In this document: one piece after another, positions 1 to 64,000 of the stretch | Layout of the letters: each line of letters starts with the position of its first letter | Position numbering within the stretch: position 1 is the stretch's first letter | NCBI GenBank assembly: GCA_020639295.1 | Contig: JACKGY010000003.1 | Span: 159,625 to 223,624, forward strand | DNA from: Planctomycetota bacterium | GTDB taxonomy: Bacteria > Planctomycetota > GCA-002687715 > DRQF01 | Direction: 5' to 3' | DNA: 64,000 nucleotides | The notes under the pieces: model-generated | Told to the model about the DNA's origin: nothing | The model's database searches: none | What the model saw: only the letters and a program-made list of their open reading frames with translations | Program-made: the position numbers and the translations under genes

Positions 1-1794
1 GCTGCGACTGCGCCGACCGCCCCGCGAGTCCCGCGTGTCGCGCGAGTCGCGACCGTCACGCCGTCCCTGGCCATCGCCGCGCCCGCGGCCATCCCGACTT
101 TCATTGCGACTGCGACCGTCGCCACGCTCGCGGTTGTCGCCACGCTCGCGGTTGTCGCCACGCTCGCGGTTGTCGCCACGCTCGCGGTTCTCGCCACGCT
201 CGCGGCGTCCGGCGGCATCGCCGGCTTCGGGCCGGCGCTCGCGCTGGTCCTGGCGACCTTGGGGTCGGCCGTCGGCCTGGTCGGTCTCGTTCTCGCGACC
301 ACGACCGCGACCGCGACCCCGGCCGCGTCGACCACGACGGCCGCGTCCCTCACCGTCCTCGCGGGCTTCGTCCTGGTCGGAGCCTGCGGCCTCCCGCGCC
401 ACGACCTCGGCCTCGTCGTTCTCGGCGCGGGGCCGACCGGCGTCACGCTCGGCGGCCGGTTCCTCGGCCCGGTCATCGTCGTCGCGCCGCGAACGGCGAC
501 GCCGGCGGCGGCCGCGCCGCTCCTCACCGTCCTCCGCGCTGGCGGCGGCGGGCGTCGGGGCCTCGGTGGCTTCCCGGTCGGTGGTCGGTTCCCCCTCCGG
601 CGCCGGCGCGGCATCGCGCTCGTCCGACCGCGGGGCCTCGGCCTCGGTGGCGCTCTGGGCCGCCTCGCGCGGACGGTCGTCGCGGCCCGACTCGGGGATC
701 ATGCGGATCTCCTGGTCGAGGTGGCGGCGGATGCGCTCGAAGGCCTGGTAGTCCTCGTCGCCGACCAGCGTGGTGACCACGCCGTCCCGGCCGGCGCGCG
801 CGGTGCGGCCGATGCGGTGGACGTAGTCCTCCTTCTCGAAGGGGACGTCGAAGTTGACCACGTGACCGATGTGGTCGATGTCGAGACCGCGCGCGGCGAC
901 GTCGGTGGCCACGAGGACGCGGATCTCGCGGTTGCGGAAGCGCTCCATGACCTTGAAGCGCACGCTCTGGTCGTGGTCGCCGGAAAGCGCCGCGACCGAG
1001 AAGTTCTTGGCCCAGAGCTCGCGATCGACCTGGCGGACGGCGCGCTTCGTGTTGCAGAACACGATCACGGTGCCGTCGTTCTCGAGCTCCTGCTTGAGGA
1101 GGCGTTCGAGGATCGCCAGCTTGCGCGCGCTCTTGGTCCGGATGGCGCGCTGGTCGATGGTCTCGACCGCCTTGCGCGAGCTACCGATCTCGATCTGGAC
1201 CGGGTTGTTCAGGATCTTCCGCGCCTCGCGCAGGATGATCGGCGGCACCGTGGCGCTGAACAGGGCGGTCTGCCGCTCGCGGGGCAGACGCTTGACGATG
1301 CGCTGGATGTCCTCCAGGAAGCCCATGTCGAGCAGACGGTCGAACTCGTCCAGGACGAAGTACTCGACCCATTCCACCGGCAGGAAGCGGTCCTCGAGGA
1401 GGTCCACGATCCGGCCGGGGGTGCCGACCACGATCTGCTTGCCGGGGATGGCCATGCGCTGGGTGCGGACATGGACGCCGCCCACGACCAGGGCCACACG
1501 GCAGCCCTTGCCGCGACCCACCTCGGCGAGGTCGTCGGCTACCTGTTGCGCCAGCTCGCGGGTCGGACAGACCACGAGGGCCTGGATGCTGACCCGCTGG
1601 GCCTCGACGCGCTCGAGGAGGGGAATACCGAAGGCGAGGGTCTTGCCGGAGCCGGTTTCGGCCCGGCCCATGAGGTCCCGACCCTGGAGCAGCGGCGGAA
1701 TGGCCTGCTCCTGGATCGGCGTGGGCTGGACGAAGCCCTTCTGGCGGAGAGCTTCCGCCACGGGCTCGCAGAGCCCGAATTCGCTGAACTGCAT
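1..1794 (-). CDS. DEAD-box family ATP-dependent RNA helicase. Partial: the 3' end runs off the left edge of the window.
   Basis: My own translation of the minus strand from the ATG at 1794 gives MQFSEFGL..PTPIQEQAIP (Q motif), AETGSGKT (motif I), TPGR, VLDEFD (motif II variant), SAT and HRIGRTARAG (motif VI). A roughly 200-aa R/G/D/E-rich tail follows. The ORF is absent from the track because there is no stop inside the window. Confidence 0.9.
   Translation of the reverse strand, partial: MQFSEFGLCEPVAEALRQKGFVQPTPIQEQAIPPLLQGRDLMGRAETGSGKTLAFGIPLLERVEAQRVSIQALVVCPTRELAQQVADDLAEVGRGKGCRVALVVGGVHVRTQRMAIPGKQIVVGTPGRIVDLLEDRFLPVEWVEYFVLDEFDRLLDMGFLEDIQRIVKRLPRERQTALFSATVPPIILREARKILNNPVQIEIGSSRKAVETIDQRAIRTKSARKLAILERLLKQELENDGTVIVFCNTKRAVRQVDRELWAKNFSVAALSGDHDQSVRFKVMERFRNREIRVLVATDVAARGLDIDHIGHVVNFDVPFEKEDYVHRIGRTARAGRDGVVTTLVGDEDYQAFERIRRHLDQEIRMIPESGRDDRPREAAQSATEAEAPRSDERDAAPAPEGEPTTDREATEAPTPAAASAEDGEERRGRRRRRRSRRDDDDRAEEPAAERDAGRPRAENDEAEVVAREAAGSDQDEAREDGEGRGRRGRRGRGRGRGRGRENETDQADGRPQGRQDQRERRPEAGDAAGRRERGENRERGDNRERGDNRERGDNRERGDGRSRNESRDGRGRGDGQGRRDGRDSRDTRDSRGGRRSRS
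118..205 (-). repeat. 18-bp tandem repeat (gtcgccacgctcgcggtt), about 4.9 copies, inside the helicase tail coding region.
   Basis: Perfect head-to-tail copies are read directly at 118-189, with a degenerate fifth copy to 205. On the minus strand the repeat encodes (RERGDN)n. Confidence 0.9.
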
Positions 1795-2386
1795 GTGTTT
1801 CTACTTCTCGAGGGCAGCATGAGCTGCTCGTGTCTTCTTCATTCCGGTGATCGGGCCCGCGCGCCATTCGCGCAGGTCCTCGGGGCCATCGCCCGGTGCC
1901 GGATCACGCGGCACACCGACGCTCGGACCACACGGCCCGGCGGGTCGACGCGAGGATTCGCGTCCAGGCCGGCGAACCGGCCGGCTCCCTCGGGAGCCCT
2001 CTCGAACATCCGGCCGCATCCCCGGGGGAGGGCCGGTCGCCACGTCGGATACGATCCGGGGCGAGCCTTGCTTGGCGGCTTCGGGCCGCCGGGGCCCATC
2101 GGGGCGGCCCCTCTCGGTCCTTCGGCCCCATCCTCGAAGGATCGGGGGCCGACCTGGAAGCCGGCGGTTGCCTCCCGTCGATCGGCCTTCCGGGCGCGAG
2201 GCGCGGGGCGGGATCGGGGCGCGTGGTCGGCCGGAAGGGCCGGGCTCGAGGCCACGCGTGGGGGGCCGGCGGACTTCATGCAGGAAACCACGATCCGCAG
2301 CCCGTTCGGGGTGGAGGATCGTCCTTGCACGATCACAAGTCTATGCGAGTGAAGGGAATTATCAACTCCCAGGGAGCCTGGAAATG

Positions 2387-2416
2387 TTGAACCGACGCGG
2401 CTGGCGTCGCTACAAT
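2387..2416 (+). promoter_or_regulatory. Candidate sigma70-type promoter for the mcc operon: TTGAAC, 18-nt spacer, TACAAT.
   Basis: The hexamers are read at 2387-2392 and 2411-2416, about 130 nt upstream of the mccB ATG. This is a motif match only. Confidence 0.35.
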
Positions 2417-2548
2417 CCCGCCCCTTCACCCGGGCCCGGAGCCGAGTTCGGGAGAGGATCTCGCGAACTCGAACCGGCGTCCGACTGACCTTGCATCGAC
2501 CAATCGGGCCCGCCGGTCCTACCCATTTCGACAGGAAAGACGGAGCCG

Positions 2549-4159
2549 ATGAGCGACGTTATCCGGAGCCAGATCCGTACTGACTCGGCCGACTACAAGG
2601 CCCAGGCCGCCCGGATGGAAAGCCTGGTCGCGGACCTGCGCCGGGTGACCAACGAGACCCGGCGTGGCGGTTCGGAACGTGCCCGCGAGCTGCACGTGTC
2701 GCGCGGCAAGCTCCTGGTACGTGACCGCATCGACCACCTCATCGACCCGGACAGTCCCTTTCTCGAGTTCTCGGCCCTGGCGGCCCATGGTCTCTATGAC
2801 GATCAGGCGCCGGCCGCCGGCGTGGTCACCGGCATCGGTCGGGTCGCCGGCATCGAGTGCATGATCATCGCCAACGATGCCACGGTGAAGGGCGGCACCT
2901 ACTTCCCGATGACGGTGAAGAAGCACGTCCGCGCCCAGAACATCGCGCTCGAGAACGGTCTGCCCTGCGTCTACCTGGTCGACTCGGGTGGCGCCTTCCT
3001 GCCGCTCCAGGACGAGGTCTTTCCGGACCGCGATCACTTCGGTCGGATCTTCTACAACCAGGCGCGGATGTCGGCCGCGGGGATCCCCCAGATCGCGGTG
3101 GTGATGGGTTCCTGCACCGCCGGCGGCGCCTACGTGCCGGCGATGTCCGACGAGAGCATCATCGTCCGCGGCAACGGCACCATCTTTCTCGGCGGTCCGC
3201 CGCTGGTGAAGGCCGCGACCGGCGAGGTGGTGAGCGCCGAGGACCTCGGGGGCGCCGACGTCCATTGCAAGATCAGTGGCGTCACCGACCATCTGGCCGA
3301 GAACGACGAACATGCCATCCGGCTGGCCCGGAGCGTGGTCGAGCATCTGAACCGCAAGAAGCGCGTCGACGTCAAGGTACAGGCTCCCGAGGACCCGCTC
3401 TACGATCCGCGCGAGATCTACGGCATCGTCGATCCCGACAACAAGCGGCCCTACGACGTCCGCGAGGTGATCGCCCGCATCGTCGACGGCAGCCGCTTCC
3501 ACGAGTTCAAGCGCGAGTACGGCACCACGCTGGTGACCGGTTTCGCCCACGTCATGGGCTATCCGCTCGGCATCGTCGCCAACAACGGCGTCCTGTTCTC
3601 GGAGTCGGCCCAGAAGGCGGCGCACTTCATCCAGCTCTGCGGTCAACGGCGGGTGCCGCTGCTCTTCCTGCAGAACATCACCGGCTTCATGGTGGGGCGG
3701 CGCTACGAGAACGGCGGCATCGCCCGCGACGGGGCCAAGATGGTCCAGGCCGTCGCCACCGTGGGCGTGCCGCGACTCACGATGATCATCGGTGGCTCTT
3801 TCGGAGCCGGCAACTACGGCATGTGCGGACGGGCCTACGATCCGCGGATGCTCTACATGTGGCCCAACGCCCGCATCTCGGTGATGGGCGGCGAACAGGC
3901 GGCGAGCGTGTTGACCACGGTGAAGAAGGACCAGCTCGAACGCGAGGGCAAGGAGCTTCCGGCCGCGGACGAGGCGGAGATGCGCCGGCCGATCCTGGCC
4001 AAGTACGACAGCGAGGGTCATCCCTATTACAGCAGCGCCCGGATCTGGGACGACGGCATCATCGACCCGGCCGAGTCGCGCAAGGTTCTCGGGCTGTCCC
4101 TCTCCGCGGTGCTGAATGCGCCGGTGGTGGACTCCCGTTTCGCCGTCTTCCGGATGTGA
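2549..4159 (+). CDS. mccB: 3-methylcrotonyl-CoA carboxylase, beta (carboxyltransferase) subunit.
   Basis: 536 aa. Long colinear similarity to MCCC2/LiuB-type carboxyltransferases, for example [54 protein letters not shown] and [10 protein letters not shown]. Confidence 0.93.
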
Positions 4160-4166
4160 TCAAGCG

Positions 4167-4973
4167 ATGACCGAAGCCTACCAGACCCTCCGGATCGAGC
4201 GCGGTGACCAGGGCGTGGTCACGGTGACTCTCGCCCGCGGCGAGACCCGCAACGCCTTCGACGCCCGCCTGATCGACGAGCTGCGTCGGGCCTTCGAGGC
4301 GCTCGCCGGCGACGCCGATCTGCGGGCGGTCATCCTGCGCGGCGAGGGCAAGGCCTTCTGCGCCGGCGCCGACCTCAACTGGATGCGGGCCAGCGCCGCC
4401 CTGAGCGAGGCCGAGAACGAGGCCGGCGCCCGCGAGATGGCGGCGATGTTCGCGGCCGTCGCCTCCTGCCCGGTGCCGGTGATCGCGGTCGTTCACGGCC
4501 ATGCCCTCGGCGGCGGTGCCGGCCTGGTGGCGGCGGCCGACGTCGCTCTCGGCACGGCCGGCGCCAGGTTCGGCTTCACCGAGGTCCTCCTCGGCATCAT
4601 CCCGGCGGTCATCTCGCCCTACGTCCTGCGCAAATTGAGCCAGACCCAGGCGCGACGCTACTTCGTCACTGGCGAGATCTTCGACGGCCGCGAGGCCGAG
4701 CGCATCGGGCTCCTGCAGAAGTGCCTCGCCGACGAGGCAAGCCTCGAGGCGGAGGTCGCCGCGATGGTGACGGCGCTCATGCGCGCCGGTCCCGCGGCGA
4801 GTCGCGAGGCCAAGAAGCTGGTGGCGGCGGTCGCCGGACTCGAGCCGGAACGGGCCACCGACCTGACCGCGCCCTGGATCGCCCGGATCCGCGGCAGCAC
4901 CGAGGGCCAGGAGGGCATGGCCGCCTTCCTCGGCAAGCGCAGGGCCGCCTGGGTCCCGGAGGAGTCGGCATGA
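4167..4973 (+). CDS. Enoyl-CoA hydratase (crotonase) family protein, probably methylglutaconyl-CoA hydratase.
   Basis: Crotonase signatures are present (KAFCAGADLNWM, VHGHALGGGAGL). It sits between mccB and mccA. I chose the ATG at 4167 because the track ORF from 4116 overlaps the end of mccB. Its stop overlaps the next start (ATGA at 4970-4973). Confidence 0.85.
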   Translation: MTEAYQTLRIERGDQGVVTVTLARGETRNAFDARLIDELRRAFEALAGDADLRAVILRGEGKAFCAGADLNWMRASAALSEAENEAGAREMAAMFAAVASCPVPVIAVVHGHALGGGAGLVAAADVALGTAGARFGFTEVLLGIIPAVISPYVLRKLSQTQARRYFVTGEIFDGREAERIGLLQKCLADEASLEAEVAAMVTALMRAGPAASREAKKLVAAVAGLEPERATDLTAPWIARIRGSTEGQEGMAAFLGKRRAAWVPEESA

Positions 4974-6508
4974 GCGAGCGGTTCTTCGACAAGGTGCTGA
5001 TCGCCAACCGCGGCGAGATCGCGGTGCGCGTGATCCACAGCCTGAAGACGCTGGGCATCCGCAGCGTCGCCGTGCACTCCGAGGCCGACCGCGGCGCCCT
5101 CCACGTCCGTCTCGCCGACGAGGCGATCGAGATCGGACCGGCGCCCGCCCGGGAGAGCTACCTCGATCAGGACCGGGTCATCGCCGCGGCTCGCGAGAGC
5201 GGGGCCCAGGCCATCCATCCCGGCTACGGCTTCCTGTCCGAGAATGCCGAGTTCTCCGCCCGCTGCGAGCGCGAAGGACTGGTCTTCATCGGCCCCTCGG
5301 CCGAGTCGATCCGCGCCATGGGCGACAAGGCCGCGGCCCGGGACCTGGCGGAACGAGCCGGTGTGCCGGTGGTGCCCGGCCGCAGCGAGATCGCCGGCGA
5401 CGACGAACTCCTGGCCGCCGCCGACGAGGTCGGCTTTCCCCTCCTGCTCAAGCCCTCCGCGGGTGGTGGCGGCAAGGGCATGACCGTCGTCCATCGCCGC
5501 GAGGACCTGATCGAAGCGGCCGCTGCCGGGCGACGTCTCGCGCGGGCGGCCTTCGGCGACGATCGACTCATCGTCGAGCGCTTCGTCCGCCCGGCACGTC
5601 ACGTCGAGATCCAGGTCTTCGGTGACGGCGCCGGTCGGGCCGTCGCCATCGGCGAGCGCGAGTGCAGCCTCCAGCGCCGGCACCAGAAGGTGGTGGAGGA
5701 GTGTCCCTCGCCCGTCGTCGGCGAGGCCCTGCGTCAGCGCATGCAGGCGGCCGCGGTCGCGCTCGCCGAGGCCGTCCGCTATCGCGGCGCCGGCACGGTC
5801 GAGTTCCTCCTGGCGCCCGACCAGTCCTTCTACTTCCTGGAGATGAACACCCGCCTGCAGGTCGAGCATCCGGTCACCGAGATGGTCTACGGCGTCGACC
5901 TCGTCGCGGCCCAGCTCCAGGTCGCCGCCGGCCAGGGACTTCCGGCCGGGTTCGACGACCTGCGGCCGCGCGGTGCCGCCATCGAGCTCCGCCTCTATGC
6001 CGAGGATCCGGAGCGCGACTTCCTGCCGACACCGGGCCGCGTGCTGGCGATGAAGGCCCCCTTCGGCCCCGGGCTGCGCTTCGACACCGCGATCGAGGAC
6101 AGCGGCGAGGTCAGCGCCGAGTACGATCCGATGATCGCCAAGCTGGTCGCCTGGGGTTCCGATCGCGGCGAGGCCCGGCGGCGGGCGATCGCGGCGCTCA
6201 AGGAGACCTTCGTGCTCGGGATCATCACCAACGTCGGTTTCCTGAAGCGCATCTGCGAATCGGAATGGTTCGCGACCGCCGACTTCCACACCCGCAGCCT
6301 GGATGAACTCGGCGCCGAGGGCGCCCTGCGCCGGCCCCAGGGTCTCGTGGACGAGGTGCTGGCGGCGGCGGTCTACAGCTTCGCGCGCGGCTCGGCCCTG
6401 CGCGGCGCCAAGGGTCCGGAGACGGTCGAGGCGGAGGGCGATCCCTACAGTCCCTTCGACCTGCTCGGCGACTGGCGCAGCCTGCCCGCGGAAGGAGAAG
6501 GCCGATGA
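4970..6508 (+). CDS. mccA: Methylcrotonyl-CoA carboxylase alpha subunit, biotin carboxylase part only. It has no biotinyl domain.
   Basis: Starts MSERFFDKVLIANRGEIAVRVI. The ATP-grasp biotin carboxylase core (GFPLLLKPSAGGGGKGM, EMNTRLQVEHPVTE) is present. The protein is 512 aa and ends GDWRSLPAEGEGR*, before any AMKM motif. Confidence 0.9.
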   Translation: MSERFFDKVLIANRGEIAVRVIHSLKTLGIRSVAVHSEADRGALHVRLADEAIEIGPAPARESYLDQDRVIAAARESGAQAIHPGYGFLSENAEFSARCEREGLVFIGPSAESIRAMGDKAAARDLAERAGVPVVPGRSEIAGDDELLAAADEVGFPLLLKPSAGGGGKGMTVVHRREDLIEAAAAGRRLARAAFGDDRLIVERFVRPARHVEIQVFGDGAGRAVAIGERECSLQRRHQKVVEECPSPVVGEALRQRMQAAAVALAEAVRYRGAGTVEFLLAPDQSFYFLEMNTRLQVEHPVTEMVYGVDLVAAQLQVAAGQGLPAGFDDLRPRGAAIELRLYAEDPERDFLPTPGRVLAMKAPFGPGLRFDTAIEDSGEVSAEYDPMIAKLVAWGSDRGEARRRAIAALKETFVLGIITNVGFLKRICESEWFATADFHTRSLDELGAEGALRRPQGLVDEVLAAAVYSFARGSALRGAKGPETVEAEGDPYSPFDLLGDWRSLPAEGEGR

Positions 6509-7023
6509 AGACGATGCATCTCGAACTCGCCGGCGAGGTCATCGAGCTCGACTACCGCATCGAGGGCAACATGCTCCGCCTGCGCCGCAAGGGCGCCGAC
6601 GCCGAGCTGGTCTTCGAGGTGGAGGACCTGGGCTGCGAGCTGATCCTGCGGGCGCCCGGTCTGCGCCGGCGGATCGCGGCGCTGCGCGAGGCGGATCGCG
6701 TCCACCTCGCCGACGCCGGCGAGCCTTTCGTCCTGCGCCGCCACGTCCCCGACCCGGCCGACGCCGGCGGCGACGCCAGCTCGGCCAATCTGGAGGCGCC
6801 GATGACCGGCAAGGTGGTCAAGGTGCTCGCCGAGGCCGGCGCCCGCATCCGCGAGGGCGACGCGGTGATCATCGTCGAGGCGATGAAGATGGAACACAAG
6901 TTGGTCGCGCCCTTCGACGCCGTGGTGGAGAGCATCAGCGCGGTCGAGGGCCAGCAGGTCGACATGAACGAGAGACTCGCCCATCTGGTGAGGGTCGAGG
7001 ACGAAGGGGCACCGGCCAGCTGA
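6505..7023 (+). CDS. Separate biotin carboxyl carrier (biotinyl/lipoyl-attachment) protein completing the MCC alpha function.
   Basis: 172 aa. The C-terminal APMTGKVVKV...VIIVEAMKMEHKL biotinylation motif is present. It has its own AGGAG Shine-Dalgarno about 7 nt upstream and an ATGA overlap with the preceding stop. Confidence 0.85.
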   Translation: MKTMHLELAGEVIELDYRIEGNMLRLRRKGADAELVFEVEDLGCELILRAPGLRRRIAALREADRVHLADAGEPFVLRRHVPDPADAGGDASSANLEAPMTGKVVKVLAEAGARIREGDAVIIVEAMKMEHKLVAPFDAVVESISAVEGQQVDMNERLAHLVRVEDEGAPAS

Positions 7024-7062
7024 CTGGCACCGGAAGCCATCAAGAAACCGAGGAGAATCGCC

Positions 7063-8043
7063 ATGAAGACCCCGCTCCGAGTTGCCGTCACCGGCGCCGC
7101 CGGCCAGATCGGCTACAGCCTGCTCTTCCGCATCGCGTCCGGTGCGGTTTTCGGTGCCGATCAGCCGATCATCCTGCAGCTGCTCGAGATCACCCCCGCG
7201 CTGGGCGCGCTCCAGGGCGTGGTGATGGAACTCGACGACTGCGCCTTCCCGCTGCTCCAGGGCGTGGTCACCTCCGATGACCCGAAGGTCGCCTTCAAGG
7301 ACGTGAACCGCGCCTTCCTGGTCGGTTCCAAGCCGCGGGGCAAGGGCATGGAGCGGAAGGACCTGATCCGCGACAACGGACCGATCTTCATCGGTCAGGG
7401 CAAGGCCCTCAACGACCACGCCGCCCAGGACCTGCGGGTCATCGTCGTGGGCAACCCCTGCAACACCAACTGCCTGATCGCCATGTCGCACGCGCCCGAC
7501 GTGCCGCGCGAGCGCTTCAGCGCCATGACCCGCCTGGACCACAACCGGGCCATCGCCCAGCTCGCCGGCAAGGCGGGCGTGGCCACGACCGCGGTCGACA
7601 AGGTGACCATCTTCGGCAACCACAGCGCCACCCAGTACCCGGACTTCGAGAACGCCACGATCGGTGGCAAGAAGGTCACCGATGTCATCCAGGATCGCGC
7701 CTGGCTGGAGGGCGACTTCATCAAGACCGTGCAGCAGCGCGGCGCGGCGATCATCGCGGCGCGGGGCCTGAGCTCGGCCGCCTCGGCGGCGAACGCCGCG
7801 ATCGATCACATGCACGACTGGCAGTTCGGCACCCGGGCCGGTTCTTGGGTGTCGATGGGCGTGGTCTCGGACGGCTCCTACGGAGCTCCCGAGGGTCTGA
7901 TCGTCGGCTTCCCCTGCACGACCGACGGGACCGACTGGAAGATCGTCCAGGGTCTGGAACTTTCCGACTTCGCCAAGGCGAAGTTCGCCGCCAGCCTGAA
8001 GGAACTCGAGGACGAGCGCGCCATCGTCGCCGATCTCCTCTGA
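7063..8043 (+). CDS. mdh: NAD-dependent malate dehydrogenase.
   Basis: 326 aa. Carries [14 protein letters not shown] (Rossmann), VGNPCNTN and MTRLDHNRA, which are typical of the type 2 MDH family. Confidence 0.93.
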
Positions 8044-8063
8044 TCCGGTCCGATCAACATGGC

Positions 8064-8100
8064 AAAGGGGGTCCGGGCGGTCTGCCCGGACCCCCTTTTG
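8064..8100 (+). terminator. Rho-independent terminator downstream of mdh.
   Basis: Sequence aaagggggtccgggc-ggtc-tgcccggaccccc followed by TTTTG. Near-perfect GC-rich stem with a T tail. Confidence 0.8.
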
Positions 8101-8204
8101 CTGTCAGACAGGTCGCGTCGCCAAAAGGGGGGGAATGCCCCGTTCTCGTGGCTTTCCGCTCCTAGGATAGAATGCCGGGGAATGCGAGCCCGGGGGAGCG
8201 GTCC

Positions 8205-9161
8205 ATGCGGATCCTGCTGATCGAAGACGATCGCGACGACGTCGATCTCCTCCTGGAGAATCTGCGGCGATCGGGTCTCCGCCGCGCCAGGGTCACCGAG
8301 GTGGCGAGCCTGAGCGCCGCTCTCGCCGCCTTCGCCGCGACGGACTTCGACCTGGTCCTGCTCGCCCTGAGCCTGGTCGACACCCACGGCACCGATGGTG
8401 TCTCGAAGTTGCTGGAGGTGAATCCTGAGTTGCCGATCGTCGTCCTCACCAACGACCCGAGTCACGCCGGCGAGGCGCTGCGGCTCGGCGCCCAGGACTA
8501 CCTGGTCAAGCAGGAACTGACCCCACCGCTCCTCGAACGCAGTCTCCGCTACGCCCGGGAGCGGAAGCGGCACGAGAACGAGATCATCACCCTCAAGCGA
8601 GAACTCGAGCAGTTGAGCGAGCGGCTCGCCGACCTAGCGATGACCGACCCGCTCACCGGCCTGGGCAACCGGCGCGCCTTCGAGGACACGCTCGACGCCG
8701 AGTTGCGCCGGGCCCGCCGGCAGGCGGCCGCGGTAGGTCTCCTCCTGGTCGACGTCGACGTGTTCAAGGCGATCAACGACCGCTACGGCCACGAGCTGGG
8801 TGACCAGGTCCTGGTGGCCGCCGCGCGCTCCTTCGAGGCGGCCGCCCGCCGCGCCGGGGAGCGGGCCTTCCGGATCGGCGGCGACGAGTTCGCCCTGGTC
8901 GTCGCCTGCGAAGGTGGAGGGGATCTCGCCGATGTCGCCGCGCGCATCCACGAGATCTTCCACCAGCGCCGCCCCTTGCCCGCGGTGACCCTGAGCCTGG
9001 GCAGTGCGATCGTCTCCGGCACCGGTGCCGCGGATCGCCGCCTGCTGATCCGTTGCGCGGATCGGGCCCTCTACGCGGCGAAGGAGGCCGGCGGCGACCG
9101 GCACGTCGGCTATCGCGAGGCGGACTGCCTCGCCCTGGAGGGTGATCTCGGCAAGGTCTGA
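8205..9161 (+). CDS. Receiver domain plus GGDEF diguanylate cyclase. The receiver lacks the canonical phospho-acceptor Asp.
   Basis: MRILLIEDDRDD..FDLVLLALSLVD (Ala where Asp is expected)..VVLT..YLVK. A coiled linker follows, then LTGLGNRRAF...RIGGDEFALVV. GGGGGAG Shine-Dalgarno before the ATG at 8205. Confidence 0.85.
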   Translation: MRILLIEDDRDDVDLLLENLRRSGLRRARVTEVASLSAALAAFAATDFDLVLLALSLVDTHGTDGVSKLLEVNPELPIVVLTNDPSHAGEALRLGAQDYLVKQELTPPLLERSLRYARERKRHENEIITLKRELEQLSERLADLAMTDPLTGLGNRRAFEDTLDAELRRARRQAAAVGLLLVDVDVFKAINDRYGHELGDQVLVAAARSFEAAARRAGERAFRIGGDEFALVVACEGGGDLADVAARIHEIFHQRRPLPAVTLSLGSAIVSGTGAADRRLLIRCADRALYAAKEAGGDRHVGYREADCLALEGDLGKV

Positions 9162-9186
9162 AGCCCGGCCGCGGAACCTCGGGCTC

Positions 9187-10680
9187 TCAGTCGTCCCAGT
9201 CGGGCTCCTCGATTTCGCCCGGGGTCGCCAGGGGCAGGAGAAGTCGGAACTCGGTCCCTTCGCCGGGGCGGGAATCGACGACGATGCGGCCGCCCATCTC
9301 GCTGACGATGCCGTGGACGTTGCTGAGCCCGAGGCCCGCCCCCGTGTGCACCGGCTTGGTGCTGAAGAAGGGCTCGAAGATCCGATCGCGGACGCAGTCG
9401 TCCATGCCGATGCCCTGATCCCGCACCAGGATGAGGGCCTGCTCCCGGCCCTGGTCGCCATGGACGATGCCGAGACCGAGTTCGAGCCTGCCGCCCTGGG
9501 GCATCGCCTCCTGGCCGTTGGCGACCAGGTTGAGCAGGACCTGCTGGATGCCGGATCGATCCCCGAGCACGGGGACCGGAGCGTCGGGGCGTTCGAAGAC
9601 GAGCGTCACCTCCGGGCGGATCAGGTGCTCGAGGATGCCCAGCGTGCGTTCGGTCACCCGGACGAGGTCGATCACCCGCGTCTCACCCCGTTCCTGACGG
9701 GCGAAGACGAGCAGCTGCCGGGTCAGGTCGCCGGCGTCCTGCGCTGAGTCGGCGATCTGTCGCAGCTGCTGGCGGATGTCCTCCTCCCGCGTAGCGGGGT
9801 CGTCCAGCGCGATCTCGGCCAGATTCGCCGCGCCCAGGATCGCGGTCAGGATGTTGTTGAAGTCGTGGGCCACGCCACCGGCGAAGCGACCCACCGTCTC
9901 GAGCCGGCTCTTCCGGGCCAGCTCGCGCTCCTGTCTGGTCTCGCCGCTGACGTCGCGCTTGATCGCCACGTAGTGGGTGATCCGTCCCTGGCCGTCCCGG
10001 ACCGGCGAGATGGTCTGATGCTCCTCGTAGAACTCGCCGTTTCGTCGGCGGTTGGTGATCCGGCCCCGCCAGACCTCACCGGCCCGGATCGTGCGCCAGA
10101 GATCGGCGTAGAAGGCGGCCGAGTGCATGCCACTCTTCAGGAAGCGCATGTTGCGGCCGATGATGTCGTCCGGCGCGTAGCCGGTGATCTGCTCGAAGGC
10201 CGGATTGACGTAGTGGATGTCGCCTTCGAGATCGGTGATGACGAAACCGTCCGCCGACTGCTCGACGCCGGCGGCGAGTTGGACGAGGTAGCGTTCGCCA
10301 CCTTCGATCGTGCCGAGCGGGCTCACCAGCACGACGCTGCCGAGCGGTCGACCGCTCTGCGGGTCGTGGAAGGACTGGAGGACCAGACGGTGCCAGCGGG
10401 AGTCGGACCCTGGGCGCAGCAGACGCAAGGTGGCGGTGGTCGTCGGCTGGCGCGGATCGAGTCCCACGAGGGCCTCGCGGAACCGGCCGCGATCGAGCGG
10501 GTCGACGAGGTTGGTGAAGTCGGTCCCGGGCACGACCTCCGGGGCCGGAAAGAGCGTGGGCCTGCCGCCCTGGTCGAAGTGGAGGATGCGTCCCTCCGGA
10601 TCGAGCCGGAACAACCGCTCCTGCGGACCGTCCTGGAACTCGGGCGACCGATCGCCTTGTTCGCGCGCTTTCATGGGCAT
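9187..10680 (-). CDS. Cytoplasmic PAS-domain sensor histidine kinase.
   Basis: 497 aa. PAS segment (ITDLEGDIHYVNPAFEQITGY), H-box GGVAHDFNNILTAI, and N/G boxes (LLNLVANGQEAM, DQGIGM, GAGLGLS). Confidence 0.88.
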   Translation of the reverse strand: MPMKAREQGDRSPEFQDGPQERLFRLDPEGRILHFDQGGRPTLFPAPEVVPGTDFTNLVDPLDRGRFREALVGLDPRQPTTTATLRLLRPGSDSRWHRLVLQSFHDPQSGRPLGSVVLVSPLGTIEGGERYLVQLAAGVEQSADGFVITDLEGDIHYVNPAFEQITGYAPDDIIGRNMRFLKSGMHSAAFYADLWRTIRAGEVWRGRITNRRRNGEFYEEHQTISPVRDGQGRITHYVAIKRDVSGETRQERELARKSRLETVGRFAGGVAHDFNNILTAILGAANLAEIALDDPATREEDIRQQLRQIADSAQDAGDLTRQLLVFARQERGETRVIDLVRVTERTLGILEHLIRPEVTLVFERPDAPVPVLGDRSGIQQVLLNLVANGQEAMPQGGRLELGLGIVHGDQGREQALILVRDQGIGMDDCVRDRIFEPFFSTKPVHTGAGLGLSNVHGIVSEMGGRIVVDSRPGEGTEFRLLLPLATPGEIEEPDWDD

Positions 10681-10761
10681 CTCGACGTCGAGTCGACCGC
10701 CCCCCGCGATCCGAGCTCGACCTGGGATCGAGATTAATCGTCAGGATTAGACAATCAAGTG

Positions 10762-11055
10762 CTATCGGATCTCGATCCGGGACCAGGCCAGGCCGCGCAG
10801 ACGGGCGGCCGCCGCCAGGTCGTCGAGGCGCGATCCCGCGGCGAGGATCAAGTTCGGGCCCGGGCCGACCAGGTCCAGCATCGAGGCGACTTCGGGACCG
10901 GGAGCTTCGAGGATCGGAATGCTGCAGGCCATCGGTCGGGGGGCGGCCGGGGCGAGGATGATTCGCCGCGCCCGGTGGCGCAGCGCGAGCCGCCCCAGTT
11001 CCTCCGGAGCGCAGGCCGCGCCATCGAGGAGGAGCAGGATGGAGAGTTCAGGCAT
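10762..11055 (-). CDS. Hypothetical small protein (97 aa), distal gene of a three-gene operon.
   Basis: In-frame ATG at 11055 (MPELSILLLLDG...). Overlaps the thioesterase stop by 8 nt. I recognise no family. Confidence 0.4.
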   Translation of the reverse strand: MPELSILLLLDGAACAPEELGRLALRHRARRIILAPAAPRPMACSIPILEAPGPEVASMLDLVGPGPNLILAAGSRLDDLAAAARLRGLAWSRIEIR

Positions 11056-11503
11056 CGTCGCCGCCCTCGTCCTCGAGCCATCGGTCGCCCTCGGGCGCGA
11101 CCGCGAAGAGGTCACGGAAGTCGTCGGGAATCGGGGTGGCGCGATCGTCGGCATCGGCGAAGCACATCACCACCCGGGCGCGCGCGCGCAGGAGACCATC
11201 CTCGGCCCGGCGGACCGCCTGGCGGAAGACGACGCTCGACCGGCCCATGTGGGCGCAACGGATGCTCAGCTCGACCTCCTCGTCGGCCAGGGCCGCGCTC
11301 TTGAAGTCGCAGTCCAGCTTCACGATCACGAACCAGGCCCGGCAGTGTTCCGGATACCAGTCGTAGTCGCGGCCCTGGCTGCGCAGGAAGCGCTCGCGGA
11401 CCTCCTCGAACCAGTTGACGTAGACGCCGTTGTTCACGTGCAGGTAGCGATCCAGCTCGTAGGACCGGACGCGCCAGCGCATCGAGTGGCGATCTCGTTT
11501 CAT
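11048..11503 (-). CDS. Acyl-CoA thioesterase, hotdog/4HBT (YbgC-like) family.
   Basis: 151 aa. VRSYELDRYLHVNNGVYVNWFEE is typical of 4HBT thioesterases. ATGA overlap with the upstream gene at 11500-11503. Confidence 0.75.
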   Translation of the reverse strand: MKRDRHSMRWRVRSYELDRYLHVNNGVYVNWFEEVRERFLRSQGRDYDWYPEHCRAWFVIVKLDCDFKSAALADEEVELSIRCAHMGRSSVVFRQAVRRAEDGLLRARARVVMCFADADDRATPIPDDFRDLFAVAPEGDRWLEDEGGDDA

Positions 11504-12495
11504 CGGGACTCCTCGAGCCAGCCATCGATCCGCGTCCGGGCCTGGCGCAGCGCGCTGACGATCTCCGCCTCGCGATCGAGCGGGCAGAGCATGGTGCCGC
11601 AGCTCGGCGACAGCGCAAGTCGATCGACGAGTTCCTCTGGCCTCAGGCCACTTGATCGTTCGATTCGGCGCAGGAGGGGCAGGGGATCGTGATCGGCGCC
11701 CGTGGGGAAGGGCGCCACGATGCCGAGGCGGAGACGACCGCCGCCACGCAGGTAGTCGGCGAGGATCGGGGCCCCGGTCTCGAGCTCGGAGCCGAATCGC
11801 TGGGCGTCGAGCGAAAGCTCGTCGATCGGCAGACGCCGGAGCAGGTCGAGAGGGGGAGCCGAGCAGCAATGCAGGCCCGCGCGCGCGCCGCTCGCCCTGA
11901 TCCCCTCCAGTACCGGTTCGAGGATGGCCACGATCTCGTCGCCGTGCTCGCGTGGACCGGGAAGACCGAGGACGGGTTCATCGAGGATGACGACGGCCCG
12001 GTCCGTCCCGGCCTTGAGCCCCTGCGCCAGGCGGCGGCCGATCTCGCCACACCAGCGGGCCAGGAGGCCATGATGTTCCGGGAAGGCCCAGAGCGGACGC
12101 GACCAGGAATCGCGCAGACTCTGCAGGATCGTGATCGGACCGGCGAACTGGTCCTTCAGGCCTCGACCCTCGCCTCGGTCGCCGAGCGCGGCGAGGAAGC
12201 GCCGCTGCGCCGCGAGGACCGGTAGGTCGTCGAGCGCCTCGAGGTCGAAGAAGCCGGCCAGGGTCTGATCGTCGGCGAGCCGATCGAGCTTGACGCCGAA
12301 GCCCGGATGCGCGGCCAGGGGCAAGCCCTCGGGCAGGCACTCCGCGAGCATTCCGCTGGCGCCGTCGCCCAGGGGAGGCTGGGGCCGGAAGACCTCGTCG
12401 TAGGAGTCCAGGACCCAATCGAGGGCCTCCTCGAGGCTTGCCTGGGGCAGACCACCGATGCCCACGAGAAGTGTTCCGTAAGCCCTGTTCCGCAT
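11500..12495 (-). CDS. UROD/MetE-like (cobalamin-independent methionine synthase C-terminal-like) family protein; function unknown.
   Basis: 331 aa from the ATG at 12495 (MRNRAYGTLLVGIGG). The pattern FAGPITIL...ILDEPVLG...LHCCS...LSPSCG resembles the Meth_synt_2/UROD fold. The start is uncertain; an upstream MVVGG start is possible. Confidence 0.5.
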   Translation of the reverse strand: MRNRAYGTLLVGIGGLPQASLEEALDWVLDSYDEVFRPQPPLGDGASGMLAECLPEGLPLAAHPGFGVKLDRLADDQTLAGFFDLEALDDLPVLAAQRRFLAALGDRGEGRGLKDQFAGPITILQSLRDSWSRPLWAFPEHHGLLARWCGEIGRRLAQGLKAGTDRAVVILDEPVLGLPGPREHGDEIVAILEPVLEGIRASGARAGLHCCSAPPLDLLRRLPIDELSLDAQRFGSELETGAPILADYLRGGGRLRLGIVAPFPTGADHDPLPLLRRIERSSGLRPEELVDRLALSPSCGTMLCPLDREAEIVSALRQARTRIDGWLEESR

Positions 12496-12668
12496 GAATC
12501 CCGTTAACAAGAAGAGTTCGCCCCCGACGACCATGGTCGGGCTGTCCCCGGCCCGGCTTAGCCTGCGGATTACCCCCTGAGCCGGGGGTGGGCGCCTGGC
12601 AGCGGAATCCGAGAGACTTCTCGGTGGACGATTGACGACGCCCGAGAGTCTTGTAGGATCGGCATCGC

Positions 12669-12684
12669 CCACTAGATATTGGGG
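12669..12684 (+). promoter_or_regulatory. NrdR-box-like 16-bp palindrome overlapping promoter-like hexamers upstream of nrdJ.
   Basis: ccACTAGATATTGggg matches about 12 of 16 positions of the NrdR box consensus (acaCwAtATaTwGtgt). TTGTAG, 16-nt spacer, TAGATA are read at 12651-12678. Only one box was found. Confidence 0.35.
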
Positions 12685-12935
12685 TGGCTTGGGGTGATGA
12701 CCCCAGGGGGTCGAGAGGCCTCCGGTTTCTCCGGTCATGGTCCGAGGACCTGGCCGGAGCAAGTCCGGAAGGCGCTCGAAGGCCCGTGGTGCCGGTGTCC
12801 GACCGCCGGACTCGCTCGCTACTTTTTTTAGTTCGGGACCAAGCTGGATCGGGAGCCGCGGGGCACCCGCGTCCGGGGGGAGTGGCCGGAGCCTTGGCGG
12901 CCCCGGTGGGGATCTGGGTTTGGAAAGGGAATAGC

Positions 12936-16223
<3,288 letters not shown>

Positions 16224-16246
16224 TCGATCTCTGAGACGGGAGTCGG

Positions 16247-16270
16247 GCGGCGGGGCTTCGGCCCCGCCGC
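16247..16270 (+). terminator. Perfect 10-bp GC stem with a UUCG tetraloop between nrdJ and dcd. It has no T tail.
   Basis: gcggcggggc-ttcg-gccccgccgc, read directly. Lacking a U tract, it may be an mRNA-stabilising or processing hairpin rather than a true terminator. Confidence 0.4.
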
Positions 16271-16289
16271 TCCTGCTCCAACCGAAGCC

Positions 16290-17417
16290 TTGTCCGACAC
16301 CGCCCAGTCATTCAACGCCCTCAGCGGCGCGCTCACTACCGCGCTGATCCGGGAACTCGTCGCGCGCGGCCACGTCCTCTCGACCGCGGGAATCGCCGAT
16401 CGGCAGTACCAGCCGGCCAGCCTCGACCTGACCCTGGCCGAGGAAGGTTACAAGCTGCCGGGATCGATCCTGCCGCTACGCAACGAGAAGGTCCGCGACG
16501 TCATCGCCGACTTCCGGGCCCGGCCGCTGGATCTCGGCCAGCCCTGCTACCTCGATCGTGGCGGCGTCTATCTGATCCGCCTCAACGAGGCCCTGGACCT
16601 GCCTCCCGGGATCGGCGCCTACACCAACAACAAGAGCAGCACCGGTCGGATCGACCTGCAGACCCGGACCCTGAGCGACGGCAATCCCCGCTACGAGAAG
16701 CACAGTCGGGGCTATCGGGGTGAGCTCTGGATCGAGGTGATCCCGAAGTCCTTCGACGTGCGCGTGCGCGCCGGCGTCTCGCTCAACCAGGCGATCTTCT
16801 ATGGCCAGCGCGCGATCCTCGGCGACGCGGAACTCGAAGGGCTGATGGCCAAGACGCCCTTGCTCTTCGACAAGGAGGGACGCGCGATCGGGCCGGGTGA
16901 GGCCGTGGTCGACCAGGGCCTGCTCATGGCCATCGATCTCGACCAGGAGGTGGTCGGCTACGTCGCCAAGAAGTCTCCCGATCCGATCATTCTCGACGTC
17001 GACGAGAAGGCCGATCCGCGCGACTTCTTCGATCCGATCGAACGACCGCGGCACCAGCGCCTGCTTCTGATGAAGGAGCACTTCTACATCCTGAGCACGC
17101 TCGAGTACGTGAGGGTGCCGACCGAGTACGCCGTCGAGATGCTGCCCTTCGAGACCACGGCGGGTGAGTTCCGTGCCCATTACGCCGGTTTCTTCGATCC
17201 CGGGTTCGGCTGGGGACGATCCGGGGAGGTGAAGGGCACGCCCGCCGTGCTCGAGGTCCGCCCCTACGACGACGACCTGGTGCTTCGCCACGGCCAGCCG
17301 ATCTGCAAGATGGCCTACGAGCGTCTCTGCGGTTCCACCGACCGGATCTACGGCGAGGGGCCGGTCAACCACTATGCCCACCAGCGTGGGCCGCGACTGT
17401 CCCGCTACTTCGGCTGA
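16290..17417 (+). CDS. dcd: 2'-deoxycytidine 5'-triphosphate deaminase, long (about 370 aa) form.
   Basis: 375 aa with a TTG start as in the track. Resembles the long DCD family (YQPASLDLTL, NNKSSTGRIDLQTR, ELWIEV, duplicated dUTPase-like fold). The start codon is uncertain. Confidence 0.7.
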   Translation: MSDTAQSFNALSGALTTALIRELVARGHVLSTAGIADRQYQPASLDLTLAEEGYKLPGSILPLRNEKVRDVIADFRARPLDLGQPCYLDRGGVYLIRLNEALDLPPGIGAYTNNKSSTGRIDLQTRTLSDGNPRYEKHSRGYRGELWIEVIPKSFDVRVRAGVSLNQAIFYGQRAILGDAELEGLMAKTPLLFDKEGRAIGPGEAVVDQGLLMAIDLDQEVVGYVAKKSPDPIILDVDEKADPRDFFDPIERPRHQRLLLMKEHFYILSTLEYVRVPTEYAVEMLPFETTAGEFRAHYAGFFDPGFGWGRSGEVKGTPAVLEVRPYDDDLVLRHGQPICKMAYERLCGSTDRIYGEGPVNHYAHQRGPRLSRYFG

Positions 17418-17420
17418 GTC

Positions 17421-18806
17421 TCAGGGCTGGTCGGCCCAGTGGGCCTCGACCGCGAGCGGCAGGGTGACGATGAACTCGCTCCCCTGATCACGCTTCGGTC
17501 CCAGCTGGACCCGGCCGCGATGCTCCTCGACGACCTCCCGGACGACGCTCAGGCCGATGCCGTTGTTTTCGCCGGGCGACTTGGTGCTGAAGTAGCGGTC
17601 GAAGATCCGCTCGCGGAATTCGTCCGGAATGCCGACCCCGTCATCGATGACTTGGAGCTGGGCGGAACCGTCCCGGACGGCGAGGCGGACCGAGATCACG
17701 CCGCCGCGTGGCATGGCCTCGGCGGCATTGAGCAGCAGGTTGACCAGGACTCGCTGCAGGCGGACGCGGTCGCCCTCGATGGCCGCCTCCGGGGCGAGGT
17801 TGTCGAAGACCAGCTTGATGTTGGCGCGCAGCGTCGGCTTGATCAGGTCGACCGTATCCTCGACCAGCTCGGCCAGGGTCAGGATCTGGGTCTTGAGGGG
17901 CTCCGACCGGCTGGGGCCCGAGAGCGCGCGCACGAGCTCGAAGGCGCTCGCGCCCGCCCTGGAGATCGAGAGCAGGTTCTCCCGGTGCTGGAGGTCGAGC
18001 TCGAAGCTCAAGAGTTCGGCCTGTCCGGTGATGATCTGCAGGAAGTTCCTGAGGTCGTGGGCCGCGGCGCGACGCGAGTCGCTGGTCTCGCCCCCGGCCT
18101 CGAGGCCCTGGATCGGGGTCGCGATCGTGCGGGCCGAGGCCAGCGCCGATTCCTCTTCGGGGGAAGGTTCCGAGCCGGTCGGCTCGAGCACGACGCTCAC
18201 CCCGGCCGGATGTCCCTGGTCGGGATCGAGCCAGCGCTGAGCCCCCCAGTCGAGTTCGACCGCTTCCCCGGCCCAGATCGTGGTCTCGGAGCGGTCGGAG
18301 TGGATCGCCCCGTCTGCCTGCAGGGCCTGGCGCCAGGCGCGCTCGATCACCGTGCGGGGGAGATTGCCGATCGTGGCCACGCGTCGGCCGACGATCTCCT
18401 CGCGCAGGCAGCCCGAGCGGAAGAGGAAGCTGTCGCTGCAATCGAGGATGACCGCCTGGTCGTCCAGGAGCACGGTCGGGTGGCTGGCCTGATCGAGCAG
18501 GAGCCGGAACTGGCCGAGGCGCCGAGAGGCCTCCGACGTGCGTGCCGTCGACTCGATGTCGTAGGCGAGGGTCGCCCAGAGCACCGGCAGGAGCACGCGC
18601 AGCATGTCGCCCAGCCGGTCGGCGCTCTCATGGCCACGCCATTGCAGGTAATCACAGAGATGGAGCAGGGCGGCGATTCCCGCCAGCGCCAGGAGCAGGG
18701 GCCCCATGCGGCCCAGTCGGCGACGCCGCGTCGGCAGGACGATCTGGGCGGCCGCCGCGAGGGCGACGACGAGACCGATCGCCTCGATCCAGGCGGTGAC
18801 GCTCAT
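17421..18806 (-). CDS. Membrane-anchored sensor histidine kinase.
   Basis: ATG at 18806 (MSVTAWIEAIGLVVALAAA). Hydrophobic N-terminus, PAS-like middle, H-box AAAHDLRNFLQII, LLLNAAEAM, DDGVGIP and GIGLSVV. Confidence 0.85.
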   Translation of the reverse strand: MSVTAWIEAIGLVVALAAAAQIVLPTRRRRLGRMGPLLLALAGIAALLHLCDYLQWRGHESADRLGDMLRVLLPVLWATLAYDIESTARTSEASRRLGQFRLLLDQASHPTVLLDDQAVILDCSDSFLFRSGCLREEIVGRRVATIGNLPRTVIERAWRQALQADGAIHSDRSETTIWAGEAVELDWGAQRWLDPDQGHPAGVSVVLEPTGSEPSPEEESALASARTIATPIQGLEAGGETSDSRRAAAHDLRNFLQIITGQAELLSFELDLQHRENLLSISRAGASAFELVRALSGPSRSEPLKTQILTLAELVEDTVDLIKPTLRANIKLVFDNLAPEAAIEGDRVRLQRVLVNLLLNAAEAMPRGGVISVRLAVRDGSAQLQVIDDGVGIPDEFRERIFDRYFSTKSPGENNGIGLSVVREVVEEHRGRVQLGPKRDQGSEFIVTLPLAVEAHWADQP

Positions 18807-19087
18807 CGGAGGGCGCTCCGTCGTCGGGCCTGTCGGATCCACAGGAAGAGCAGGACGGAGTGGCCGAGATAGGCGAGATGCTCGACGATGTTGACCGCCG
18901 CCGCCGCCGGTTCGGGCAGGATCTCCTCGACGTTCGTGGCCGCGAGCGCGACCACCAGGGCGAGGATCGCCAGCGTGGCCAGGCCACGCGCCGGGCCGAT
19001 CAGGTCGCGCACCCTCCAGAAGAGAACCAGCGCGACCAGGGCGACGGCGAAGACCAGGATCTCGCGATCCTCGAAGACCAGGAACAT
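18803..19087 (-). CDS. Small polytopic membrane protein (94 aa), translationally coupled to the kinase.
   Basis: Three hydrophobic segments (ILVFAVALVALVLFW, LATLAILALVVALAA, LGHSVLLFLWI). Its stop overlaps the kinase ATG (ATGA at 18803-18806). Confidence 0.55.
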   Translation of the reverse strand: MFLVFEDREILVFAVALVALVLFWRVRDLIGPARGLATLAILALVVALAATNVEEILPEPAAAAVNIVEHLAYLGHSVLLFLWIRQARRRSALR

Positions 19088-19187
19088 GGCGCTTCCTCCC
19101 CACCAAGACTAATTGGGAGCCCGGCCAGATGCCAGCATCCAGGCCGCTTTCGTCTGGCGGGGCCGAGACGAACGGGATCGAGTCGCC

Positions 19188-19715
19188 TTAGTCTTCCTTC
19201 TCGATCGAGATGTCGTCCTCGGTTCCCGGAATTCCGTCCTCGCCCGGGGAACGGACCTCGAAGCCCCGCGGGAGCTTCCGGTAGAGGATCGGCTGGCCCC
19301 AGGCGTCCTCGGGTTTGCCGATGACGGCGGGGAAGTCCGCGGTCGCCGGATAGTCGCCGGTTCGATCCCGGTGTTCGATGAGCTGGTTGTGGACCTCGAG
19401 CAGGGTTCCGCCGGTGGTCCCCGTCCGTTCCATGCTGACCGACGCGTCGCCGAGATCCAGGAGCCCGCGGAGCATCGTGAGGCCCATGATCAGGAAGAAG
19501 ATCGACCCGGCGATTCCGACCACGGATCCGGCGATGGCGAGCCCACGCGGCGCCTTGCCGAGGCCGAGCATGCTGATCAGAGCGCCGAGGGGGCAGAGGA
19601 GCCCGAAGGTGAAGATGGCTCCGACCAGGGAAACGACCAAACCGACCATGCCGAGCGTGTTCCCGGACGAGGACTGCGAACGGTCAAACCGATCTTCGTC
19701 GGCAAACGGACTCAT
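19188..19715 (-). CDS. Membrane protein with a C-terminal type II secretion pseudopilin (GspG-like) globular module.
   Basis: ATG at 19715 preceded by a GGAGG Shine-Dalgarno. Two or three TM segments, then DAWGQPILYRK...SPGEDGIPGTEDDI, which resembles the GspG C-terminal signature. Confidence 0.55.
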   Translation of the reverse strand: MSPFADEDRFDRSQSSSGNTLGMVGLVVSLVGAIFTFGLLCPLGALISMLGLGKAPRGLAIAGSVVGIAGSIFFLIMGLTMLRGLLDLGDASVSMERTGTTGGTLLEVHNQLIEHRDRTGDYPATADFPAVIGKPEDAWGQPILYRKLPRGFEVRSPGEDGIPGTEDDISIEKED

Positions 19716-19879
19716 GTGTTTCCCTCCCCGGGGCCACTCCGACACCGCTGTCGATCCCTCGGTCCCCTCCGTCCCGACGGCCGGCTACTACTCGAAGGTG
19801 ATGAACCATGCCGGCTCGGATGTCAAGAACCGGGCGAGACCGATCGATCCCGAGTGGCATCGGGAACCCGGACGCGGAC

Positions 19880-21289
19880 TCAGGGCCGCGCGGCTCGGAG
19901 TTCGGAGGCGATCACCTCGTGGCGCTGCTCGAGTTCGGCGATGCGCTGCCGCCGCTCGGCCAGCGTCTTCGGGTTGGGCTTGCGTCCGGCCAGCAGCTTG
20001 TCGAGGGACTTCCGTTCCTTGACCAGATCCTTCTCGATCTTCACCAGCTCGGCGATGCGGGACTTCAGCTTCTCGATCGTGATGGCGACGCGTGCGCGGG
20101 CATCGTCGTCCAGCGCCTCGAGCAGTTTCGCCTGGAGCGAGGCCTCGCGTGGCGCCGTGCCGGTGAAGGAGGCGACGAGCGCGCCCTCGGCGTCGAACAC
20201 GAGCAGGATCGGCGCCGACTTCTCGGCGAAGAATCCGGCCCTGTCCGCCTCGATCCGACCGAGGTCGAGGCGCAGGCATTCGAACTCGCGCAGGACCGCC
20301 GGGACCTCGCAGGCGGCCGGGAAACGGAAGAGATCGGCGTCCGCCTTGGCCGAGATCGTGGCGGCCTTGGTGGGTTTGTCGTTCTCCGTCGCCAGGGATT
20401 GGCCATAGATGAAGACCGGGCGCTTCTCGCCGCGGCCCTCGAGCCAGCCGCTGCTGGCGAGGAAGTCCGCCAGCTCTTCCTTCTTGCGCGGTGCCGCCCC
20501 GTCGAGCCGGAGGTCCCGCCAGGAGACGGCGCCGAGACCCCGTCGCCCTTCGGCGAAGCGCGCGACCGTCCCCAGCCAGGCCGCGAGCGGCTTCACCATC
20601 GACTCGATGCTGGGGACGTGCGGTTGCTTCTCGAGGACCACCTGTTCCACGAGGGCGCCGACCTTCTCGAGCAGCGGGCGGTTGGCATTCGCGGTGGCGA
20701 GGTTCTGGTCGTTCTCGCCGTTGAGCAGCAGCACCGGGTAGCCGGCCGCGACCTCCAGCTTGCACTGGCCGTCCTGGCGGGGGCCGGCGGCGATGATGGC
20801 GTAGCCGGCGTAGCGATCCCGCGCGGCCTCGACGAAGCCGTAGAAGTTGACGCCCCAGCCGCCCATGGACAGGCCGCTCAGGATGACCTGGTCCTGATCG
20901 ATGCCGTAGGCCTCGTCGACCTGCTTTCTCACCTGCTCGATCAGCGCGACCATCTTCTCCGTCGTGTTCGGGTCGTTGCGGATGCCCTGCGCGCCGGCGT
21001 CCTCCTGCGCTCCGTAGGGGAGTCCGACGATGATGTAGCCCTTGTTGCCGGTCGCGGACTTCCAGGGCCAGGACGTGGGACTGCCGCCGGACCCATGCAT
21101 GAAGAAGATGAGCGGCAGGCGCTTGCCGCGCACCCAGTCGGAGGGGATGGCGATGACCCCCGGCGCCGAGGAACCGGGGATCTGCAGGGCGCCCTCCTGA
21201 CCCGCTGCGACGAGCTCCTGCGCCGGCAGGGTTGGCGCCAGGACGACACCGACGATGAACCAGATCGTGATGATGATCGCGGATCGCAT
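19880..21289 (-). CDS. Secreted alpha/beta-hydrolase (esterase/PHB-depolymerase-like) with a C-terminal thioredoxin-like region and coiled coil.
   Basis: Signal-like MRSAIIITIWFIVGVVLAPTLPAQE. LIFFMHGSGG and the nucleophile elbow GLSMGG are present. The tail is rich in heptad-like KxL/E repeats. Confidence 0.7.
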   Translation of the reverse strand: MRSAIIITIWFIVGVVLAPTLPAQELVAAGQEGALQIPGSSAPGVIAIPSDWVRGKRLPLIFFMHGSGGSPTSWPWKSATGNKGYIIVGLPYGAQEDAGAQGIRNDPNTTEKMVALIEQVRKQVDEAYGIDQDQVILSGLSMGGWGVNFYGFVEAARDRYAGYAIIAAGPRQDGQCKLEVAAGYPVLLLNGENDQNLATANANRPLLEKVGALVEQVVLEKQPHVPSIESMVKPLAAWLGTVARFAEGRRGLGAVSWRDLRLDGAAPRKKEELADFLASSGWLEGRGEKRPVFIYGQSLATENDKPTKAATISAKADADLFRFPAACEVPAVLREFECLRLDLGRIEADRAGFFAEKSAPILLVFDAEGALVASFTGTAPREASLQAKLLEALDDDARARVAITIEKLKSRIAELVKIEKDLVKERKSLDKLLAGRKPNPKTLAERRQRIAELEQRHEVIASELRAARP

Positions 21290-21729
21290 GCTTCGCCCCC
21301 CGCTGCTGGACCGGGCGCCGGGTTCCGCGTCGATCCCGGCGCTGGTCATCAAGCTAAGCCTGACCGATCGTGGCGGCAAGCATCCTCGATCAGGGCGTTC
21401 TCACCGGATCGAAGCGCGCGCCATCGTCGGCTCGCTCGAGTTCGACCGCCTCCCTCGCCGTCGTCCCGGTGCAGATCCGGGGCCCTGCATTGCGTGACTC
21501 GGGCAGGAGTGGTCTGCGACCTTGGTGACGGCGTCGAGGGCAGGTTGGCGCGAGCATCTCCAGCCTGGCCTCGTCGCGGCGCCGTCGATCTCGTTCTCGT
21601 CCCGGTCGGTCACGGAATCGGCCGCGAGAAGCCGGCAATCTCGTCACCCGCGTTCACCTTTCGCCAGGGGCATGGCAGGATCTGGCGAGACCCCTGCGGC
21701 CCGCGGGCCACCCAGCCTAGGACCTGGAC

Positions 21730-23523
<1,794 letters not shown>

Positions 23524-23689
23524 TCGCTCCGATCCGGCCTTCCCGGTTCCGCGCTGCTGCGCCGCCCGCATCGGTGATTCACTCGCGTGACGCCGAAGGA
23601 AAGCCGCCCCGCCAGGCCGGGCCCGGCAGGGCGATTCGCGCGGGTCCATGACGAGGTCGGGGCCCTCGGCGCGCGCCGCGACCGCGTCG

Positions 23690-25075
23690 TCAGCGGGTGA
23701 TGGTCAGGATGGCGTTCGAGAGCACGAAGTCGAAGCTGCCGTTCTGCACGATCACGGCCTGGACGACGAAGGGCGTGCCGGGGGCCACCAGGGGCCAGGG
23801 AACCGTGGCGTCGTGGCGCCCCGCCGCGTCGGTGAGGACGGTCTCGGTCGAGATCCAGGGATAGGCGAAGAGCGTGCCGCCGAAGATGCTCACCGGCGTC
23901 GGGTTCGTGGCCACGAGGTAGTAGGTCCAGCTCGACGGCGCCGCGGCCGCCAGCCGGAAGCGAGCGGGGCTGCCGGGTGTGAGATTGCCATATGTGGTCA
24001 GCACCGGGTGACCGCGCCGGGCGAGCGAGGCGCCGCCGAGGTCGACGAAATCGGCCGGCCGGAGCAGGACGATGCCGGCCTGGCCGGTCGTCGCGTTGGA
24101 ACCGTTGGCCGCCAGGAGACCGCCGCGACTCACCACCGGGGCGAAGCTCGAGGCGAGGTTCCAGTCCGACCAGGCCGGGCCCGGGAGGTTCTGCAGCGCG
24201 ATGCTGCCGTAGCCCTCGACGTGGAGATAGCGACCGAAGGTGCCGAGCTGGAAGGCGGTGTCACCGGACTCGGCGATACCCATGACGTTCGCCGAGCTCA
24301 CCGGGATCGAGTTGAAGGCGGTCCAGATCGGCCCGTCCTGAAAGCGAACGGCCTGCTTGCTTTGCAATTGGCTGGTCGCCGTGTTCGCGCAGCCGCCGCA
24401 GTCGCCGGCCTCGTTGATCCGCCACAGGACGCTGAAGATGTAGTTGAAGCCGGTGCCGACCGGATTGCCGAGGTTCTCGAGCAGCATCGTGTCGAGGTCC
24501 ATGCGGTAGACGTCGGCGACGATCTGGCGCTCGTTGTTGATCGCCTCGGGGACCACCGGAAACACCGAGGTCGGAATCTGGGTGACACCGGTCGTGGCGC
24601 TCCAGTGGTAGCTTCCGCTGAGGATGCCGAGCTTGCCGACCACGTCGCCGAAGTCGTTGATGGCGCGCGCGTCGAAGGGCAGCGCGTTGTTGGCGGCCAT
24701 CGGCAGGAGCATGAATTGGTAGCCCGTGGGGGTCGGCGTCCAGATGATGGCCCGCGACTGGCTGCTCGCGTCCAGGACGCGCCCGACGATCACGCCGAAC
24801 TCGTTGAGATCGTAGACCTCGCTCCAGGTCGCCGTGGCCGGCATCGGCAGGTAGGCGAGGCCCTGAGCGACCGAGCCGACCCAGCCTCTCCGGAATCCGT
24901 TGACCGAGGTGTTGCCGACGATGACGCCGTCGTCGTTGACGCCGACGGCGAAGACCGGGCCGTTGGCGCCGGCGAGCTGGCCGCCGATCAGCTCCACCGA
25001 CCAGGTGGGCGTCTGGGCCACCGCGGTGACCAGGAAGAGGGCGAGGACGAGGGGCGGGCACAGATAACGCGACAT
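23690..25075 (-). CDS. Secreted repeat protein with IN(D/E)xGxVVG-type extracellular repeats (HAF-like).
   Basis: Signal peptide MSRYLCPPLVLALFLVTAVAQT. Repeats seen: VNDDGVIVGN, LNEFGVIVGR, INDFGDVVGK and INNERQIVAD. Confidence 0.6.
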   Translation of the reverse strand: MSRYLCPPLVLALFLVTAVAQTPTWSVELIGGQLAGANGPVFAVGVNDDGVIVGNTSVNGFRRGWVGSVAQGLAYLPMPATATWSEVYDLNEFGVIVGRVLDASSQSRAIIWTPTPTGYQFMLLPMAANNALPFDARAINDFGDVVGKLGILSGSYHWSATTGVTQIPTSVFPVVPEAINNERQIVADVYRMDLDTMLLENLGNPVGTGFNYIFSVLWRINEAGDCGGCANTATSQLQSKQAVRFQDGPIWTAFNSIPVSSANVMGIAESGDTAFQLGTFGRYLHVEGYGSIALQNLPGPAWSDWNLASSFAPVVSRGGLLAANGSNATTGQAGIVLLRPADFVDLGGASLARRGHPVLTTYGNLTPGSPARFRLAAAAPSSWTYYLVATNPTPVSIFGGTLFAYPWISTETVLTDAAGRHDATVPWPLVAPGTPFVVQAVIVQNGSFDFVLSNAILTITR

Positions 25076-25501
25076 GGACGAACTCCTTCCGGGCACGAGG
25101 CCCACCGGGCGAGAGCTTGCGTGGCGCGACCCGGCCGATCGCCGGATTCCAGGGTCGGGGATGGACCGTAGAAGCCGGATACGAAGCAAGCCACGTGCCA
25201 GCGCTCGAACGACGGTTCTGAACCCTCGGATGCCGCGCCTGTCTCCCGATGAGGCATGAACGACCAGGAGCGCCGTGCCCGTTGCGCCGTCGTCCGCGCC
25301 GCGCCTGGGCGAAACTCCCCGGGCCGCGGATCGGCCTATGGGAACGAGGACCCGATGGGCTATCCGAGTAATGTCCATCTGCGATGACGGACTGACCGTC
25401 TTCTCACGCCTCGTTCCCGGTCTCCGTGGGAACTCGGAGACCCGGAGCGTAGAAGAGCGAGTCGACGCAGCAGGGCTTGCGCCCTGTGTCTTCGAGATTC
25501 G

Positions 25502-25741
25502 TCAAACGGCGGTCCAGAAGCGTGCGATGCGCTCCACGATCTCATTAGGCTGCGCCTCAACGTTGTATGCCTCACCGTTCGTCATGACGATGCGCGAGTG
25601 CGTCGAGTCTTCCTCGGGGTCGAGCGGATTGTAAGTGTGGATCGCAGAGATGTACCGCACGTTGAGCGTTACTGGCTCCTTCTCGGACCGTTCGAATGTA
25701 ATGAAAGGGCGCATCGACATTCTTCTACGCGGGGCTATCAA
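25502..25741 (-). CDS. Hypothetical small protein (70-79 aa).
   Basis: Sits in a locally lower-GC stretch. Alternative starts lie at 25720 and 25714. Only a vague resemblance to FlbD-like small proteins (..TNGEAYNVEAQPNEIVERI). Confidence 0.35.
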   Translation of the reverse strand: MIAPRRRMSMRPFITFERSEKEPVTLNVRYISAIHTYNPLDPEEDSTHSRIVMTNGEAYNVEAQPNEIVERIARFWTAV

Positions 25742-25744
25742 GGC

Positions 25745-25974
25745 CTACAGCCGTTTCTCTTTGTAAGACATGGAAGGGCCGATCGGCAAGACCTCGCAGA
25801 TCGGCTCTCCCCCGTGCTCGTCGCGGTGTTCGTCGATGAAACGCACCATCGTCTCTGTCGGCGGTCGAACTCCCCCTGCGCGAAATACGCAGAAGCGTTG
25901 CTCAGGACCTCAGTGGAACGACGAAGTTCCTTTGCCATGCGCTCGAGTTCCTCCAACCACTGCTGCTCGGCAGC
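25745..25974 (-). pseudogene. IS3-family transposase remnant: C-terminus of OrfA plus the first roughly 34 codons of OrfB, truncated.
   Basis: One frame gives QQWLEELERMAKELRRSTEVLSNASAYFAQGEFDRR, like the leucine-zipper end of IS3 OrfA. The adjacent frame gives MVRFIDEHRDEHGGEPICEVLPIGPSMSYKEKRL*, like the N-terminus of IS3 OrfB. No integrase core or inverted repeats were seen. Confidence 0.55.
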
Positions 25975-26222
25975 TGGGACTCCGTCACGACCACCCCCAT
26001 CCACTTCTGATGGTTCTCGGCCGAGCAGTCGATCTTCGCCGCGATCGAGCAGATTGCCCCCTACTCGGATGTGTGCTCGTTCCGGTGCTCCAACGCCATG
26101 CGGACGGCCCACTATCGAACATCCGGCGAGAACTTGCCCTTTCGCCTCAAGACCGTCACTCTCCCAGGAGAAGTGGTCTCCGGGAAACCTGGGCCGATTC
26201 ACGTGGTTGCTTCAAACGGGCG

Positions 26223-26804
26223 GTGACGGTCACGCCTTTCGAGGTCACGACCGTCGAGGTCGGATTCCGACCGGGTCGCGTGGTCGAATTCCGGCCGGCC
26301 GTGGCGGGAGCACCATCCGCCCGCTGGGCGTTGCTCGTCTACGACGAAGTCGGCGGGATCTGCACCGAGTTCGCGGAACGCCAGAGCTTCGGGGGCGAGC
26401 TGGTCCGCGAGGAACAGGCTCCGGAGGGCAGGCTCTACCTCGTCCTGTCCGATGGAACGGGCAGGGGTCGCGCGAAGACGCTCTGCGCGGGACCGGTCCG
26501 GGGGAGGGTTGGACCGGACGACTGGCAACCGGGAGGGCTGGACGTCCACATCGTCCTCGATCCGACTGAGGACGCTCCGGTCGCCGACCGCTTCGAGCTG
26601 CGGATGGAAGGCTCCGTGGTGGCCTACGACGTGGCGGCCAAGGATGGCGGCGCGCTCGCGCGTGGTCTGCCTCCCGGGCTCTACTCGAGCTACGCGCGCG
26701 ACCGTGACGGCGAGATGATCGGCATGACCACCACCGCCATCCGATCGGGCGACCTGAACTCCACCTGTCGAATCAGCCCACGGCGGCGACATCATGCCCG
26801 GTAG
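26223..26804 (+). CDS. Hypothetical beta-rich protein, possibly 5'-truncated.
   Basis: Coding-like frame from a GTG at 26223 (VTVTPFEVTTVEVGF...). The start is very uncertain. It lies directly next to the IS remnant. Confidence 0.35.
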   Translation: MTVTPFEVTTVEVGFRPGRVVEFRPAVAGAPSARWALLVYDEVGGICTEFAERQSFGGELVREEQAPEGRLYLVLSDGTGRGRAKTLCAGPVRGRVGPDDWQPGGLDVHIVLDPTEDAPVADRFELRMEGSVVAYDVAAKDGGALARGLPPGLYSSYARDRDGEMIGMTTTAIRSGDLNSTCRISPRRRHHAR

Positions 26805-27025
26805 CCGACCGCGGTCCCGTTTGCCCGCATCGCGCTCGAAGAGGGGGCCGGTCGGGCAGGCCCTGGCGACGGGACGTCCGCGGCAAGGTGATTCCCCAGG
26901 GCGTTCGCGTCCGATTATCATCGCGGATCGGAGGCCCAGGACCTTCGGTACCGCCTCCGGGAAGTCTTCCGCCGGGAGACCAGGCTCGATCTGACGGTCG
27001 CGTGAAGCGGACTCAGGAGTACCCC

Positions 27026-27634
27026 ATGCCGGAAACCCCCGACAAGAATGCGATCCTCGCGCTGCCCCTCCTGGCGCGTGTGGCCTTCGCCTGCCGTTGC
27101 GCGACCCGTGTCCGGGACGTCATTCGCGACGACGCCGCGGCCGTGGTGGCCACGCGCGCGCGCCTGGTCGCCGAGTTGGTCGCGGTCGGGGGCGTCGACG
27201 CGACGCCGGCTGCGGGAGCCGCGGCCTGGCTGATGGCGATCGCGAGTCTTGCCAGCGCCGCGGCGGGCGATGCTGGTCGGGCCGTCGAGGCCGCCGGTGA
27301 CATGGCAGCCCGCGCCGCGTTCGAGTCGGCCGCGGATACCGCGAGAGCTGCCGCTCGCGCCTGCGAACGCGCAGCATCGGATGCAGCCACCGACGCGGCC
27401 TATGCCGCGGACGAAGCCCTGCGGGCCTTCACCGCGGCGGCCGCCCTCCAGGGCGCCACCGCCGGCGCCGCGGGTGACGACGACTCGCCGAGAACCATCG
27501 CCGCCCGTGAGGCCTGCCGACGAGCGATCTGGCGAGACTACGAGTGCATCCTCGACCGCTCCCGACGCGAGGGCTGGAGCGACCACAGCCCCGTGAGCCA
27601 GGACCACTTCGGAGAGATGTGGCCCGAAGGGTAG
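27026..27634 (+). CDS. Hypothetical Ala-rich protein (202 aa).
   Basis: ATG at 27026 with an AGGAG Shine-Dalgarno 7 nt upstream. Helical Ala/Asp-rich repeats with a distinctive C-terminus WRDYECILDRSRREGWSDH. I recognise no family. Confidence 0.5.
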   Translation: MPETPDKNAILALPLLARVAFACRCATRVRDVIRDDAAAVVATRARLVAELVAVGGVDATPAAGAAAWLMAIASLASAAAGDAGRAVEAAGDMAARAAFESAADTARAAARACERAASDAATDAAYAADEALRAFTAAAALQGATAGAAGDDDSPRTIAAREACRRAIWRDYECILDRSRREGWSDHSPVSQDHFGEMWPEG

Positions 27635-27848
27635 CGCCCATGTAGCGTAGTCAGGTGTCGACTGATTCGGGGGAAGGTCGGTCTTGGGTCTGCGATGGAT
27701 GACGATATTGCAATCTCCCTTGACCGGAAACGGTGGCACTCGCGACTCGGTTGAATCGGCCCGGCGGGCGCCGAGGCCGCGCTCGAGGAAGCCCAGGTGT
27801 CATCTGGGCAGGTAACGACGGAAGCGGAGGAATCGGGGTCATGAGATC

Positions 27849-28460
27849 GTGCGGATGAAACCTCCTTGGGGGCGTTCCTCGGCCGTTCGCGGCCGTCTCG
27901 AATTCCTGTGTTCAATGGCGCTCCTGTGCGCCACGATGTCCTGTCGTGCGGAGTTCACGGACTACGACATCGAGGATCTTCACCTGAATGCGAATTCGGA
28001 CGTGGAGATCTCGGTCCGGCATGTCGAGCGGAAGGAGGGTGGCGTCGTCTCGATCGAATACGACTTGGTGAACAGAGGGGTCGATACCTTGACTCTATCA
28101 ACGATGGTCGGCGCCTCGCGGGGCTTCGATTCTCGCCCATGGCGACGGCGCCCATCGCGACGGCCACTGTTGAACACGAGCTTGCTTCTCCCGTCTGAAT
28201 CGGGTCGTCTGGCCGCGTTCTACTGTCGGTGGGTTTCTCCCCCGCACGACTCGGGTGTCATCCTGATCGCCCCTGGCGGCAAGGCAAGGATGGTCGTGGA
28301 GGCTCGACGCGGCGATACCGACGAGGGTCGGTGGTCGGCGCTGGTGGGAAGGCCCGGCGCTCGCCTCTTCTTCTGTCAGCACAGGATGCGGACCGACGCG
28401 CAAGGACAGAGTTACTCCGAGTCGCTCCGACTCCTCTCCGGGGAGTTCGAGATCAAGTGA
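27849..28460 (+). CDS. Hypothetical lipoprotein-like protein (about 200 aa).
   Basis: Lipobox-like LLCATMSC near the N-terminus. GC is lower than the surrounding sequence. The start is the GTG at 27849 or the ATG at 27855. I recognise no family. Confidence 0.45.
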   Translation: MRMKPPWGRSSAVRGRLEFLCSMALLCATMSCRAEFTDYDIEDLHLNANSDVEISVRHVERKEGGVVSIEYDLVNRGVDTLTLSTMVGASRGFDSRPWRRRPSRRPLLNTSLLLPSESGRLAAFYCRWVSPPHDSGVILIAPGGKARMVVEARRGDTDEGRWSALVGRPGARLFFCQHRMRTDAQGQSYSESLRLLSGEFEIK

Positions 28461-28608
28461 GGCACGAAGTTGCCCTGGCATTCCGGATGACGGCTGCGCT
28501 TGCGCGCGACCAGGTGGGGCACCGACGTTGTCGGACGGACCTGTCTCGGAGGCCGTCCACCACCGACCAGGCTCTCTCGGGCTCGCAGACCCTGGACCGG
28601 GCGCGCGA

Positions 28609-29112
28609 TCAGGTCGGGGCGAGACGGGCGAGGCAGGAGGAGGCGAAGTGGTTCAGGCGGTCCGAGACGATCGAACAGGCGGCCGATCCGTGGCGGGACA
28701 TCTCGAGGCCGTCGGCGGCGTAGTGCCGTCGCTTCTCGTCGCTCCAGCTGGTCCGGAACATCGAGGTCAGGTTCGACAGCCGGTCGGCCATCTTGATGGT
28801 CTGCGCGTCGGGGCTCATGTTGCGGAAGGCGTCGAGCTTCGAGCCTTCGCCGTGGGTCAGCTCCTCGACGAGGGCGACGACCCGGGCCGGGAAGCCGGCA
28901 TGCAGCTCGGCGACGAAGACCTGGTCGCAGTCCTCGAACACATCGTGGAGCGCCGCGGCCGCGAGGATCTCCTGATCGAGCAGGTCGCATTCGATGAGGA
29001 TCGAGACGACGTGCATGGGGTGGACGATGTAGGGCAGGCCGTCCTTCCGGAGCTGGCCGTCATGGGCTCGGGCCGCGAGTCCGATCGCTTGCTGCAGGAC
29101 GTTCATGGGCAA
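28609..29112 (-). CDS. Stand-alone HD-domain (p)ppGpp hydrolase-like protein (small alarmone hydrolase, RelA/SpoT HD family).
   Basis: AARAHDGQLRKDGLPYIVHPMHVVSIL...AAALHDVFEDC matches the SpoT/Mesh1 hydrolase signature (H..HD..ED). It is 165-167 aa and has no synthetase domain. Confidence 0.75.
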   Translation of the reverse strand: MPMNVLQQAIGLAARAHDGQLRKDGLPYIVHPMHVVSILIECDLLDQEILAAAALHDVFEDCDQVFVAELHAGFPARVVALVEELTHGEGSKLDAFRNMSPDAQTIKMADRLSNLTSMFRTSWSDEKRRHYAADGLEMSRHGSAACSIVSDRLNHFASSCLARLAPT

Positions 29113-29281
29113 CCTCCAGGATCATGGCCGCCGTCATCGTCATCGGCGCTCTTCCGTGGCCAGGTCGGTCGGGATGACCCTCGGGGCCTGGTCGCCGGAC
29201 GGCGCTGCGACACAAGCGACACAGGTCGCCGGACGGAACAAAGCAAAGCGCCCACAAGTCCTTGACCTGTGGGCGCTTGAG

Positions 29282-29353
29282 AGCGGGTGATGAGATTTGA
29301 ACTCACGACAGCTGCCTTGGCAAGGCAGTGCTCTACCACTGAGCTACACCCGC
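29282..29353 (-). tRNA. tRNA-Gly (anticodon GCC).
   Basis: The reverse complement reads GCGGGTG TA GCTC AGTGGTA GAGC A CTGCC TTGCCAA GGCAG CTGTC GTGAG TTCAAAT CTCAT CACCCGC T, a full cloverleaf. CCA is not encoded. Confidence 0.92.
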
Positions 29354-29416
29354 GAAATGTGCCGGGATCTTAGCCTCGCGGTCCCTGGCTTCAAGAGCCG
29401 CGGGCAAAAAAGGGGG

Positions 29417-29746
29417 CTACATCGAGAAGGACAGCCCGCAGCCGCAAGTCCCTGTGCTCTTCGGGTTTTGGATCACGAAGCCGGCGTTGGTGAGGCCGTC
29501 GTTGTAGTCGATCACCGAGCCGTCGACGAAGAGCAGACTCTTGGGGTCGATGAAGACCCGGGCCTCGCCGTTCTGGAAGACGTTGTCGCCGTCCTTCTCG
29601 GCGCCGAGCTCCATGACGTACTGGAATCCGGAGCAGCCGCCACCGGTGACGCCGATCCGGAGGCCCTGGCCATCATCGCGGCGCTCGGCCTCGAGCAAGG
29701 ACCTGATCTTGGCCGCGGCCTTGTCGGTCACGATCATCATAACCAT
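29417..29746 (-). CDS. Iron-sulfur cluster insertion/carrier protein, HesB/IscA/ErpA family.
   Basis: 109 aa. Carries GGGCSGFQY and the C-terminal CGCGLSF, the three conserved Cys of A-type carriers. Confidence 0.9.
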   Translation of the reverse strand: MVMMIVTDKAAAKIRSLLEAERRDDGQGLRIGVTGGGCSGFQYVMELGAEKDGDNVFQNGEARVFIDPKSLLFVDGSVIDYNDGLTNAGFVIQNPKSTGTCGCGLSFSM

Positions 29747-29769
29747 CAGTCTCGCAGTTGGTTCCGTGT

Positions 29770-30975
29770 TCAGTTGCGACGGTTCACGGCGCGGAGCGCG
29801 GCGACCGCCTCGGCCACCATGCTAACAGCCTCGTCGATCTCGCTCTCGTGGCTGTAGCGACCGATGCCGAATCTCAGGGCCGCCAGGCCGCGCTTCTCGG
29901 TCAAGCCCATCGCCCGGAGCACGTAGCTCGCCGAGACCTCGGTCGAGTTGCAGGCGCTGCCGGTGCTGATGGCGAGCCGAGGCAGGGCCATGAGCAGGGC
30001 CTCGCTCTCGATCCCGGGGACGCTGACGTTGAGGTTGTTGGCGATCCGCCGGGTCATCGACCCGTTGACCTCGAGCTCCGGGAGCCGGGCGCGCAGGCCG
30101 TCGAGCAGCCGATCGCGCAGGGCGTGGATCCGCTGGTCCTCGTTCGCCATCTCCTTCCCGGCCAGCTCGGCCGCGGCGCCGAGGGCGACGATCAGGGGCA
30201 CGGCCAGGGTTCCGGACCGACGCCCACCCTCGTGGCCGCCGCCGTTGATCTGCTCGACGATGCGTGGCTTCGGGTCGCGGGAGCGCACGTAGAGCGCGCC
30301 GACTCCCTTGGGGGCGTAGATCTTGTGCCCCGAGAAGCTCATCAGGTCGATCTTCATCGCCTCGACGTCGATCGGCAGCTTGCCGAAGGACTGGGCCGCG
30401 TCGCAGTGGAAGAAGGCGCCGCGTTCGCGGCAGATCGCGCCGATCGCCGCGACGTCCTGGATCACGCCGGTCTCGTTGTTCACCTGCATCACCGAGACCA
30501 CGAGGGTCTGGTCGTCGACCGCCTCCCGGAGCCGGTCGAGGTCGAGGAGACCGTCCTCGCCCACCGGCAGGGTCAGGACCTCGAGCCCCAGCTTGCCCAG
30601 GTGCTTCAGGGTGTCGATCGTCGCCTTGTGTTCGGTGCTGACGCTGACGATGCGGTTCCGGCGGCTGCTGCGACCTTCCACCAGGCCCTTCAGGGCGAGG
30701 TTGGTCGACTCGGTGGCGCCGCTGGTCCAGACGATCTCGGCCGGTCGCGCGCCGATCAGCCGCGCCACCTGGCGGCGGCCCTCGTCGACGGCTCGTTCGG
30801 CCTCCCAGCCGTAGGCATGGGTCCGGCTGGCCGCGTTGCCGAACTTCTCGCGCAGGAAAGGCAGCATGGTCTCGAGGACGCGCTCGTCCACCGGGGTCGT
30901 GGCGTTGTAGTCGAGGTAGATGACGGATTCGCTGGGCTTCATGGCCGCCTCGATCGCGGGTTTCGGGAGGAGCAT
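29770..30975 (-). CDS. iscS: Cysteine desulfurase (IscS/NifS class I).
   Basis: IYLDYNATTP, WTSGATESTN, SGHKIYAPKGVGALYV (PLP Lys) and STGSACNS (active-site Cys). The start could instead be the ATG at 30942. Confidence 0.88.
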   Translation of the reverse strand: MLLPKPAIEAAMKPSESVIYLDYNATTPVDERVLETMLPFLREKFGNAASRTHAYGWEAERAVDEGRRQVARLIGARPAEIVWTSGATESTNLALKGLVEGRSSRRNRIVSVSTEHKATIDTLKHLGKLGLEVLTLPVGEDGLLDLDRLREAVDDQTLVVSVMQVNNETGVIQDVAAIGAICRERGAFFHCDAAQSFGKLPIDVEAMKIDLMSFSGHKIYAPKGVGALYVRSRDPKPRIVEQINGGGHEGGRRSGTLAVPLIVALGAAAELAGKEMANEDQRIHALRDRLLDGLRARLPELEVNGSMTRRIANNLNVSVPGIESEALLMALPRLAISTGSACNSTEVSASYVLRAMGLTEKRGLAALRFGIGRYSHESEIDEAVSMVAEAVAALRAVNRRN

Positions 30976-31016
30976 GATATGCTGCCGCGACCGGGCCCGG
31001 AAGCCGGACGAGAGGG

Positions 31017-32126
31017 TTGCGAGAACGGAGCGGCAAGGTGTCGAAACGGGAACTCGACGAGTTGTGGCGGGAACGACGGGCGCGCCTGGACGAGGAGGGC
31101 GGTGCTCCCGCCTCCTTCGGTGATCCCGATGCCGAGGCTCGCGCCGCCCGGGCCGGTGCCGCGCTCTTCGATCACTCCGATCGCGATCTCCTCCGCATCC
31201 GCGGCGTGAAGGCCCTGGCCATGCTCCAGGGCCAGCTCACCAACGACGTCGCCCGTCTCGGACCCGGGGACGGCTGCTACGCCGCCCACCTCGATCCCAA
31301 GGGCAAGATGCTCGGCGACCTGGTCGTCGACGTCGAGGCCACCGACTCGGTCCTGCTCGAACTCGAACGCGGCCTGGGCACCGAATTCGCCCGCCGCTTC
31401 GCGCCCTTCGCCATGCTCGACGATCTCGTCATCGAGGACCTCGGTCGGCCCGCGCGGCTGATGCTGGTCGGCCCCGAGGCCGCGGCCAGCCTCGTCGGCC
31501 ATCTCGGCCGCGCCGAGCTCGCGGACCTGCCGGCGCATGCCGCGCTGGTGGTCGACTGGCAGGGTGTGCCGCTGCGTATCGGCGCCCGGGCCGAGACCGG
31601 CGAACGGGCCTACCTCGTCGCCGGCGACGACGCGACGCTCGCCCGCTTCGCGCGAGCCCTGATCGCGGGCGGCGTTCGACCGGCCGGCGGCGAGGCCTGG
31701 GAGATCCTCAGGATCGAGGCCGGCACGCCGCGCTGGGGTCGCGACATGGACGGGCGCAATCTCCCGCCCGAATGCGGCATCCCCCATGCGATCAGCTACA
31801 GCAAGGGCTGCTACGTCGGCCAGGAGACGGTCGCGCGGATCAGGACCTACGGCCAGGCGAACCGCGGCCTGCGCGGACTTCGCAGCACCGAGGCGATGCC
31901 GCCCGGGACGGAACTGGAGACCCGCGAGGGCAAGGCCGTGGGCCGGGTCACCTCGAGCGCCTGGTCGCCGCAGCTCGAGGCGCCGATCGCCCTGGGCTAC
32001 GTCCATCGCGATCAGCTCGAGGCCGGTAGCGCCCTCATCGGCCGCGCCGACGAGCGGATCTTCGAGGTCGAGGTCGCGGAGCTGCCCTTCGTGCCGCGAC
32101 GCTTCGCGCCCGAGATTCCTCGCTGA
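31017..32126 (+). CDS. ygfZ: YgfZ/GcvT-like folate-binding Fe-S cluster repair protein.
   Basis: GcvT-like N-terminal domain and the diagnostic KGCYVGQE motif. The start is uncertain (TTG at 31017 or GTG at 31038). Confidence 0.75.
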   Translation: MRERSGKVSKRELDELWRERRARLDEEGGAPASFGDPDAEARAARAGAALFDHSDRDLLRIRGVKALAMLQGQLTNDVARLGPGDGCYAAHLDPKGKMLGDLVVDVEATDSVLLELERGLGTEFARRFAPFAMLDDLVIEDLGRPARLMLVGPEAAASLVGHLGRAELADLPAHAALVVDWQGVPLRIGARAETGERAYLVAGDDATLARFARALIAGGVRPAGGEAWEILRIEAGTPRWGRDMDGRNLPPECGIPHAISYSKGCYVGQETVARIRTYGQANRGLRGLRSTEAMPPGTELETREGKAVGRVTSSAWSPQLEAPIALGYVHRDQLEAGSALIGRADERIFEVEVAELPFVPRRFAPEIPR

Positions 32127-32129
32127 GCC

Positions 32130-33374
32130 TCAGTCGGCGAGTCCCCAGCCGCCGTATTCCATGCCGAGCGACCGGGCCAACTCCTCGGCGGCGCGTGAGA
32201 GTTTGAAGACGGCGTCGAGTTTCCTCAGGGCGAGCTTGCTCTCGAGGCTCACGCGATGCCAACCGTCCTCGTTCTCGGGCTCCTTGATGGAGGCGCCCTC
32301 GAAGCCCGCCTCCTTCGCGGCGGCGGCCGCGGTCTGCGCGGCCTTGCCGTTGCGGGTCCAGAGGTCGTGGCGGACCGCGACGGCCTTGGTCGGGATCTCG
32401 CGTTGCAGACGGATGCGGGCCAGGGTCTGGAGGTCTTCCGATTCGCGCAGCGCCTCGTGGAAGTCGTCGAAGTTCTTCTGCAGCTCCTTGGCGTCGAGCT
32501 TCAGTTCCTTGCCCGCGGGGAGCTTGGCCAGCTTGCCGGCGATCAGTTCGTTGCTGGTGCCGAGGATGTCGAAGTGGTCGGCGCCGGCCACGAGGCAGAA
32601 GCGCAGGGCCGGGTTGGTGGTGGCGGCCTGCATCGCCTTCAGGGACTCGGCCGTATCGCGTTCCGTTCCGCAGATCACCCAGGTCGGCGACTTGACGGCG
32701 GCGAGGTAGCGGATCGGCGCGCGCAGCCGGCGCTCGTTCGAGTTGCTCTGGTCGTAGGCGATGGACTTGTCACCGTAGTTCGAGGGGTCGTCGGCCGCGC
32801 CGAAGGCGAAGATTCCGGCGAAACCGTCGGAAGCCGTGGCGACGAGGAGCGCCAGCGTACCGCCGGTGCTGTGTCCGCCCAGATAGATGCGGTCCGGATC
32901 GACTTCCGGACGCTGCTTCAGGTAGGCCAGCGCGGACAGGACGTCGTCGACCTCGCCGAAGTAGCTCTCCTGACAACCCGGATTGGCGAAGCTCCCGCGC
33001 AGTGTCGGGTACATCATGATCAGGCCGGCCTGGCGGTAGGCGGCGGCCCCCTGGTCGTTCTCGGGATCCTGGGGCAGCCAGGCGCAATCCTCGATGCCAC
33101 CGAGGGGGAAGCCACCGATCAGCCAGATGATCGCCGGCGACTTCTTCGCCCCCGGCTCGGGCCTCGAGATCAGGGCCTTCATCTTGCCGATCGAGGTCTC
33201 GTAGCGAACCAGATCGAACAGCGAGGCCGGGAACTCGGGGACCTCGTCCGGTTTCGAGATTCGCCGCTCCAACTTGGTGGTGAAACCGCGCCGGGCGGTG
33301 AGGAGGTCGCCTCCGTCCTGGGCTCCGAGCGGTGAGAGAAGCAGGAGAGTGACGAAGATGCTGCGGAGCGACAT
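32130..33374 (-). CDS. Secreted alpha/beta-hydrolase (S9/dienelactone-hydrolase-like) with an extra C-terminal domain.
   Basis: Signal peptide MSLRSIFVTLLLLSPLGAQ, nucleophile elbow GGHSTGG, and GADHFD (His). The roughly 110-aa C-terminal domain has unclear affinity. Confidence 0.7.
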   Translation of the reverse strand: MSLRSIFVTLLLLSPLGAQDGGDLLTARRGFTTKLERRISKPDEVPEFPASLFDLVRYETSIGKMKALISRPEPGAKKSPAIIWLIGGFPLGGIEDCAWLPQDPENDQGAAAYRQAGLIMMYPTLRGSFANPGCQESYFGEVDDVLSALAYLKQRPEVDPDRIYLGGHSTGGTLALLVATASDGFAGIFAFGAADDPSNYGDKSIAYDQSNSNERRLRAPIRYLAAVKSPTWVICGTERDTAESLKAMQAATTNPALRFCLVAGADHFDILGTSNELIAGKLAKLPAGKELKLDAKELQKNFDDFHEALRESEDLQTLARIRLQREIPTKAVAVRHDLWTRNGKAAQTAAAAAKEAGFEGASIKEPENEDGWHRVSLESKLALRKLDAVFKLSRAAEELARSLGMEYGGWGLAD

Positions 33375-33488
33375 GCCGGTTCCTTACTTGCGATGGCCTG
33401 ATCGAATCAGCATGTTCCTGAATGCCGGGGACCGGTCAAGCCCCTTCCGGTGATCGGCGAGCTGCTATGATCCGGGCGGAGAAGAACC

Positions 33489-33917
33489 ATGACCGACATC
33501 GGCCTGACCCACGTCGCCCTGCCGATCCGTGACGCCGAGCGGAGCATCTCGTTCTGGTCGCGCTACGCGGGCATGCAGGTCGTTCATCGGCGCCACGGCG
33601 AGAGCGAGGACCGCGAGGTGGTCTGGCTCTCGGATCGGACGCGGCCCTTCGTCATCGTCCTGATCGAGGCCGACGAGGTCGACGTCGTCCTCGCGCCGAT
33701 CGCCCATCTCGGCGTCGGCTGTCCCACCCGGGAGGACGTCGACCGCCTGGCGGCGCTGGCGGGGGCGAGCGGCTGCCTCGTGCGTGGCCCGGAGGACTCC
33801 GGCTATCCGGTCGGCTACTGGGCCTTCCTGCGCGATCCGGACGGACACATCCTGGAACTCTCGCACGGTCAGGAGGTGGGCCTCGCCGTTGCCGATCCGG
33901 GGCAGGGGATCGATTGA
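33489..33917 (+). CDS. VOC/glyoxalase-family protein.
   Basis: 142 aa. LTHVALPIRDAERSISFW...FLRDPDGHILEL is typical of glyoxalase/bleomycin-resistance folds. Confidence 0.8.
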   Translation: MTDIGLTHVALPIRDAERSISFWSRYAGMQVVHRRHGESEDREVVWLSDRTRPFVIVLIEADEVDVVLAPIAHLGVGCPTREDVDRLAALAGASGCLVRGPEDSGYPVGYWAFLRDPDGHILELSHGQEVGLAVADPGQGID

Positions 33918-33924
33918 GGCGGCG

Positions 33925-34641
33925 ATGATCCGACTGATCCTGAGCTGTGAACACGGTGGCAACGACGTCCCCGACGAATGGCTGCCCAGGCGTCGTTGCG
34001 ACGACCTCGTCCTGACCAGCCACCGCGGCCTCGACCTCGGCGCCCTGGAGCTGGCTCGCGAGCTCGCCCAGGCCTGCGCCGCGCCCCTCGTCTTCGCTAC
34101 CGTCACCCGCCTGCTCATCGATCTCAACCGCGAGCAGGGCAGCCGGACGATGTTCTCGCCCGAGGCCTTCGAACTCGACGAGGACGATCGCCAGCTGCTG
34201 ATCGAGCGTTACTGGCGCCCTCATCACGAGCAGGTCGAGTCGCTCCTGCGGCAGGCCCTCGACGCGGGCGACCGCGTCCTCTACCTGTCGGTCCACAGCT
34301 TCACGCCGGTCTTCGACGGCCGGGAACGCAAGGTCGACCTCGGTCTCCTGATCGATCCTGGGCGCGCGATCGACGCCGAGCTGGCCCGCCACTTCGCCAC
34401 CGAGTTCGAGCGCCGGCGACCCGGCCTCGCGATCGCAATGAACGAGCCCTACTCCGGACTGGAAGAGGGGCTCGACCGGGCGATGCGCGCGCGCTTCGGC
34501 GATCGCGACTGCATGATCCTCACCCTCGAATTGAACCAGCGCTTCCCGCAGGGCGATGGCGCGGCCTGGCGCGCGCTGCGCCAGGCGATCACGGCGACGG
34601 TCCGCCAGCTGCTCGAGGACCCGGAACTTCAGCGGAGCTGA
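33925..34641 (+). CDS. N-formylglutamate amidohydrolase (FGase/HutG-like) family amidohydrolase.
   Basis: 238 aa from the ATG at 33925. LSCEHGGNDVP, TRLLIDLNR, SVHSFTP and NEPYSG resemble PF05013-type proteins. Its 3' end overlaps the convergent GCS2 gene by 13 nt. Confidence 0.7.
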   Translation: MIRLILSCEHGGNDVPDEWLPRRRCDDLVLTSHRGLDLGALELARELAQACAAPLVFATVTRLLIDLNREQGSRTMFSPEAFELDEDDRQLLIERYWRPHHEQVESLLRQALDAGDRVLYLSVHSFTPVFDGRERKVDLGLLIDPGRAIDAELARHFATEFERRRPGLAIAMNEPYSGLEEGLDRAMRARFGDRDCMILTLELNQRFPQGDGAAWRALRQAITATVRQLLEDPELQRS

Positions 34642-35864
34642 CGGTTCTCGACCAGGCAGCTCGACAGCTCGCGGCAGAGACCGACCAGATCCTCGTGCGT
34701 GGGGTCGGCGCCGACCCGTTTCAGGATGCGGCGGGCCAGAGGCCCCTCGTCGGTCATCACCCGCATCGCCTCGGCGACCTCGGTGTCGACGTCCGGAGCC
34801 AGCTCGGCGCGTAGCACTCGCCAGAGCTCACCGGCGGTCATCGGTCCACGCTCCCGCTGGCCGAATAGCGCCAGGAAGTCGAGGTTCTCGATCAGCGCCC
34901 GGTCGCCGTCCTTGACCACGGCGTCGAAGACGTCGGCCAGCGGGTCGACCGGCCAGGACTTCTGCTGGTCGAGGGTCGACCAGCGCTCCTCGACCAGCGC
35001 CCGGACCAGGTGGATGACCAGGGCGCACATCGCATGGTCGGCGGTCGGGCACTCCTGCGAGTCGAGGATGCGGATCTCGATCGCCATGCGGTCGAAGCGG
35101 GCGATGGCGCCGCGCGCGTTCAGCCACTCCTCCTGCAGGATGCCCTCCGGGTCGTGCTTCGCGATGTCGCGGTAGATCCTCTGGAGGAGATCCTTCTGGT
35201 AGGAATCGTGGTCGAAGACCTGTTCCGGCACGACGCGGCCGCTGACGCTGGGCACCGCCCGGGCATTGCTCCGGTAGACGGCGAGCCGCTGGTCGAGATG
35301 GGGCGCGATCTTGCCGTCCATGATGGGCGTGCTCGCCGACAGGGCGGGCAGGATCGGCAAGGCGACCCGGATCGCCGCGTGCAGGCGACCGAATTCCTCG
35401 TCGTCGGCGAAGGGCAGGTTGATGTGGACCGACTGCAGGTTCGACCAGCCGTGGCCCTTGCAGGAGAAGATGCGATCGAAGGCCTCGTAGACCGGGCTGT
35501 AGTCGTGCGGCCAGAGCGTGGTCTCGAGCAGCGGATCCATGAAGGGATGGGTGCCGCTCGGCATCAACCGCGCGCCATGCTCGGCGAGGATGCCGTCGAT
35601 CCGGCGCAGGTCCGCGTGCAGGGCGGCGCTCAGGCCGCGCAGCAGTGGGCGCGGGCCGTTGGTCTTGAGCTCGATCACGTGCAGGACCAGCTCGTTCGAC
35701 CAGGCCAGCTCCTCGAACTCGACGTCGCCGACGTAGGTGCCGGCGATCGCCTTCAGCACCTGATCGCAGAGCGGCCGGATCGCGAAGGTCTCGGCGTCGA
35801 CGATCATGTACTCGACCTCGATGCCGTAGGCCTGGAACAGGTGCAGGTTGACGTCGTCGCTCAT
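34629..35864 (-). CDS. Carboxylate-amine ligase, glutamate-cysteine ligase family 2 (GCS2/YbdK-like).
   Basis: 411 aa. GIEVEYMIVD, HVIELKT, SVHINLPF and AIEIRILD are characteristic of the GCS2 fold. Confidence 0.72.
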   Translation of the reverse strand: MSDDVNLHLFQAYGIEVEYMIVDAETFAIRPLCDQVLKAIAGTYVGDVEFEELAWSNELVLHVIELKTNGPRPLLRGLSAALHADLRRIDGILAEHGARLMPSGTHPFMDPLLETTLWPHDYSPVYEAFDRIFSCKGHGWSNLQSVHINLPFADDEEFGRLHAAIRVALPILPALSASTPIMDGKIAPHLDQRLAVYRSNARAVPSVSGRVVPEQVFDHDSYQKDLLQRIYRDIAKHDPEGILQEEWLNARGAIARFDRMAIEIRILDSQECPTADHAMCALVIHLVRALVEERWSTLDQQKSWPVDPLADVFDAVVKDGDRALIENLDFLALFGQRERGPMTAGELWRVLRAELAPDVDTEVAEAMRVMTDEGPLARRILKRVGADPTHEDLVGLCRELSSCLVENRQLR

Positions 35865-37327
35865 CGCGTCTTTCCGGCCTTCTTGGCCTCGATCCTCTTC
35901 AGGAACACCTGGGCCAGCCGCTCGTGCAGCTCCATGCCGAGGATCTCGTCCTCGAGCCCGGCGTCGATGTTCGGGTTGTCGTTCACTTCCATCACCACGA
36001 TGCGCTTGCCCGACTCCTTGATGTCGACCCCGTAGAGGCCGCTGCCGATGGCATTCGCGGCCTTGAGGGCGGTCCGGACCACGCGCGGCGGGGCGTCGGC
36101 CACGGCCAGGGTGTCGACCATGCCGTAGCGATCGTCGCCCTTGCCCCCCGCGTTGATGATCTGCCAGTGACCGGGCGCCATGTGGTAGCGGCAGACCCAG
36201 AGCGGCTGGCGGTCGAGCACGCCGACCCGCCAGTCGAAGTCGGTGGGCATGAACTCCTGGGCGACGAAGAGGTCGGACTCCTGGAGGATCGTCATCGCCT
36301 TGGCGCGCAGCTCCTCCTCGTCGCGGGCCTTGAGCACGCCCTGCGAGAAGGCGCTGTCCGGCGACTTGAGGACGCAGGGCAGGCCGATCTGGTTGATGAT
36401 CTCGTCCAGGTTCTCACGGTGCCCGACCAGGGTCTGCGGGGTCGGGATCTTCAGCCTCTGCATCAGCTCGGCCAGGTAGACCTTGTTGGTGCAGCGGATG
36501 ATGGACTGCGGGTCGTCGATGACCACGAGGCCCTCGGCCTCGGCGCGTTGCGCGAAGCGATAGGTGTGATGGTTGACCTGGGTCGTCTCGCGGATGTAGA
36601 GGGCGTCGTACTCGGGCAGGCTCGAGTAGTCGTCCTTGGTGATCCGGAACACCCGGATGTCGACCTCGTCGCAGGCCTTGATGAAGCGCTTGAGCGCCTT
36701 CTCGTTGGAGGGTGCGTGGGTGTCGTCGGGCTTGACCAGGAGGGCCAGGTCGAAGCGCGAGGGCTGGGTCTTCCGGCCCCGGGGCCGCCGCGCCGAGAAG
36801 TACTCGCGGGCCGCCTCGATCACGAAGGGACGATGGCCATCGGGGATCTTGCGGGCCGAAAGCGGCGCGATGCCGGTCAGGTGCCATTTGTCGCTACGCG
36901 CGAAGGTCGCCCTGAGGAGCGGCACGTGGAACTGGGCGAAGAGCCGGCGCGACAACGGGTCGTAGCGCCGGGCCAGGTTGCGGCCGAAGTAGATCGACAG
37001 CTCGAACTTGTCCGACTTCAGCCGCGCGAGCGAGCGCTGGATCGTGTCTTCGAGGTCCTCGTCGACGATGCCGAGGATCGTGCGCGAACGCATGTCCAGG
37101 ATGGTCTGCAGCGACGGCGTCGGGGTGTGGCCGCGCGCGACCGCCAGCAGCGAGACGTAGTAGCCGTTGCCCTGGTAGCGGTAGGAGCGGCAGAGGTTGA
37201 AGATCTTGAGGTTGCGCGCCGCGCTCCAACGGGCCTCGGTCAGGTACTCCTTCGCCGCCACGACCTCGAGGCCGGGAAGCTCGAGAGGCCAGAGGCGGGG
37301 ATCGTCGACGATGAGAATGCTGGCCAC
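35861..37327 (-). CDS. RimK-like ATP-grasp ligase with a roughly 200-aa N-terminal extension.
   Basis: 488 aa. ATP-grasp blocks GLPCVLKSPDSAFSQGV, VAQEFMPTDFDWRVGVL and GLYGVDIKESGKRIVVMEVNDNPNID. ATGA overlap with the GCS2 start (35861-35864). Confidence 0.82.
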   Translation of the reverse strand: MASILIVDDPRLWPLELPGLEVVAAKEYLTEARWSAARNLKIFNLCRSYRYQGNGYYVSLLAVARGHTPTPSLQTILDMRSRTILGIVDEDLEDTIQRSLARLKSDKFELSIYFGRNLARRYDPLSRRLFAQFHVPLLRATFARSDKWHLTGIAPLSARKIPDGHRPFVIEAAREYFSARRPRGRKTQPSRFDLALLVKPDDTHAPSNEKALKRFIKACDEVDIRVFRITKDDYSSLPEYDALYIRETTQVNHHTYRFAQRAEAEGLVVIDDPQSIIRCTNKVYLAELMQRLKIPTPQTLVGHRENLDEIINQIGLPCVLKSPDSAFSQGVLKARDEEELRAKAMTILQESDLFVAQEFMPTDFDWRVGVLDRQPLWVCRYHMAPGHWQIINAGGKGDDRYGMVDTLAVADAPPRVVRTALKAANAIGSGLYGVDIKESGKRIVVMEVNDNPNIDAGLEDEILGMELHERLAQVFLKRIEAKKAGKTR

Positions 37328-37418
37328 GGGTCAGTCCTTTCCACGTCCGGCCGGGACATGGAGGATCCGATTCGTCCGTGGGCGACGACTGGGAGGCTCC
37401 CCGCCAGCCAAGGGTCCG

Positions 37419-38117
37419 TCAACTGGGCTCGATGATGATGAGGTTGCCATCGTAGGTGATGACGCCGAGCAGGATGGCGCCGAGAACTCTTTCGATGCCG
37501 ATCTCGTAGTGGAGGGTCGGCGAATGTGGATTGGCGCTCCAGGGATCGGCAATCTCGACCCGGCCGCTCAGGCTGTCATAGCCGCAGAGGGTGACGAAAT
37601 GACCGGTCGGCGCGCCGCCGATCGGGTCGGACTTGTTGGTTTGCGGGTCGTCGCGGGCCTCGTCGTAGAGGTAGGTCGCGCTCAGTCCGGTGAGGATGGG
37701 CAGACCGCGTTCCAGGTAGCGGCGCAGCAGCGAGGGCCTGAGTTCCTCCCAGGCCACCTTGCCGCCCAACTCCAGGTAGCGCAGGTAGGCGGGGATCGCC
37801 GCCCGCAGCCGCGGCCGGGTCAGGGCCGTCATCCGGGCCCGGAGGTTCTCGGCCAGGGGCGCGGCATCGAGGCGAAACCAGGTCGGATCGAAGACCTTGA
37901 GGTTGTAGGGGTGCATCGTGACCCGGTAGCCGCGCTCGAGGGCGTGGCAGCCGAGGAGGACGCCGAGCGTGCCCCCGGTCGCGAGCTGGGGGACCTCCGC
38001 GATCACCTCGGGCAAGGGGACCGGGTCGTCGAAGAAACGATAGACGGCGGCGAGACAGGTCGGCCCACAGGTGACGTCGTCAGGCTGCGGGATCATCTCG
38101 AGTTCGATCTGGTTCAT
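37419..38117 (-). CDS. Papain-fold cysteine peptidase, C39-like/BtrH-like.
   Basis: 232 aa from the ATG at 38117. QPDDVTCGPTCLAAVY is the Gln...Cys catalytic motif, GHFVTLCGYD provides the His, and ADPW follows. There is no ABC transporter fusion and no signal peptide. Confidence 0.62.
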   Translation of the reverse strand: MNQIELEMIPQPDDVTCGPTCLAAVYRFFDDPVPLPEVIAEVPQLATGGTLGVLLGCHALERGYRVTMHPYNLKVFDPTWFRLDAAPLAENLRARMTALTRPRLRAAIPAYLRYLELGGKVAWEELRPSLLRRYLERGLPILTGLSATYLYDEARDDPQTNKSDPIGGAPTGHFVTLCGYDSLSGRVEIADPWSANPHSPTLHYEIGIERVLGAILLGVITYDGNLIIIEPS

Positions 38118-38281
38118 GGCGCGCGCTACCCGCCGGGAAACCGACACCGATTGACGATAGCCGGGCGGAGCGCCACGGCAAGGCCCGGACGGCGCTTCGG
38201 TGCCGGCGGGTGGGGGCAAAAGGAGCGCGGAAGGACCGGCGCCGGGAGGAAGCAGGGCATCCTCCCGGATGCTCGGCAGGG

Positions 38282-39508
<1,227 letters not shown>

Positions 39509-39740
39509 CACGGCAACTCCTCTGGGGCCGGTCCGGGTTCGGGGACCGTGCTCTTCACGTCGGCATGCTAACACCCGGGACCACCGCGGTCAGTTTTTGC
39601 CGGCTCCTGGAAGTCATTTTGTGAACGTCTTTTAGGCCCGCTCGACTCGCCTGCGACGAGCTGTCCGGGCGCTGACCTTGGCGGCGGGAAAGGAGAAATT
39701 CTCGAAAGTCCGCTTGTCATCGGGCTCGATGTCTGGATAA

Positions 39741-39772
39741 CTACGACAGCTTTCGTACTACGACCGTCGTAG
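39741..39772 (+). promoter_or_regulatory. Candidate BlaI-type operator: two adjacent inverted repeats built on CTACGA/TCGTAG half-sites.
   Basis: CTACGAcagcttTCGTAc at 39741-39758, and the perfect palindrome CTACGACcGTCGTAG at 39758-39772, which ends 12 nt before the blaI-like ATG. Confidence 0.5.
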
Positions 39773-39783
39773 AAAGGGCAGAG

Positions 39784-40194
39784 ATGACGAGAGAGAACTC
39801 ACGAACCCCGACCGAGGCGGAACTCCGGATCCTCAAGGTCCTCTGGCGCAAGGGGCCGGCCACCGCGCGCGGGGTCCTCGAGATCCTCGAGGACCAGGCT
39901 GGCGGCAAGGTCGGCTACACCACCGTGCTGAAGATGCTCCAGATCATGGAGAAGAAGGAGCTGGTGAGCGTCGACCGCTCCGAGCGCTCGCACGTCTACA
40001 GCCCGCGCGTCGCCGAGACCCCGACCCTGCGGCAGGCGGTCAGCGAGTTCGTCGACCGGACCTTCGGCGGCGACCCCGCCGGGCTCCTGGTCCATCTGGT
40101 GCGTGACGGCAGGCTCGACGAGCGTTCCCTGGAGGAGCTGGAGCGGAGCATCGAGTTGCTGCGCCGCAGCGAGGAAGAGCAGGAGGATCGATGA
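39784..40194 (+). CDS. BlaI/MecI/CopY-family transcriptional repressor.
   Basis: 136 aa. Winged-helix N-terminus (EAELRILKVLWRKGPATARGVLE..YTTVLKMLQIMEKKELV). Its stop overlaps the next ATG. Confidence 0.88.
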   Translation: MTRENSRTPTEAELRILKVLWRKGPATARGVLEILEDQAGGKVGYTTVLKMLQIMEKKELVSVDRSERSHVYSPRVAETPTLRQAVSEFVDRTFGGDPAGLLVHLVRDGRLDERSLEELERSIELLRRSEEEQEDR

Positions 40195-43001
40195 TGTCTG
40201 GCTTCGACTCGATGATCATGGCGGACGTCGCCCTGCGCGGCCTGGTGCTGGCCCTGGCGGCCTTCCTGGGCTGCCGACTCCTTGGGCGCGATGCCGCCGC
40301 GGCCCGACACGGCCTCGCCCTGGCGGCCCTCGTCCTGCTGCTGCTCCTGCCCCTGGGCCTGCTCCTGGGCGGCCCCAGCGTCCATCTCTACGAACGCGAG
40401 CTGCCCCCGGTGGCGGAGCTCGTGCTCGAACCGGTCGCGCCGATCTTCCTCGAGGACGACTTCGCGATCAGCCGTCGCATCCTGCGCCCGGAAGAGTTCG
40501 ACGCCGGCGCTTTCGCCCCCGCGGACGCTCCGGCCCCGGACGACTCCGAGACCTCCGGCGCGGCCTCGCCGAATGAGGCCGGCTCCCCGGTGACTCCTGC
40601 GCTCGCGGCGGCGGCGCCGGTACCCGCATCGACCGGCGGCGCGGTCGACTGGTCCACCTGGGGCCCGATTCTGGCCTGGGCCCTCGGAGCCCTGGTCGTG
40701 GCCCTCCGCTGGCTCGTCACCCGCAGGCGGCTGCGGCAGCTCCTGCGCGCGTCCGCGCGGCCGGACGTGGCCTTGAGCCGCCTCGTGGCCCGGGTCGCGA
40801 AGCGTGCCGGGCTAGTCCGCGCGCCCCGCATCCACGTCTGCCCGGGTCTGGACTCGCCGGCGGTGACCGGCATCTTGATGCCGCGGCTGCTCCTGCCGGC
40901 GGACGTCGCCAGCGAACTCGACCAACGGCTGCTCGAGCCGATCGTCCTCCACGAGATGGTCCATCTCCGGCGCCGTGACCCCCTTCTGCAGGCTCTCGCC
41001 CGGCTGGTCGGCTTCCTGCACTGGTTCAATCCCTTCGCCCGGCTCCTGCGCGCCTCGCTCGAGCGCGACCGCGAGCTGCTCACCGACGCCCGGGTCGTCG
41101 CCCTCGAGGCCCATCGGTCTCCCTACGCGGAAGGCCTGCTGCGCGTGGTGAGTCGTGGCGTTCGCGGCCCGCTGCGACCGGTCGCGGCCCTCGGGCTCTG
41201 CGATGGCGAGAGCCTCCGCGATCGACTGGCGCGCATCGTTCGGGGCGACACCGTGCGGCCCGGGTCGCGCTGGGTGCTCGGCACGCTCACGCTCGTGGTC
41301 CTGGTCTGTGGTCTCCTCGTGGGCGAGGTCGGACTGGCCGGCGTGGTGATGGGACGCGGACCCTCGCGACAGGACGAGGAGCGGGTCGAGGCCACCCTGC
41401 GCGTCTTCGTTCTTCCCGCCGCCGATCGTGATGACGGCAAGAGCTTCCGGATCAAGGACCGCCGGCTCGATCTGGACGAATTGAAGGCGACCCTGGCGCG
41501 CTACTCGGTGATGGCGGACGAGAAGTACGATGATGGCCGTGGTCTGTCGTCGACCCGGGTGATCGTCGAGCTATCGGAGGACGACCAGCGGGACGATCTG
41601 AAGGCCCTGCTCCGGATCTGCGCCGATCTCCGGATCTATCGCAACGAGCTGCGCGATCCGCAGCCGCGGCCGCGGGCTCGACGCGGTCTCGTGGTCGACC
41701 TCGATGACGAGGGCCGCCTCCGCCTTGGCCCCGATGGCAGCTTCGACCCGGTCCAGGACGTCGACGCCATCCTCACCGCCGTCCGTGAGCGCCTCCGGAC
41801 CGATGAGACCCCGATCCTGAGATCCGCGCCCGGAGTGGACCATCGTCGGGTCATCAAGGCCCTGGAACTCATGCGTCGCGCCGGCGCCGACCGGGTCACC
41901 TTCGAGACCCGCGTGCCGGATGGCGACGAGAACGCCCTGTCCGAGCAGCGTCGTGCCGCCCTGCGCCGGGCCACGCCGCAGGACTCGATCGAGCCGGCCC
42001 TGGACTATCTTCGCCGGCGTCAGGACGCGCGGGGCGCGGTCACCGAGCCCGAGCTGGGCGACGGCGGGCGTCACGACGTCGGCCGGACCGCGCTCGCCCT
42101 GCTCGCCTACCTCGGCGCCGGGTCGACCGACCAGGCGGGCCCCTACCGGAAGGTGGTCGCTCGCGCCGTCGACTTCCTCCTGGCCCAGCAGGCGAAGGAC
42201 GGTTTCATCGGCGATTCCACCGGGGTCGACACGGTCTACGACCACGCCCTCGCCGGTCTGGCCCTGGCGGAACTCCAGGGCCTGACCCGCTCGCCACGGC
42301 TCGAGCGTCCGCTGGCGGCGGCGGTGAGCTACGTGCTCGAGGCTCAGAATCCCTACCGCGGCTGGCGCTACGGCAAGCGCGACGGCGACAACGACACCGC
42401 GGTCACCACCTGGATGTTGATGTTCCTTAAGTCGGCCCGGGCCGCCGGCGTCGAGGTGCCGGAGCTCGCCTTCGAATACGCCGAGGGCTACCTCGAGGAG
42501 ATGATCGACCCGAACACCGGTCGCGCCGGCTACATCCGCCCTGGCGGACAGCAGCCGGTGAGCGCGACCGACGGCAAGGCGACCGGCACCCGGGCCCAGG
42601 TCGAGACCACCACCGCGATGGTGAACTTCGGCCTCGTCCTCTGTGGGCGCAAGCCGAACGACCCGCTCATCGAGCGCGGCCGCGGCCTCCTGCGCGCGGC
42701 GCCACCCAGCTGGGATCCGGTCGGAGGCCGGGTGGACTACGTCTACTGGTACTTCGGCTGCCTGGCCAACTACCAGGCCGGCGGCAGCGACTGGGTCGGC
42801 TGGGACGAACATCTGCGCGACGCCCTCGTCGGTCGGCAGGTGGAGGAGGGTGATCTGGCCGGCTCCTGGGATCCGATCGGGATCTGGGGCAAGGAATGCG
42901 GCCGCGTGGCCGCCACCGCACTCGCGACGCTCGCGCTCGAGGTGAGCTGGCGCTATGGCCGGGCCGTGGGCATCCGGCCCGTGGAGAGGAAGAAGGATTG
43001 A
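40191..43001 (+). CDS. BlaR1/M56-peptidase-type membrane sensor fused to a large C-terminal prenyltransferase/squalene-cyclase-like repeat domain.
   Basis: 936 aa. TM segments, then the M56 zinc motif LHEMVHLRRRD. The C-terminal region carries repeated Q-x(3-5)-G-(W/F)-type motifs (RRRQDARGAV, AQQAKDGFIGD, AQNPYRGWRY) typical of alpha/alpha-toroid repeats. Confidence 0.8.
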   Translation: MMSGFDSMIMADVALRGLVLALAAFLGCRLLGRDAAAARHGLALAALVLLLLLPLGLLLGGPSVHLYERELPPVAELVLEPVAPIFLEDDFAISRRILRPEEFDAGAFAPADAPAPDDSETSGAASPNEAGSPVTPALAAAAPVPASTGGAVDWSTWGPILAWALGALVVALRWLVTRRRLRQLLRASARPDVALSRLVARVAKRAGLVRAPRIHVCPGLDSPAVTGILMPRLLLPADVASELDQRLLEPIVLHEMVHLRRRDPLLQALARLVGFLHWFNPFARLLRASLERDRELLTDARVVALEAHRSPYAEGLLRVVSRGVRGPLRPVAALGLCDGESLRDRLARIVRGDTVRPGSRWVLGTLTLVVLVCGLLVGEVGLAGVVMGRGPSRQDEERVEATLRVFVLPAADRDDGKSFRIKDRRLDLDELKATLARYSVMADEKYDDGRGLSSTRVIVELSEDDQRDDLKALLRICADLRIYRNELRDPQPRPRARRGLVVDLDDEGRLRLGPDGSFDPVQDVDAILTAVRERLRTDETPILRSAPGVDHRRVIKALELMRRAGADRVTFETRVPDGDENALSEQRRAALRRATPQDSIEPALDYLRRRQDARGAVTEPELGDGGRHDVGRTALALLAYLGAGSTDQAGPYRKVVARAVDFLLAQQAKDGFIGDSTGVDTVYDHALAGLALAELQGLTRSPRLERPLAAAVSYVLEAQNPYRGWRYGKRDGDNDTAVTTWMLMFLKSARAAGVEVPELAFEYAEGYLEEMIDPNTGRAGYIRPGGQQPVSATDGKATGTRAQVETTTAMVNFGLVLCGRKPNDPLIERGRGLLRAAPPSWDPVGGRVDYVYWYFGCLANYQAGGSDWVGWDEHLRDALVGRQVEEGDLAGSWDPIGIWGKECGRVAATALATLALEVSWRYGRAVGIRPVERKKD

Positions 43002-43012
43002 CTCGTGATCGT

Positions 43013-43054
43013 GCGGGAGTCGGGGCGTCAGGCGTCGCTCCGGCTCCCGCTTTT
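43013..43054 (+). terminator. Rho-independent terminator (copy 1).
   Basis: gcgggagtcggggcg-(8-nt loop)-cgctccggctcccgc followed by TTTT. The stem has two G-U pairs. Confidence 0.7.
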
Positions 43055-43153
43055 CCTCCCGTCGTGGTCCATCCGATCGGCCGGTCGGGCGGACCGCCGC
43101 GGAGACGAAGATCAGGCCCGTGGAGAGGAAGGAGGTTCGTCTCGTGATCGTCA

Positions 43154-43194
43154 GGGAGCCGGAGCGTCAGGCGTCGCTCCGGCTCCCGCTTTTT
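43154..43194 (+). terminator. Rho-independent terminator (copy 2).
   Basis: gggagccggagcg-(8-nt loop)-cgctccggctccc, then gc, then TTTTT. The stem is perfect. Confidence 0.75.
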
Positions 43195-43314
43195 CCCTTT
43201 CCTCGCGGCCGCCCCGGTCGGCCGCCCACGCGCGCCGCGGCGGAGACGAGCTTGCGGCCCGGGACCGCGAATCGGTAAACCTCCCTGGTTCGCGTCCGTG
43301 GAGGTTCTCCCTCG

Positions 43315-45105
43315 ATGCCCCTGGTCCAGCTCCGTTCCGTCTCGCTTTCCCATGGCGGGCCCCTGCTGCTCGATCGAGCCGACCTCGTCATCGAGCCCGG
43401 CGATCGTCTCGGCCTGGTGGGCCGGAACGGGGCCGGCAAGTCGACCCTGATGCGACTCATCGCCGGCCAGCTGGACGCCGACGACGGTGAGGTCCAGCGG
43501 TCGCGCGGACTGCGCTGCGCGCTCCTGCCCCAGGATGTGCCCGGCCAGCTCCCGGGTCTGGTCGGCGACCGCCTCGACGCGGCGCTGACCCGGATCGGGG
43601 CCCTCGGCCAGCGCGAGGCGATGATCCGGCGCGAGGCCCTGATGGAGCAGCTCGACCTCGACGCCGGTGTCGCCGCGGAGACGCTCTCCGCCGGCAAGAA
43701 GCGCAGGCTCCTCCTGGCCGAGGCCCTGGTCGTCGACCCGGACCTTCTCCTCCTCGACGAACCCACCAACCATCTCGACCTCGAGGCGATCGACCGACTC
43801 GAGGACCTGCTGGGTCGGCAGCGCGCGGCCCTGCTCTTCGTGACCCACGATCGCGCTTTCCTCCGCCGGACGGCGACGCGCATCCTCGATCTCGATCGCG
43901 GCAAGCTCCGGATCTGGGACTGTCCCTACGAGGTCTTCCTCGAGCGCAAGGAGGCGGATCTCGAGGCCGAGGCCGAGCGCAATCTCCAGTTCGACAAGAA
44001 GCTGGCCAAGGAGGAGGCCTGGCTGCGGCGGGGCATGAAGGCCAGGCGGCGCCGCAACATGGGGCGCGTGACCGAACTGGTCCGGATGCGCGACGAACGC
44101 CGCGCCCGTCGCGAGGAGATCGGCCGGGCCCGCGGCCAGCTCCAGGAGGCGCGCAAGAGCGGGCGCATCGTCATCGACGTCGAGGGCCTGGAGTTCAGTC
44201 ACGGCAGCCAGCCGATCGTGCGCGGTCTCGACCTCCGCATCCTGCGCGGCGATCGACTCGGCATCGTCGGGCCGAACGGCTGCGGCAAGACGACCCTGAT
44301 CGGCCTCCTGCTGGGCGGACTGGAGCCGGATGCCGGCCAGGTGCTGCGGGGTACCCAGCTCGAGGTGGCGCGTTTCGATCAGCTGCACGCGAGCCTCGAT
44401 CTGAGCAAGACGCCCTTCGAGAACATCGGCCAGGGCAGCGACCGGGTGAGCATCGGTGGCCAGAGCCAGCACGTGATCGGTTACCTGCAGAACTTCCTGT
44501 TCAGCCCGGAGCAGATCATGGCGCCGGCCTCGAAGCTCTCCGGCGGCGAGCGCAACCGGCTCCAGCTCGCGCGCATCCTGGCCCGGCCGGCCAATCTCCT
44601 GGTCCTGGACGAGCCCACCAACGACCTCGATCTCGAGACCCTCGAGCTGCTCGAGGAGCTGCTGGCCGACTATTCGGGCACCCTCGTCGTGGTCAGCCAC
44701 GACCGGGACTTCCTCGACAACACCGTGAGTTCGACCCTCGTGCACGAAGGCGACGGCCGCTGGAAGGAGTACGATGGCGGCTACTCGGACTGGCAACGGC
44801 AGCGGAAGCTGGAACAGGTCGTCGAGCCCGAGACCACCGGCGAGCGCAAGGCCGAGAGACCGCGTGCGGAGCGCCGGCGCAAGCTCTCCTTCAAGGAGAA
44901 GCGCGAGCTCGAGGCCCTGCCCGAACGGATCGAGGCCCTCGAGACCGAGCGCGACGCGATCTTCGCGCTGATGGCCTCGCCGGACTTCTATCGCAGCGAG
45001 GGCGGCGAGGTCGCGGCGCGTCAGGCCCGCCTGGCGGCGGTCGAAGGCGAACTCGGCGCGGCCTACGCGCGCTGGGAGGAGCTGGAGGCGCTGGCCGAGA
45101 GCTGA
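43315..45105 (+). CDS. ABC-F family ATPase (Uup-like), two ABC cassettes and no TM domain.
   Basis: 596 aa. GRNGAGKST and GPNGCGKTT (Walker A), LSAGKKRR and LSGGERNR (signature), LLLDEPTNHLD and LVLDEPTNDLD (Walker B), plus a C-terminal coiled coil. Confidence 0.9.
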   Translation: MPLVQLRSVSLSHGGPLLLDRADLVIEPGDRLGLVGRNGAGKSTLMRLIAGQLDADDGEVQRSRGLRCALLPQDVPGQLPGLVGDRLDAALTRIGALGQREAMIRREALMEQLDLDAGVAAETLSAGKKRRLLLAEALVVDPDLLLLDEPTNHLDLEAIDRLEDLLGRQRAALLFVTHDRAFLRRTATRILDLDRGKLRIWDCPYEVFLERKEADLEAEAERNLQFDKKLAKEEAWLRRGMKARRRRNMGRVTELVRMRDERRARREEIGRARGQLQEARKSGRIVIDVEGLEFSHGSQPIVRGLDLRILRGDRLGIVGPNGCGKTTLIGLLLGGLEPDAGQVLRGTQLEVARFDQLHASLDLSKTPFENIGQGSDRVSIGGQSQHVIGYLQNFLFSPEQIMAPASKLSGGERNRLQLARILARPANLLVLDEPTNDLDLETLELLEELLADYSGTLVVVSHDRDFLDNTVSSTLVHEGDGRWKEYDGGYSDWQRQRKLEQVVEPETTGERKAERPRAERRRKLSFKEKRELEALPERIEALETERDAIFALMASPDFYRSEGGEVAARQARLAAVEGELGAAYARWEELEALAES

Positions 45106-45143
45106 GCCGGACGCCGCGCGGATCGGCCGGAAAGGAGAGTGGG

Positions 45144-47822
45144 GTGAACGCAGCGGGCGGCGACGGCAGGCCGGAGCCCTGGACTCTCGAGCCCGAGGAC
45201 CTCGCCCGCCGGCTCGGGGTCGAGACCGCGGTCGGACTCGACGCGGCCGCGGTGGCCGCGCGGAGGAGGCGCTTCGGTGCCAACCGCCTCGCCGAGGTCC
45301 GCCAGCGCTCGGTGGTCGCCGTCCTGATCGAGCAGTTCCGCAGCCTCGTGGTCCTGCTGCTCTTCCTCGCCGCTCTCGCCGCCTGGCTGCTCGGCGATCG
45401 GCTGGATGCGGCCGCGATCCTGGCCGTCCTCGTCCTCAACGCCCTGATCGGGTTCGGCACCGAGCTACGGGCCATCCGGTCGATGGCCTCGTTGCGCGCC
45501 CTCGGCGTCGCGCGCGTCAGGCTGCGCCGTCAGGGCGTGGTCGTGGTCGTCGCGGCCGACGAGATCGTGCCCGGCGACCTGCTCCTCCTCGAGGCCGGCG
45601 ACGTCGTCCCCGCCGACGCGCGGCTGGTGGAGGTCCGCGGGCTGGAGGTGGACGAGTCGGCCCTGACCGGGGAGTCCCTGCCGGTCACGAAACGGCTGGC
45701 GACCTGTGCCCGGGACGGCGCGCTGGCCGATCGACACGACATGGTCTGGCGCGGGACCGCGGTCACGCGCGGCGATGCCGTGGCGCTCGTCTGCGCCACC
45801 GGGATGGCGACCGAGCTGGGGCGGATCGCCAGCCTGGTCGACTCGGCGGAAGAGGCCAGCACACCGCTCGAGCGCCGTCTCGCGGTCCTGGGCGGCAAGC
45901 TGCTCGTGGTCACGCTGGCGGTCGCGGTCCTGGTCTTCGTCATCGGTCTCCTGGTCGGCCGACCGGTGCTCTACATGGTCCTCACCGCCATCGCCCTGGC
46001 GGTCGCGGCGATCCCGGAGGGACTGCCGATCGTGGCGACGATCGCCCTCGCGCGCGGCATGTGGCGGATGGCGCGCAAGCGGGCCCTGGTCAATCGCCTG
46101 TCGGCGGTCGAGACCCTCGGGTCGACCACGATCATCTTCACCGACAAGACCGGGACCCTCACCGAGAACCGCATGCGCGTGCGCCGGCTCGGAGCGAGCG
46201 AGGGACCGCTGGACTGGCCGGCCGAACTGGCGGCCTCGGCGCCGGCCCGCCACCTGCTGCGCGGACTGGCGCTCTGTTGCGATCACCGCGCCGACGGCCT
46301 CGGCGATCCGATGGAGCTGGCCCTCCTCGAGGCGGCGCGCGAGGCCGGCTACGACCAGGACGACCTGGTCCGCGCGAATCCGCGTCGGCGGATCGAGCCC
46401 TTCGATCCCGAGCTGATGATGATGGCCGTGGTCACCGAGGGTCGTGACGGCCTCCGCGTGTCGGTGAAAGGCGCGCCGGAGCGCGTCCTCGCGGCCTCGG
46501 TGGCGATGCTCGAGGAAGACGGTCGTCTGCGTCCGCTCGAGGAGGCCGATCGGCGACGCTGGCTCGAACTCGATCACGAACTGGCGCGGGACGGCCTGCG
46601 CGTCCTGGGCGCCGCGGAGAAGCGCGTCGACCGGAGCGACGCCGCGGTCTTTGACGGTCTCGTCTTCCTCGGTCTGGTCGCCCTGGCCGATCCGCCCCGA
46701 TCCGAGGTCGGCGCCGCCATCGCGGCCTGCCGCGAGGCCGGCATCGCCGTGCACATGGTGACCGGGGATCAGCCGGCGACCGCCACGGCCATCGCCCGCG
46801 AGGTCGGCATCGCCGACGAGCGCGAAGGGGCGGTATCCGGAGTCGAACTGGCGGCCGCCGCCGAGGACGAACTCGCGGGGCTGCGCGAACGGCGCGTCTT
46901 CGCGCGGGTGACGCCGGCGCAGAAGCTCGAACTCGTCCGGCACTGGCAGGATCGCGGGGCGGTGGTGGCGATGACCGGCGACGGCGTCAACGACGCCCCG
47001 GCGCTGAAGAAGGCCGACATCGGCGTGGCGATGGGGCGGCGGGGCACCCAGGTGGCGCGGGATGCCGCCGACATGGTGCTGACCGACGATTCCTTCGCCA
47101 CCATCGTCGCCGCGGTCGCGGAGGGTCGGGTGATCTTCGGCAACATCCGGATGGCGGTCGTCTACCTCCTGAGCTGCAACGTGAGCGAGGTCGTGGTCGT
47201 GGCGCTCGGCACCGCGCTCGGTGGCTCGACGCCTCTCCTGCCCCTGCAGATCCTCTACCTCAACCTGCTCACCGACGTCTTTCCCGCCCTGGCCATGGCC
47301 TTCGGCGTCGGACCGGGCGACGTGCTCCGCCAGCCGCCGCGTCCGCGTGGCGAGGAGATCCTGGAGCGCTGGCACTGGCGGGGGATCGTGGTCTCGGCCC
47401 TGGTGATGAGCGCCGCGGTGCTCGGCCTGCACTTCGCGGATTTCGTCGTCGGTCACCGTGACGAACGCGGCCGGGTCACGATGACCTTCCTCTGCCTGGC
47501 GCTGGCCCAGCTCTGGCACGTCCTCGACCTGCGCGCTCCGGGCAGCACGATGAGGCGCAACGAGATCCTGGGCAATGCCTGGCTCGGCGGCTCGATCCTC
47601 CTCTGCCTCCTGCTCCTGCTCCTGGCCGCCTGGTGGTCGCCGCTCGCGGCCATCCTGGGGACCCGGCCCCTCGAGGCCACCGAGATCCTGATGGTCCTCC
47701 TGGCGAGCCTGCCCACCGTCGTCCTGGGCCAGATCCTCCTCCGGCGCGGTGGACGCGGCTACTTCGCCGCCCGGGGGTCTGTTACCACGCGGGATGAAGC
47801 CGGCCGGAAAATCGACAACTGA
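45144..47822 (+). CDS. P-type cation-transporting ATPase (type II, Ca2+/Mg2+-like).
   Basis: 892 aa, GTG start after an AAAGGAGAG Shine-Dalgarno. TGES, the DKTGTLT phosphorylation site, MVTGDQ and TGDGVNDAPALKKADIGVAMG are all present. Confidence 0.9.
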   Translation: MNAAGGDGRPEPWTLEPEDLARRLGVETAVGLDAAAVAARRRRFGANRLAEVRQRSVVAVLIEQFRSLVVLLLFLAALAAWLLGDRLDAAAILAVLVLNALIGFGTELRAIRSMASLRALGVARVRLRRQGVVVVVAADEIVPGDLLLLEAGDVVPADARLVEVRGLEVDESALTGESLPVTKRLATCARDGALADRHDMVWRGTAVTRGDAVALVCATGMATELGRIASLVDSAEEASTPLERRLAVLGGKLLVVTLAVAVLVFVIGLLVGRPVLYMVLTAIALAVAAIPEGLPIVATIALARGMWRMARKRALVNRLSAVETLGSTTIIFTDKTGTLTENRMRVRRLGASEGPLDWPAELAASAPARHLLRGLALCCDHRADGLGDPMELALLEAAREAGYDQDDLVRANPRRRIEPFDPELMMMAVVTEGRDGLRVSVKGAPERVLAASVAMLEEDGRLRPLEEADRRRWLELDHELARDGLRVLGAAEKRVDRSDAAVFDGLVFLGLVALADPPRSEVGAAIAACREAGIAVHMVTGDQPATATAIAREVGIADEREGAVSGVELAAAAEDELAGLRERRVFARVTPAQKLELVRHWQDRGAVVAMTGDGVNDAPALKKADIGVAMGRRGTQVARDAADMVLTDDSFATIVAAVAEGRVIFGNIRMAVVYLLSCNVSEVVVVALGTALGGSTPLLPLQILYLNLLTDVFPALAMAFGVGPGDVLRQPPRPRGEEILERWHWRGIVVSALVMSAAVLGLHFADFVVGHRDERGRVTMTFLCLALAQLWHVLDLRAPGSTMRRNEILGNAWLGGSILLCLLLLLLAAWWSPLAAILGTRPLEATEILMVLLASLPTVVLGQILLRRGGRGYFAARGSVTTRDEAGRKIDN

Positions 47823-48273
47823 AGACGTCGCCGGCGGTCGGCCGGGACCGCGCTGGTCGCCCCTCGGGCTGCTCCAGACCGGCCTGGGCTTCGTCTTCCT
47901 GCTCCTGGCCGTCCTCGGCTCGTTCCTGCCGGTCCTCCCGACGACGCCCTTCGTCCTGGTCGCGGCCGGCCTGTTCGCCCGCGGTTCGCCCCGCTTTCAC
48001 CGGCGGCTCCTGGCCAGCCGGGTCTTCGGATCGACGCTCCGGGCCTGGCAGGAACACGGCACGATCGCGCCCCGGACCAAGGCCCTGGCCCTGGTGATGC
48101 TGTGGACGGCGATCCTGGCCAGCGTGATCTTCGCCCTGCGCTCGCCGCTTCTCGACCTGCTTCTGATCGCCACCGCGATCGCGGTCAGCTGGTTCATCCT
48201 CAGCCGCCCGAGCCGACCGCGATCGGCGGCGTCAGGGCGAGATTCCGGGGTCGGTGAAGCCGAGCGTGCTTGA
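47794..48273 (+). CDS. YbaN/DUF454-family inner-membrane protein.
   Basis: LGSFLPVLPTTPFVLVAAGLFARGSPRFHRRL is typical of YbaN. The ATG at 47794 overlaps the ATPase 3' end by 29 nt, and the start is uncertain. Confidence 0.7.
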   Translation: MKPAGKSTTEDVAGGRPGPRWSPLGLLQTGLGFVFLLLAVLGSFLPVLPTTPFVLVAAGLFARGSPRFHRRLLASRVFGSTLRAWQEHGTIAPRTKALALVMLWTAILASVIFALRSPLLDLLLIATAIAVSWFILSRPSRPRSAASGRDSGVGEAERA

Positions 48274-48304
48274 CCGCGACCGCCGCGGCCGCTTCGATCG
48301 GGGC

Positions 48305-49627
48305 ATGCGCAGCCCGATTCCCGGCATCCTCCTCCTGCTCCTCGCCTCGGCCCTCACGGCCCAGGTCGAGGAAGTCGACGCGGCCGACATCGATGCCCGC
48401 CTCGGCCTTCTCCTCGACGAGTACCTGCTGAGCGCCGACGACGACCGGGCGCGGGCGATCGAGAAGGAGATCGACGGGCTGCCGGAGGTGGACCTCGAGC
48501 GCGTCCTCGCCCGCCTGCGCGCGCCGATGTCCCGACCGCCTCGACCGGCCGGGGTACGTCGCCTCGAACTCCCTCTCGGCGGCGAGGGGCGCCGTTACGT
48601 CGGTTTCGTCGCGGTCCCCGAGGGCTACGATCCCGGCCGGAGCTGGCCGCTCTTCCTGACCGCGCACGGCACCGGCGGCGACGCCGAGGGCCCGCTCCAG
48701 ACGATGATGCCGCACGCGGCGCGGGCCGGGATGCTGGTGGCGAGTCTCCAGGAATGTCCGGAGCGTCGCGCCGAGGGTTGGGGCTACAGCGCCGAGGAAC
48801 GTCGGGTGCAGGAGGAGTTCATCCTCGCCATCCGGCGGGACTACCAGATCGATTCCCGCCGGATCTACATGATCGGCTGGTCGCGCGGCGGCCACGCCAG
48901 CTGGGACCTCGCCCTGAGGCGACCCGGTCTCCTGGCCGGCATCGGTCCCATCGTCGGCGGCGTGCCGGCCCGGGACCTCGCGCTCCTGCCGAACCTCCTC
49001 GGCACCCGCATCGATGCCGTGAACGGGGGCCGCGACCAGCCCGAACTGGTCCAGGCCGTCAGCGACGCCGCCACCCGCCTGCGCGAGCTGGGCGTCGACT
49101 ACCGGGGCCTGATCGATCCGGAGCGAGGTCACGACGTCTTCCTCGATCGACTGGCTCCGATGGTCGAGCATCTCGGGGCGCAGGTTCGACCCTTGGCCCC
49201 GGGGCGGATCGCCATCGCCTCCTGGGAGAAGGACCTCTGCCGCCACGACTGGCTGGCGATCGCCGGTTTCGAGGCGAAGCTCTACAAACCGGGGGCCCGG
49301 ATCACGATCCCCGGCGTCGCGAAGATGGGGGCGGAGGAGCGGCGTCGGGCCTGGCTCGAGGCGGTCGAAGCCGGGACCGCGCGGCTCGAGGCCGAAGTCC
49401 TCGACCAGAACAAGATCCGGATCACCGCGCATAAGGTCAAACGGGTCAAGATCTTCCTGCCGCCGACCGGGATCGATCTGGCGCAGCCGGTGGAGATCCT
49501 GCTGGGTGAGAAGAGTCTCAGGAAGAGCCGCATCAAGGGCTCGATCCGTGACCTCTTGCGCTCGGCCCGGGCGGCGCGCGACCCCTTCATGGCCTATCCG
49601 GCCAGCGTCGAGCTGAGCCTGCCCTGA
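48305..49627 (+). CDS. Secreted alpha/beta-hydrolase (esterase/PHB-depolymerase-like).
   Basis: Signal peptide MRSPIPGILLLLLASALTAQ. LFLTAHGTGG and the GWSRGG elbow are present. It is paralogous in layout to the gene at 19880-21289. Confidence 0.65.
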   Translation: MRSPIPGILLLLLASALTAQVEEVDAADIDARLGLLLDEYLLSADDDRARAIEKEIDGLPEVDLERVLARLRAPMSRPPRPAGVRRLELPLGGEGRRYVGFVAVPEGYDPGRSWPLFLTAHGTGGDAEGPLQTMMPHAARAGMLVASLQECPERRAEGWGYSAEERRVQEEFILAIRRDYQIDSRRIYMIGWSRGGHASWDLALRRPGLLAGIGPIVGGVPARDLALLPNLLGTRIDAVNGGRDQPELVQAVSDAATRLRELGVDYRGLIDPERGHDVFLDRLAPMVEHLGAQVRPLAPGRIAIASWEKDLCRHDWLAIAGFEAKLYKPGARITIPGVAKMGAEERRRAWLEAVEAGTARLEAEVLDQNKIRITAHKVKRVKIFLPPTGIDLAQPVEILLGEKSLRKSRIKGSIRDLLRSARAARDPFMAYPASVELSLP

Positions 49628-49962
49628 GCCTCCCCGGCCGGACCTCGGCCGCGTTCGGAAAGGCTTGGCAAGTGGGGACTTGAAAGTCGCCGCTCGGCTC
49701 GGCACATTGCTGCGCTCAGGACGGACTCCCGGGTGGTCCGTCCCTGGTTCCTCTCGCTTCGGCGGGAGCCCGCGCGGGTCTTGATCCGCAGAGCGGTCCG
49801 GTCGTCCGCGGCCGGCACCCGGAGTCGTCCAACGCGCGTCGCGATCAAGGGGTCGCCTCGTTCCAGGTTGAGCGGTGACGACTCGCTTCGTCCAGGAGTC
49901 CACGAGACTCGATGGGCACTCGGCTCGAAAGGAGCGCGCGTGCCGTTACAGGTCAACAGTCC

Positions 49963-50361
49963 ATGTCCGGAAACAAGCTCTACGTCGGTAACCTCAGCTT
50001 CAAAACCCACGAGTCCGGTCTCGAGGCCGCCTTCTCGGCCTTCGGTACCGTGAACTCGGTCAAGATCGTCACCGATCGCGAGACCGGTCGTTCGCGCGGC
50101 TTCGCCTTCGTCGAGATGGCCAGCGCCGAAGAGGCACAGGCCGCGATCGAGGGGATGAACGGCGCCGACCTCGATGGTCGCAACCTCACCGTCAACGTGG
50201 CCCGCGAGCGCGAGGAGCGTCCGCGCGGTGGTGGCGGTGGCTATGGTGGCGGTGGTGGCGGCTACGGCGGTGGTGACCGCGGTGGTCGTGGTGGGCACGG
50301 CGGCGGTCGGAGTGATCGCGGCGGACGTGGCGGCTACGGCGATCGCGAAGAGCGCTGGTAG
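49963..50361 (+). CDS. RRM-type RNA-binding protein with a Gly/Arg-rich tail.
   Basis: 132 aa. RNP2 KLYVGNL and RNP1 RGFAFVEM, then a C-terminal [23 protein letters not shown] tail. Confidence 0.9.
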
Positions 50362-50414
50362 GAACGAATTCACGAGACATCGGGCCGCGGCCCGCACTAG
50401 AGGAGACGAAGAAG

Positions 50415-50618
50415 ATGGCGATTCGCGTCGAACTGCGCGAGAACGATTCGGTCGAGTACGCGCTGCGCAAGCTCAAGCGCATCTGCAGCCGTGAGGGTCG
50501 TCCGCGCGGCCGCAAGGCGATGCGCTTCTACGAGAAGCCCAGCGAGCGGCGCCGTCGCAAGATGAAGGAGCGGATGAAGGTCATCAAGCGTGCCGAGCGC
50601 ATGCGCGAGATGAACTGA
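50415..50618 (+). CDS. rpsU: 30S ribosomal protein S21.
   Basis: 67 aa, MAIRVELRENDSVEYALRKLKR...FYEKPSERRRRK, with an AGGAG Shine-Dalgarno upstream. Confidence 0.9.
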   Translation: MAIRVELRENDSVEYALRKLKRICSREGRPRGRKAMRFYEKPSERRRRKMKERMKVIKRAERMREMN

Positions 50619-50646
50619 TCCGGGCCCTTCGGCTCCCGATTCGAAC

Positions 50647-50680
50647 GAGGTCGTCGGTCCGCCGGCGACCTCGTTTCACT
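50647..50680 (+). terminator. Terminator-like hairpin after rpsU.
   Basis: gaggtcgtcgg-tcc-gccggcgacctc followed by GTTTC. The stem has one G-U pair and the U tract is short. Confidence 0.5.
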
Positions 50681-50787
50681 TGGCGTCGGTCGGGCGGCGC
50701 GATCGGGCGTAAATCCGGGAAGACTCCGGCGAACGAAAGCGCTTCACGAACGTCCAGGTCGAGCATGGAGCCTGAACGGAGGAGTGC

Positions 50788-52077
50788 ATGACCCGTCTTC
50801 CAGTCCCGATCATCCTCGTCGTCCTGCTCGCGGCCCAGCTCCGGCTCGTCGCCCAGGACGAAGCCGTCTGGGTCCTGGTGGATCACGGTCGCGTCCTCAC
50901 GGCCGACGCGGCTCGATCCGAAGGCTACTTCGAGCGCGACGGCACCTGGCTCGAGAAGCGCTGGAAGAAGAAGGTCGCCGGCTGGGAGCGCATCGATCGC
51001 AAGCACTCCGAGTGGTCGGACCCCTGGAAGACCAAGAGCAAGCACTACCGGATCATCACCAACCTGCCCGCGCACCTGGTCGAGACCGAGGTCTCGCCCT
51101 TCCTCGACGCGCTCTTCGAGGCCTACGGCAAGTTCTTCAAGGACGAGTTCGGCATCGCGGCGCGCTCGGCGGACAACAAGTTCATCAACGTCCACAAGAG
51201 CATCGAGGACTACGCGGTCAACACCGGCGGCCGGTCGGTGGAGGAGGCGCGTTACAACCCCGGCTTCATCCAGGGCGGTTCCGAGCTGGTCGTCTACTAC
51301 GACCGAGACGAGCCCGAGGTCTTCTTCAACACGGTGATGCACGAGAGCGCGCATCAGTACATCCAGGCGCTCTATCCCGGGGCGGCCTTCCCGATCTGGA
51401 TCGATGAGGGCCTGGCCACCTACTTCGAGGGCTGCCAGTACTCGCGTTCGCGTCAGGAGTTCATCGTGGGCCATCTACCCACGGAACGGCTCTTGAGCGC
51501 GCAGCACAGCCTCGACGAGAATCCCGGGGCTTCGATCGGCAAGCTCTTCCTCAACGTGCCGCGGACCCGCTTCGGTGCCCGCGAGTACGCCCTGGCCTGG
51601 AGCTTCATCCACTACCTGACCCACGGCGAGGGCGGCAAGTGGCGCCGCCACTTCGTCACCTTCCTGAAGGAGATGAACGGGGCGGGCACCAAGCTGTCGC
51701 CGAGCGAGGTCTTCGCCAAGATCTCCGGCAAGTCCTTCGCCGAGCTCGAGGAACCCTGGAAGGCGCACGTTCGCGCGCTGAAGGGCACGCGGCCGGAATG
51801 CTGGGTCGTGGGCGTCGAGGGCGACGCCGCCGCGCTTGCTTCCTTCCGGCTCCAGCCCGGTGACCGGATCATCCAGCTCGACGGGCAGAACGTGGTCAAT
51901 GCCGAGCACTTCGCCGAGCTCTGGAGCGGGCTGGCGGAGGGCGCCGAGATCGCCCTGGTCCTGAGTCGCAAGACCGACGCCGGTCGCAGCCGCGTGGGCG
52001 TGATCACCCGCAAGGAAGGCGAACAGGCGCCGGCCGTTCGCAACATGATCTCGCGGGAGGGCAGCCTGATCGACTGA
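50788..52077 (+). CDS. Secreted putative metallopeptidase (DUF1570-like, HExxH) with a C-terminal PDZ domain.
   Basis: Signal peptide. MHESAHQY...IDEGLATYFE matches the DUF1570 pattern. The C-terminal part is PDZ-like (LQPGDRIIQLDGQNV). Confidence 0.65.
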   Translation: MTRLPVPIILVVLLAAQLRLVAQDEAVWVLVDHGRVLTADAARSEGYFERDGTWLEKRWKKKVAGWERIDRKHSEWSDPWKTKSKHYRIITNLPAHLVETEVSPFLDALFEAYGKFFKDEFGIAARSADNKFINVHKSIEDYAVNTGGRSVEEARYNPGFIQGGSELVVYYDRDEPEVFFNTVMHESAHQYIQALYPGAAFPIWIDEGLATYFEGCQYSRSRQEFIVGHLPTERLLSAQHSLDENPGASIGKLFLNVPRTRFGAREYALAWSFIHYLTHGEGGKWRRHFVTFLKEMNGAGTKLSPSEVFAKISGKSFAELEEPWKAHVRALKGTRPECWVVGVEGDAAALASFRLQPGDRIIQLDGQNVVNAEHFAELWSGLAEGAEIALVLSRKTDAGRSRVGVITRKEGEQAPAVRNMISREGSLID

Positions 52078-52153
52078 GCCGCGGTCGTGATGGTCCGGAA
52101 CTTCGATCCGCGAGGGTGGACAAGGTCCCGGCCGCCGTGTTCTCATCCCGATC

Positions 52154-53794
52154 ATGCGCCTTCGAAATCTCCTGCTCCTCGTCGTCGTCCTCGCCCTCGC
52201 TCCCGCGCTCTCGGCCCAGGAACACGGTGCCGGGGCCGGAGCCGGGTCGCCCCAGATCGCCCCGGCGCCGATCGGCATGCCGGGATGGGAGGTCACCAGC
52301 AGCCCGCCCCTGCCGATCAAGGAGACCTTGAGCCGGTCGGGTCAGTTCTACTTCGATCATCTGAAGCAGCTCACGCCCGGTCAGACGACCGCGCTCTGGC
52401 TCGGCCTGGTCACGATGCTGGTCCTGGCCTTCGACTGGAGTCGCTGGCTGCGACCCCGCAACCTCGTCCTGGTCCTGCTCTACGGACCGGCGCTGCTGTT
52501 CTTCGACCTCGATGCCCAGAGCACGCAGTTCGCCGATCCGGTGGCCTGGTCTCGCTTCCGGCTGATCACCACCGGCATCTTCGGCATGCAGGTCCTGAGC
52601 CTCGGCTGGGCGCTCTTCGCCCGGCTGCGCGGCGGCAGCGGGCAGTCCTTCTTGCCGCTACGGGCGCTCCGGGTCCTGGCACTGCTCTTCCTCGGTCTCA
52701 CCCTGGCCTCGAGCATCGTGGGCGAGGGTGCCGACTCGTCGATCTACACCAACTTCGGCACCCAGCGCATGCGCGAGCGCGGCAAGCTGCCCTATGGTGA
52801 TCCCTGGCTGGCGCGCGGTACCGCCTGCTCCTACGGCCCGGCCATCTACCTGATGATCCTGCCGGCGCAGCTGATCCTCGATCGCGAGCCTCTCAACGAG
52901 GCGGTCGATCTGCCGACGACCTACGAGCGCAGCCGGGGCATGCCGGTCCGGCTCACGGTCGCGGCACTCCTCCTGGTCACCTTCGTCGCCACGGTGATGC
53001 TCGGCGCCACGCTGGGGTCGCGGGAGGTCGGCTGGACACTGGCGGCCCTGGTCTTCTCGAGCCCCTTCACGCTGGGCATCGGCAGCGACCACTCGACCCT
53101 GGTCGGCGCGATGAACATCAGCGACACGGCACCCATTGCCTTCGTGATGCTCGCCCTCCTGTGGCTCGGCCGCCGACCGCTCTTGGCGGGACTCGCGCTC
53201 GGGCAGGCCACCGCCTGCGGCTTCTTTCCGATCCTGATGTTGCCGGCGATCGTCGTCTGGCTGAAGTCGCGCGGCCAGGGGCTGATGGCCTTCCTCGCCG
53301 CCTTCGCCCTGATCGGCCTGGCCTATCTCGCGCTGGTCTGGTTCGGAACCGAGACCCGCGGCGAGGAGAATCCCGCCCAGGTCTTCCTCGATTGCACCTT
53401 CGGCGTGCAGGAGCGGCCCAATGATCCCGCCGGCATGCGGGTCGGCTACGGCGACAGCCCCTTCGGGTTCTGGGGCAGCCATCCGCGCAGCCGCGACCTG
53501 ATTCTCGGCCGGCCGGGTTCGGGAGAGAACAAGCCCTGGAAGTGGCTCTTCCTCGGCCTGCTCGTCCTCATGACCTCGATCCGCGCGCGCCGGGCCGACC
53601 CGCGGCTCCTGATCGCCTCCTGCGGCGCCCTGGCGCTCGGCGTCCAGCTCGTCCGCCTCCACGCGGCCGGGGTCCACGTCATGTGGTATCAGCCACTCCT
53701 CCTGGCCGCGCTCCTGGCCATCCCGAGCCGCGTCGAGGCGCCGGGGGCCGGCGGCGAGGGAGAGGGTTCCGAGGCTCTCGAGGCCAGGGCGTGA
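52154..53794 (+). CDS. Polytopic membrane protein, possible GT-C-type glycosyltransferase.
   Basis: 546 aa, with at least 10 hydrophobic segments after a signal-like N-terminus. No soluble domain. The family assignment is inferential. Confidence 0.5.
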   Translation: MRLRNLLLLVVVLALAPALSAQEHGAGAGAGSPQIAPAPIGMPGWEVTSSPPLPIKETLSRSGQFYFDHLKQLTPGQTTALWLGLVTMLVLAFDWSRWLRPRNLVLVLLYGPALLFFDLDAQSTQFADPVAWSRFRLITTGIFGMQVLSLGWALFARLRGGSGQSFLPLRALRVLALLFLGLTLASSIVGEGADSSIYTNFGTQRMRERGKLPYGDPWLARGTACSYGPAIYLMILPAQLILDREPLNEAVDLPTTYERSRGMPVRLTVAALLLVTFVATVMLGATLGSREVGWTLAALVFSSPFTLGIGSDHSTLVGAMNISDTAPIAFVMLALLWLGRRPLLAGLALGQATACGFFPILMLPAIVVWLKSRGQGLMAFLAAFALIGLAYLALVWFGTETRGEENPAQVFLDCTFGVQERPNDPAGMRVGYGDSPFGFWGSHPRSRDLILGRPGSGENKPWKWLFLGLLVLMTSIRARRADPRLLIASCGALALGVQLVRLHAAGVHVMWYQPLLLAALLAIPSRVEAPGAGGEGEGSEALEARA

Positions 53795-55779
53795 CCGAGA
53801 CCGAGGTCGGGAAGGGGCGAGGCCGCGGTTTCGCCCTCGTCCTGCTGCTCCTCTCTGCCCCGGTGGCCTTCGCCCCCTCCCTGGTGGCGAAGATGGCCGC
53901 CCTGAGGCCGGTGATCGATCCCGCAAGGGTCTACTTCAGCGACCAGCAGCCGCTGCTCCTCTATCTCGTTCTGCCCCTCGGCCTGCTCGGCGCGACCACC
54001 GTCGTGCTCGGTCCGGGGCTCGTCCTCGCCCGGCTCCTTCGGCGCGGGCCGCTCGCTCCCGAGCGCCTCCTGGTCGACGCCCTGGGTTGGACCGCGGTCG
54101 TGGCGCTGGTTCTCTTGCTCGCGGGTGGTCTCCGGGATCTCGGCTTCGGGCCCCGAGCGCTGGTCCTGCTCGTCCTCGCGGCGCTCGGCCCCCTCCTTCT
54201 GCTCTGGCGGCGCCTGCCCGGGCCGGAGGCGCGCCTGGTCGGCGTCCGCGGTTTCTTCCTCTGGGTGGTCCTGCCCGCGCTGCTGCTGGGTGCCGTCGTG
54301 GCGCCGAAGATCTTCTGGGAGGCGGTAAACGGCGACGGCGCCCATGCCTACGAGGCCACGCGGCTCCTCCTGCACGGCCGGAGTCCCTTCTTCCCGGCGG
54401 GGGCCGGGACCATCAGCAACTACCCCGGTCCCAACTCGCTCCTGCAGGGCTTCCTCGGCGCTCCCTTCCTCGTCCTCCTCGGTGAGGACGTGGCCGGTCT
54501 GCGCTGGCTCGCGATCCTGGCGCTGGCCGGACTGGTCAGCGTGATCCGCCTCCTGTTGCCGGAGGATCTCCGCCGCCACGCCGGCCCCAACATCCTGATC
54601 TGGGTCGTGCTCCTGGCCGTCTTCTCGGCCCTCGGCTGGTCGGCGGGCTATGATGCCTACGCCGCCGATCTCGCCTTGCCGGCGGCTCAGGATCTCCTGC
54701 TCGTCACCTTCTTCCTCGCCGCCTTCACCGCCTTCGTGCGCGGCGAGCGCCGGCGCTTCCTGGCCTTCGCCTTCCTGACGCTCACCTGCTCGCCGGGCGG
54801 CGGCCTGCTCCTGCTCTTCCTGCCGCCGGCGCGGTTGCTCGCGCGCGGACCACGGCCCTGGCGCGAGAGCCTCGAGCTACTCGGCCTCGTTCTCCTGGCG
54901 GTCCTCGCCCAGGCCCTGCTCGGCCAGGTCGCCCAGCGCTACTGGGGCATGGAGAAGGGCGGCGAGCACGGCCTGATGGCCCTGCTCAGGAAGCTCAGGT
55001 TCGTCGACCTCGGCGACTGGCGGCGCTGGCTGTGGCTGGTTCCGGGCGGGCTCTTCCCCCTGGCGATCTTCTTCAGGTTCGGTCGGGCCAACCGCGAGGC
55101 CCGGACGCTGGCGCTGGTCGGGCTGGCGAGCTTCCTCTTCTACTACCCGCTCCTGAAGACCAATCTGCACTACTTCGCGCCTGCGATGATCCTGCCCCTG
55201 GCGGCCTTCCTGCTCGCGCGCCGGACCGCCCTGGGCCGGCCCGGTTTCCTGGGTTGCCTCGCCCTCGGACTCGCCGCTCTCCTGCTTTCTCTGCCGACCT
55301 CGACCCGGATCGGCGAGGTGGCCCGGCTGGTCGGCGAGGATCTCGACCTCGGAGGCCAGGACGGCTACGACAGGCTCGATCCCGCGGCCTATGCCGCCGT
55401 GGATCTCGTGCCCCTGCTGATTCCGGCCGAGCACGAGGTCGGCGTTCCGGCGGCCTTCCTCGGCATCTCGCCGCTCGCGATCGCCTATCATTCCAGGCGC
55501 GCGCCGGTTGCGGTCGACAAGAACCTGTCGATCCGGTCCGTGATCGCGCCGGTCCCGCCCGACGGTCGCGAGATCGGTCGTGACGCGGCCTTCGTGGCCC
55601 GGGTACGCGACCCGGAGGCCTGGGAGAAGATGCGTCGGCGGCGCCTGCCGGACTGCCGTGGGCAGGCCTTCCTTCTGGTCGATCGCGAGCGTCTGTTCGG
55701 CTCGCACGAGCTGGAAAGGGCCCCCGGGGTGATGGACTTGGGCAAGCTGCGGGATATCCTGACCGGCGCCTCGCGCTGA
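53791..55779 (+). CDS. Polytopic membrane protein, possible GT-C/ArnT-PMT-like glycosyltransferase.
   Basis: GTG at 53791 overlaps the preceding stop (GTGA). 662 aa with many TM segments and a C-terminal soluble region of about 150 aa. Confidence 0.5.
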   Translation: MTETEVGKGRGRGFALVLLLLSAPVAFAPSLVAKMAALRPVIDPARVYFSDQQPLLLYLVLPLGLLGATTVVLGPGLVLARLLRRGPLAPERLLVDALGWTAVVALVLLLAGGLRDLGFGPRALVLLVLAALGPLLLLWRRLPGPEARLVGVRGFFLWVVLPALLLGAVVAPKIFWEAVNGDGAHAYEATRLLLHGRSPFFPAGAGTISNYPGPNSLLQGFLGAPFLVLLGEDVAGLRWLAILALAGLVSVIRLLLPEDLRRHAGPNILIWVVLLAVFSALGWSAGYDAYAADLALPAAQDLLLVTFFLAAFTAFVRGERRRFLAFAFLTLTCSPGGGLLLLFLPPARLLARGPRPWRESLELLGLVLLAVLAQALLGQVAQRYWGMEKGGEHGLMALLRKLRFVDLGDWRRWLWLVPGGLFPLAIFFRFGRANREARTLALVGLASFLFYYPLLKTNLHYFAPAMILPLAAFLLARRTALGRPGFLGCLALGLAALLLSLPTSTRIGEVARLVGEDLDLGGQDGYDRLDPAAYAAVDLVPLLIPAEHEVGVPAAFLGISPLAIAYHSRRAPVAVDKNLSIRSVIAPVPPDGREIGRDAAFVARVRDPEAWEKMRRRRLPDCRGQAFLLVDRERLFGSHELERAPGVMDLGKLRDILTGASR

Positions 55780-55811
55780 CCACATCCAAGGGAGCCTCGG
55801 ACACGTCGACG

Positions 55812-56504
55812 ATGCAAAGACCGAACAGCAACATCACGGTCCAGTTCCAGCAGGAGTACTTCAGGACCCGCTTCGTCTACGACCCGCGCCGTGCGCCCGT
55901 CTGGCGGGAGGTGGCCCGCTGGATCCAGAAGAAGTACGTTCCCGACGGGGCGCGCGTCCTCGACCTCGGCGCCGGCTACTGCGACTTCATCAACGCCATC
56001 GACAACGCCAGCGAGCGCCACGCCGTCGACATCTTCGAGCGACTCTCCGAGTACGCGGGGGAGGGCGTCAAGCCGACGGTCGCCAACTGCACCGATCTCT
56101 CCTTCCTCGCCAACGACTCGCTCGACGTGGTCTTCGCCAGCAATCTCTTCGAGCACCTGACCCACGACGAGCTCCTCGTCTGCATCGACGAGGTCCGGCG
56201 GGTCCTGCGCCCGAAGGGACGGCTGATCCTCATGCAGCCGAACTTCAAGTACTGCTACAAGACCTACTTCGACGACTACACCCACCTGCAGATCTTCACC
56301 CACATGGGGCTCTACGATCTGCTCGAGATGGCCGGCATGCGGGTCTCGGCCTGTCACCCCAAGTTCATGCCGGTGAACATGAAGTCGACCCTGAAGCTGA
56401 ACCTCCCCTGTCTCGGTTTGATCGTGCGGGCCTATCTGCACTCGCCGATCAAGCCGCTCGCCGGGCAGATGCTGATGGTCGCCGAGAACGAGTGGGTCGA
56501 CTGA
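55812..56504 (+). CDS. Class I SAM-dependent methyltransferase.
   Basis: 230 aa. VLDLGAGYCDF (motif I), DVVFASNLFEHL and RVLRPKGRLIL. Confidence 0.85.
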   Translation: MQRPNSNITVQFQQEYFRTRFVYDPRRAPVWREVARWIQKKYVPDGARVLDLGAGYCDFINAIDNASERHAVDIFERLSEYAGEGVKPTVANCTDLSFLANDSLDVVFASNLFEHLTHDELLVCIDEVRRVLRPKGRLILMQPNFKYCYKTYFDDYTHLQIFTHMGLYDLLEMAGMRVSACHPKFMPVNMKSTLKLNLPCLGLIVRAYLHSPIKPLAGQMLMVAENEWVD

Positions 56505-56666
56505 CGCGCGGCGCTTCGGCGGAGCCCCTGGACTTGCTGGGCTGCAATCGAGACGAACTCTCGCCGGGCGTCGGGTCCATTTGACGCAGAGCGAAGCCGA
56601 CATTTCTCTTCCGAAAAACTTGCCGCCCCGGAGAGACTGCTGGAGCGACAACACGGAGGAGCGAAC

Positions 56667-58355
56667 ATGAAGCTCTCGAAGATCATCGCAGTCGTCGTCA
56701 CGGGTATCTGCCTTGTGCTGCCGCTGGCGGCGCAGGGAGGCCCCGGCCCGGGTCCCGGACCCGGCCCAGGCCCCGGCCCGCAGATTCCGCCGGTTCCGGT
56801 TCCCGCGGCGAACCCCCTCACCCCCGAGAAGGCCATTTTGGGCAAGATCCTGTTCTGGGACGAGCAGCTCAGTTCGTCCGGAACGACGGCCTGCGGCACC
56901 TGCCACCGCGCCGACTTCGGCGGCGGTGACGGCCGCGTGGCCCTGAATCCGGGCCTCGACGGTCTCTTCGGCACCCCGGACGACTCGCGCGCCTCGCCGG
57001 GCGTCGTGCGTTCGGACGTCCTGAACAACTACCTCGCCGACCCGAACTTCGGGCTCGAGGTCCAGGTGACGCCCCGGGCCTCGCCGACGATGATCATGGC
57101 GGCCTACGCCCCGTCGATGTTCTGGGACGGCCGGGCCGGTCCGGTCTATACCGATCCGATCACCGGTGCCGTCCTGATCAACGGGGGCGGCGCCCTCGAG
57201 AACCAGGCCCTCGGCCCGCCGCTCGCCGATCGCGAGATGGCGCACGACCTGCGCGGCTGGCCCGAGATCCTGACCAAGCTGGGCCAGGCGACGCCGATGA
57301 AGCTCGCCACCAATCTGCCCGCGGACATGGTGGCCGCGATCGCGACCAACCCGACCTATCCCGATCTCTTCACCGCCGCCTTCGGCGACAACCAGATCAC
57401 CGTCAGTCGCATCGCCTTCGCGATCGCGAGCTACGAACGGACCCTGATCTCGGATCAGACTCCCTTCGACGCCTTCCTCTCCGGCGTGGCCGGGTCGATG
57501 ACGCAGAACCAGATGATCGGCCGCCAGGTCTTCGTGACCAACGGCCAGTGCATCAACTGCCACCTCGGCCCGCTCACCACCGATCACAGCTTCCGCAACC
57601 TGGGACTCCGGCCGATCGCGGAGGACGAGGGCCGCTTCGTGGTCACCGGCAATCCGGCCGATCGCGGCCGCTTCAAGGTCCCGACCCTGCGCAACGCGGC
57701 GCTCCGGCCGCGCTTCATGCACAACGGTCAGTTCCAGAGCCTGAGCCAGGTGGTCGCCTTCTACGCCGGCGGTGGCGGGCCCTTCACGATCAACAAGGAC
57801 CCCATCCTGGCCGCGATCACGATGACGCCCTTCGAGCAGCAGGCGGTGGTGGACTTCGTCCAGAACGCGCTGGTCGATCCCCGCGTCGCCGCCGGGCAGT
57901 TCCCCTTCGATCGGCCGACCCTGGCCAGCGAGAGCGGGCTCGGCGCCTGGGCGGAAGTGGGTTTCGGAGTCCCCGGCAGCGGTGGCTTCATGCCGCGCTT
58001 CCTGAGCGACTCGCCGCCGGCCATCGGCAACAGCGACTTCCGCATCGGGCTCCGGGACGCGCTGGGCAACACCCAGGCCTGGCTCCTGTTCTCGAGCACG
58101 GTGGCCCCAATCGGTCTCGATCTGGGCGGGATGCCGATCTACACCGACCCCAACGTCCCCGAGTTCGGCTTCTGGACCTACTGGCTCAACGGTTCCGGCC
58201 CGGGTGCCGGTTACACCACGGCCCAGGTACCCATTCCAAACCAGCCCTGGCTCGTCGGCTTCAACTTCGTGCTCCAGTGGCTCGTCTACGACCCGGCCGC
58301 GCCCACTTCCTACGGCTACTCCGGCACGGCGGGCGCCACGATCACGATCTTCTGA
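56667..58355 (+). CDS. Di-haem cytochrome c peroxidase (CCP/MauG family) with an N-terminal (Gly-Pro)n linker and a C-terminal extension.
   Basis: Signal peptide, then GGPGPGPGPGPGPGPQ at 56736-56780. CGTCHR and CINCHL haem sites, plus FWDGRA, FKVPTLRN and FMHNGQ. About 140 extra C-terminal residues. Confidence 0.85.
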   Translation: MKLSKIIAVVVTGICLVLPLAAQGGPGPGPGPGPGPGPQIPPVPVPAANPLTPEKAILGKILFWDEQLSSSGTTACGTCHRADFGGGDGRVALNPGLDGLFGTPDDSRASPGVVRSDVLNNYLADPNFGLEVQVTPRASPTMIMAAYAPSMFWDGRAGPVYTDPITGAVLINGGGALENQALGPPLADREMAHDLRGWPEILTKLGQATPMKLATNLPADMVAAIATNPTYPDLFTAAFGDNQITVSRIAFAIASYERTLISDQTPFDAFLSGVAGSMTQNQMIGRQVFVTNGQCINCHLGPLTTDHSFRNLGLRPIAEDEGRFVVTGNPADRGRFKVPTLRNAALRPRFMHNGQFQSLSQVVAFYAGGGGPFTINKDPILAAITMTPFEQQAVVDFVQNALVDPRVAAGQFPFDRPTLASESGLGAWAEVGFGVPGSGGFMPRFLSDSPPAIGNSDFRIGLRDALGNTQAWLLFSSTVAPIGLDLGGMPIYTDPNVPEFGFWTYWLNGSGPGAGYTTAQVPIPNQPWLVGFNFVLQWLVYDPAAPTSYGYSGTAGATITIF

Positions 58356-58527
58356 CCTGCAACCAGGGCCCAACTGGGCCGTCCAAGGGGGCGCCTCTCA
58401 CCCGCGAGGCGCCCCCGCTTCCGTTCCGGGCGTGGCGGCTTGTCGCTCTCGTTTCCCTCCCCCCGAGTCATTAACATGGCCAGATCCCGGCCCCGCCCGG
58501 GTCCCCTGGTCCTGTCGAGATGCTGCC

Positions 58528-59670
58528 TTGTCCGTTCCGGTCGGAAAGCCCCTGATCTGGCTCCTCCTCGGGGAGAAGCTGGGCGACAACGCTCAGGTCG
58601 AGCTGGTGGCCGAGCACCTGGGCTTGCCCTACGAGAGCCGGCGGCTGGTGATGCAGGAGGCCTGGAAGCTGGGCAAGCCCGGCTTCGCCGCCAACCTGGA
58701 CCACATCGACCTGGAGGCCTCCGATCGCCTCGAGGCACCTTGGCCCGACCTGATCCTGACCGTGGGGCGCCGGCCGGCGATGGCGGCGCTCTGGGTCAAG
58801 GAGCAGAACGCCGGCCGCACCCGGATCGTGCTCTTCGGACGGCCGAAGAAGTGGCTCGATCGCTTCAGCCTCGTGGTGGCGCCGGCCCAGTACGGGATTC
58901 CCCCGGCGGCCAACGTCCTGCCCATCGAACTCCCGCTGATGAAGGTGGACGAGGCCCGCCTCGAACGGGGCCGCGCCGAGGCCGCGCAGATCCTGGCGGA
59001 CATGCCCAGGCCGATCACCGCCGTGCTGGTCGGCGGCCGGACGAAACCCTACCGTTTCGGGGCGAGCGAGGCGCGTGAACTCCTGAGCGAACTCGGGGCC
59101 CGCTGCGCCGCCGACGGTGGCAGCTTCTACTTCAGCACCAGCCGCCGGACCAATCCCGAGGTCCTCGAGGTCCTCGCCCGCGAGCTGCCCGCCAACGCCC
59201 GCCTCTTCCGCTTCGGCGACGAGGAGGCGATGAACCCCTACGCGGCCCTCCTGGCCGAGGCCGATCGTTTCGTGGTCACCGGCGACAGCATCTCGATGAT
59301 GGTGGAGGTGGCCCGGCTCGGCCGGCCCCTGGCCATCCACGAGCTGCCCATCGAGGGTGGCAACCTGACCGAATTCCTGCGCCGCGTCGCCTTCGGCCTG
59401 TCTCGCGGTGGCCTGCGCGGCCGGATCGGCATGCTGCTGTTCCGGCTCGGGCTCCTCGGCTTCGCCCGCGATCTCGGCGCCATGCACCGGCGGCTCTACG
59501 CCCTGGGCGCGGCTCGACCCCTGACCGTGGGGTTCTCGGCGCCGGACGGGCCCGCCGAACACGAGGGTGTCGCCGTCGCGGCCCGCATCCGCGCCCTGCT
59601 CGGTCCGGCCGAGGCACGGGCGGATCAGCTGGCGCCGTCAACCGCCTGCAACGAGGGAGCGACTGGATGA
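58528..59670 (+). CDS. ELM1-family (PF06258/COG3660-like) protein, paralogue 1.
   Basis: IWLLLGEKLGDNAQ, PWPDLILTVGRR, AVLVGG, STSRRT, NPY and VVTGDSISMMVE. The start is assigned to an in-frame TTG at 58528 by alignment with the paralogues, and is uncertain. Confidence 0.7.
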   Translation: MSVPVGKPLIWLLLGEKLGDNAQVELVAEHLGLPYESRRLVMQEAWKLGKPGFAANLDHIDLEASDRLEAPWPDLILTVGRRPAMAALWVKEQNAGRTRIVLFGRPKKWLDRFSLVVAPAQYGIPPAANVLPIELPLMKVDEARLERGRAEAAQILADMPRPITAVLVGGRTKPYRFGASEARELLSELGARCAADGGSFYFSTSRRTNPEVLEVLARELPANARLFRFGDEEAMNPYAALLAEADRFVVTGDSISMMVEVARLGRPLAIHELPIEGGNLTEFLRRVAFGLSRGGLRGRIGMLLFRLGLLGFARDLGAMHRRLYALGAARPLTVGFSAPDGPAEHEGVAVAARIRALLGPAEARADQLAPSTACNEGATG

Positions 59671-60599
59671 GAGTGGTCCTGAACAAGATCTGGCGTCACG
59701 CCTTCTCGGCGCTGACCTTCTTCCTGCCGGCGGAGAAGCGCATCGCCAACGAGAGGCGGATGCGGGGCAAGGAGGAGTTCCGCAAGCTGAACCTCGCCGA
59801 TTGCGTGATCGTGTCCTTCGGCAAGAGCGGTCGCACCTGGTTGCGGGTGATGATCTCGGGCTTCTACCAGAAGAAGTTCGGTCTGAAGGACAGCCTGATG
59901 ATCGGCTTCGACAACGCCCACCGGAAGAACCCGGGCGTGCCGAAGATCTTCTTCACCCACGACAACTACCTGAAGGACTTCACCGGCCACGACCAGGACA
60001 AGTCGGACTACTACGGCAAGAAGGTCGTCCTCCTGGCCCGTCATCCGGGCGACGTCGCGGTGTCGCAGTACTTCCAGTGGCAGCACCGCATGCGGCCGCA
60101 CAAGAAGAAGCTGAACGCCTATCCCGACCACGGCGACGAGGTCCCGATCTACGACTTCGTCGTCGGGGCGGAGGCGGGCCTGCCGAAGATCATCGACTAC
60201 ATGAATCTCTGGGCCGACGAGGCCGCGAAGATGAAGGAACTCCTCCTGGTCCGCTACGAGGACATGAAGAAGGACCCGAAGGCGACCCTCCGGCGCATCG
60301 TCGAGTTCATGGGCACGCCCGGCAGCGAGGCGGAGCTGGATCACGCGGTCGAGTACGCATCCTTCGACAACATGCGCCAGATGGAGCAGAAGAAGACCTT
60401 CTGGCTCTCGGGTTCGCGCATGGTGGCCAAGGACCCGAGCAATCCCCATTCCTTCAAGACGCGGCGCGGCAAGGTCGGGGGCTTCCGCGACTACTTCGAC
60501 GACGAGCAGGAGAAGGTCATCGGTGGCATGATCGACTCGACCCTGTCTCCCTTCTACGGCTATCTTCCCCAGGAGCGGGAAGGCGAGGCCTCCGCCTGA
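59667..60599 (+). CDS. PAPS-dependent sulfotransferase.
   Basis: 310 aa. SFGKSGRTWL matches the 5'-PSB loop (PKSGTTW-like). LLARHPGDVAVS and RRGKVGGFRDYF match the 3'-PB region. ATGA overlap with the ELM1 paralogue 1 stop. Confidence 0.82.
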   Translation: MRVVLNKIWRHAFSALTFFLPAEKRIANERRMRGKEEFRKLNLADCVIVSFGKSGRTWLRVMISGFYQKKFGLKDSLMIGFDNAHRKNPGVPKIFFTHDNYLKDFTGHDQDKSDYYGKKVVLLARHPGDVAVSQYFQWQHRMRPHKKKLNAYPDHGDEVPIYDFVVGAEAGLPKIIDYMNLWADEAAKMKELLLVRYEDMKKDPKATLRRIVEFMGTPGSEAELDHAVEYASFDNMRQMEQKKTFWLSGSRMVAKDPSNPHSFKTRRGKVGGFRDYFDDEQEKVIGGMIDSTLSPFYGYLPQEREGEASA

Positions 60600-60612
60600 T
60601 CGAGAAAGGGAC

Positions 60613-61560
60613 GTGATGAACAAGAACTGCGTCTTCATCCACACCAACCACAAGCAGATCCTCGGCGCGCTCGTGGCCGAGTACTGCCTGCGGCGGAACT
60701 CGGCCCGGCCGGACGACTTCGACGTCAAGCTGATCTGCACCGAGGACCACGCCTTCCTGAAGGAGATGGACGGCCAGAAGTACCTGCGCGACGGAGTCGA
60801 GCGGGTCTGGCTCTACGAGGATCTCCAGTCCTTCACGCCGCTCAGGTTCATGCCCCCGGAGCTGATGGGCTACGAGGGCCGCGCCGTCGTCATCGACCCC
60901 GACATCTTCGCGGTCGCCGACGTGATGGAGCTCTTCGACAAGGACATGGATGGCAAGGCGATCCTCTGTCGCATGCGTTCCGGGCCGAAGGGCTACATCG
61001 ACAAGTGCATGGCCAGCAGCGTCATGCTGCTCGACTGCGCCAAGCTCGGGCACTGGAAGTGCGAGGAGCAGTTCCGGGCCATGTTCCGCTTCGAACGCGA
61101 CTACCAGCCCTGGATCTGTCTCAAGCTCGAGGACCGCGAGACCATCGGCTTCTTCGAGAACGAGTGGAACGACTTCGACAAGCTCACCAGCGACACGAAG
61201 ATGCTCCACAACACGCGGCGGCGTACCCAGCCCTGGAAGACCGGCCTGCCGGTCGACTGGCGGCCGGCCGAGCGCTTCCGGCTGTTTCCGCCGGTCGCCT
61301 GGGTCATGCGCGCGCGTCGCAAGCTCTTCGGCGAGTACGCCTTCCTGGGCAACTACAAGCAGCACCCCGACCCGAATCAGGAGATCTTCTTCTTCGGCAT
61401 GCTCAAGGAGATGCTCGACAAGGGCCTGGTGAACGAGACGATGGTGCGCGAGCAGATGGCGAAGAACCACGTCCGCCACGATGCGCTCGAGGTCCTCGAT
61501 CGCACGCCGGAGCTGGCCCCGCCGGGCCGCTATCCCCTCGAGTCGCTGGCCGCTTCCTGA
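60613..61560 (+). CDS. Hypothetical nucleotide-diphospho-sugar transferase-like (GT-A, DxD) protein.
   Basis: 315 aa. N-terminal VFIHTNHKQILGALV and AVVIDPDIFAV (DxD-like) resemble GT8-type folds. The assignment is tentative. Confidence 0.4.
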   Translation: MMNKNCVFIHTNHKQILGALVAEYCLRRNSARPDDFDVKLICTEDHAFLKEMDGQKYLRDGVERVWLYEDLQSFTPLRFMPPELMGYEGRAVVIDPDIFAVADVMELFDKDMDGKAILCRMRSGPKGYIDKCMASSVMLLDCAKLGHWKCEEQFRAMFRFERDYQPWICLKLEDRETIGFFENEWNDFDKLTSDTKMLHNTRRRTQPWKTGLPVDWRPAERFRLFPPVAWVMRARRKLFGEYAFLGNYKQHPDPNQEIFFFGMLKEMLDKGLVNETMVREQMAKNHVRHDALEVLDRTPELAPPGRYPLESLAAS

Positions 61561-62630
61561 GGCGCCGCGGCGAGGAGGGCGCGAACGCGTCGCGTCACCA
61601 GTTCCAGATCCCGGGAGCCGTCATCCAGAGTGCTGGGTGCCGGCTTCTCGTCTTTTCCGAGCCAGCCGATCCGTCCCTCGGCTTCGAGCCGACGATGGAT
61701 GCGCATGGGGTCGCGGCGAAGTCGGCGCGGTGCCAGGAGACGTGACAGCCGCTGCACCAGCGGTCGGTAGCGCCAGCCGTCGCGATCCAGGAACCAGGGC
61801 GCCCGCCGCGAGCCGATGCGGGAATCGAAGACCTGGACCGGACGGCCGCTGGCGATGGCTTCGACCACCATCGAGATGCTGTCCGCGGTGACCACGAAAC
61901 GATCGGCGAGGGCGAGGTAGGCGGCGTAGGGGTTGTCGGGGTCGTCGGGCCTGAAGCGGTAGATCCGGGCGCGGGCGCCGAAATGCCGGTCGATGGTGTC
62001 GACCAGGCCGCTCGGCGTCCGGGCGCTGCTCGAGACCAGGAGGCTGCCGCCGACCCGTGCGAGCAGGGCGTCGAGCTCCGCGATCAGCCTGCTGACCCGC
62101 CGACCGGATAGCCGGAAGTCGCCGGCATTGCCGCCGAGCAACAGGGCGGTCCAGGGCCGGGGGAGGCCGGCGAGGGCCGGCTGGAGGCGCCGGGCGGCGT
62201 CCCGGGAGCGAGCGTGGTCGACTCGGTGGAGCGGGAGAGCGATCTCGACCACGCGCGAGCCGGAGGGGACCTGGTATTGCGGCGTGGTGACCACGAGATC
62301 CCAGTGCTCGGGCCGCGACCAGGGCCGTCCCAGGTGGACGATGCGGCAGCGACCGCCACTCGCCTCCTTGATCCAGCGCGCGATCGGCTCGTTGCGTCGA
62401 CCGGCACTCAGGACCAGGTCCGGCCAGGGCGGTTCGATGGCATCGGAGCGGTTCCGGTCGGTGCCGGCGAGGGTGGCGCCCAGGAGGCGGCCGACGAGGA
62501 GCTCCCAGGCGCGATAGCGCAGCCGCTTCTCGACCACCGGCTCGCCCAGGCTCTCGGCCAGCAGGCGGAGCTGGTTGTTGTCGCCTTGCTTCAGGCCGAG
62601 CAGCAGCCAGATCCGCGGCGAGCTCGTCAT
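61530..62630 (-). CDS. ELM1-family protein, paralogue 2.
   Basis: MTSSPRIWLLLGLKQGDNNQ, PWPDLVLSAGRR, ALLLGG, SSSARTP, NPY and VVTADSISMVVE. Its 3' end overlaps the convergent gene by 31 nt. Confidence 0.75.
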   Translation of the reverse strand: MTSSPRIWLLLGLKQGDNNQLRLLAESLGEPVVEKRLRYRAWELLVGRLLGATLAGTDRNRSDAIEPPWPDLVLSAGRRNEPIARWIKEASGGRCRIVHLGRPWSRPEHWDLVVTTPQYQVPSGSRVVEIALPLHRVDHARSRDAARRLQPALAGLPRPWTALLLGGNAGDFRLSGRRVSRLIAELDALLARVGGSLLVSSSARTPSGLVDTIDRHFGARARIYRFRPDDPDNPYAAYLALADRFVVTADSISMVVEAIASGRPVQVFDSRIGSRRAPWFLDRDGWRYRPLVQRLSRLLAPRRLRRDPMRIHRRLEAEGRIGWLGKDEKPAPSTLDDGSRDLELVTRRVRALLAAAPQEAASDSRG

Positions 62631-63721
62631 CCCTCGACTCCGTGCAGGAGGGCGAGGACGCGTAGGGCCGTGTCGCGTCGGGCATCGATCGCGATGCAGG
62701 TCTCGGGGTAGTCCTCGTCGCCGAGCCACTTCAGCTGGCGCGTCTCCAGCATCCGGTCGTGGGCGAGGCGAAGGTCGCGACCGAGCCGCCTCGGCCCCAG
62801 GGCGCACATCAGTCGATAGGCGCGCGTCGCGACCGTCTGATCGCAGGGGCCGGTGGCCGCGCCGCGGCGACGCATCGCCAGCTTTCCGGTGCCGAGATCG
62901 AAGGCGCGAACCGGAAGGCCGGTGGCCAGGGCCTCGGAGAGCATGGCGATCGAGTCGCCGGTGACGACGATCTCCTCGGCCAGGGCGAGGAAGCCGAAGT
63001 AGGGATTGTCCTCCCGCCGGTCGCGATGCCAGAGATGCACGACCTTCGGCTCCGCGATCAGGCGATCGAGCAGTTCGGCGGCGGCGGGGTCCGTACGCGA
63101 GCTCGTGGTCACCATGATGCTGCCGCCGAGCCGGGCCCGCTCCGTCTCGAGATCGGCCGCGAGCCTACGAGCGGCGTGGCGACCGAAGCACCAGCCGCCG
63201 CTGCGACCCCCCACGAGGACGGCCAGCCGGGGCTCCGGCAGGACCCCGAGCCGATCGGTCCAGGACCGCCGGGCCTCGGCCAGGCGCTCGGGGCCGATGC
63301 GGGTGATCGTCACCGGGTTGTGGAGTATCCGCGGGTGCTCGGGCAACCGGTACTGGGGTGTCGTCACCACGAGGTCGAAGGTCTCCGGCGGGCACCAGGT
63401 CCGACCGAGGAAGACGAGCTTGGTCCGGCCCCCCGAGCGGGCCTTGATCCAGCGGGCGACCGGCTCGTTCTTGGCGCCGGCCGAGATCAGCAGATCGGGC
63501 CAGGGTTCCGCGATCGGCGAGGAACGACGGCGGTCGACGCCACAGGACGAAGGCAGGCGGGCGAGGCTGATCGCGAAGCGCCAGGGTCGCGGATGGATGC
63601 GCTTCTCCTCGAAGTCGATGCCGCTCAGTTCGCGCAGGGCCTCGGCGAGACCGAGGATCTGCGAGCTCTCCCCGGCACGGTAGGAGAGCAGGGCCCAGAC
63701 CCGGGGGCCGCCAGTGCTCAT
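62627..63721 (-). CDS. ELM1-family protein, paralogue 3.
   Basis: MSTGGPRVWALLSYRAGESSQ, PWPDLLISAGAK, AVLVGG, TTSSRT, NPY and VVTGDSIAMLSE. ATGA overlaps at both ends. Confidence 0.75.
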   Translation of the reverse strand: MSTGGPRVWALLSYRAGESSQILGLAEALRELSGIDFEEKRIHPRPWRFAISLARLPSSCGVDRRRSSPIAEPWPDLLISAGAKNEPVARWIKARSGGRTKLVFLGRTWCPPETFDLVVTTPQYRLPEHPRILHNPVTITRIGPERLAEARRSWTDRLGVLPEPRLAVLVGGRSGGWCFGRHAARRLAADLETERARLGGSIMVTTSSRTDPAAAELLDRLIAEPKVVHLWHRDRREDNPYFGFLALAEEIVVTGDSIAMLSEALATGLPVRAFDLGTGKLAMRRRGAATGPCDQTVATRAYRLMCALGPRRLGRDLRLAHDRMLETRQLKWLGDEDYPETCIAIDARRDTALRVLALLHGVEG

Positions 63722-64000
63722 CTCGCGCCGCCCTCGCGCCGCACCAGGATCTGCTCGGCGAGAAGGAAGTCGTCGGCGCTGTCGACGTCGACCGCGAGTT
63801 CGGGGTGATCGACCACCACGGCCCCGATGCTCAGGCCCATCTTGCGACCCATCAACTCGAGGGCGCGGGGCAGGCTCAGGCTGTGGGTGATGAGTCCGAG
63901 CAGCGCCCGGGGGCCGAAGACGCCGGCGACGCGCCAGGGCTTCTTGCGCAGGTCCTCGACCCGGCGCCAGAAGGCGGCCGCGCGCCGCGCCCGGGCGTTG
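63718..64000 (-). CDS. Nucleotidyltransferase (MobA-like NTP-transferase) family protein. C-terminal fragment only; the 5' end lies beyond the window.
   Basis: My own minus-strand translation ends ...MGLSIGAVVVDHPELAVDVDSADDFLLAEQILVRREGGAR*. The xxDVDxxxDf ending is typical of NTP_transf_3 proteins. Its stop overlaps the ATG of paralogue 3. Confidence 0.45.
   Translation of the reverse strand, partial: NARARRAAAFWRRVEDLRKKPWRVAGVFGPRALLGLITHSLSLPRALELMGRKMGLSIGAVVVDHPELAVDVDSADDFLLAEQILVRREGGAR

Follow-up and report, generated by a model that had tools for sequence, protein, structure and literature searches.

A conserved peptidase, RLAN-RimK, and GCS2 ligase gene module that may make and recycle a small glutamyl peptide

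What is the function of a bacterial gene group that brings together two ATP-dependent amide ligases and two amide-cleaving hydrolases? This question is raised by a locus in a 64,000-nucleotide stretch of a Planctomycetota bacterium genome (GCA_020639295.1, contig JACKGY010000003.1, positions 159,625 to 223,624), hereafter the window, in which four genes were originally predicted to form one functional module. The features of the locus, numbered from the first nucleotide of the window, are as follows.

37419 to 38117, minus strand: papain-fold cysteine peptidase (cytoplasmic, 232 aa), first gene of the operon (ORF list; PF13529)
37328 to 37418, minus strand: 91-nt spacer that separates the peptidase gene from the ligase gene, read directly, with GGAAAGGA 5′ of the GTG start of the ligase
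35861 to 37327, minus strand: RLAN-RimK ligase gene, GTG start (ORF list)
36815 to 37255, minus strand: RLAN domain of the ligase, aa 25–171 (PF14401, 9e-46)
35861 to 36745, minus strand: RimK/LysX-type ATP-grasp module of the ligase, aa ≈195–488, including the stop codon (PF08443)
34629 to 35864, minus strand: divergent GCS2-type carboxylate-amine ligase, 411 aa (PF04107, 97 bits)
33925 to 34641, plus strand: FGase-family amidohydrolase, 238 aa, an accessory member that is inverted in the window (PF05013, 111 bits)
33489 to 33917, plus strand: VOC/glyoxalase-family gene, 8 nt 5′ of the FGase gene (PF00903)
38118 to 38281, minus strand: noncoding region upstream of the operon, no promoter, Rfam, or small-ORF match

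The coordinates of the four module genes are confirmed by the ORF list and by homologue alignment, the latter, together with the end of the VOC gene at 33917, placing the FGase start at the ATG at 33925 of the plus-strand ORF that ends at 34641. Direct reading of the sequence bears out both gene overlaps described originally, i.e., an ATGA overlap at the RLAN-RimK/GCS2 junction (...acg cgA TGA gcg), which as a stop/start overlap indicates cotranslation, and a convergent overlap of 13 nt between the 3′ ends of the GCS2 and FGase genes (34629–34641). Because the G+C content is 65 to 72%, long chance ORFs are common in the window; the four module genes are genuine and not chance ORFs. Homologues of the peptidase and of the RLAN-RimK protein number in the thousands at 50 to 60% identity, and GCS2 and FGase homologues are found in most of the 80 loci that we fetched. 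Further genes read at 29.7 to 43 kb of the window belong to unrelated families, e.g., cysteine desulfurase, GcvT/YgfZ-like, and di-heme peroxidase.

To place these genes in the context of other genomes, we scored gene positions relative to the RLAN-RimK gene in a neighborhood sample of 80 loci from at least 14 phylum-level lineages. On the strand of the RLAN-RimK gene, 72 of 78 loci have the peptidase gene immediately 5′ of it and 65 of 72 have the GCS2 gene immediately 3′; an FGase-like gene comes after GCS2, again codirectionally, in 39 of 66. The core of the module thus consists of three genes (peptidase, RLAN-RimK, and GCS2), with FGase a frequent accessory (≈60% of loci). A reciprocal test starting from the peptidase recovered RLAN-RimK and GCS2 in 4/4 loci and FGase in 3/4. 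Across 62 loci, the three core proteins have correlated pairwise identities (Mantel r of 0.54 to 0.65, p ≤ 0.001), and their mean identity across phyla is unusually high, at ≈53 to 54%. The neighborhood is co-conserved across phyla, very strongly for the three core genes and moderately in the case of FGase, which supports a functional module of the four genes. Homologue searches with the RLAN-RimK protein and with the peptidase each scored at least 7000 protein clusters, and a search of cluster representatives detected the RLAN domain in 977 of them; cultured carriers of the module include Blastopirellula marina DSM 3645, Planctomicrobium sp. SH527, Thiobacillus thioparus DSM 505, and Pontibacter ruber.

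The window itself harbors the three features that mark members of the module, which are an RLAN-RimK fusion, a peptidase gene 5′ and a GCS2 gene 3′ of it on the same strand, and an FGase gene beside GCS2, here inverted. Inclusion of FGase in the module holds in that the gene is present and adjoining, but it is an accessory, and its convergent orientation is peculiar to one lineage, with the genes elsewhere on the same strand. This arrangement is common to the window and its closest relative (locus L081) and is a lineage-specific inversion, the window FGase being orthologous to codirectional FGases elsewhere (28–44% identity in the homologue alignment). The VOC/glyoxalase-family gene, which is also found in L081 and is missing from the other 80 loci, is a lineage-specific neighbor that probably shares a transcription unit with FGase; its product gives weak matches, far under cut-off, to FosA-like thiol transferase and glyoxalase I.

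All-against-all clustering of the flanking ORFs of the 80 loci yields no further conserved flanking gene, only promiscuous families (kinases and ABC ATPases) in ≤9/80 loci and at inconsistent positions, and no conserved transporter, uptake system, or extra catabolic gene is found beside the operon in these loci. A blastp-short comparison of ORFs of 18 to 110 aa in the 700 nt flanking each side reveals no precursor or carrier peptide, the matches being limited to one near-identical pair of loci (L007/L009) and to peptidase N termini. The two segments in which a small substrate ORF might have been sought, 37328–37418 and 38118–38281, contain no conserved small ORF; in other loci, the peptidase and ligase genes mostly abut or overlap, unlike across the former segment in the window. 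These results agree with the original statement that a precursor gene, a transporter, and a pathway marker are absent, none being conserved beside the module. Nor did we find a secretion signal or a conserved substrate protein gene with the module, an acidic tail conserved in the alignments of any of the four proteins, or a PADLOC defense system match for any of them. Scans of the DNA revealed no riboswitch or other RNA (no Rfam match at E ≤ 1 over 32000–40500), no sigma-70-like promoter upstream of the operon, and terminator-like sites at chance level only.

The cluster had been called uncharacterized. All four proteins fall short of the curated cut-offs of named enzyme families. The ≈200-residue N-terminal extension predicted for the ATP-grasp ligase is present and corresponds to RLAN (PF14401, 9e-46, aa 25–171), which is followed by a RimK match (PF08443, 2.4e-11, aa 281–456); RLAN is already a named Pfam domain, and the module is therefore known to comparative genomics. 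RLAN retains an N-L-C-x-S-Y-x-Y-x3-G-Y-Y-x-S-L-L-A-x-A-R motif in all contexts, with N44, G55, Y56, Y57, R65, and W148 invariant; Cys46 is replaced by Ser in Azospirillum and was rejected as a catalytic residue. In a structure model of the ligase (pLDDT 81), Foldseek reveals ATP-grasp enzymes as the only structural neighbors of RLAN, and these weakly (E of 3e-3, TM ≈0.5). Because an hhalign comparison with the C-terminal half aligned just 16 deliberately overlapped residues and thus found no duplication, we discard an internal ATP-grasp duplicate and treat this likeness as a lead.

The profile of the ligase aligns with LysX (3vpd) and RimK (7qyr/5zct), and the D...E-x-N Mg motif is retained, with D435, E447, and N449 invariant. 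The protein is nonetheless below both curated RimK cut-offs (rimK_fam TIGR00768, 81.1 versus 143.4 bits; RimK NF007764, 26.2 versus 331 bits) and is thus not assigned to RimK, the ribosomal protein S6 glutamate ligase. A LysW/LysX amino-group carrier protein system is likewise rejected (LysX TIGR02144, 73.6 versus 275.6 bits; no conserved small ORF), as is cyanophycin synthetase (TIGR02068, 16.8 versus 850 bits; no Mur-ligase domain). GshB models give 21.9 and 29 bits (cut-offs of 272 and 408).

The GCS2 ligase matches PF04107 (1.7e-27, 97 bits) and conserves E16, E18, H62, E65, H106, H147, R251, E263, and R265 in 25 homologues. Scores against the NCBIfam gshA/YbdK models range from 18 to 57 bits for cut-offs of 176 to 437 (57.3 versus 176.4 at best), and the profile reaches YbdK (1r8g) at just 1.7e-4; with both this enzyme and the ATP-grasp ligase short of cut-offs, membership in GshA/GshB glutathione biosynthesis is rejected. 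Pupylation (PafA/Dop/Pup) was also rejected, with PF04107 the sole Pfam result and no conserved small ORF. The FGase-like amidohydrolase matches PF05013 (8.7e-32, 111 bits) and its profile is far closer to the uncharacterized Atu2144 (2odf, 5.6e-39) than to a true FGase (2q7s, just 2e-5); given 24.6 bits against a cut-off of 278.75 for the HutG equivalog (TIGR02017), it is not assigned to HutG N-formylglutamate amidohydrolase.

The peptidase matches Peptidase_C39_2 (PF13529, 3.5e-07, 31 bits) over its C-terminal 63 residues only and carries the C39-type Gln/Cys/His/Asp catalytic set, with Q11, C17, H173, and D191 invariant among 28 homologues. Foldseek searches with its AlphaFold model (pLDDT 89.5) return only weak papain-fold matches (TM of 0.45–0.54, ≈12% identity) from many papain-fold families, with the pseudomurein isopeptidase PeiR the best and C39 PCAT/ComA and the phytochelatin synthase Alr0975, whose structure was trapped as a glutathione acyl-enzyme, also among the neighbors. 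The label “BtrH-like” proposed for this protein finds no support, as no window protein matches BtrH_N at E ≤ 0.01. A C39 bacteriocin-processing peptidase is rejected as well, since the locus offers no conserved transporter and no conserved small ORF, and PF03412 is unmatched at E ≤ 0.01.

Alignments show conserved active-site-type residues in all four proteins, with the peptidase catalytic residues invariant and acidic/His motifs and the Mg motif retained in the other three; on these grounds, all four look to be active enzymes. The subtyping by profile search suggested originally was run for each of them, but placed none in RimK, LysX, GshA, GshB, HutG, or cyanophycin synthetase. Because all four are far from characterized enzymes and well under every curated cut-off, specificity is not transferable.

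Sister clades offer a further view of the ligase. According to PMC4431377, ATP-grasp ligases are often operon-linked to a second ligase or to a GNAT. Some sister clades have a GNAT acetyltransferase in place of the peptidase and GCS2, either fused to RLAN-RimK (proteins P0308, P0380, and P0383) or encoded by an overlapping upstream gene (loci L071 and L076), and in others RLAN-RimK is solo. The best named match of the fused GNAT is RimI, a protein N-terminal acetyltransferase, below cut-off; an assignment of the fusions to Ngg was rejected, since TIGR03103 matches the GNAT part only (19–33 bits versus 569). GNAT-RLAN fusions are found near polyamine genes and near a CitMHS carboxylate transporter, and the solo homologue of Pseudomonas aeruginosa lies by ggt and a Glu/Asp transporter. 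This GNAT swap suggests that the acceptor of the ligase is a small N-acylated acid, whose N substituent would be acetyl in one clade and γ-glutamyl in the other; Nat8l and RIMKLA make N-acetyl-aspartyl-glutamate in this way.

We tentatively favor, as a possibility somewhat short of probable, a cytoplasmic module that makes and recycles a small γ-glutamyl/α-glutamyl peptide without the ribosome. Several lines of evidence support it: the conserved operon, the apparently active enzymes, the lack of a substrate gene, transporter, or secretion signal, the sister-clade GNAT swap, and the presence of phytochelatin synthase, with its glutathione acyl-enzyme, among the peptidase neighbors. To these is added glutamate, which from annotation appears to be the common theme of three chemistries, those of GCS2, the RimK-family α-l-glutamate ligases, and N-acyl-glutamate amidohydrolase. 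Starting from the observed genes, families, active-site-type residues, and operon, we infer substrates, a sequence of steps, and a part for each hydrolase as follows. The GCS2 ligase would use ATP to join a carboxylate, by family analogy the γ-carboxyl of glutamate, to an amino group that a second compound supplies, giving an N-γ-glutamylated intermediate. RLAN-RimK would then activate the free α-carboxylate of this intermediate and add one or more l-glutamate-like residues, a step modeled on its relatives RimK, MptN, CofF, and LysX. The papain-fold peptidase, via a C17 acyl-enzyme, would cleave or transfer the product, the FGase-like metallo-amidohydrolase, where present, may do likewise, and the two hydrolases together could set chain length or recycle the compound. 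Of the original proposal of a small-peptide or peptide-tag system, the operon module stands, and the glutathione-, poly-Glu-, and cyanophycin-like chemistry is an analogy.

The principal alternative, which we judge somewhat unlikely, is a posttranslational modification of a protein encoded elsewhere, in which RLAN-RimK, and perhaps GCS2, adds glutamates or a short peptide to a C terminus or side chain of a conserved cellular protein, and the peptidase and FGase take the addition off or trim it. Such modification has precedents in RimK/RimB, which act on ribosomal protein S6, and in PafA/Dop of the pupylation system, and the GCS2 superfamily includes the Pup ligase. The closest characterized relatives of the ligase, RimK and LysX, act on protein C-terminal glutamates, and RimK has a known partner in the trimming protease RimB (PMC11957791). 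The high conservation of the core proteins from phylum to phylum could reflect a conserved macromolecular partner, and RLAN, with its invariant surface motif, is a possible docking module. A protein substrate would fit the fused, RimI-like GNAT equally, because RimI is its best named match; furthermore, it is unusual for a plain biosynthetic route to have a peptidase as its tightest-linked member. Against this stand the lack of a conserved substrate gene or small carrier ORF next to the operon and of a conserved acidic tail in any of the four proteins, the position of RLAN-RimK under the RimK and LysX cut-offs, and the restriction of the GCS2 ligase to PF04107, with no Pup-ligase family match. 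Bolder still, and in our estimate unlikely, is a novel cytoplasmic protein-modification system present in >12 phyla, in which the ligases would build a Glu-containing tag on a conserved protein encoded elsewhere, with RLAN docking the target and the hydrolases erasing the tag. Nearly as novel would be a module that makes an undescribed low-molecular-weight γ-glutamyl peptide, e.g., a thiol or stress metabolite.

Improbable, in turn, is a salvage or catabolic route in which the hydrolases dominate, with an amine or peptide fragment being γ-glutamylated (compare the Puu/Pau polyamine pathways) or Glu-containing peptides, from the cell wall or other sources, being dismantled and religated. Two hydrolases acting on Glu-type amide bonds, a pseudomurein isopeptidase as the best Foldseek match of the peptidase, polyamine genes by one GNAT-RLAN fusion, and the ggt and Glu/Asp transporter genes by the P. 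aeruginosa homologue are consistent with it; however, a route that only degrades would have little use for two ATP-using ligases, the operon has no conserved neighbor for uptake or for additional catabolic steps, and the contextual hints are single loci from other clades. Finally, chance adjacency of genes with unrelated functions, suggested by an FGase gene that is on the opposite strand in the window and missing from ≈40% of loci, is vanishingly improbable and for the three core genes is refuted, as their order and strand are kept in ≈90% of evaluable loci from many phyla while the flanking genes all differ, the reciprocal test from the peptidase succeeded in 4/4 loci, and gene ends overlap.

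The original prediction knew of no experimentally defined product for this gene combination, and we likewise find no characterized pathway, product, substrate, or phenotype for the module in the searchable literature. Given how widely the module occurs (at least 14 phylum-level lineages), identification of its product would fill a large annotation gap and could reveal a new glutamate-based metabolite or bacterial protein modification, and the three-gene core and natural GNAT-for-GCS2 swap provide a clear experimental design.

Among known systems, the methylofuran MyfA/MyfB and Klebsiella CfmP ATP-grasp systems are unrelated. Glutathione biosynthesis (GshA and GshB) is similar in using a GCS-type and then an ATP-grasp ligase to make a γ-Glu-X-Y tripeptide, to which the module adds the RLAN domain, a cysteine peptidase, and an FGase-like hydrolase. 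RimK/RimB resembles the module in a RimK-family ATP-grasp gene and a peptidase gene in one operon, with the catalytic motif conserved, but the peptidase of the module is papain-fold, not retropepsin-like, and RimK/RimB has nothing that corresponds to RLAN or GCS2. In glutathionylspermidine synthetase/amidase, a papain-like amidase accompanies an ATP-grasp-like synthetase, and the glutathionylspermidine and phytochelatin enzymes share with the module a Cys-His papain-fold hydrolase/transferase coupled to an ATP-dependent amide ligase whose substrate, putatively so in the module, is a small γ-glutamyl peptide. At the sequence level the peptidase does not belong to these enzymes, Pfam giving just the partial C39_2 match, and its structural similarity to them (TM of 0.45–0.50, ≈12% identity) is no better than that to C39 leader peptidases or PeiR. 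The dipeptide synthetases that combine a GNAT with a RimK-like ligase (Nat8l/RIMKLA and Ngg, for N-acetylglutaminylglutamine) differ in that the window operon has GCS2 and a peptidase and no GNAT. RLAN RimK-like ATP-grasp amidoligase neighborhoods are said to have been described by Iyer, Abhiman, Burroughs, and Aravind in 2009 in Mol Biosyst 5:1636 (reference 16 of PMC4431377), reportedly including this four-gene set. These neighborhoods have the same RLAN and RimK-like ATP-grasp, with a COOH-NH2 (GCS2) ligase and peptidases. The copy in the window is intact and ordinary, with an FGase inversion specific to its lineage, and the module to which it belongs is widespread and already covered by Pfam.

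The four genes were placed as follows from an ORF list, with Pfam E-values in parentheses:

37419–38117, minus strand, peptidase gene (Peptidase_C39_2, 3.5e-07; a partial match, last 63 residues only)
35861–37327, minus strand, GTG start, RLAN-RimK ligase gene (RLAN, 9e-46; RimK, 2.4e-11)
34629–35864, minus strand, GCS2 gene (GCS2, 1.7e-27)
33925–34641, plus strand, FGase-like amidohydrolase gene (FGase, 8.7e-32)

The arrangement of the original prediction, three minus-strand genes in series and a convergent FGase, is confirmed by the ORF list and alignment, and direct reading recovers both the ATGA stop/start overlap of the ligase and GCS2 genes ('...acg cgA TGA gcg') and the 13-nt 3′–3′ overlap of the GCS2 and FGase genes at 34629–34641. 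The FGase start is assigned to the ATG at 33925, where the homologue alignment begins; the upstream VOC gene stops at 33917. The ≈200-residue N-terminal extension noted on the ATP-grasp protein is present and corresponds to a named Pfam domain, RLAN (PF14401). The G+C content of the window is 65–72%, so chance ORFs are abundant; we judge all four ORFs to be real genes because the peptidase and RLAN-RimK have thousands of homologues and GCS2 and FGase homologues occur in most of the 80 loci described below. The window ligase is 100% identical to a Planctomycetota MAG protein.

An RLAN-RimK profile scan of one genome per species returned >597 relatives, from which we took the best 80 loci. These span Planctomycetota, Pseudomonadota (gamma and beta), Thermodesulfobacteriota, Myxococcota, Nitrospinota, Nitrospirota, Acidobacteriota, Bacteroidota, Balneolaceae, Spirochaetota, Verrucomicrobiota, Gemmatimonadota, Fibrobacterota, and Sumerlaeota. 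Their six-frame ORFs were searched with the window proteins; denominators are loci with enough sequence, and the counts cover the closest orthologous clade (≥49% identity to the query). The peptidase gene lies directly upstream of RLAN-RimK on the same strand in 72/78 loci, and GCS2 directly downstream on the same strand in 65 of 72 (nearby in 2 more). FGase directly follows GCS2 on the same strand in 39/66 loci, is found within ≤10 kb in 2 more, and is missing from 25. Starting reciprocally from four peptidase homologues, RLAN-RimK and then GCS2 were found in 4/4 and FGase in 3/4. These linkage counts and the reciprocal test define a core of three genes, peptidase, RLAN-RimK, and GCS2, with FGase a frequent accessory. 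The predicted co-conservation across phyla is borne out for the core, while the fourth gene is optional and its convergent orientation lineage-specific. For peptidase, RLAN-RimK, and GCS2, pairwise protein identities are correlated over 62 loci (Mantel r 0.54–0.65, p ≤ 0.001), consistent with inheritance as a unit, although shared phylogeny alone also yields some correlation. In public gene calls, an intact GCS2 gene is uncalled at one of the four loci of the reciprocal test (L086, 7373–9454), and the ligase of locus L087 (6718–8176) is split into 441- and 59-residue pieces, the result of a frameshift or of faulty assembly.

The convergent FGase of the window is a lineage-specific inversion shared with its nearest relative, locus L081 (86% identity). 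In both, FGase sits behind a VOC/glyoxalase-family gene (the two genes together at 33489–34641, plus strand, in the window, with an 8-nt gap; 4100–5234 in L081) that is found in none of the other 80 loci and whose nearest named relatives are weak, thiol-dependent, and far under cut-off (FosA-like, 30 bits; glyoxalase I, 26 bits). The peptidase gene is preceded on its own strand, at a distance of 164 nt, by a gene for a di-haem cytochrome c peroxidase resembling MauG/MbnH (38282–39574, minus); this gene also lies upstream in L081 but is not conserved in other loci. The flanks further encode a 414-residue protein (32130–33374, minus) joining an S9/alpha-beta hydrolase domain to an RraB (regulator of ribonuclease activity B) domain at its C-terminus, a pairing that looked unusual, and a BlaI-type repressor whose gene shares 4 nt with the beginning of a 936-residue ORF (both at 39784–43001, plus); this ORF has a BlaR1-like HEMVH zinc-protease motif and a very long C-terminal extension.

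The ATP-grasp half of the ligase aligns with structures of LysX and RimK and retains the D...E-x-N Mg motif, and the protein falls under every curated model cut-off (rimK_fam, 81 versus 143; LysX, 74 versus 276; MptN, 57 versus 350; CofF, 34 versus 300). RLAN carries a striking N-L-C-x-S-Y-x-Y-x3-G-Y-Y-x-S-L-L-A-x-A-R motif, and 13 of its positions are invariant across all genomic contexts examined. A model of this region (36713–37327, minus; ligase residues 1–205; pLDDT 81) has weak structural neighbors, the stronger of which are all ATP-grasp proteins (synapsin, ArgX/LysX, ITPK1; E from 3e-3, TM ≈0.5); RLAN could represent a degenerated duplicate of this fold's N-terminal portion. Profile–profile comparison of RLAN with the ligase's own ATP-grasp half returned nothing. 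GCS2 is very remote from YbdK (profile E-value 1.7e-4), with invariant residues that include E16, E18, H62, E65, H106, H147, R251, E263, and R265. The FGase-like profile matches uncharacterized Atu2144 (2odf) at 5.6e-39, and the protein groups with Atu2144 and not with HutG, a candidate that was rejected (2q7s, only 2e-5; TIGR02017, 24.6 bits versus 278.75).

In the peptidase, Q11, C17, H173, and D191 are invariant among 28 homologues and form the papain/C39 catalytic set. Its AlphaFold model is confident (pLDDT 89.5, pTM 0.87); its PDB neighbors are all weak (TM 0.45–0.54, ≈12% identity) and come from several papain-fold families, including the pseudomurein endoisopeptidase PeiR, the C39 domains of PCAT1/ComA, phytochelatin synthase Alr0975 (including its glutathione acyl-enzyme), and an uncharacterized Bacillus C39-like protein. 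No sequence match was found among solved structures. The protein represents a distinct papain-fold family and exceeds a C39 leader peptidase domain in length by ≈90 residues.

Searched in full with HMMER, 1.84 billion representatives yielded 977 RLAN clusters, several with ≈150–175 additional N-terminal residues. All three extended clusters scanned with Pfam (representatives P0308, P0380, and P0383) have a GNAT acetyltransferase fused before RLAN-ATP-grasp; its best named match, RimI, is below cut-off, and model comparison rejected Ngg as an identity for these fusions. At two Verrucomicrobiota/Kiritimatiellales loci, L071 (9514–11455) and L076 (2080–4090), a separate GNAT gene overlaps the ligase gene start, and peptidase, GCS2, and FGase are absent; a gene of the Orn/DAP/Arg decarboxylase family (Pfam) and then a putative DapA-like ORF are neighbors there. 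One fusion (L089, 6001–7992) adjoins polyamine-synthesis genes and a SET-domain gene, and two others (L090, 3517–5457; L091) lie behind a CitMHS/DcuC carboxylate transporter. GNAT-bearing RLAN ligases are a sister clade without peptidase, GCS2, and FGase, and from these contexts the N-acylating partner of the ligase is interchangeable, GCS2 in one clade and GNAT in another. P. aeruginosa, Azospirillum, and Aeromonas have more divergent homologues (34–44% identity) as solo genes, so the ligase can work alone. One, at 44% identity on a P. aeruginosa plasmid record (NZ_CP133752.1, 38432–40021), has ggt, pagP, and genes for a Glu/Asp ABC transporter and an SDR protein in its vicinity, a stretch that we take to resemble the chromosomal PA1345 region; a literature search returned no more than incidental mentions of PA1345.

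Clustering of all flanking ORFs in the fetched loci found no further conserved gene family, in keeping with the absence of a precursor-peptide gene or transporter first noted. Small ORFs of 18–110 residues on either side, sought as a possible substrate, are not conserved, and the 91-nt spacer at 37328–37418 holds only a Shine-Dalgarno-like GGAAAGGA ahead of the GTG start. The locus gave no Rfam or PADLOC match, no consensus promoter, and no terminators above chance. With no conserved partner gene, small ORF, RNA, promoter, or PADLOC match, the module is self-contained and apparently cytoplasmic.

All three annotated chemistries are centered on glutamate, and we tentatively infer that the two ligases and two hydrolases build and trim a glutamate-containing small peptide. 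GCS2 would form an N-gamma-glutamylated intermediate, RLAN-RimK would add glutamate-like residues to its free alpha-carboxylate, and the Cys peptidase and FGase-like amidohydrolase would either cut the product or transfer it, thereby fixing its size or recycling it. Replacement of GCS2 by GNAT is consistent with a ligase acceptor that may be an N-blocked small acid, by analogy with Nat8l/RIMKLA, which makes N-acetyl-aspartyl-glutamate via an N-blocked acceptor. The main rival, which we consider rather unlikely, is RimK/RimB- or PafA/Dop-like modification of a protein encoded elsewhere. In its favor are the kinship of the ligase with RimK and LysX, the strong conservation, the presence of RLAN, and the resemblance of the GNAT to RimI; against it, no substrate gene is linked. 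A salvage or catabolic role is improbable and leaves the two ATP-dependent ligases unexplained, and the linkage counts exclude chance adjacency of the core genes.

The 2009 amidoligase survey reportedly shows exactly this four-gene set. Neighborhoods of this kind have been recognized computationally since then, as indicated by the existing Pfam RLAN family and by PMC4431377, a later paper by the group behind the survey, which describes frequent operon linkage between ATP-grasp ligases and COOH-NH2 ligases or GNATs. The searchable literature holds no paper that names RLAN/PF14401, links RimK with formylglutamate amidohydrolase, or characterizes such an operon, and two ATP-grasp papers compared describe unrelated systems. 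Membership tests failed for RimK, GshA/GshB, LysW/LysX, cyanophycin synthetase, C39 leader peptidases, HutG, Pup, and defence systems. The original prediction was real and correctly read in outline; the window copy is unexceptional within a very widespread and well-conserved module with no report of function in the searchable literature, and its sole new feature is the inversion of the accessory FGase gene. The gene set itself will not surprise a specialist; its product is worth finding. Set against characterized systems, the module would represent a new form of peptide synthesis by two ligases. GshA/GshB follow the same two-ligase logic as that proposed here, and glutathionylspermidine synthetase/amidase is a precedent in which a papain-fold amidase is coupled to an ATP-dependent ligase.

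Follow-up and report, generated by a model that had tools for sequence, protein, structure and literature searches.

Gene content of the right end of the window

We analysed positions 52154-64000 (about 12 kb), the right end of the window, by which we mean the whole 64,000-nucleotide stretch of planctomycete DNA, and extended the analysis to 67.5 kb. Every gene that an earlier note on this DNA named in the region is backed by third-position GC content and the open reading frame listing. Nearly all of its family calls stood as well; the exception is the GT-C-like call for g1, for which we found only a sub-threshold match to PIG-U. The gene run continues past 64000, as that note had proposed: a Logan contig (L001) with 100% identity to the window over a 2658-base overlap added 3469 bases. 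The region had been taken for a single locus. It instead comprises two separate functional units, unit A (g1-g3) and module B (58528 to about 67.5 kb). The genes called in the window include no Wzx, Wzy, ABC exporter or lipid A gene, in agreement with the earlier description, and the sole ABC protein of the window is an ABC-F ATPase (43279-45105).

Unit A is an independent cassette

The first gene of unit A, g1 (52154-53794, plus strand), encodes a 546-aa polytopic membrane protein with about seven hydrophobic segments. Its match to PIG-U (E = 0.0038, 16.8 bits) falls below the Pfam cut-off of 24.5, its sequence has no match in the PDB, and profile comparison detects no similarity to g2. Only one homologue was found among 5.8 billion proteins: P0122, 56% identical and from a different Planctomycetes MAG, where a g2 homologue is again next in order but carB adjoins. 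g1 is a near-orphan, and its relationship to GT-C is unproven.

g2 (53791-55779, plus strand) overlaps g1 by GTGA and encodes a 662-aa polytopic membrane protein with about 12 hydrophobic segments. Its family, 321 representative homologues, has a conserved loop motif (PKFFWExFNGDGAHAxExxRLLL) in which W176 and D182 are invariant; the sequence has no match in Pfam or the PDB. When an AlphaFold2 model (pLDDT 89.5, pTM 0.93) was compared with the PDB by Foldseek, the best 14 matches were all GT-C enzymes (AftA, ArnT, EmbB, ALG9, PglB and STT3; E = 3e-3 to 0.2, TM 0.30-0.39). The predicted fold bears out the call of g2 as a GT-C-like membrane protein. g3 (55812-56504, plus strand) encodes a SAM-dependent methyltransferase (Methyltransf_11, E = 3e-11; Methyltransf_25, 12 and 23 also match in Pfam). 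Homologues 67-68% identical to g3 lie directly 3' of g2 homologues in L087, L088 and L090, and in L087 the cassette adjoins a Wzx-like flippase and a GT4 gene.

The earlier note read 52154-64000 as one locus for a sulfated, methylated polysaccharide or glycoconjugate, with a nucleotidyltransferase activating the sugar and GT-C enzymes carrying out polymerisation or transfer outside the membrane. All the enzyme classes do lie side by side here, g2 has a GT-C-like fold, the L087 cassette neighbours a flippase and a GT4 gene, and two planctomycete relatives (L058 and L109) have methyltransferases inside module B. However, those methyltransferases are not g3 homologues (tblastn, no match), and the g1-g2 and g2-g3 pairs recur in unrelated contexts without module B. 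Furthermore, g1-g3 occur in none of 47 loci, each of at least 18 kb, in which we counted genes within 10 kb of g7 homologues, and they are also missing from L058, L109 and a third planctomycete, L107. The nucleotidyltransferase is of the CC_1153 type described below, and a lipid kinase and a Tam41-like gene are left unaccounted for. We consider a single locus very unlikely. The missing co-conservation suggests that g1-g3 and g5-g10 act on different products. Unit A is an independent cassette in which g2 would be a GT-C-like membrane glycosyltransferase, g3 its conserved methyltransferase partner and g1 an orphan membrane protein, and it probably acts on a lipid-linked sugar on the outer side of the membrane. 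Its position beside module B may reflect chance or a loose functional association.

A secreted di-haem enzyme adjoins module B

g4 (56667-58355, plus strand) encodes a secreted di-haem enzyme of the CCP/MauG family (CCP_MauG, E = 4e-39), with an N-terminal hydrophobic segment, two CxxCH motifs (residues 76 and 295) and about 170 extra residues at the C-terminus. It scores far below the cut-offs of the NCBIfam MauG and MbnH models. In the Planctomycetota MAG L107, a homologue (54.7% identity) lies immediately 5' of a g5-type ELM1 gene and a sulfotransferase gene, and this run sits 3' of GT4 and FA_desaturase genes. g4 was not found in the 47 loci, which are mainly gammaproteobacterial, nor in L058. 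From its distribution, g4 is probably a planctomycete-specific neighbour of module B, a link known from two planctomycete genomes only. An 11-bp perfect G+C stem begins 32 bases past the g4 stop (58387-58416, plus strand). It is present in the centroid structure, while the region as a whole has no extra stability over shuffled sequences (z = -1.26). The hairpin could possibly be a terminator parting g4 from g5.

Three ELM1 proteins, a sulfotransferase and a GT8-like protein

g5 (about 58528-59670, plus strand) encodes an ELM1 protein (PF06258, Mito_fiss_Elm1; E = 6e-53) whose start, judged from the sequence and its alignment with homologues, is probably the TTG at 58528. Two further ELM1 genes lie on the minus strand, g8 (61530-62630; E about 1e-58) and g9 (62627-63721; E = 3e-57). 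g8 is the last gene of the minus-strand operon and converges on g7, with a 31-base overlap of their 3' ends; the g8/g9 and g9/g10 junctions are ATGA overlaps. The three genes represent separate orthogroups that are kept across phyla: the g5-type is found in 33 and the g8-type in 41 of 44 large related loci, and the g9-type follows NTP_transf_3 in the same order in L058 and L109. g5 itself is 49% identical to its L107 orthologue.

To our knowledge, no bacterial ELM1 protein has been solved or characterised. The family looks like GT-B-like glycosyltransferases, given an hhalign match to a GT4 profile (probability 72%, E = 3.5e-5) and the Pfam clan table, which groups ELM1 with GT-B-like families (PMC4172580). 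ELM1 proteins had been described to us as lacking any defined bacterial function. However, the ELM1 genes GtrOC1, 14, 19 and 22 in the Acinetobacter baumannii LOS outer-core locus are predicted to encode outer-core glycosyltransferases (PMC4172580).

g6 (59667-60599, plus strand) is translationally coupled to g5 by an ATGA overlap and encodes a PAPS-type sulfotransferase (Sulfotransfer_1, E = 9e-26). Both PAPS-binding motifs are found, the 5'-PSB as KSGRTW and the 3'-PB as RHPGDVAVS, which supports the initial assignment. g6 is 64.5% identical to its L107 orthologue, and in L109 a PAPS synthase fusion adjoins the module.

g7 (60616-61560, plus strand) encodes a 314-aa cytoplasmic GT8-like protein of GT-A fold. 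It matches nothing in Pfam or NCBIfam and belongs to a large family without Pfam annotation (6510 homologues, the gammaproteobacterial members being 70-79% identical). D95-P96-D97 (DPD, also counted as 94-96) and H199 are invariant. The best Foldseek matches of its AlphaFold2 model (pLDDT 80, pTM 0.81) are GT8 enzymes, namely 3tzt, GlyE, LgtC, XXYLT1, LARGE1 and glycogenin (E = 7e-8 to 1e-5). The modelled GT8-type GT-A fold and the invariant DxD are consistent with the original description of g7 as a DxD GT-A-like protein. No transmembrane segments were found in the ELM1 proteins, g6 or g7.

A lipid kinase and a Tam41-like gene begin the minus-strand operon

The gene order in L001 is DAGK_cat, a 311-aa protein, NTP_transf_3, ELM1, ELM1. 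The junctions are one 3-base gap and then 4-base overlaps, and the ELM1 genes are translationally coupled with the other three. Outside the window, this order corresponds to a CpgB-type lipid kinase with a GGDG motif (65466-66500, minus strand; DAGK_cat, E = 2e-8) and a Tam41-like CpgC-type protein of 311 aa (64527-65462, minus strand). g10 (63718-64530 in extended coordinates, minus strand) spans the window edge at 64000 and encodes a MobA-like NTP_transf_3 protein of 270 aa (E = 4e-18). A divergent metallophosphoesterase gene, also outside the window, runs from 66685 to beyond 67467 on the plus strand (Metallophos, E = 2e-16).

In Caulobacter, biochemical work has proven CpgB to be a ceramide kinase; its sequence shows GGDG and a domain of the LCB5/DAG-kinase type (PMC10331486). 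A Tam41/Mmp37 domain is present in CpgC (CC_1161), CC_1153 belongs to the MobA-like NTP transferases and CC_1158 is a phosphoesterase; by genetic evidence, each of the three is needed for CPG/CPG2 synthesis or contributes to it (PMC11324152, supplement; PMC12275187). The contig L111 has CDP-OH_P_transf, DAGK and Tam41_Mmp37 in the order of CC_1159-1161, together with AasR, CerR, bCerS-like, NTP_transf_3, CpgD-like, LptF/G and Metallophos genes. The module kinase is 34% identical to that of L111 (E = 5e-43), the 311-aa protein is 41% identical to an L111 protein with a weak Pfam Tam41_Mmp37 match (E = 3e-75), and g10 is 42% identical to the NTP_transf_3 protein encoded beside the bCerS-like gene (E = 4e-71). 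A profile of the 311-aa family also matches the Tam41 structure 6ig2 (E = 0.007) and nucleotidyltransferase domains. To the CpgD-type gene of L111, by contrast, g10 is unrelated. From family membership and synteny in such intermediary loci, we infer that the module proteins are orthologous to Caulobacter Cpg proteins. The g10 class, the CC_1153 type, neighbours ceramide synthase in sphingolipid clusters. g10 had been proposed to activate a sugar; it appears to be of this MobA-like type and not a classical sugar-1-phosphate nucleotidyltransferase.

Like Caulobacter, module B has the lipid kinase, Tam41-like, MobA-like and metallophosphoesterase families used for anionic ceramide phosphoglycerate. 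Unlike Caulobacter, it lacks CpgA and CpgD (second phosphoglycerate) and has ELM1, GT8-like and sulfotransferase genes instead.

Module B genes co-occur with sphingolipid and Lpt genes

ELM1 genes lie near g7 homologues in 44 of the 47 loci, sulfotransferase genes in 43, Tam41-like genes in 36, LptF in 31 and DAGK in 29. These counts bear out the strong co-conservation of g7 with ELM1 and the sulfotransferase. Of 44 loci, 39 have one or more ceramide, Cpg or Lpt markers, and five have no lipid marker within 10 kb. Conversely, L093-L097 and L111 have Cpg-type genes without ELM1, g7 or sulfotransferase. The two halves of the module are therefore separable.

Gammaproteobacterial and metagenomic contexts of the module include Spt, ACP, CerR, bCerS, LptF/G and MsbA-like ABC genes. 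Thiogranum longum, Haliea and Mangrovimicrobium sediminis are among the carriers. Thiogranum and SG8_31 loci combine Spt, ACP, AMP-binding, epimerase and GNAT genes with LptF/G and an MsbA-like ABC gene, and also hold ELM1, sulfotransferase and g7 genes. In L003-L006, Spt and ACP directly adjoin the ELM1 and ABC genes, and the metagenome loci L093-L097 and L100 have the same ceramide arrangement as Thiogranum and SG8_31. Among planctomycetes, L058 and L109 keep the layout of module B with MsbA-like ABC and LptB/F/G genes added, and L107 has LptB/F/G followed by DAGK, Tam41-like and NTP3 genes. The presence of these genes beside the module in relatives explains why the window has no exporter.

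The same neighbours would fit a module that decorates LPS. The ELM1 and GT8-like proteins would then be glycosyltransferases of the inner or outer core and g6 would add sulfate to the core or to lipid A, with MsbA and LptB/F/G serving ordinary LPS export and the kinase, Tam41-like protein and nucleotidyltransferase a different LPS-related activation step. The Acinetobacter ELM1 genes point this way, as do the fold matches of g7 to GT8 enzymes such as LgtC that are LOS/LPS core transferases, the Wzy_C (O-antigen-ligase family) genes in 16 of the 47 loci and a faint Kdo_hydroxy match near the module in L109. Yet neither the window nor the examined loci contain a lipid A or Kdo biosynthesis gene, and ELM1 is coupled to genes whose Caulobacter homologues act on ceramide. 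Spt and ACP directly adjoin the module in L003-L006, and the Caulobacter sphingolipid cluster has dedicated LptC/F/G paralogues (PMC11324152; bioRxiv 10.64898/2026.04.12.717747). LPS decoration is unlikely on this evidence.

A proposed sulfated lipid-phosphate head group

Rather than the generic glycoconjugate of the earlier note, the kinase, Tam41-like and metallophosphoesterase genes and the ceramide/Lpt context of relatives favour a lipid-anchored, CPG-type phospho(sphingo)lipid head group. We think it fairly probable that module B, separately from unit A, synthesises a glycosylated, sulfated, anionic lipid-phosphate head group at the cytoplasmic face of the inner membrane. What the data show directly are the families and folds of the proteins, their motifs, the coupling of genes within operons, and the co-conservation and synteny of the module. 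The product is most likely an envelope lipid akin to the recently discovered bacterial phospho-sphingolipids; we found no published description of this module in the literature.

We infer the substrates and the order of steps as follows. The CpgB-type kinase would phosphorylate ceramide, or possibly diacylglycerol, and the CpgC-type Tam41-like, CC_1153-type MobA-like and CC_1158-type metallophosphoesterase proteins would convert or activate the lipid phosphate. The three distinct ELM1 transferases and the GT8-like retaining glycosyltransferase would then add sugars, and the PAPS-dependent sulfotransferase would sulfate the product. In relatives, the MsbA-like ABC and LptB/F/G proteins would flip the product and export it to the outer membrane. 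In planctomycetes, secreted g4 might, speculatively, work on the product once it is exported, or protect it.

Homologues of Spt, ACP, CerR or bCerS were found neither in the 67.5 kb available from this genome nor, in L058/L109 and L107, in the 10 kb around the module, so a ceramide anchor here is unproven. The same head group could be built on a glycerolipid, at least in Planctomycetota, through diacylglycerol, phosphatidic acid and a CDP-DAG-like intermediate. This variant differs from our preferred reading in its anchor. These three planctomycete lineages without nearby ceramide genes are consistent with it, as is the match of the 311-aa family to Tam41, a phosphatidate cytidylyltransferase, and diacylglycerol is also a CpgB substrate in vitro, phosphorylated with comparable activity (PMC10331486). 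However, the kinase and Tam41-like pair lies within ceramide-synthesis clusters in every non-planctomycete context examined, and sphingolipid genes are present in nearly all genera that encode cpgB (PMC10331486). We give a glycerolipid anchor little weight and prefer ceramide. In the Black Sea, sulfated ceramide derivatives occur whose genetic origin has not been assigned, and 138 Planctomycetota MAGs encode Spt-like proteins (PMC11334938).

Gene content at the right end of the window

The window has a G+C content of about 69%, so raw ORF lists are crowded with spurious frames. Filtering ORFs by third-position GC (GC3) gave a single clear gene set for 50-64 kb. Together with the Pfam matches and overlaps, this set confirms the genes that the earlier note had read from the DNA. 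On the plus strand, g1 (52154-53794; 546 aa, about 7 hydrophobic segments) shares a GTGA overlap with g2 (53791-55779; 662 aa, about 12 hydrophobic segments). These are followed by g3 (55812-56504), which matches Methyltransf_11/25, and by the CCP_MauG gene g4 (56667-58355), whose product has a hydrophobic N-terminus. The strand continues with g5 (about 58528-59670), a Mito_fiss_Elm1 (ELM1) gene; g6 (59667-60599), a Sulfotransfer_1 gene with an ATGA overlap with g5; and g7 (60616-61560), which has no Pfam or NCBIfam match. On the minus strand, ATGA overlaps connect two further Mito_fiss_Elm1 genes, g8 (61530-62630) and g9 (62627-63721), and g10 (63718 to beyond 64000), an NTP_transf_3 gene of which only the 3' end lies in the window. 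Scans for sigma-70 promoters and terminators were uninformative.

As the earlier note had anticipated, the locus runs on past 64000. Over an overlap of 2658 bases, Logan contig L001 matches the window at 100% identity; it adds 3469 bases and carries the operon start. The minus-strand operon begins outside the window with a DAGK_cat lipid kinase (344 aa), a 311-aa protein without a Pfam match by itself and the NTP_transf_3 gene g10 (270 aa, spanning the right edge), followed by the ELM1 genes g9 and g8. The first junction is a 3-base gap, and the other three are 4-base overlaps. Divergent from the operon, a metallophosphoesterase gene (Metallophos E 2e-16) lies beyond the right edge. NCBI locus tags H6807_00850 (g1) to H6807_00905 (kinase), from a 'Planctomycetes bacterium' MAG, confirm the gene order.

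g5-g10 and three genes past the edge form a conserved module

We compared 80 loci around g7 homologues in species-representative genomes, almost all of them from Gammaproteobacteria with one Planctomycetia MAG, and four further loci from protein look-ups. For the 47 loci that span 18 kb or more, we counted co-occurrence within 10 kb of g7. ELM1 genes were found in 44/47 loci and sulfotransferase genes in 43/47. Tam41-like genes were present in 36, kinase genes in 29, LptF in 31, LptG in 26 and an MsbA-like ABC transporter in 21 of the 47. An ACP and Spt were less frequent (14/47 and 12/47). A 2OG-Fe(II) oxygenase, which may hydroxylate the lipid or sugar, occurred in 28/47. Judged by this co-occurrence around g7, g5-g10 and the kinase, 311-aa protein and metallophosphoesterase genes beyond the edge are a conserved module, which we call module B.

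In Thiogranum longum and Gammaproteobacteria SG8_31, module B is interleaved with the genes of bacterial ceramide synthesis (Spt, ACP, an acyl-ACP synthetase, a CerR-type epimerase and a GNAT-type bCerS) and with genes for an MsbA-like ABC transporter and LptF/G. Around metagenomic relatives of the Tam41-like protein, the order is AasR, CerR, ACP, Spt, (GT4), Tam41-like, kinase, Metallophos, LptF/G, bCerS, NTP_transf_3, ABC. Conserved proteins of about 300 aa without a Pfam match also accompany the gammaproteobacterial module (L004:2396-3307, with homologues in 18/47 loci, and L002:7795-8682).

Module B shares four enzyme families with the Caulobacter CPG pathway

Ceramide phosphoglycerate (CPG) and its diphosphoglycerate form (CPG2) are recently discovered anionic bacterial sphingolipids that can partly take the place of LPS in Caulobacter. 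For most of the enzymes that make them, the reaction chemistry is, to our knowledge, not yet established. Ceramide kinase activity has been proven for CpgB (CC_1160; PMC10331486). The first phosphoglycerate requires CpgC (CC_1161), a protein with a Tam41 domain, and the second needs the MobA-like CC_1153, CpgA and CpgD, with a contribution from CC_1158 (PMC11324152 and its supplement; PMC12275187). CpgA is CC_1159, a CDP-alcohol phosphatidyltransferase, and CpgD is CC_1152, a CTP:phosphoglycerate cytidylyltransferase; LptC2/F2/G2 accompany these enzymes (PMC10331486, PMC11324152, PMC12275187).

For the comparison we used locus L111, where CDP-OH_P_transf, DAGK and Tam41_Mmp37 genes follow one another exactly as CC_1159, CC_1160 and CC_1161 do in Caulobacter, together with all other Cpg-type genes. 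The module B kinase (DAGK_cat E 2e-8) contains 'VNGGDGT', with the GGDG motif, and is 34% identical to the L111 kinase (E 5e-43). It can be classed as a CpgB-type soluble lipid kinase, a kinship that runs through L111 as intermediary and not through Caulobacter CpgB itself. Immediately downstream, the 311-aa protein is 41% identical (E 3e-75) to an L111 protein that is itself a weak match to Pfam Tam41_Mmp37. Its family profile matches nucleotidyltransferase domains and the structure of Tam41, the CDP-DAG synthase of mitochondria (6ig2, E 0.007), and we class it as a CpgC-type, Tam41/Mmp37-like protein. g10 (NTP_transf_3 E 4e-18) has as its best solved relative the MobA-like TTHA0179 (2dpw, E 4e-18). 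It is 42% identical (E 4e-71) to the NTP_transf_3 gene adjoining a bCerS-like gene in L111, and the same adjacency of a GNAT gene and an NTP_transf_3 gene recurs in L002 and L093-L097. By family, g10 and the metallophosphoesterase are of CC_1153 and CC_1158 type, respectively. We also considered g10 as CpgD and rejected this, as it is unrelated to the CpgD-type enzyme of L111.

By family matches, module B therefore has four of the six Cpg-type families. Neither CpgA (CDP-OH_P_transf) nor CpgD (NTP_transferase-type) appeared among the scanned genes of the window plus extension, and module B is therefore not the CPG2 pathway but shares at most its first steps. In both systems, a GGDG DAGK_cat kinase is directly followed by a Tam41-like protein and accompanied by a MobA-like gene and a metallophosphoesterase, and relatives of module B also share the Spt, ACP, CerR, bCerS and LptF/G neighborhood. 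In both, soluble enzymes of the cytoplasm would convert a membrane lipid into an anionic lipid of the outer membrane, which for module B is predicted from its genes. In contrast to the Caulobacter cluster, module B adds three ELM1 transferases, a GT8-like enzyme (g7) and a sulfotransferase. Its relatives carry an MsbA-like ABC transporter where Caulobacter has the Wzx-like CC_1166, and its predicted product is glycosylated and sulfated, whereas that of Caulobacter is a diphosphoglycerate. We rate module B as a probable CPG-type anionic sphingolipid pathway with a glyco-sulfo branch: the first half of the CPG pathway would be reused and the second half replaced by glycosyl- and sulfo-transferases.

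Predicted glycosyltransferases and the sulfotransferase of module B

The g7 family numbers 6510 homologues at E<=1e-3. Pfam domains are absent from all of them, and relatives lie on at least 570 contigs of species-representative genomes. Mean column identity in the family is about 73%, and neither Pfam nor NCBIfam has a model for it. An AlphaFold2 model of g7 (pLDDT 80, pTM 0.81) matches GT8 retaining glycosyltransferases (3tzt, GlyE, LgtC, XXYLT1, LARGE1 and glycogenin) with E 7e-8 to 1e-5. The best 50 Foldseek matches are essentially all of GT8/GT24 type, at TM scores of only 0.3-0.55. D95-x-D97 (the DPD at 95-97) and H199 are invariant, and Pfam Glyco_transf_8 is not matched. The predicted GT8-type fold and the invariant DPD agree with the earlier reading of g7 as a DxD GT-A-like protein. 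Going by this model, g7 is best filed as GT8-like, possibly in a new family, and its relatives look like an unannotated family of GT8-like glycosyltransferases. Paralogues are frequent, often with 2-4 copies per locus (L002-L085). Recent horizontal transfer was considered for the 70-79% identity between g7 and its gammaproteobacterial homologues and rejected, because the codon usage of g7 is native (GC3 0.92) and conservation is unusually high throughout the family.

g5, g8 and g9 match PF06258 with E 1e-53 to 1e-59. Aligning ELM1 with GT4 in hhalign gave a probability of 71.6% (E 3.5e-5) over 206 columns of the C-terminal Rossmann domain, among them the C-terminal E-x-x-A-x-G-x-P-V helix. The result is consistent with PF06258 belonging to the GT-B clan, and with ELM1 proteins being predicted LOS outer-core glycosyltransferases in Acinetobacter baumannii (PMC4172580). 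Sequence and profile searches of the PDB found no solved relative of ELM1, and the profile gave only spurious armadillo-repeat matches. Three ELM1 orthogroups could be distinguished: the g8 type in 41/44 loci, the g5 type in 33/44 and the g9 type in 15/44.

g6 matches Sulfotransfer_1 (PF00685, E 9e-26). It has a 5'-PSB motif (K-S/T-G-T/R-T-W; here KSGRTW) at residue 53 and a 3'-PB motif (R-x-P-x-D-x-x-V-S; here RHPGDVAVS) at residue 125. Sulfotransferases are integral to the module, with a median of 2.5 copies per locus. Rhizobial NodH and LpsS and mycobacterial Stf0 are bacterial carbohydrate sulfotransferases that act on an envelope glycolipid or glycan. g6 resembles them in its PAPS-type fold and its 5'-PSB and 3'-PB motifs; unlike them, it is operonic with an ELM1 gene inside a sphingolipid-type cluster.

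The question of PAPS supply, raised in the earlier note, has a partial answer. No PAPS synthase gene was present among the genes scanned in the window, but in a planctomycete relative, L109, a bifunctional ATP-sulfurylase/APS-kinase (PAPS synthase) gene (L109:4060-5829) lies directly beside lptB-lptF-lptG and the module. A faint Kdo_hydroxy-like gene adjoins it.

The ELM1, g6 and g7 proteins lack transmembrane segments, which argues that the ELM1 and GT8-like enzymes act in the cytoplasm. NCBIfam gave a specific name to none of the module B proteins, and PDB sequence searches with g1, g2, g7, g9, the 311-aa protein and the kinase returned nothing useful.

A predicted sulfated glycolipid and its relation to LPS

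We infer the following route to the product. The kinase would act on ceramide, by analogy, or possibly on diacylglycerol, and so yield a lipid 1-phosphate. This lipid phosphate would then be converted or activated, as in CPG synthesis, by the enzymes of the Tam41-like, MobA-like and phosphoesterase families. Sugars would be added in the cytoplasm by the three ELM1 orthogroups and the GT8-like enzyme, and g6 would sulfate the product using PAPS. In relatives, an MsbA-like flippase and LptB2FG-like machinery would export it. LptC/F/G paralogues of the Caulobacter cluster are reported to be required for sphingolipid transport (bioRxiv 10.64898/2026.04.12.717747).

The main rival explanation is that module B takes part in LPS-core assembly. 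Enzymes of the ELM1 and GT8 types occur in LOS loci, such as GtrOC1/14/19/22 of the A. baumannii OC locus (PMC4172580) and the GT8 core transferase LgtC (PDB 1g9r), and Lpt, MsbA and Wzy_C genes adjoin the module. Both systems would have soluble GT-B-like ELM1 and GT8 GT-A transferases that work stepwise on a lipid acceptor at the inner face, with MsbA-type flipping and Lpt export in the relatives of module B. The genes that would form the acceptor differ: module B has a ceramide or lipid kinase and the Tam41-like set, whereas LPS has lipid A and Kdo genes. Unlike LPS or LOS core assembly, module B also has a sulfotransferase as an integral part. A Wzy_C gene of the O-antigen-ligase/WaaL family (L002:13362-14543) is embedded in many gammaproteobacterial copies of the module and occurs in 16/47 g7-centred loci. 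It hints that a polymer may be ligated onto the lipid core, which would make the product an LPS-like molecule on an anchor other than lipid A.

Returning to the sulfated CPG-type glycolipid, we put forward a broader proposal tentatively, with somewhat less than even confidence. Module B may make an undescribed LPS-like class of outer-membrane lipid, anchored by ceramide phosphate (CPG-type) and carrying several sulfates and a conserved oligosaccharide core that three ELM1 enzymes and a new GT8-like family would assemble. A dedicated MsbA paralogue would flip it and dedicated LptB/F/G paralogues would export it. Some lineages may extend it through a WaaL-like ligase or, here, through the neighboring GT-C-like/methyltransferase cassette. 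The class would be spread widely among marine Gammaproteobacteria (Halieaceae, Thiogranum, Chromatiales) and would also occur in Planctomycetota. If so, the bacterial ELM1 family would gain its first function, and some sulfur-containing sphingolipids in environmental lipidomes would have a genetic origin.

In the literature, which was also searched for sphingolipids in Halieaceae, we found no prior description that connects bacterial sphingolipid clusters with ELM1, the GT8-like g7 family or sulfotransferases. Environmental lipidomes have revealed ceramide derivatives that bear sulfate and have no genes assigned to them (PMC11334938), and module B would supply candidates. If the pathway is as predicted, many marine bacteria and some planctomycetes bear a sulfated glyco-phospholipid or glyco-sphingolipid in the outer membrane. 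Such a lipid would bear on envelope charge, on interactions with phages and antimicrobial peptides, and on sulfur and phosphorus economy. Bacterial ELM1 homologues and the large unannotated GT8-like family would also obtain a testable function.

Planctomycete loci, the lipid anchor and g4

L058 (Planctomycetia) shares the layout of the window. ELM1, sulfotransferase, g7, g7 paralogue and ABC genes lie on one strand; kinase, Tam41-like, NTP_transf_3, ELM1 and methyltransferase genes lie on the converging strand, with a divergent Metallophos gene. L109, which shares about 80% DNA identity with L058, adds LptB, LptF and LptG beside the module. In a more distant Planctomycetota MAG (L107), LptB/F/G precede the kinase (47% identity), Tam41-like and NTP_transf_3 genes. 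Its other strand carries FA_desaturase, GT4, CCP_MauG, g5-type ELM1 (49%) and sulfotransferase (64.5%) genes. The GT4 and FA_desaturase genes of L107 (19076-21026) lie directly upstream of the CCP-ELM1-sulfotransferase run. The FA_desaturase family includes sphingolipid desaturases and hydroxylases, and this gene is another hint of a lipid substrate.

The main uncertainty of our reading is whether this genome provides a ceramide anchor. Ceramide genes belong to the Caulobacter cluster, whereas tblastn of the 67.5 kb available here (window and extension) found no homologue of Spt, ACP, CerR, AasR, bCerS, LptF/G or MsbA, with only weak matches to an ABC-F ATPase. The other planctomycete loci (L058/L109 and L107) likewise have no ceramide genes within 10 kb of the module. 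Against this absence, 138 Black Sea Planctomycetota MAGs encode Spt-like proteins (PMC11334938).

g4 has the CCP_MauG domain and both CxxCH motifs, and its score of 139 bits falls below the cut-offs for MauG (444) and MbnH (363). By these scores it is a CCP_MauG family member outside the MauG and MbnH equivalog models, with an extra C-terminal domain. The L107 CCP_MauG protein is 54.7% identical to g4, C-terminal extension included, and the g4-g5-g6 order is thus conserved in two divergent planctomycetes. g4 is absent from the gammaproteobacterial loci. This distribution makes g4 a probable lineage-specific accessory of module B, and it would act in the periplasm. An 11-bp G+C hairpin follows the g4 stop, so g4 and g5 may be separate transcripts.

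g1-g3 are a separate cassette

The earlier note had treated 52154-64000 as a single locus. However, none of g0, g1, g2, g3 and g4 lies within 10 kb of g7 in any of the 47 loci. The g1-g2 pair recurs in another Planctomycetes MAG (56% and 45% identity), adjoining carB and with the other genes absent. In three unrelated contigs, g2 homologues (28-35% identity) are directly followed by g3 homologues (67-68%), and one of the three has a Wzx-like flippase gene and a GT4 gene upstream of the pair. These data indicate that g1-g3 (52154-56504) form an independent cassette, unit A, without co-conservation with g5-g10, and that the region is a mosaic, which bears on any knock-out design. Unit A is a minor, separate curiosity.

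The g2 family has 321 representatives. Its predicted structure (pLDDT 89.5, pTM 0.93) has 14 top Foldseek matches in the PDB that are all GT-C enzymes (AftA, ArnT, EmbB, ALG9, PglB, STT3), at modest scores (E 3e-3 to 0.2, TM 0.30-0.39). D182 is invariant and lies in a conserved loop before an amphipathic helix. The predicted polytopic fold thus resembles GT-C transferases of lipid-linked sugars (ArnT 5f15, AftA 8if8, EmbB, ALG9, PglB), whereas by sequence g2 matched no Pfam family, GT-C families included, and no PDB chain. Unlike those enzymes, g2 is paired with a highly conserved SAM methyltransferase. g1 is a near-orphan with one homologue, and its best family match, PIG-U, is sub-threshold. 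Of the two GT-C-like membrane proteins that had been proposed, g2 is tentatively retained on its predicted fold and g1 has only this sub-threshold match. g1 was also considered as a paralogue of g2 and rejected (hhalign probability 0.8%).

Directly upstream of g1, g0 (50788-52077, plus strand) encodes a DUF1570/peptidase-MA-like protein with a C-terminal PDZ domain, an architecture typical of planctomycetes. It is co-conserved with neither unit A nor module B.

The remainder of the window

The first 50 kb of the window are unrelated. Several ORFs have no family match, and the assignable genes are housekeeping or regulatory. Among their products are a helicase, acyl-CoA carboxylase parts, malate dehydrogenase, two-component proteins, a class II ribonucleotide reductase, a cysteine desulfurase-type aminotransferase with an Fe-S cluster-assembly protein, a glycine-cleavage T protein, a second CCP, a BlaI/BlaR1-like pair, an ABC-F ATPase and rpsU. 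Family annotation of 1-50 kb turned up no genes for PAPS, Spt, Lpt, Wzx/Wzy or lipid A. Across the window, the scanned genes also include no flippase, polymerase, ABC exporter or initiating phosphoglycosyltransferase, in line with the earlier remark that Wzx/Wzy and ABC exporters are missing.

GC3-supported large ORFs without a Pfam match at the thresholds used lie at 45465-47996 (minus strand, 843 aa), 48167-49627 (plus, 486 aa) and 23690-25501 (minus, 603 aa). The second di-haem CCP_MauG gene (38282-39589, minus strand; E 1e-54), 17 kb upstream, is shorter than g4 and of a different type, with an extra cytochrome c domain. At 39676-43001 (plus strand), a BlaI-like repressor gene (Penicillinase_R) is followed by one for a 964-aa protein with a BlaR1 M56 peptidase domain, whose long C-terminal extension has a weak squalene-hopene-cyclase-like repeat match. 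One protein encoded at 21721-23523 (plus strand) combines a zinc ribbon, a Ser/Thr protein kinase domain and an FGE-sulfatase (sulfatase-modifying-factor-like) domain.
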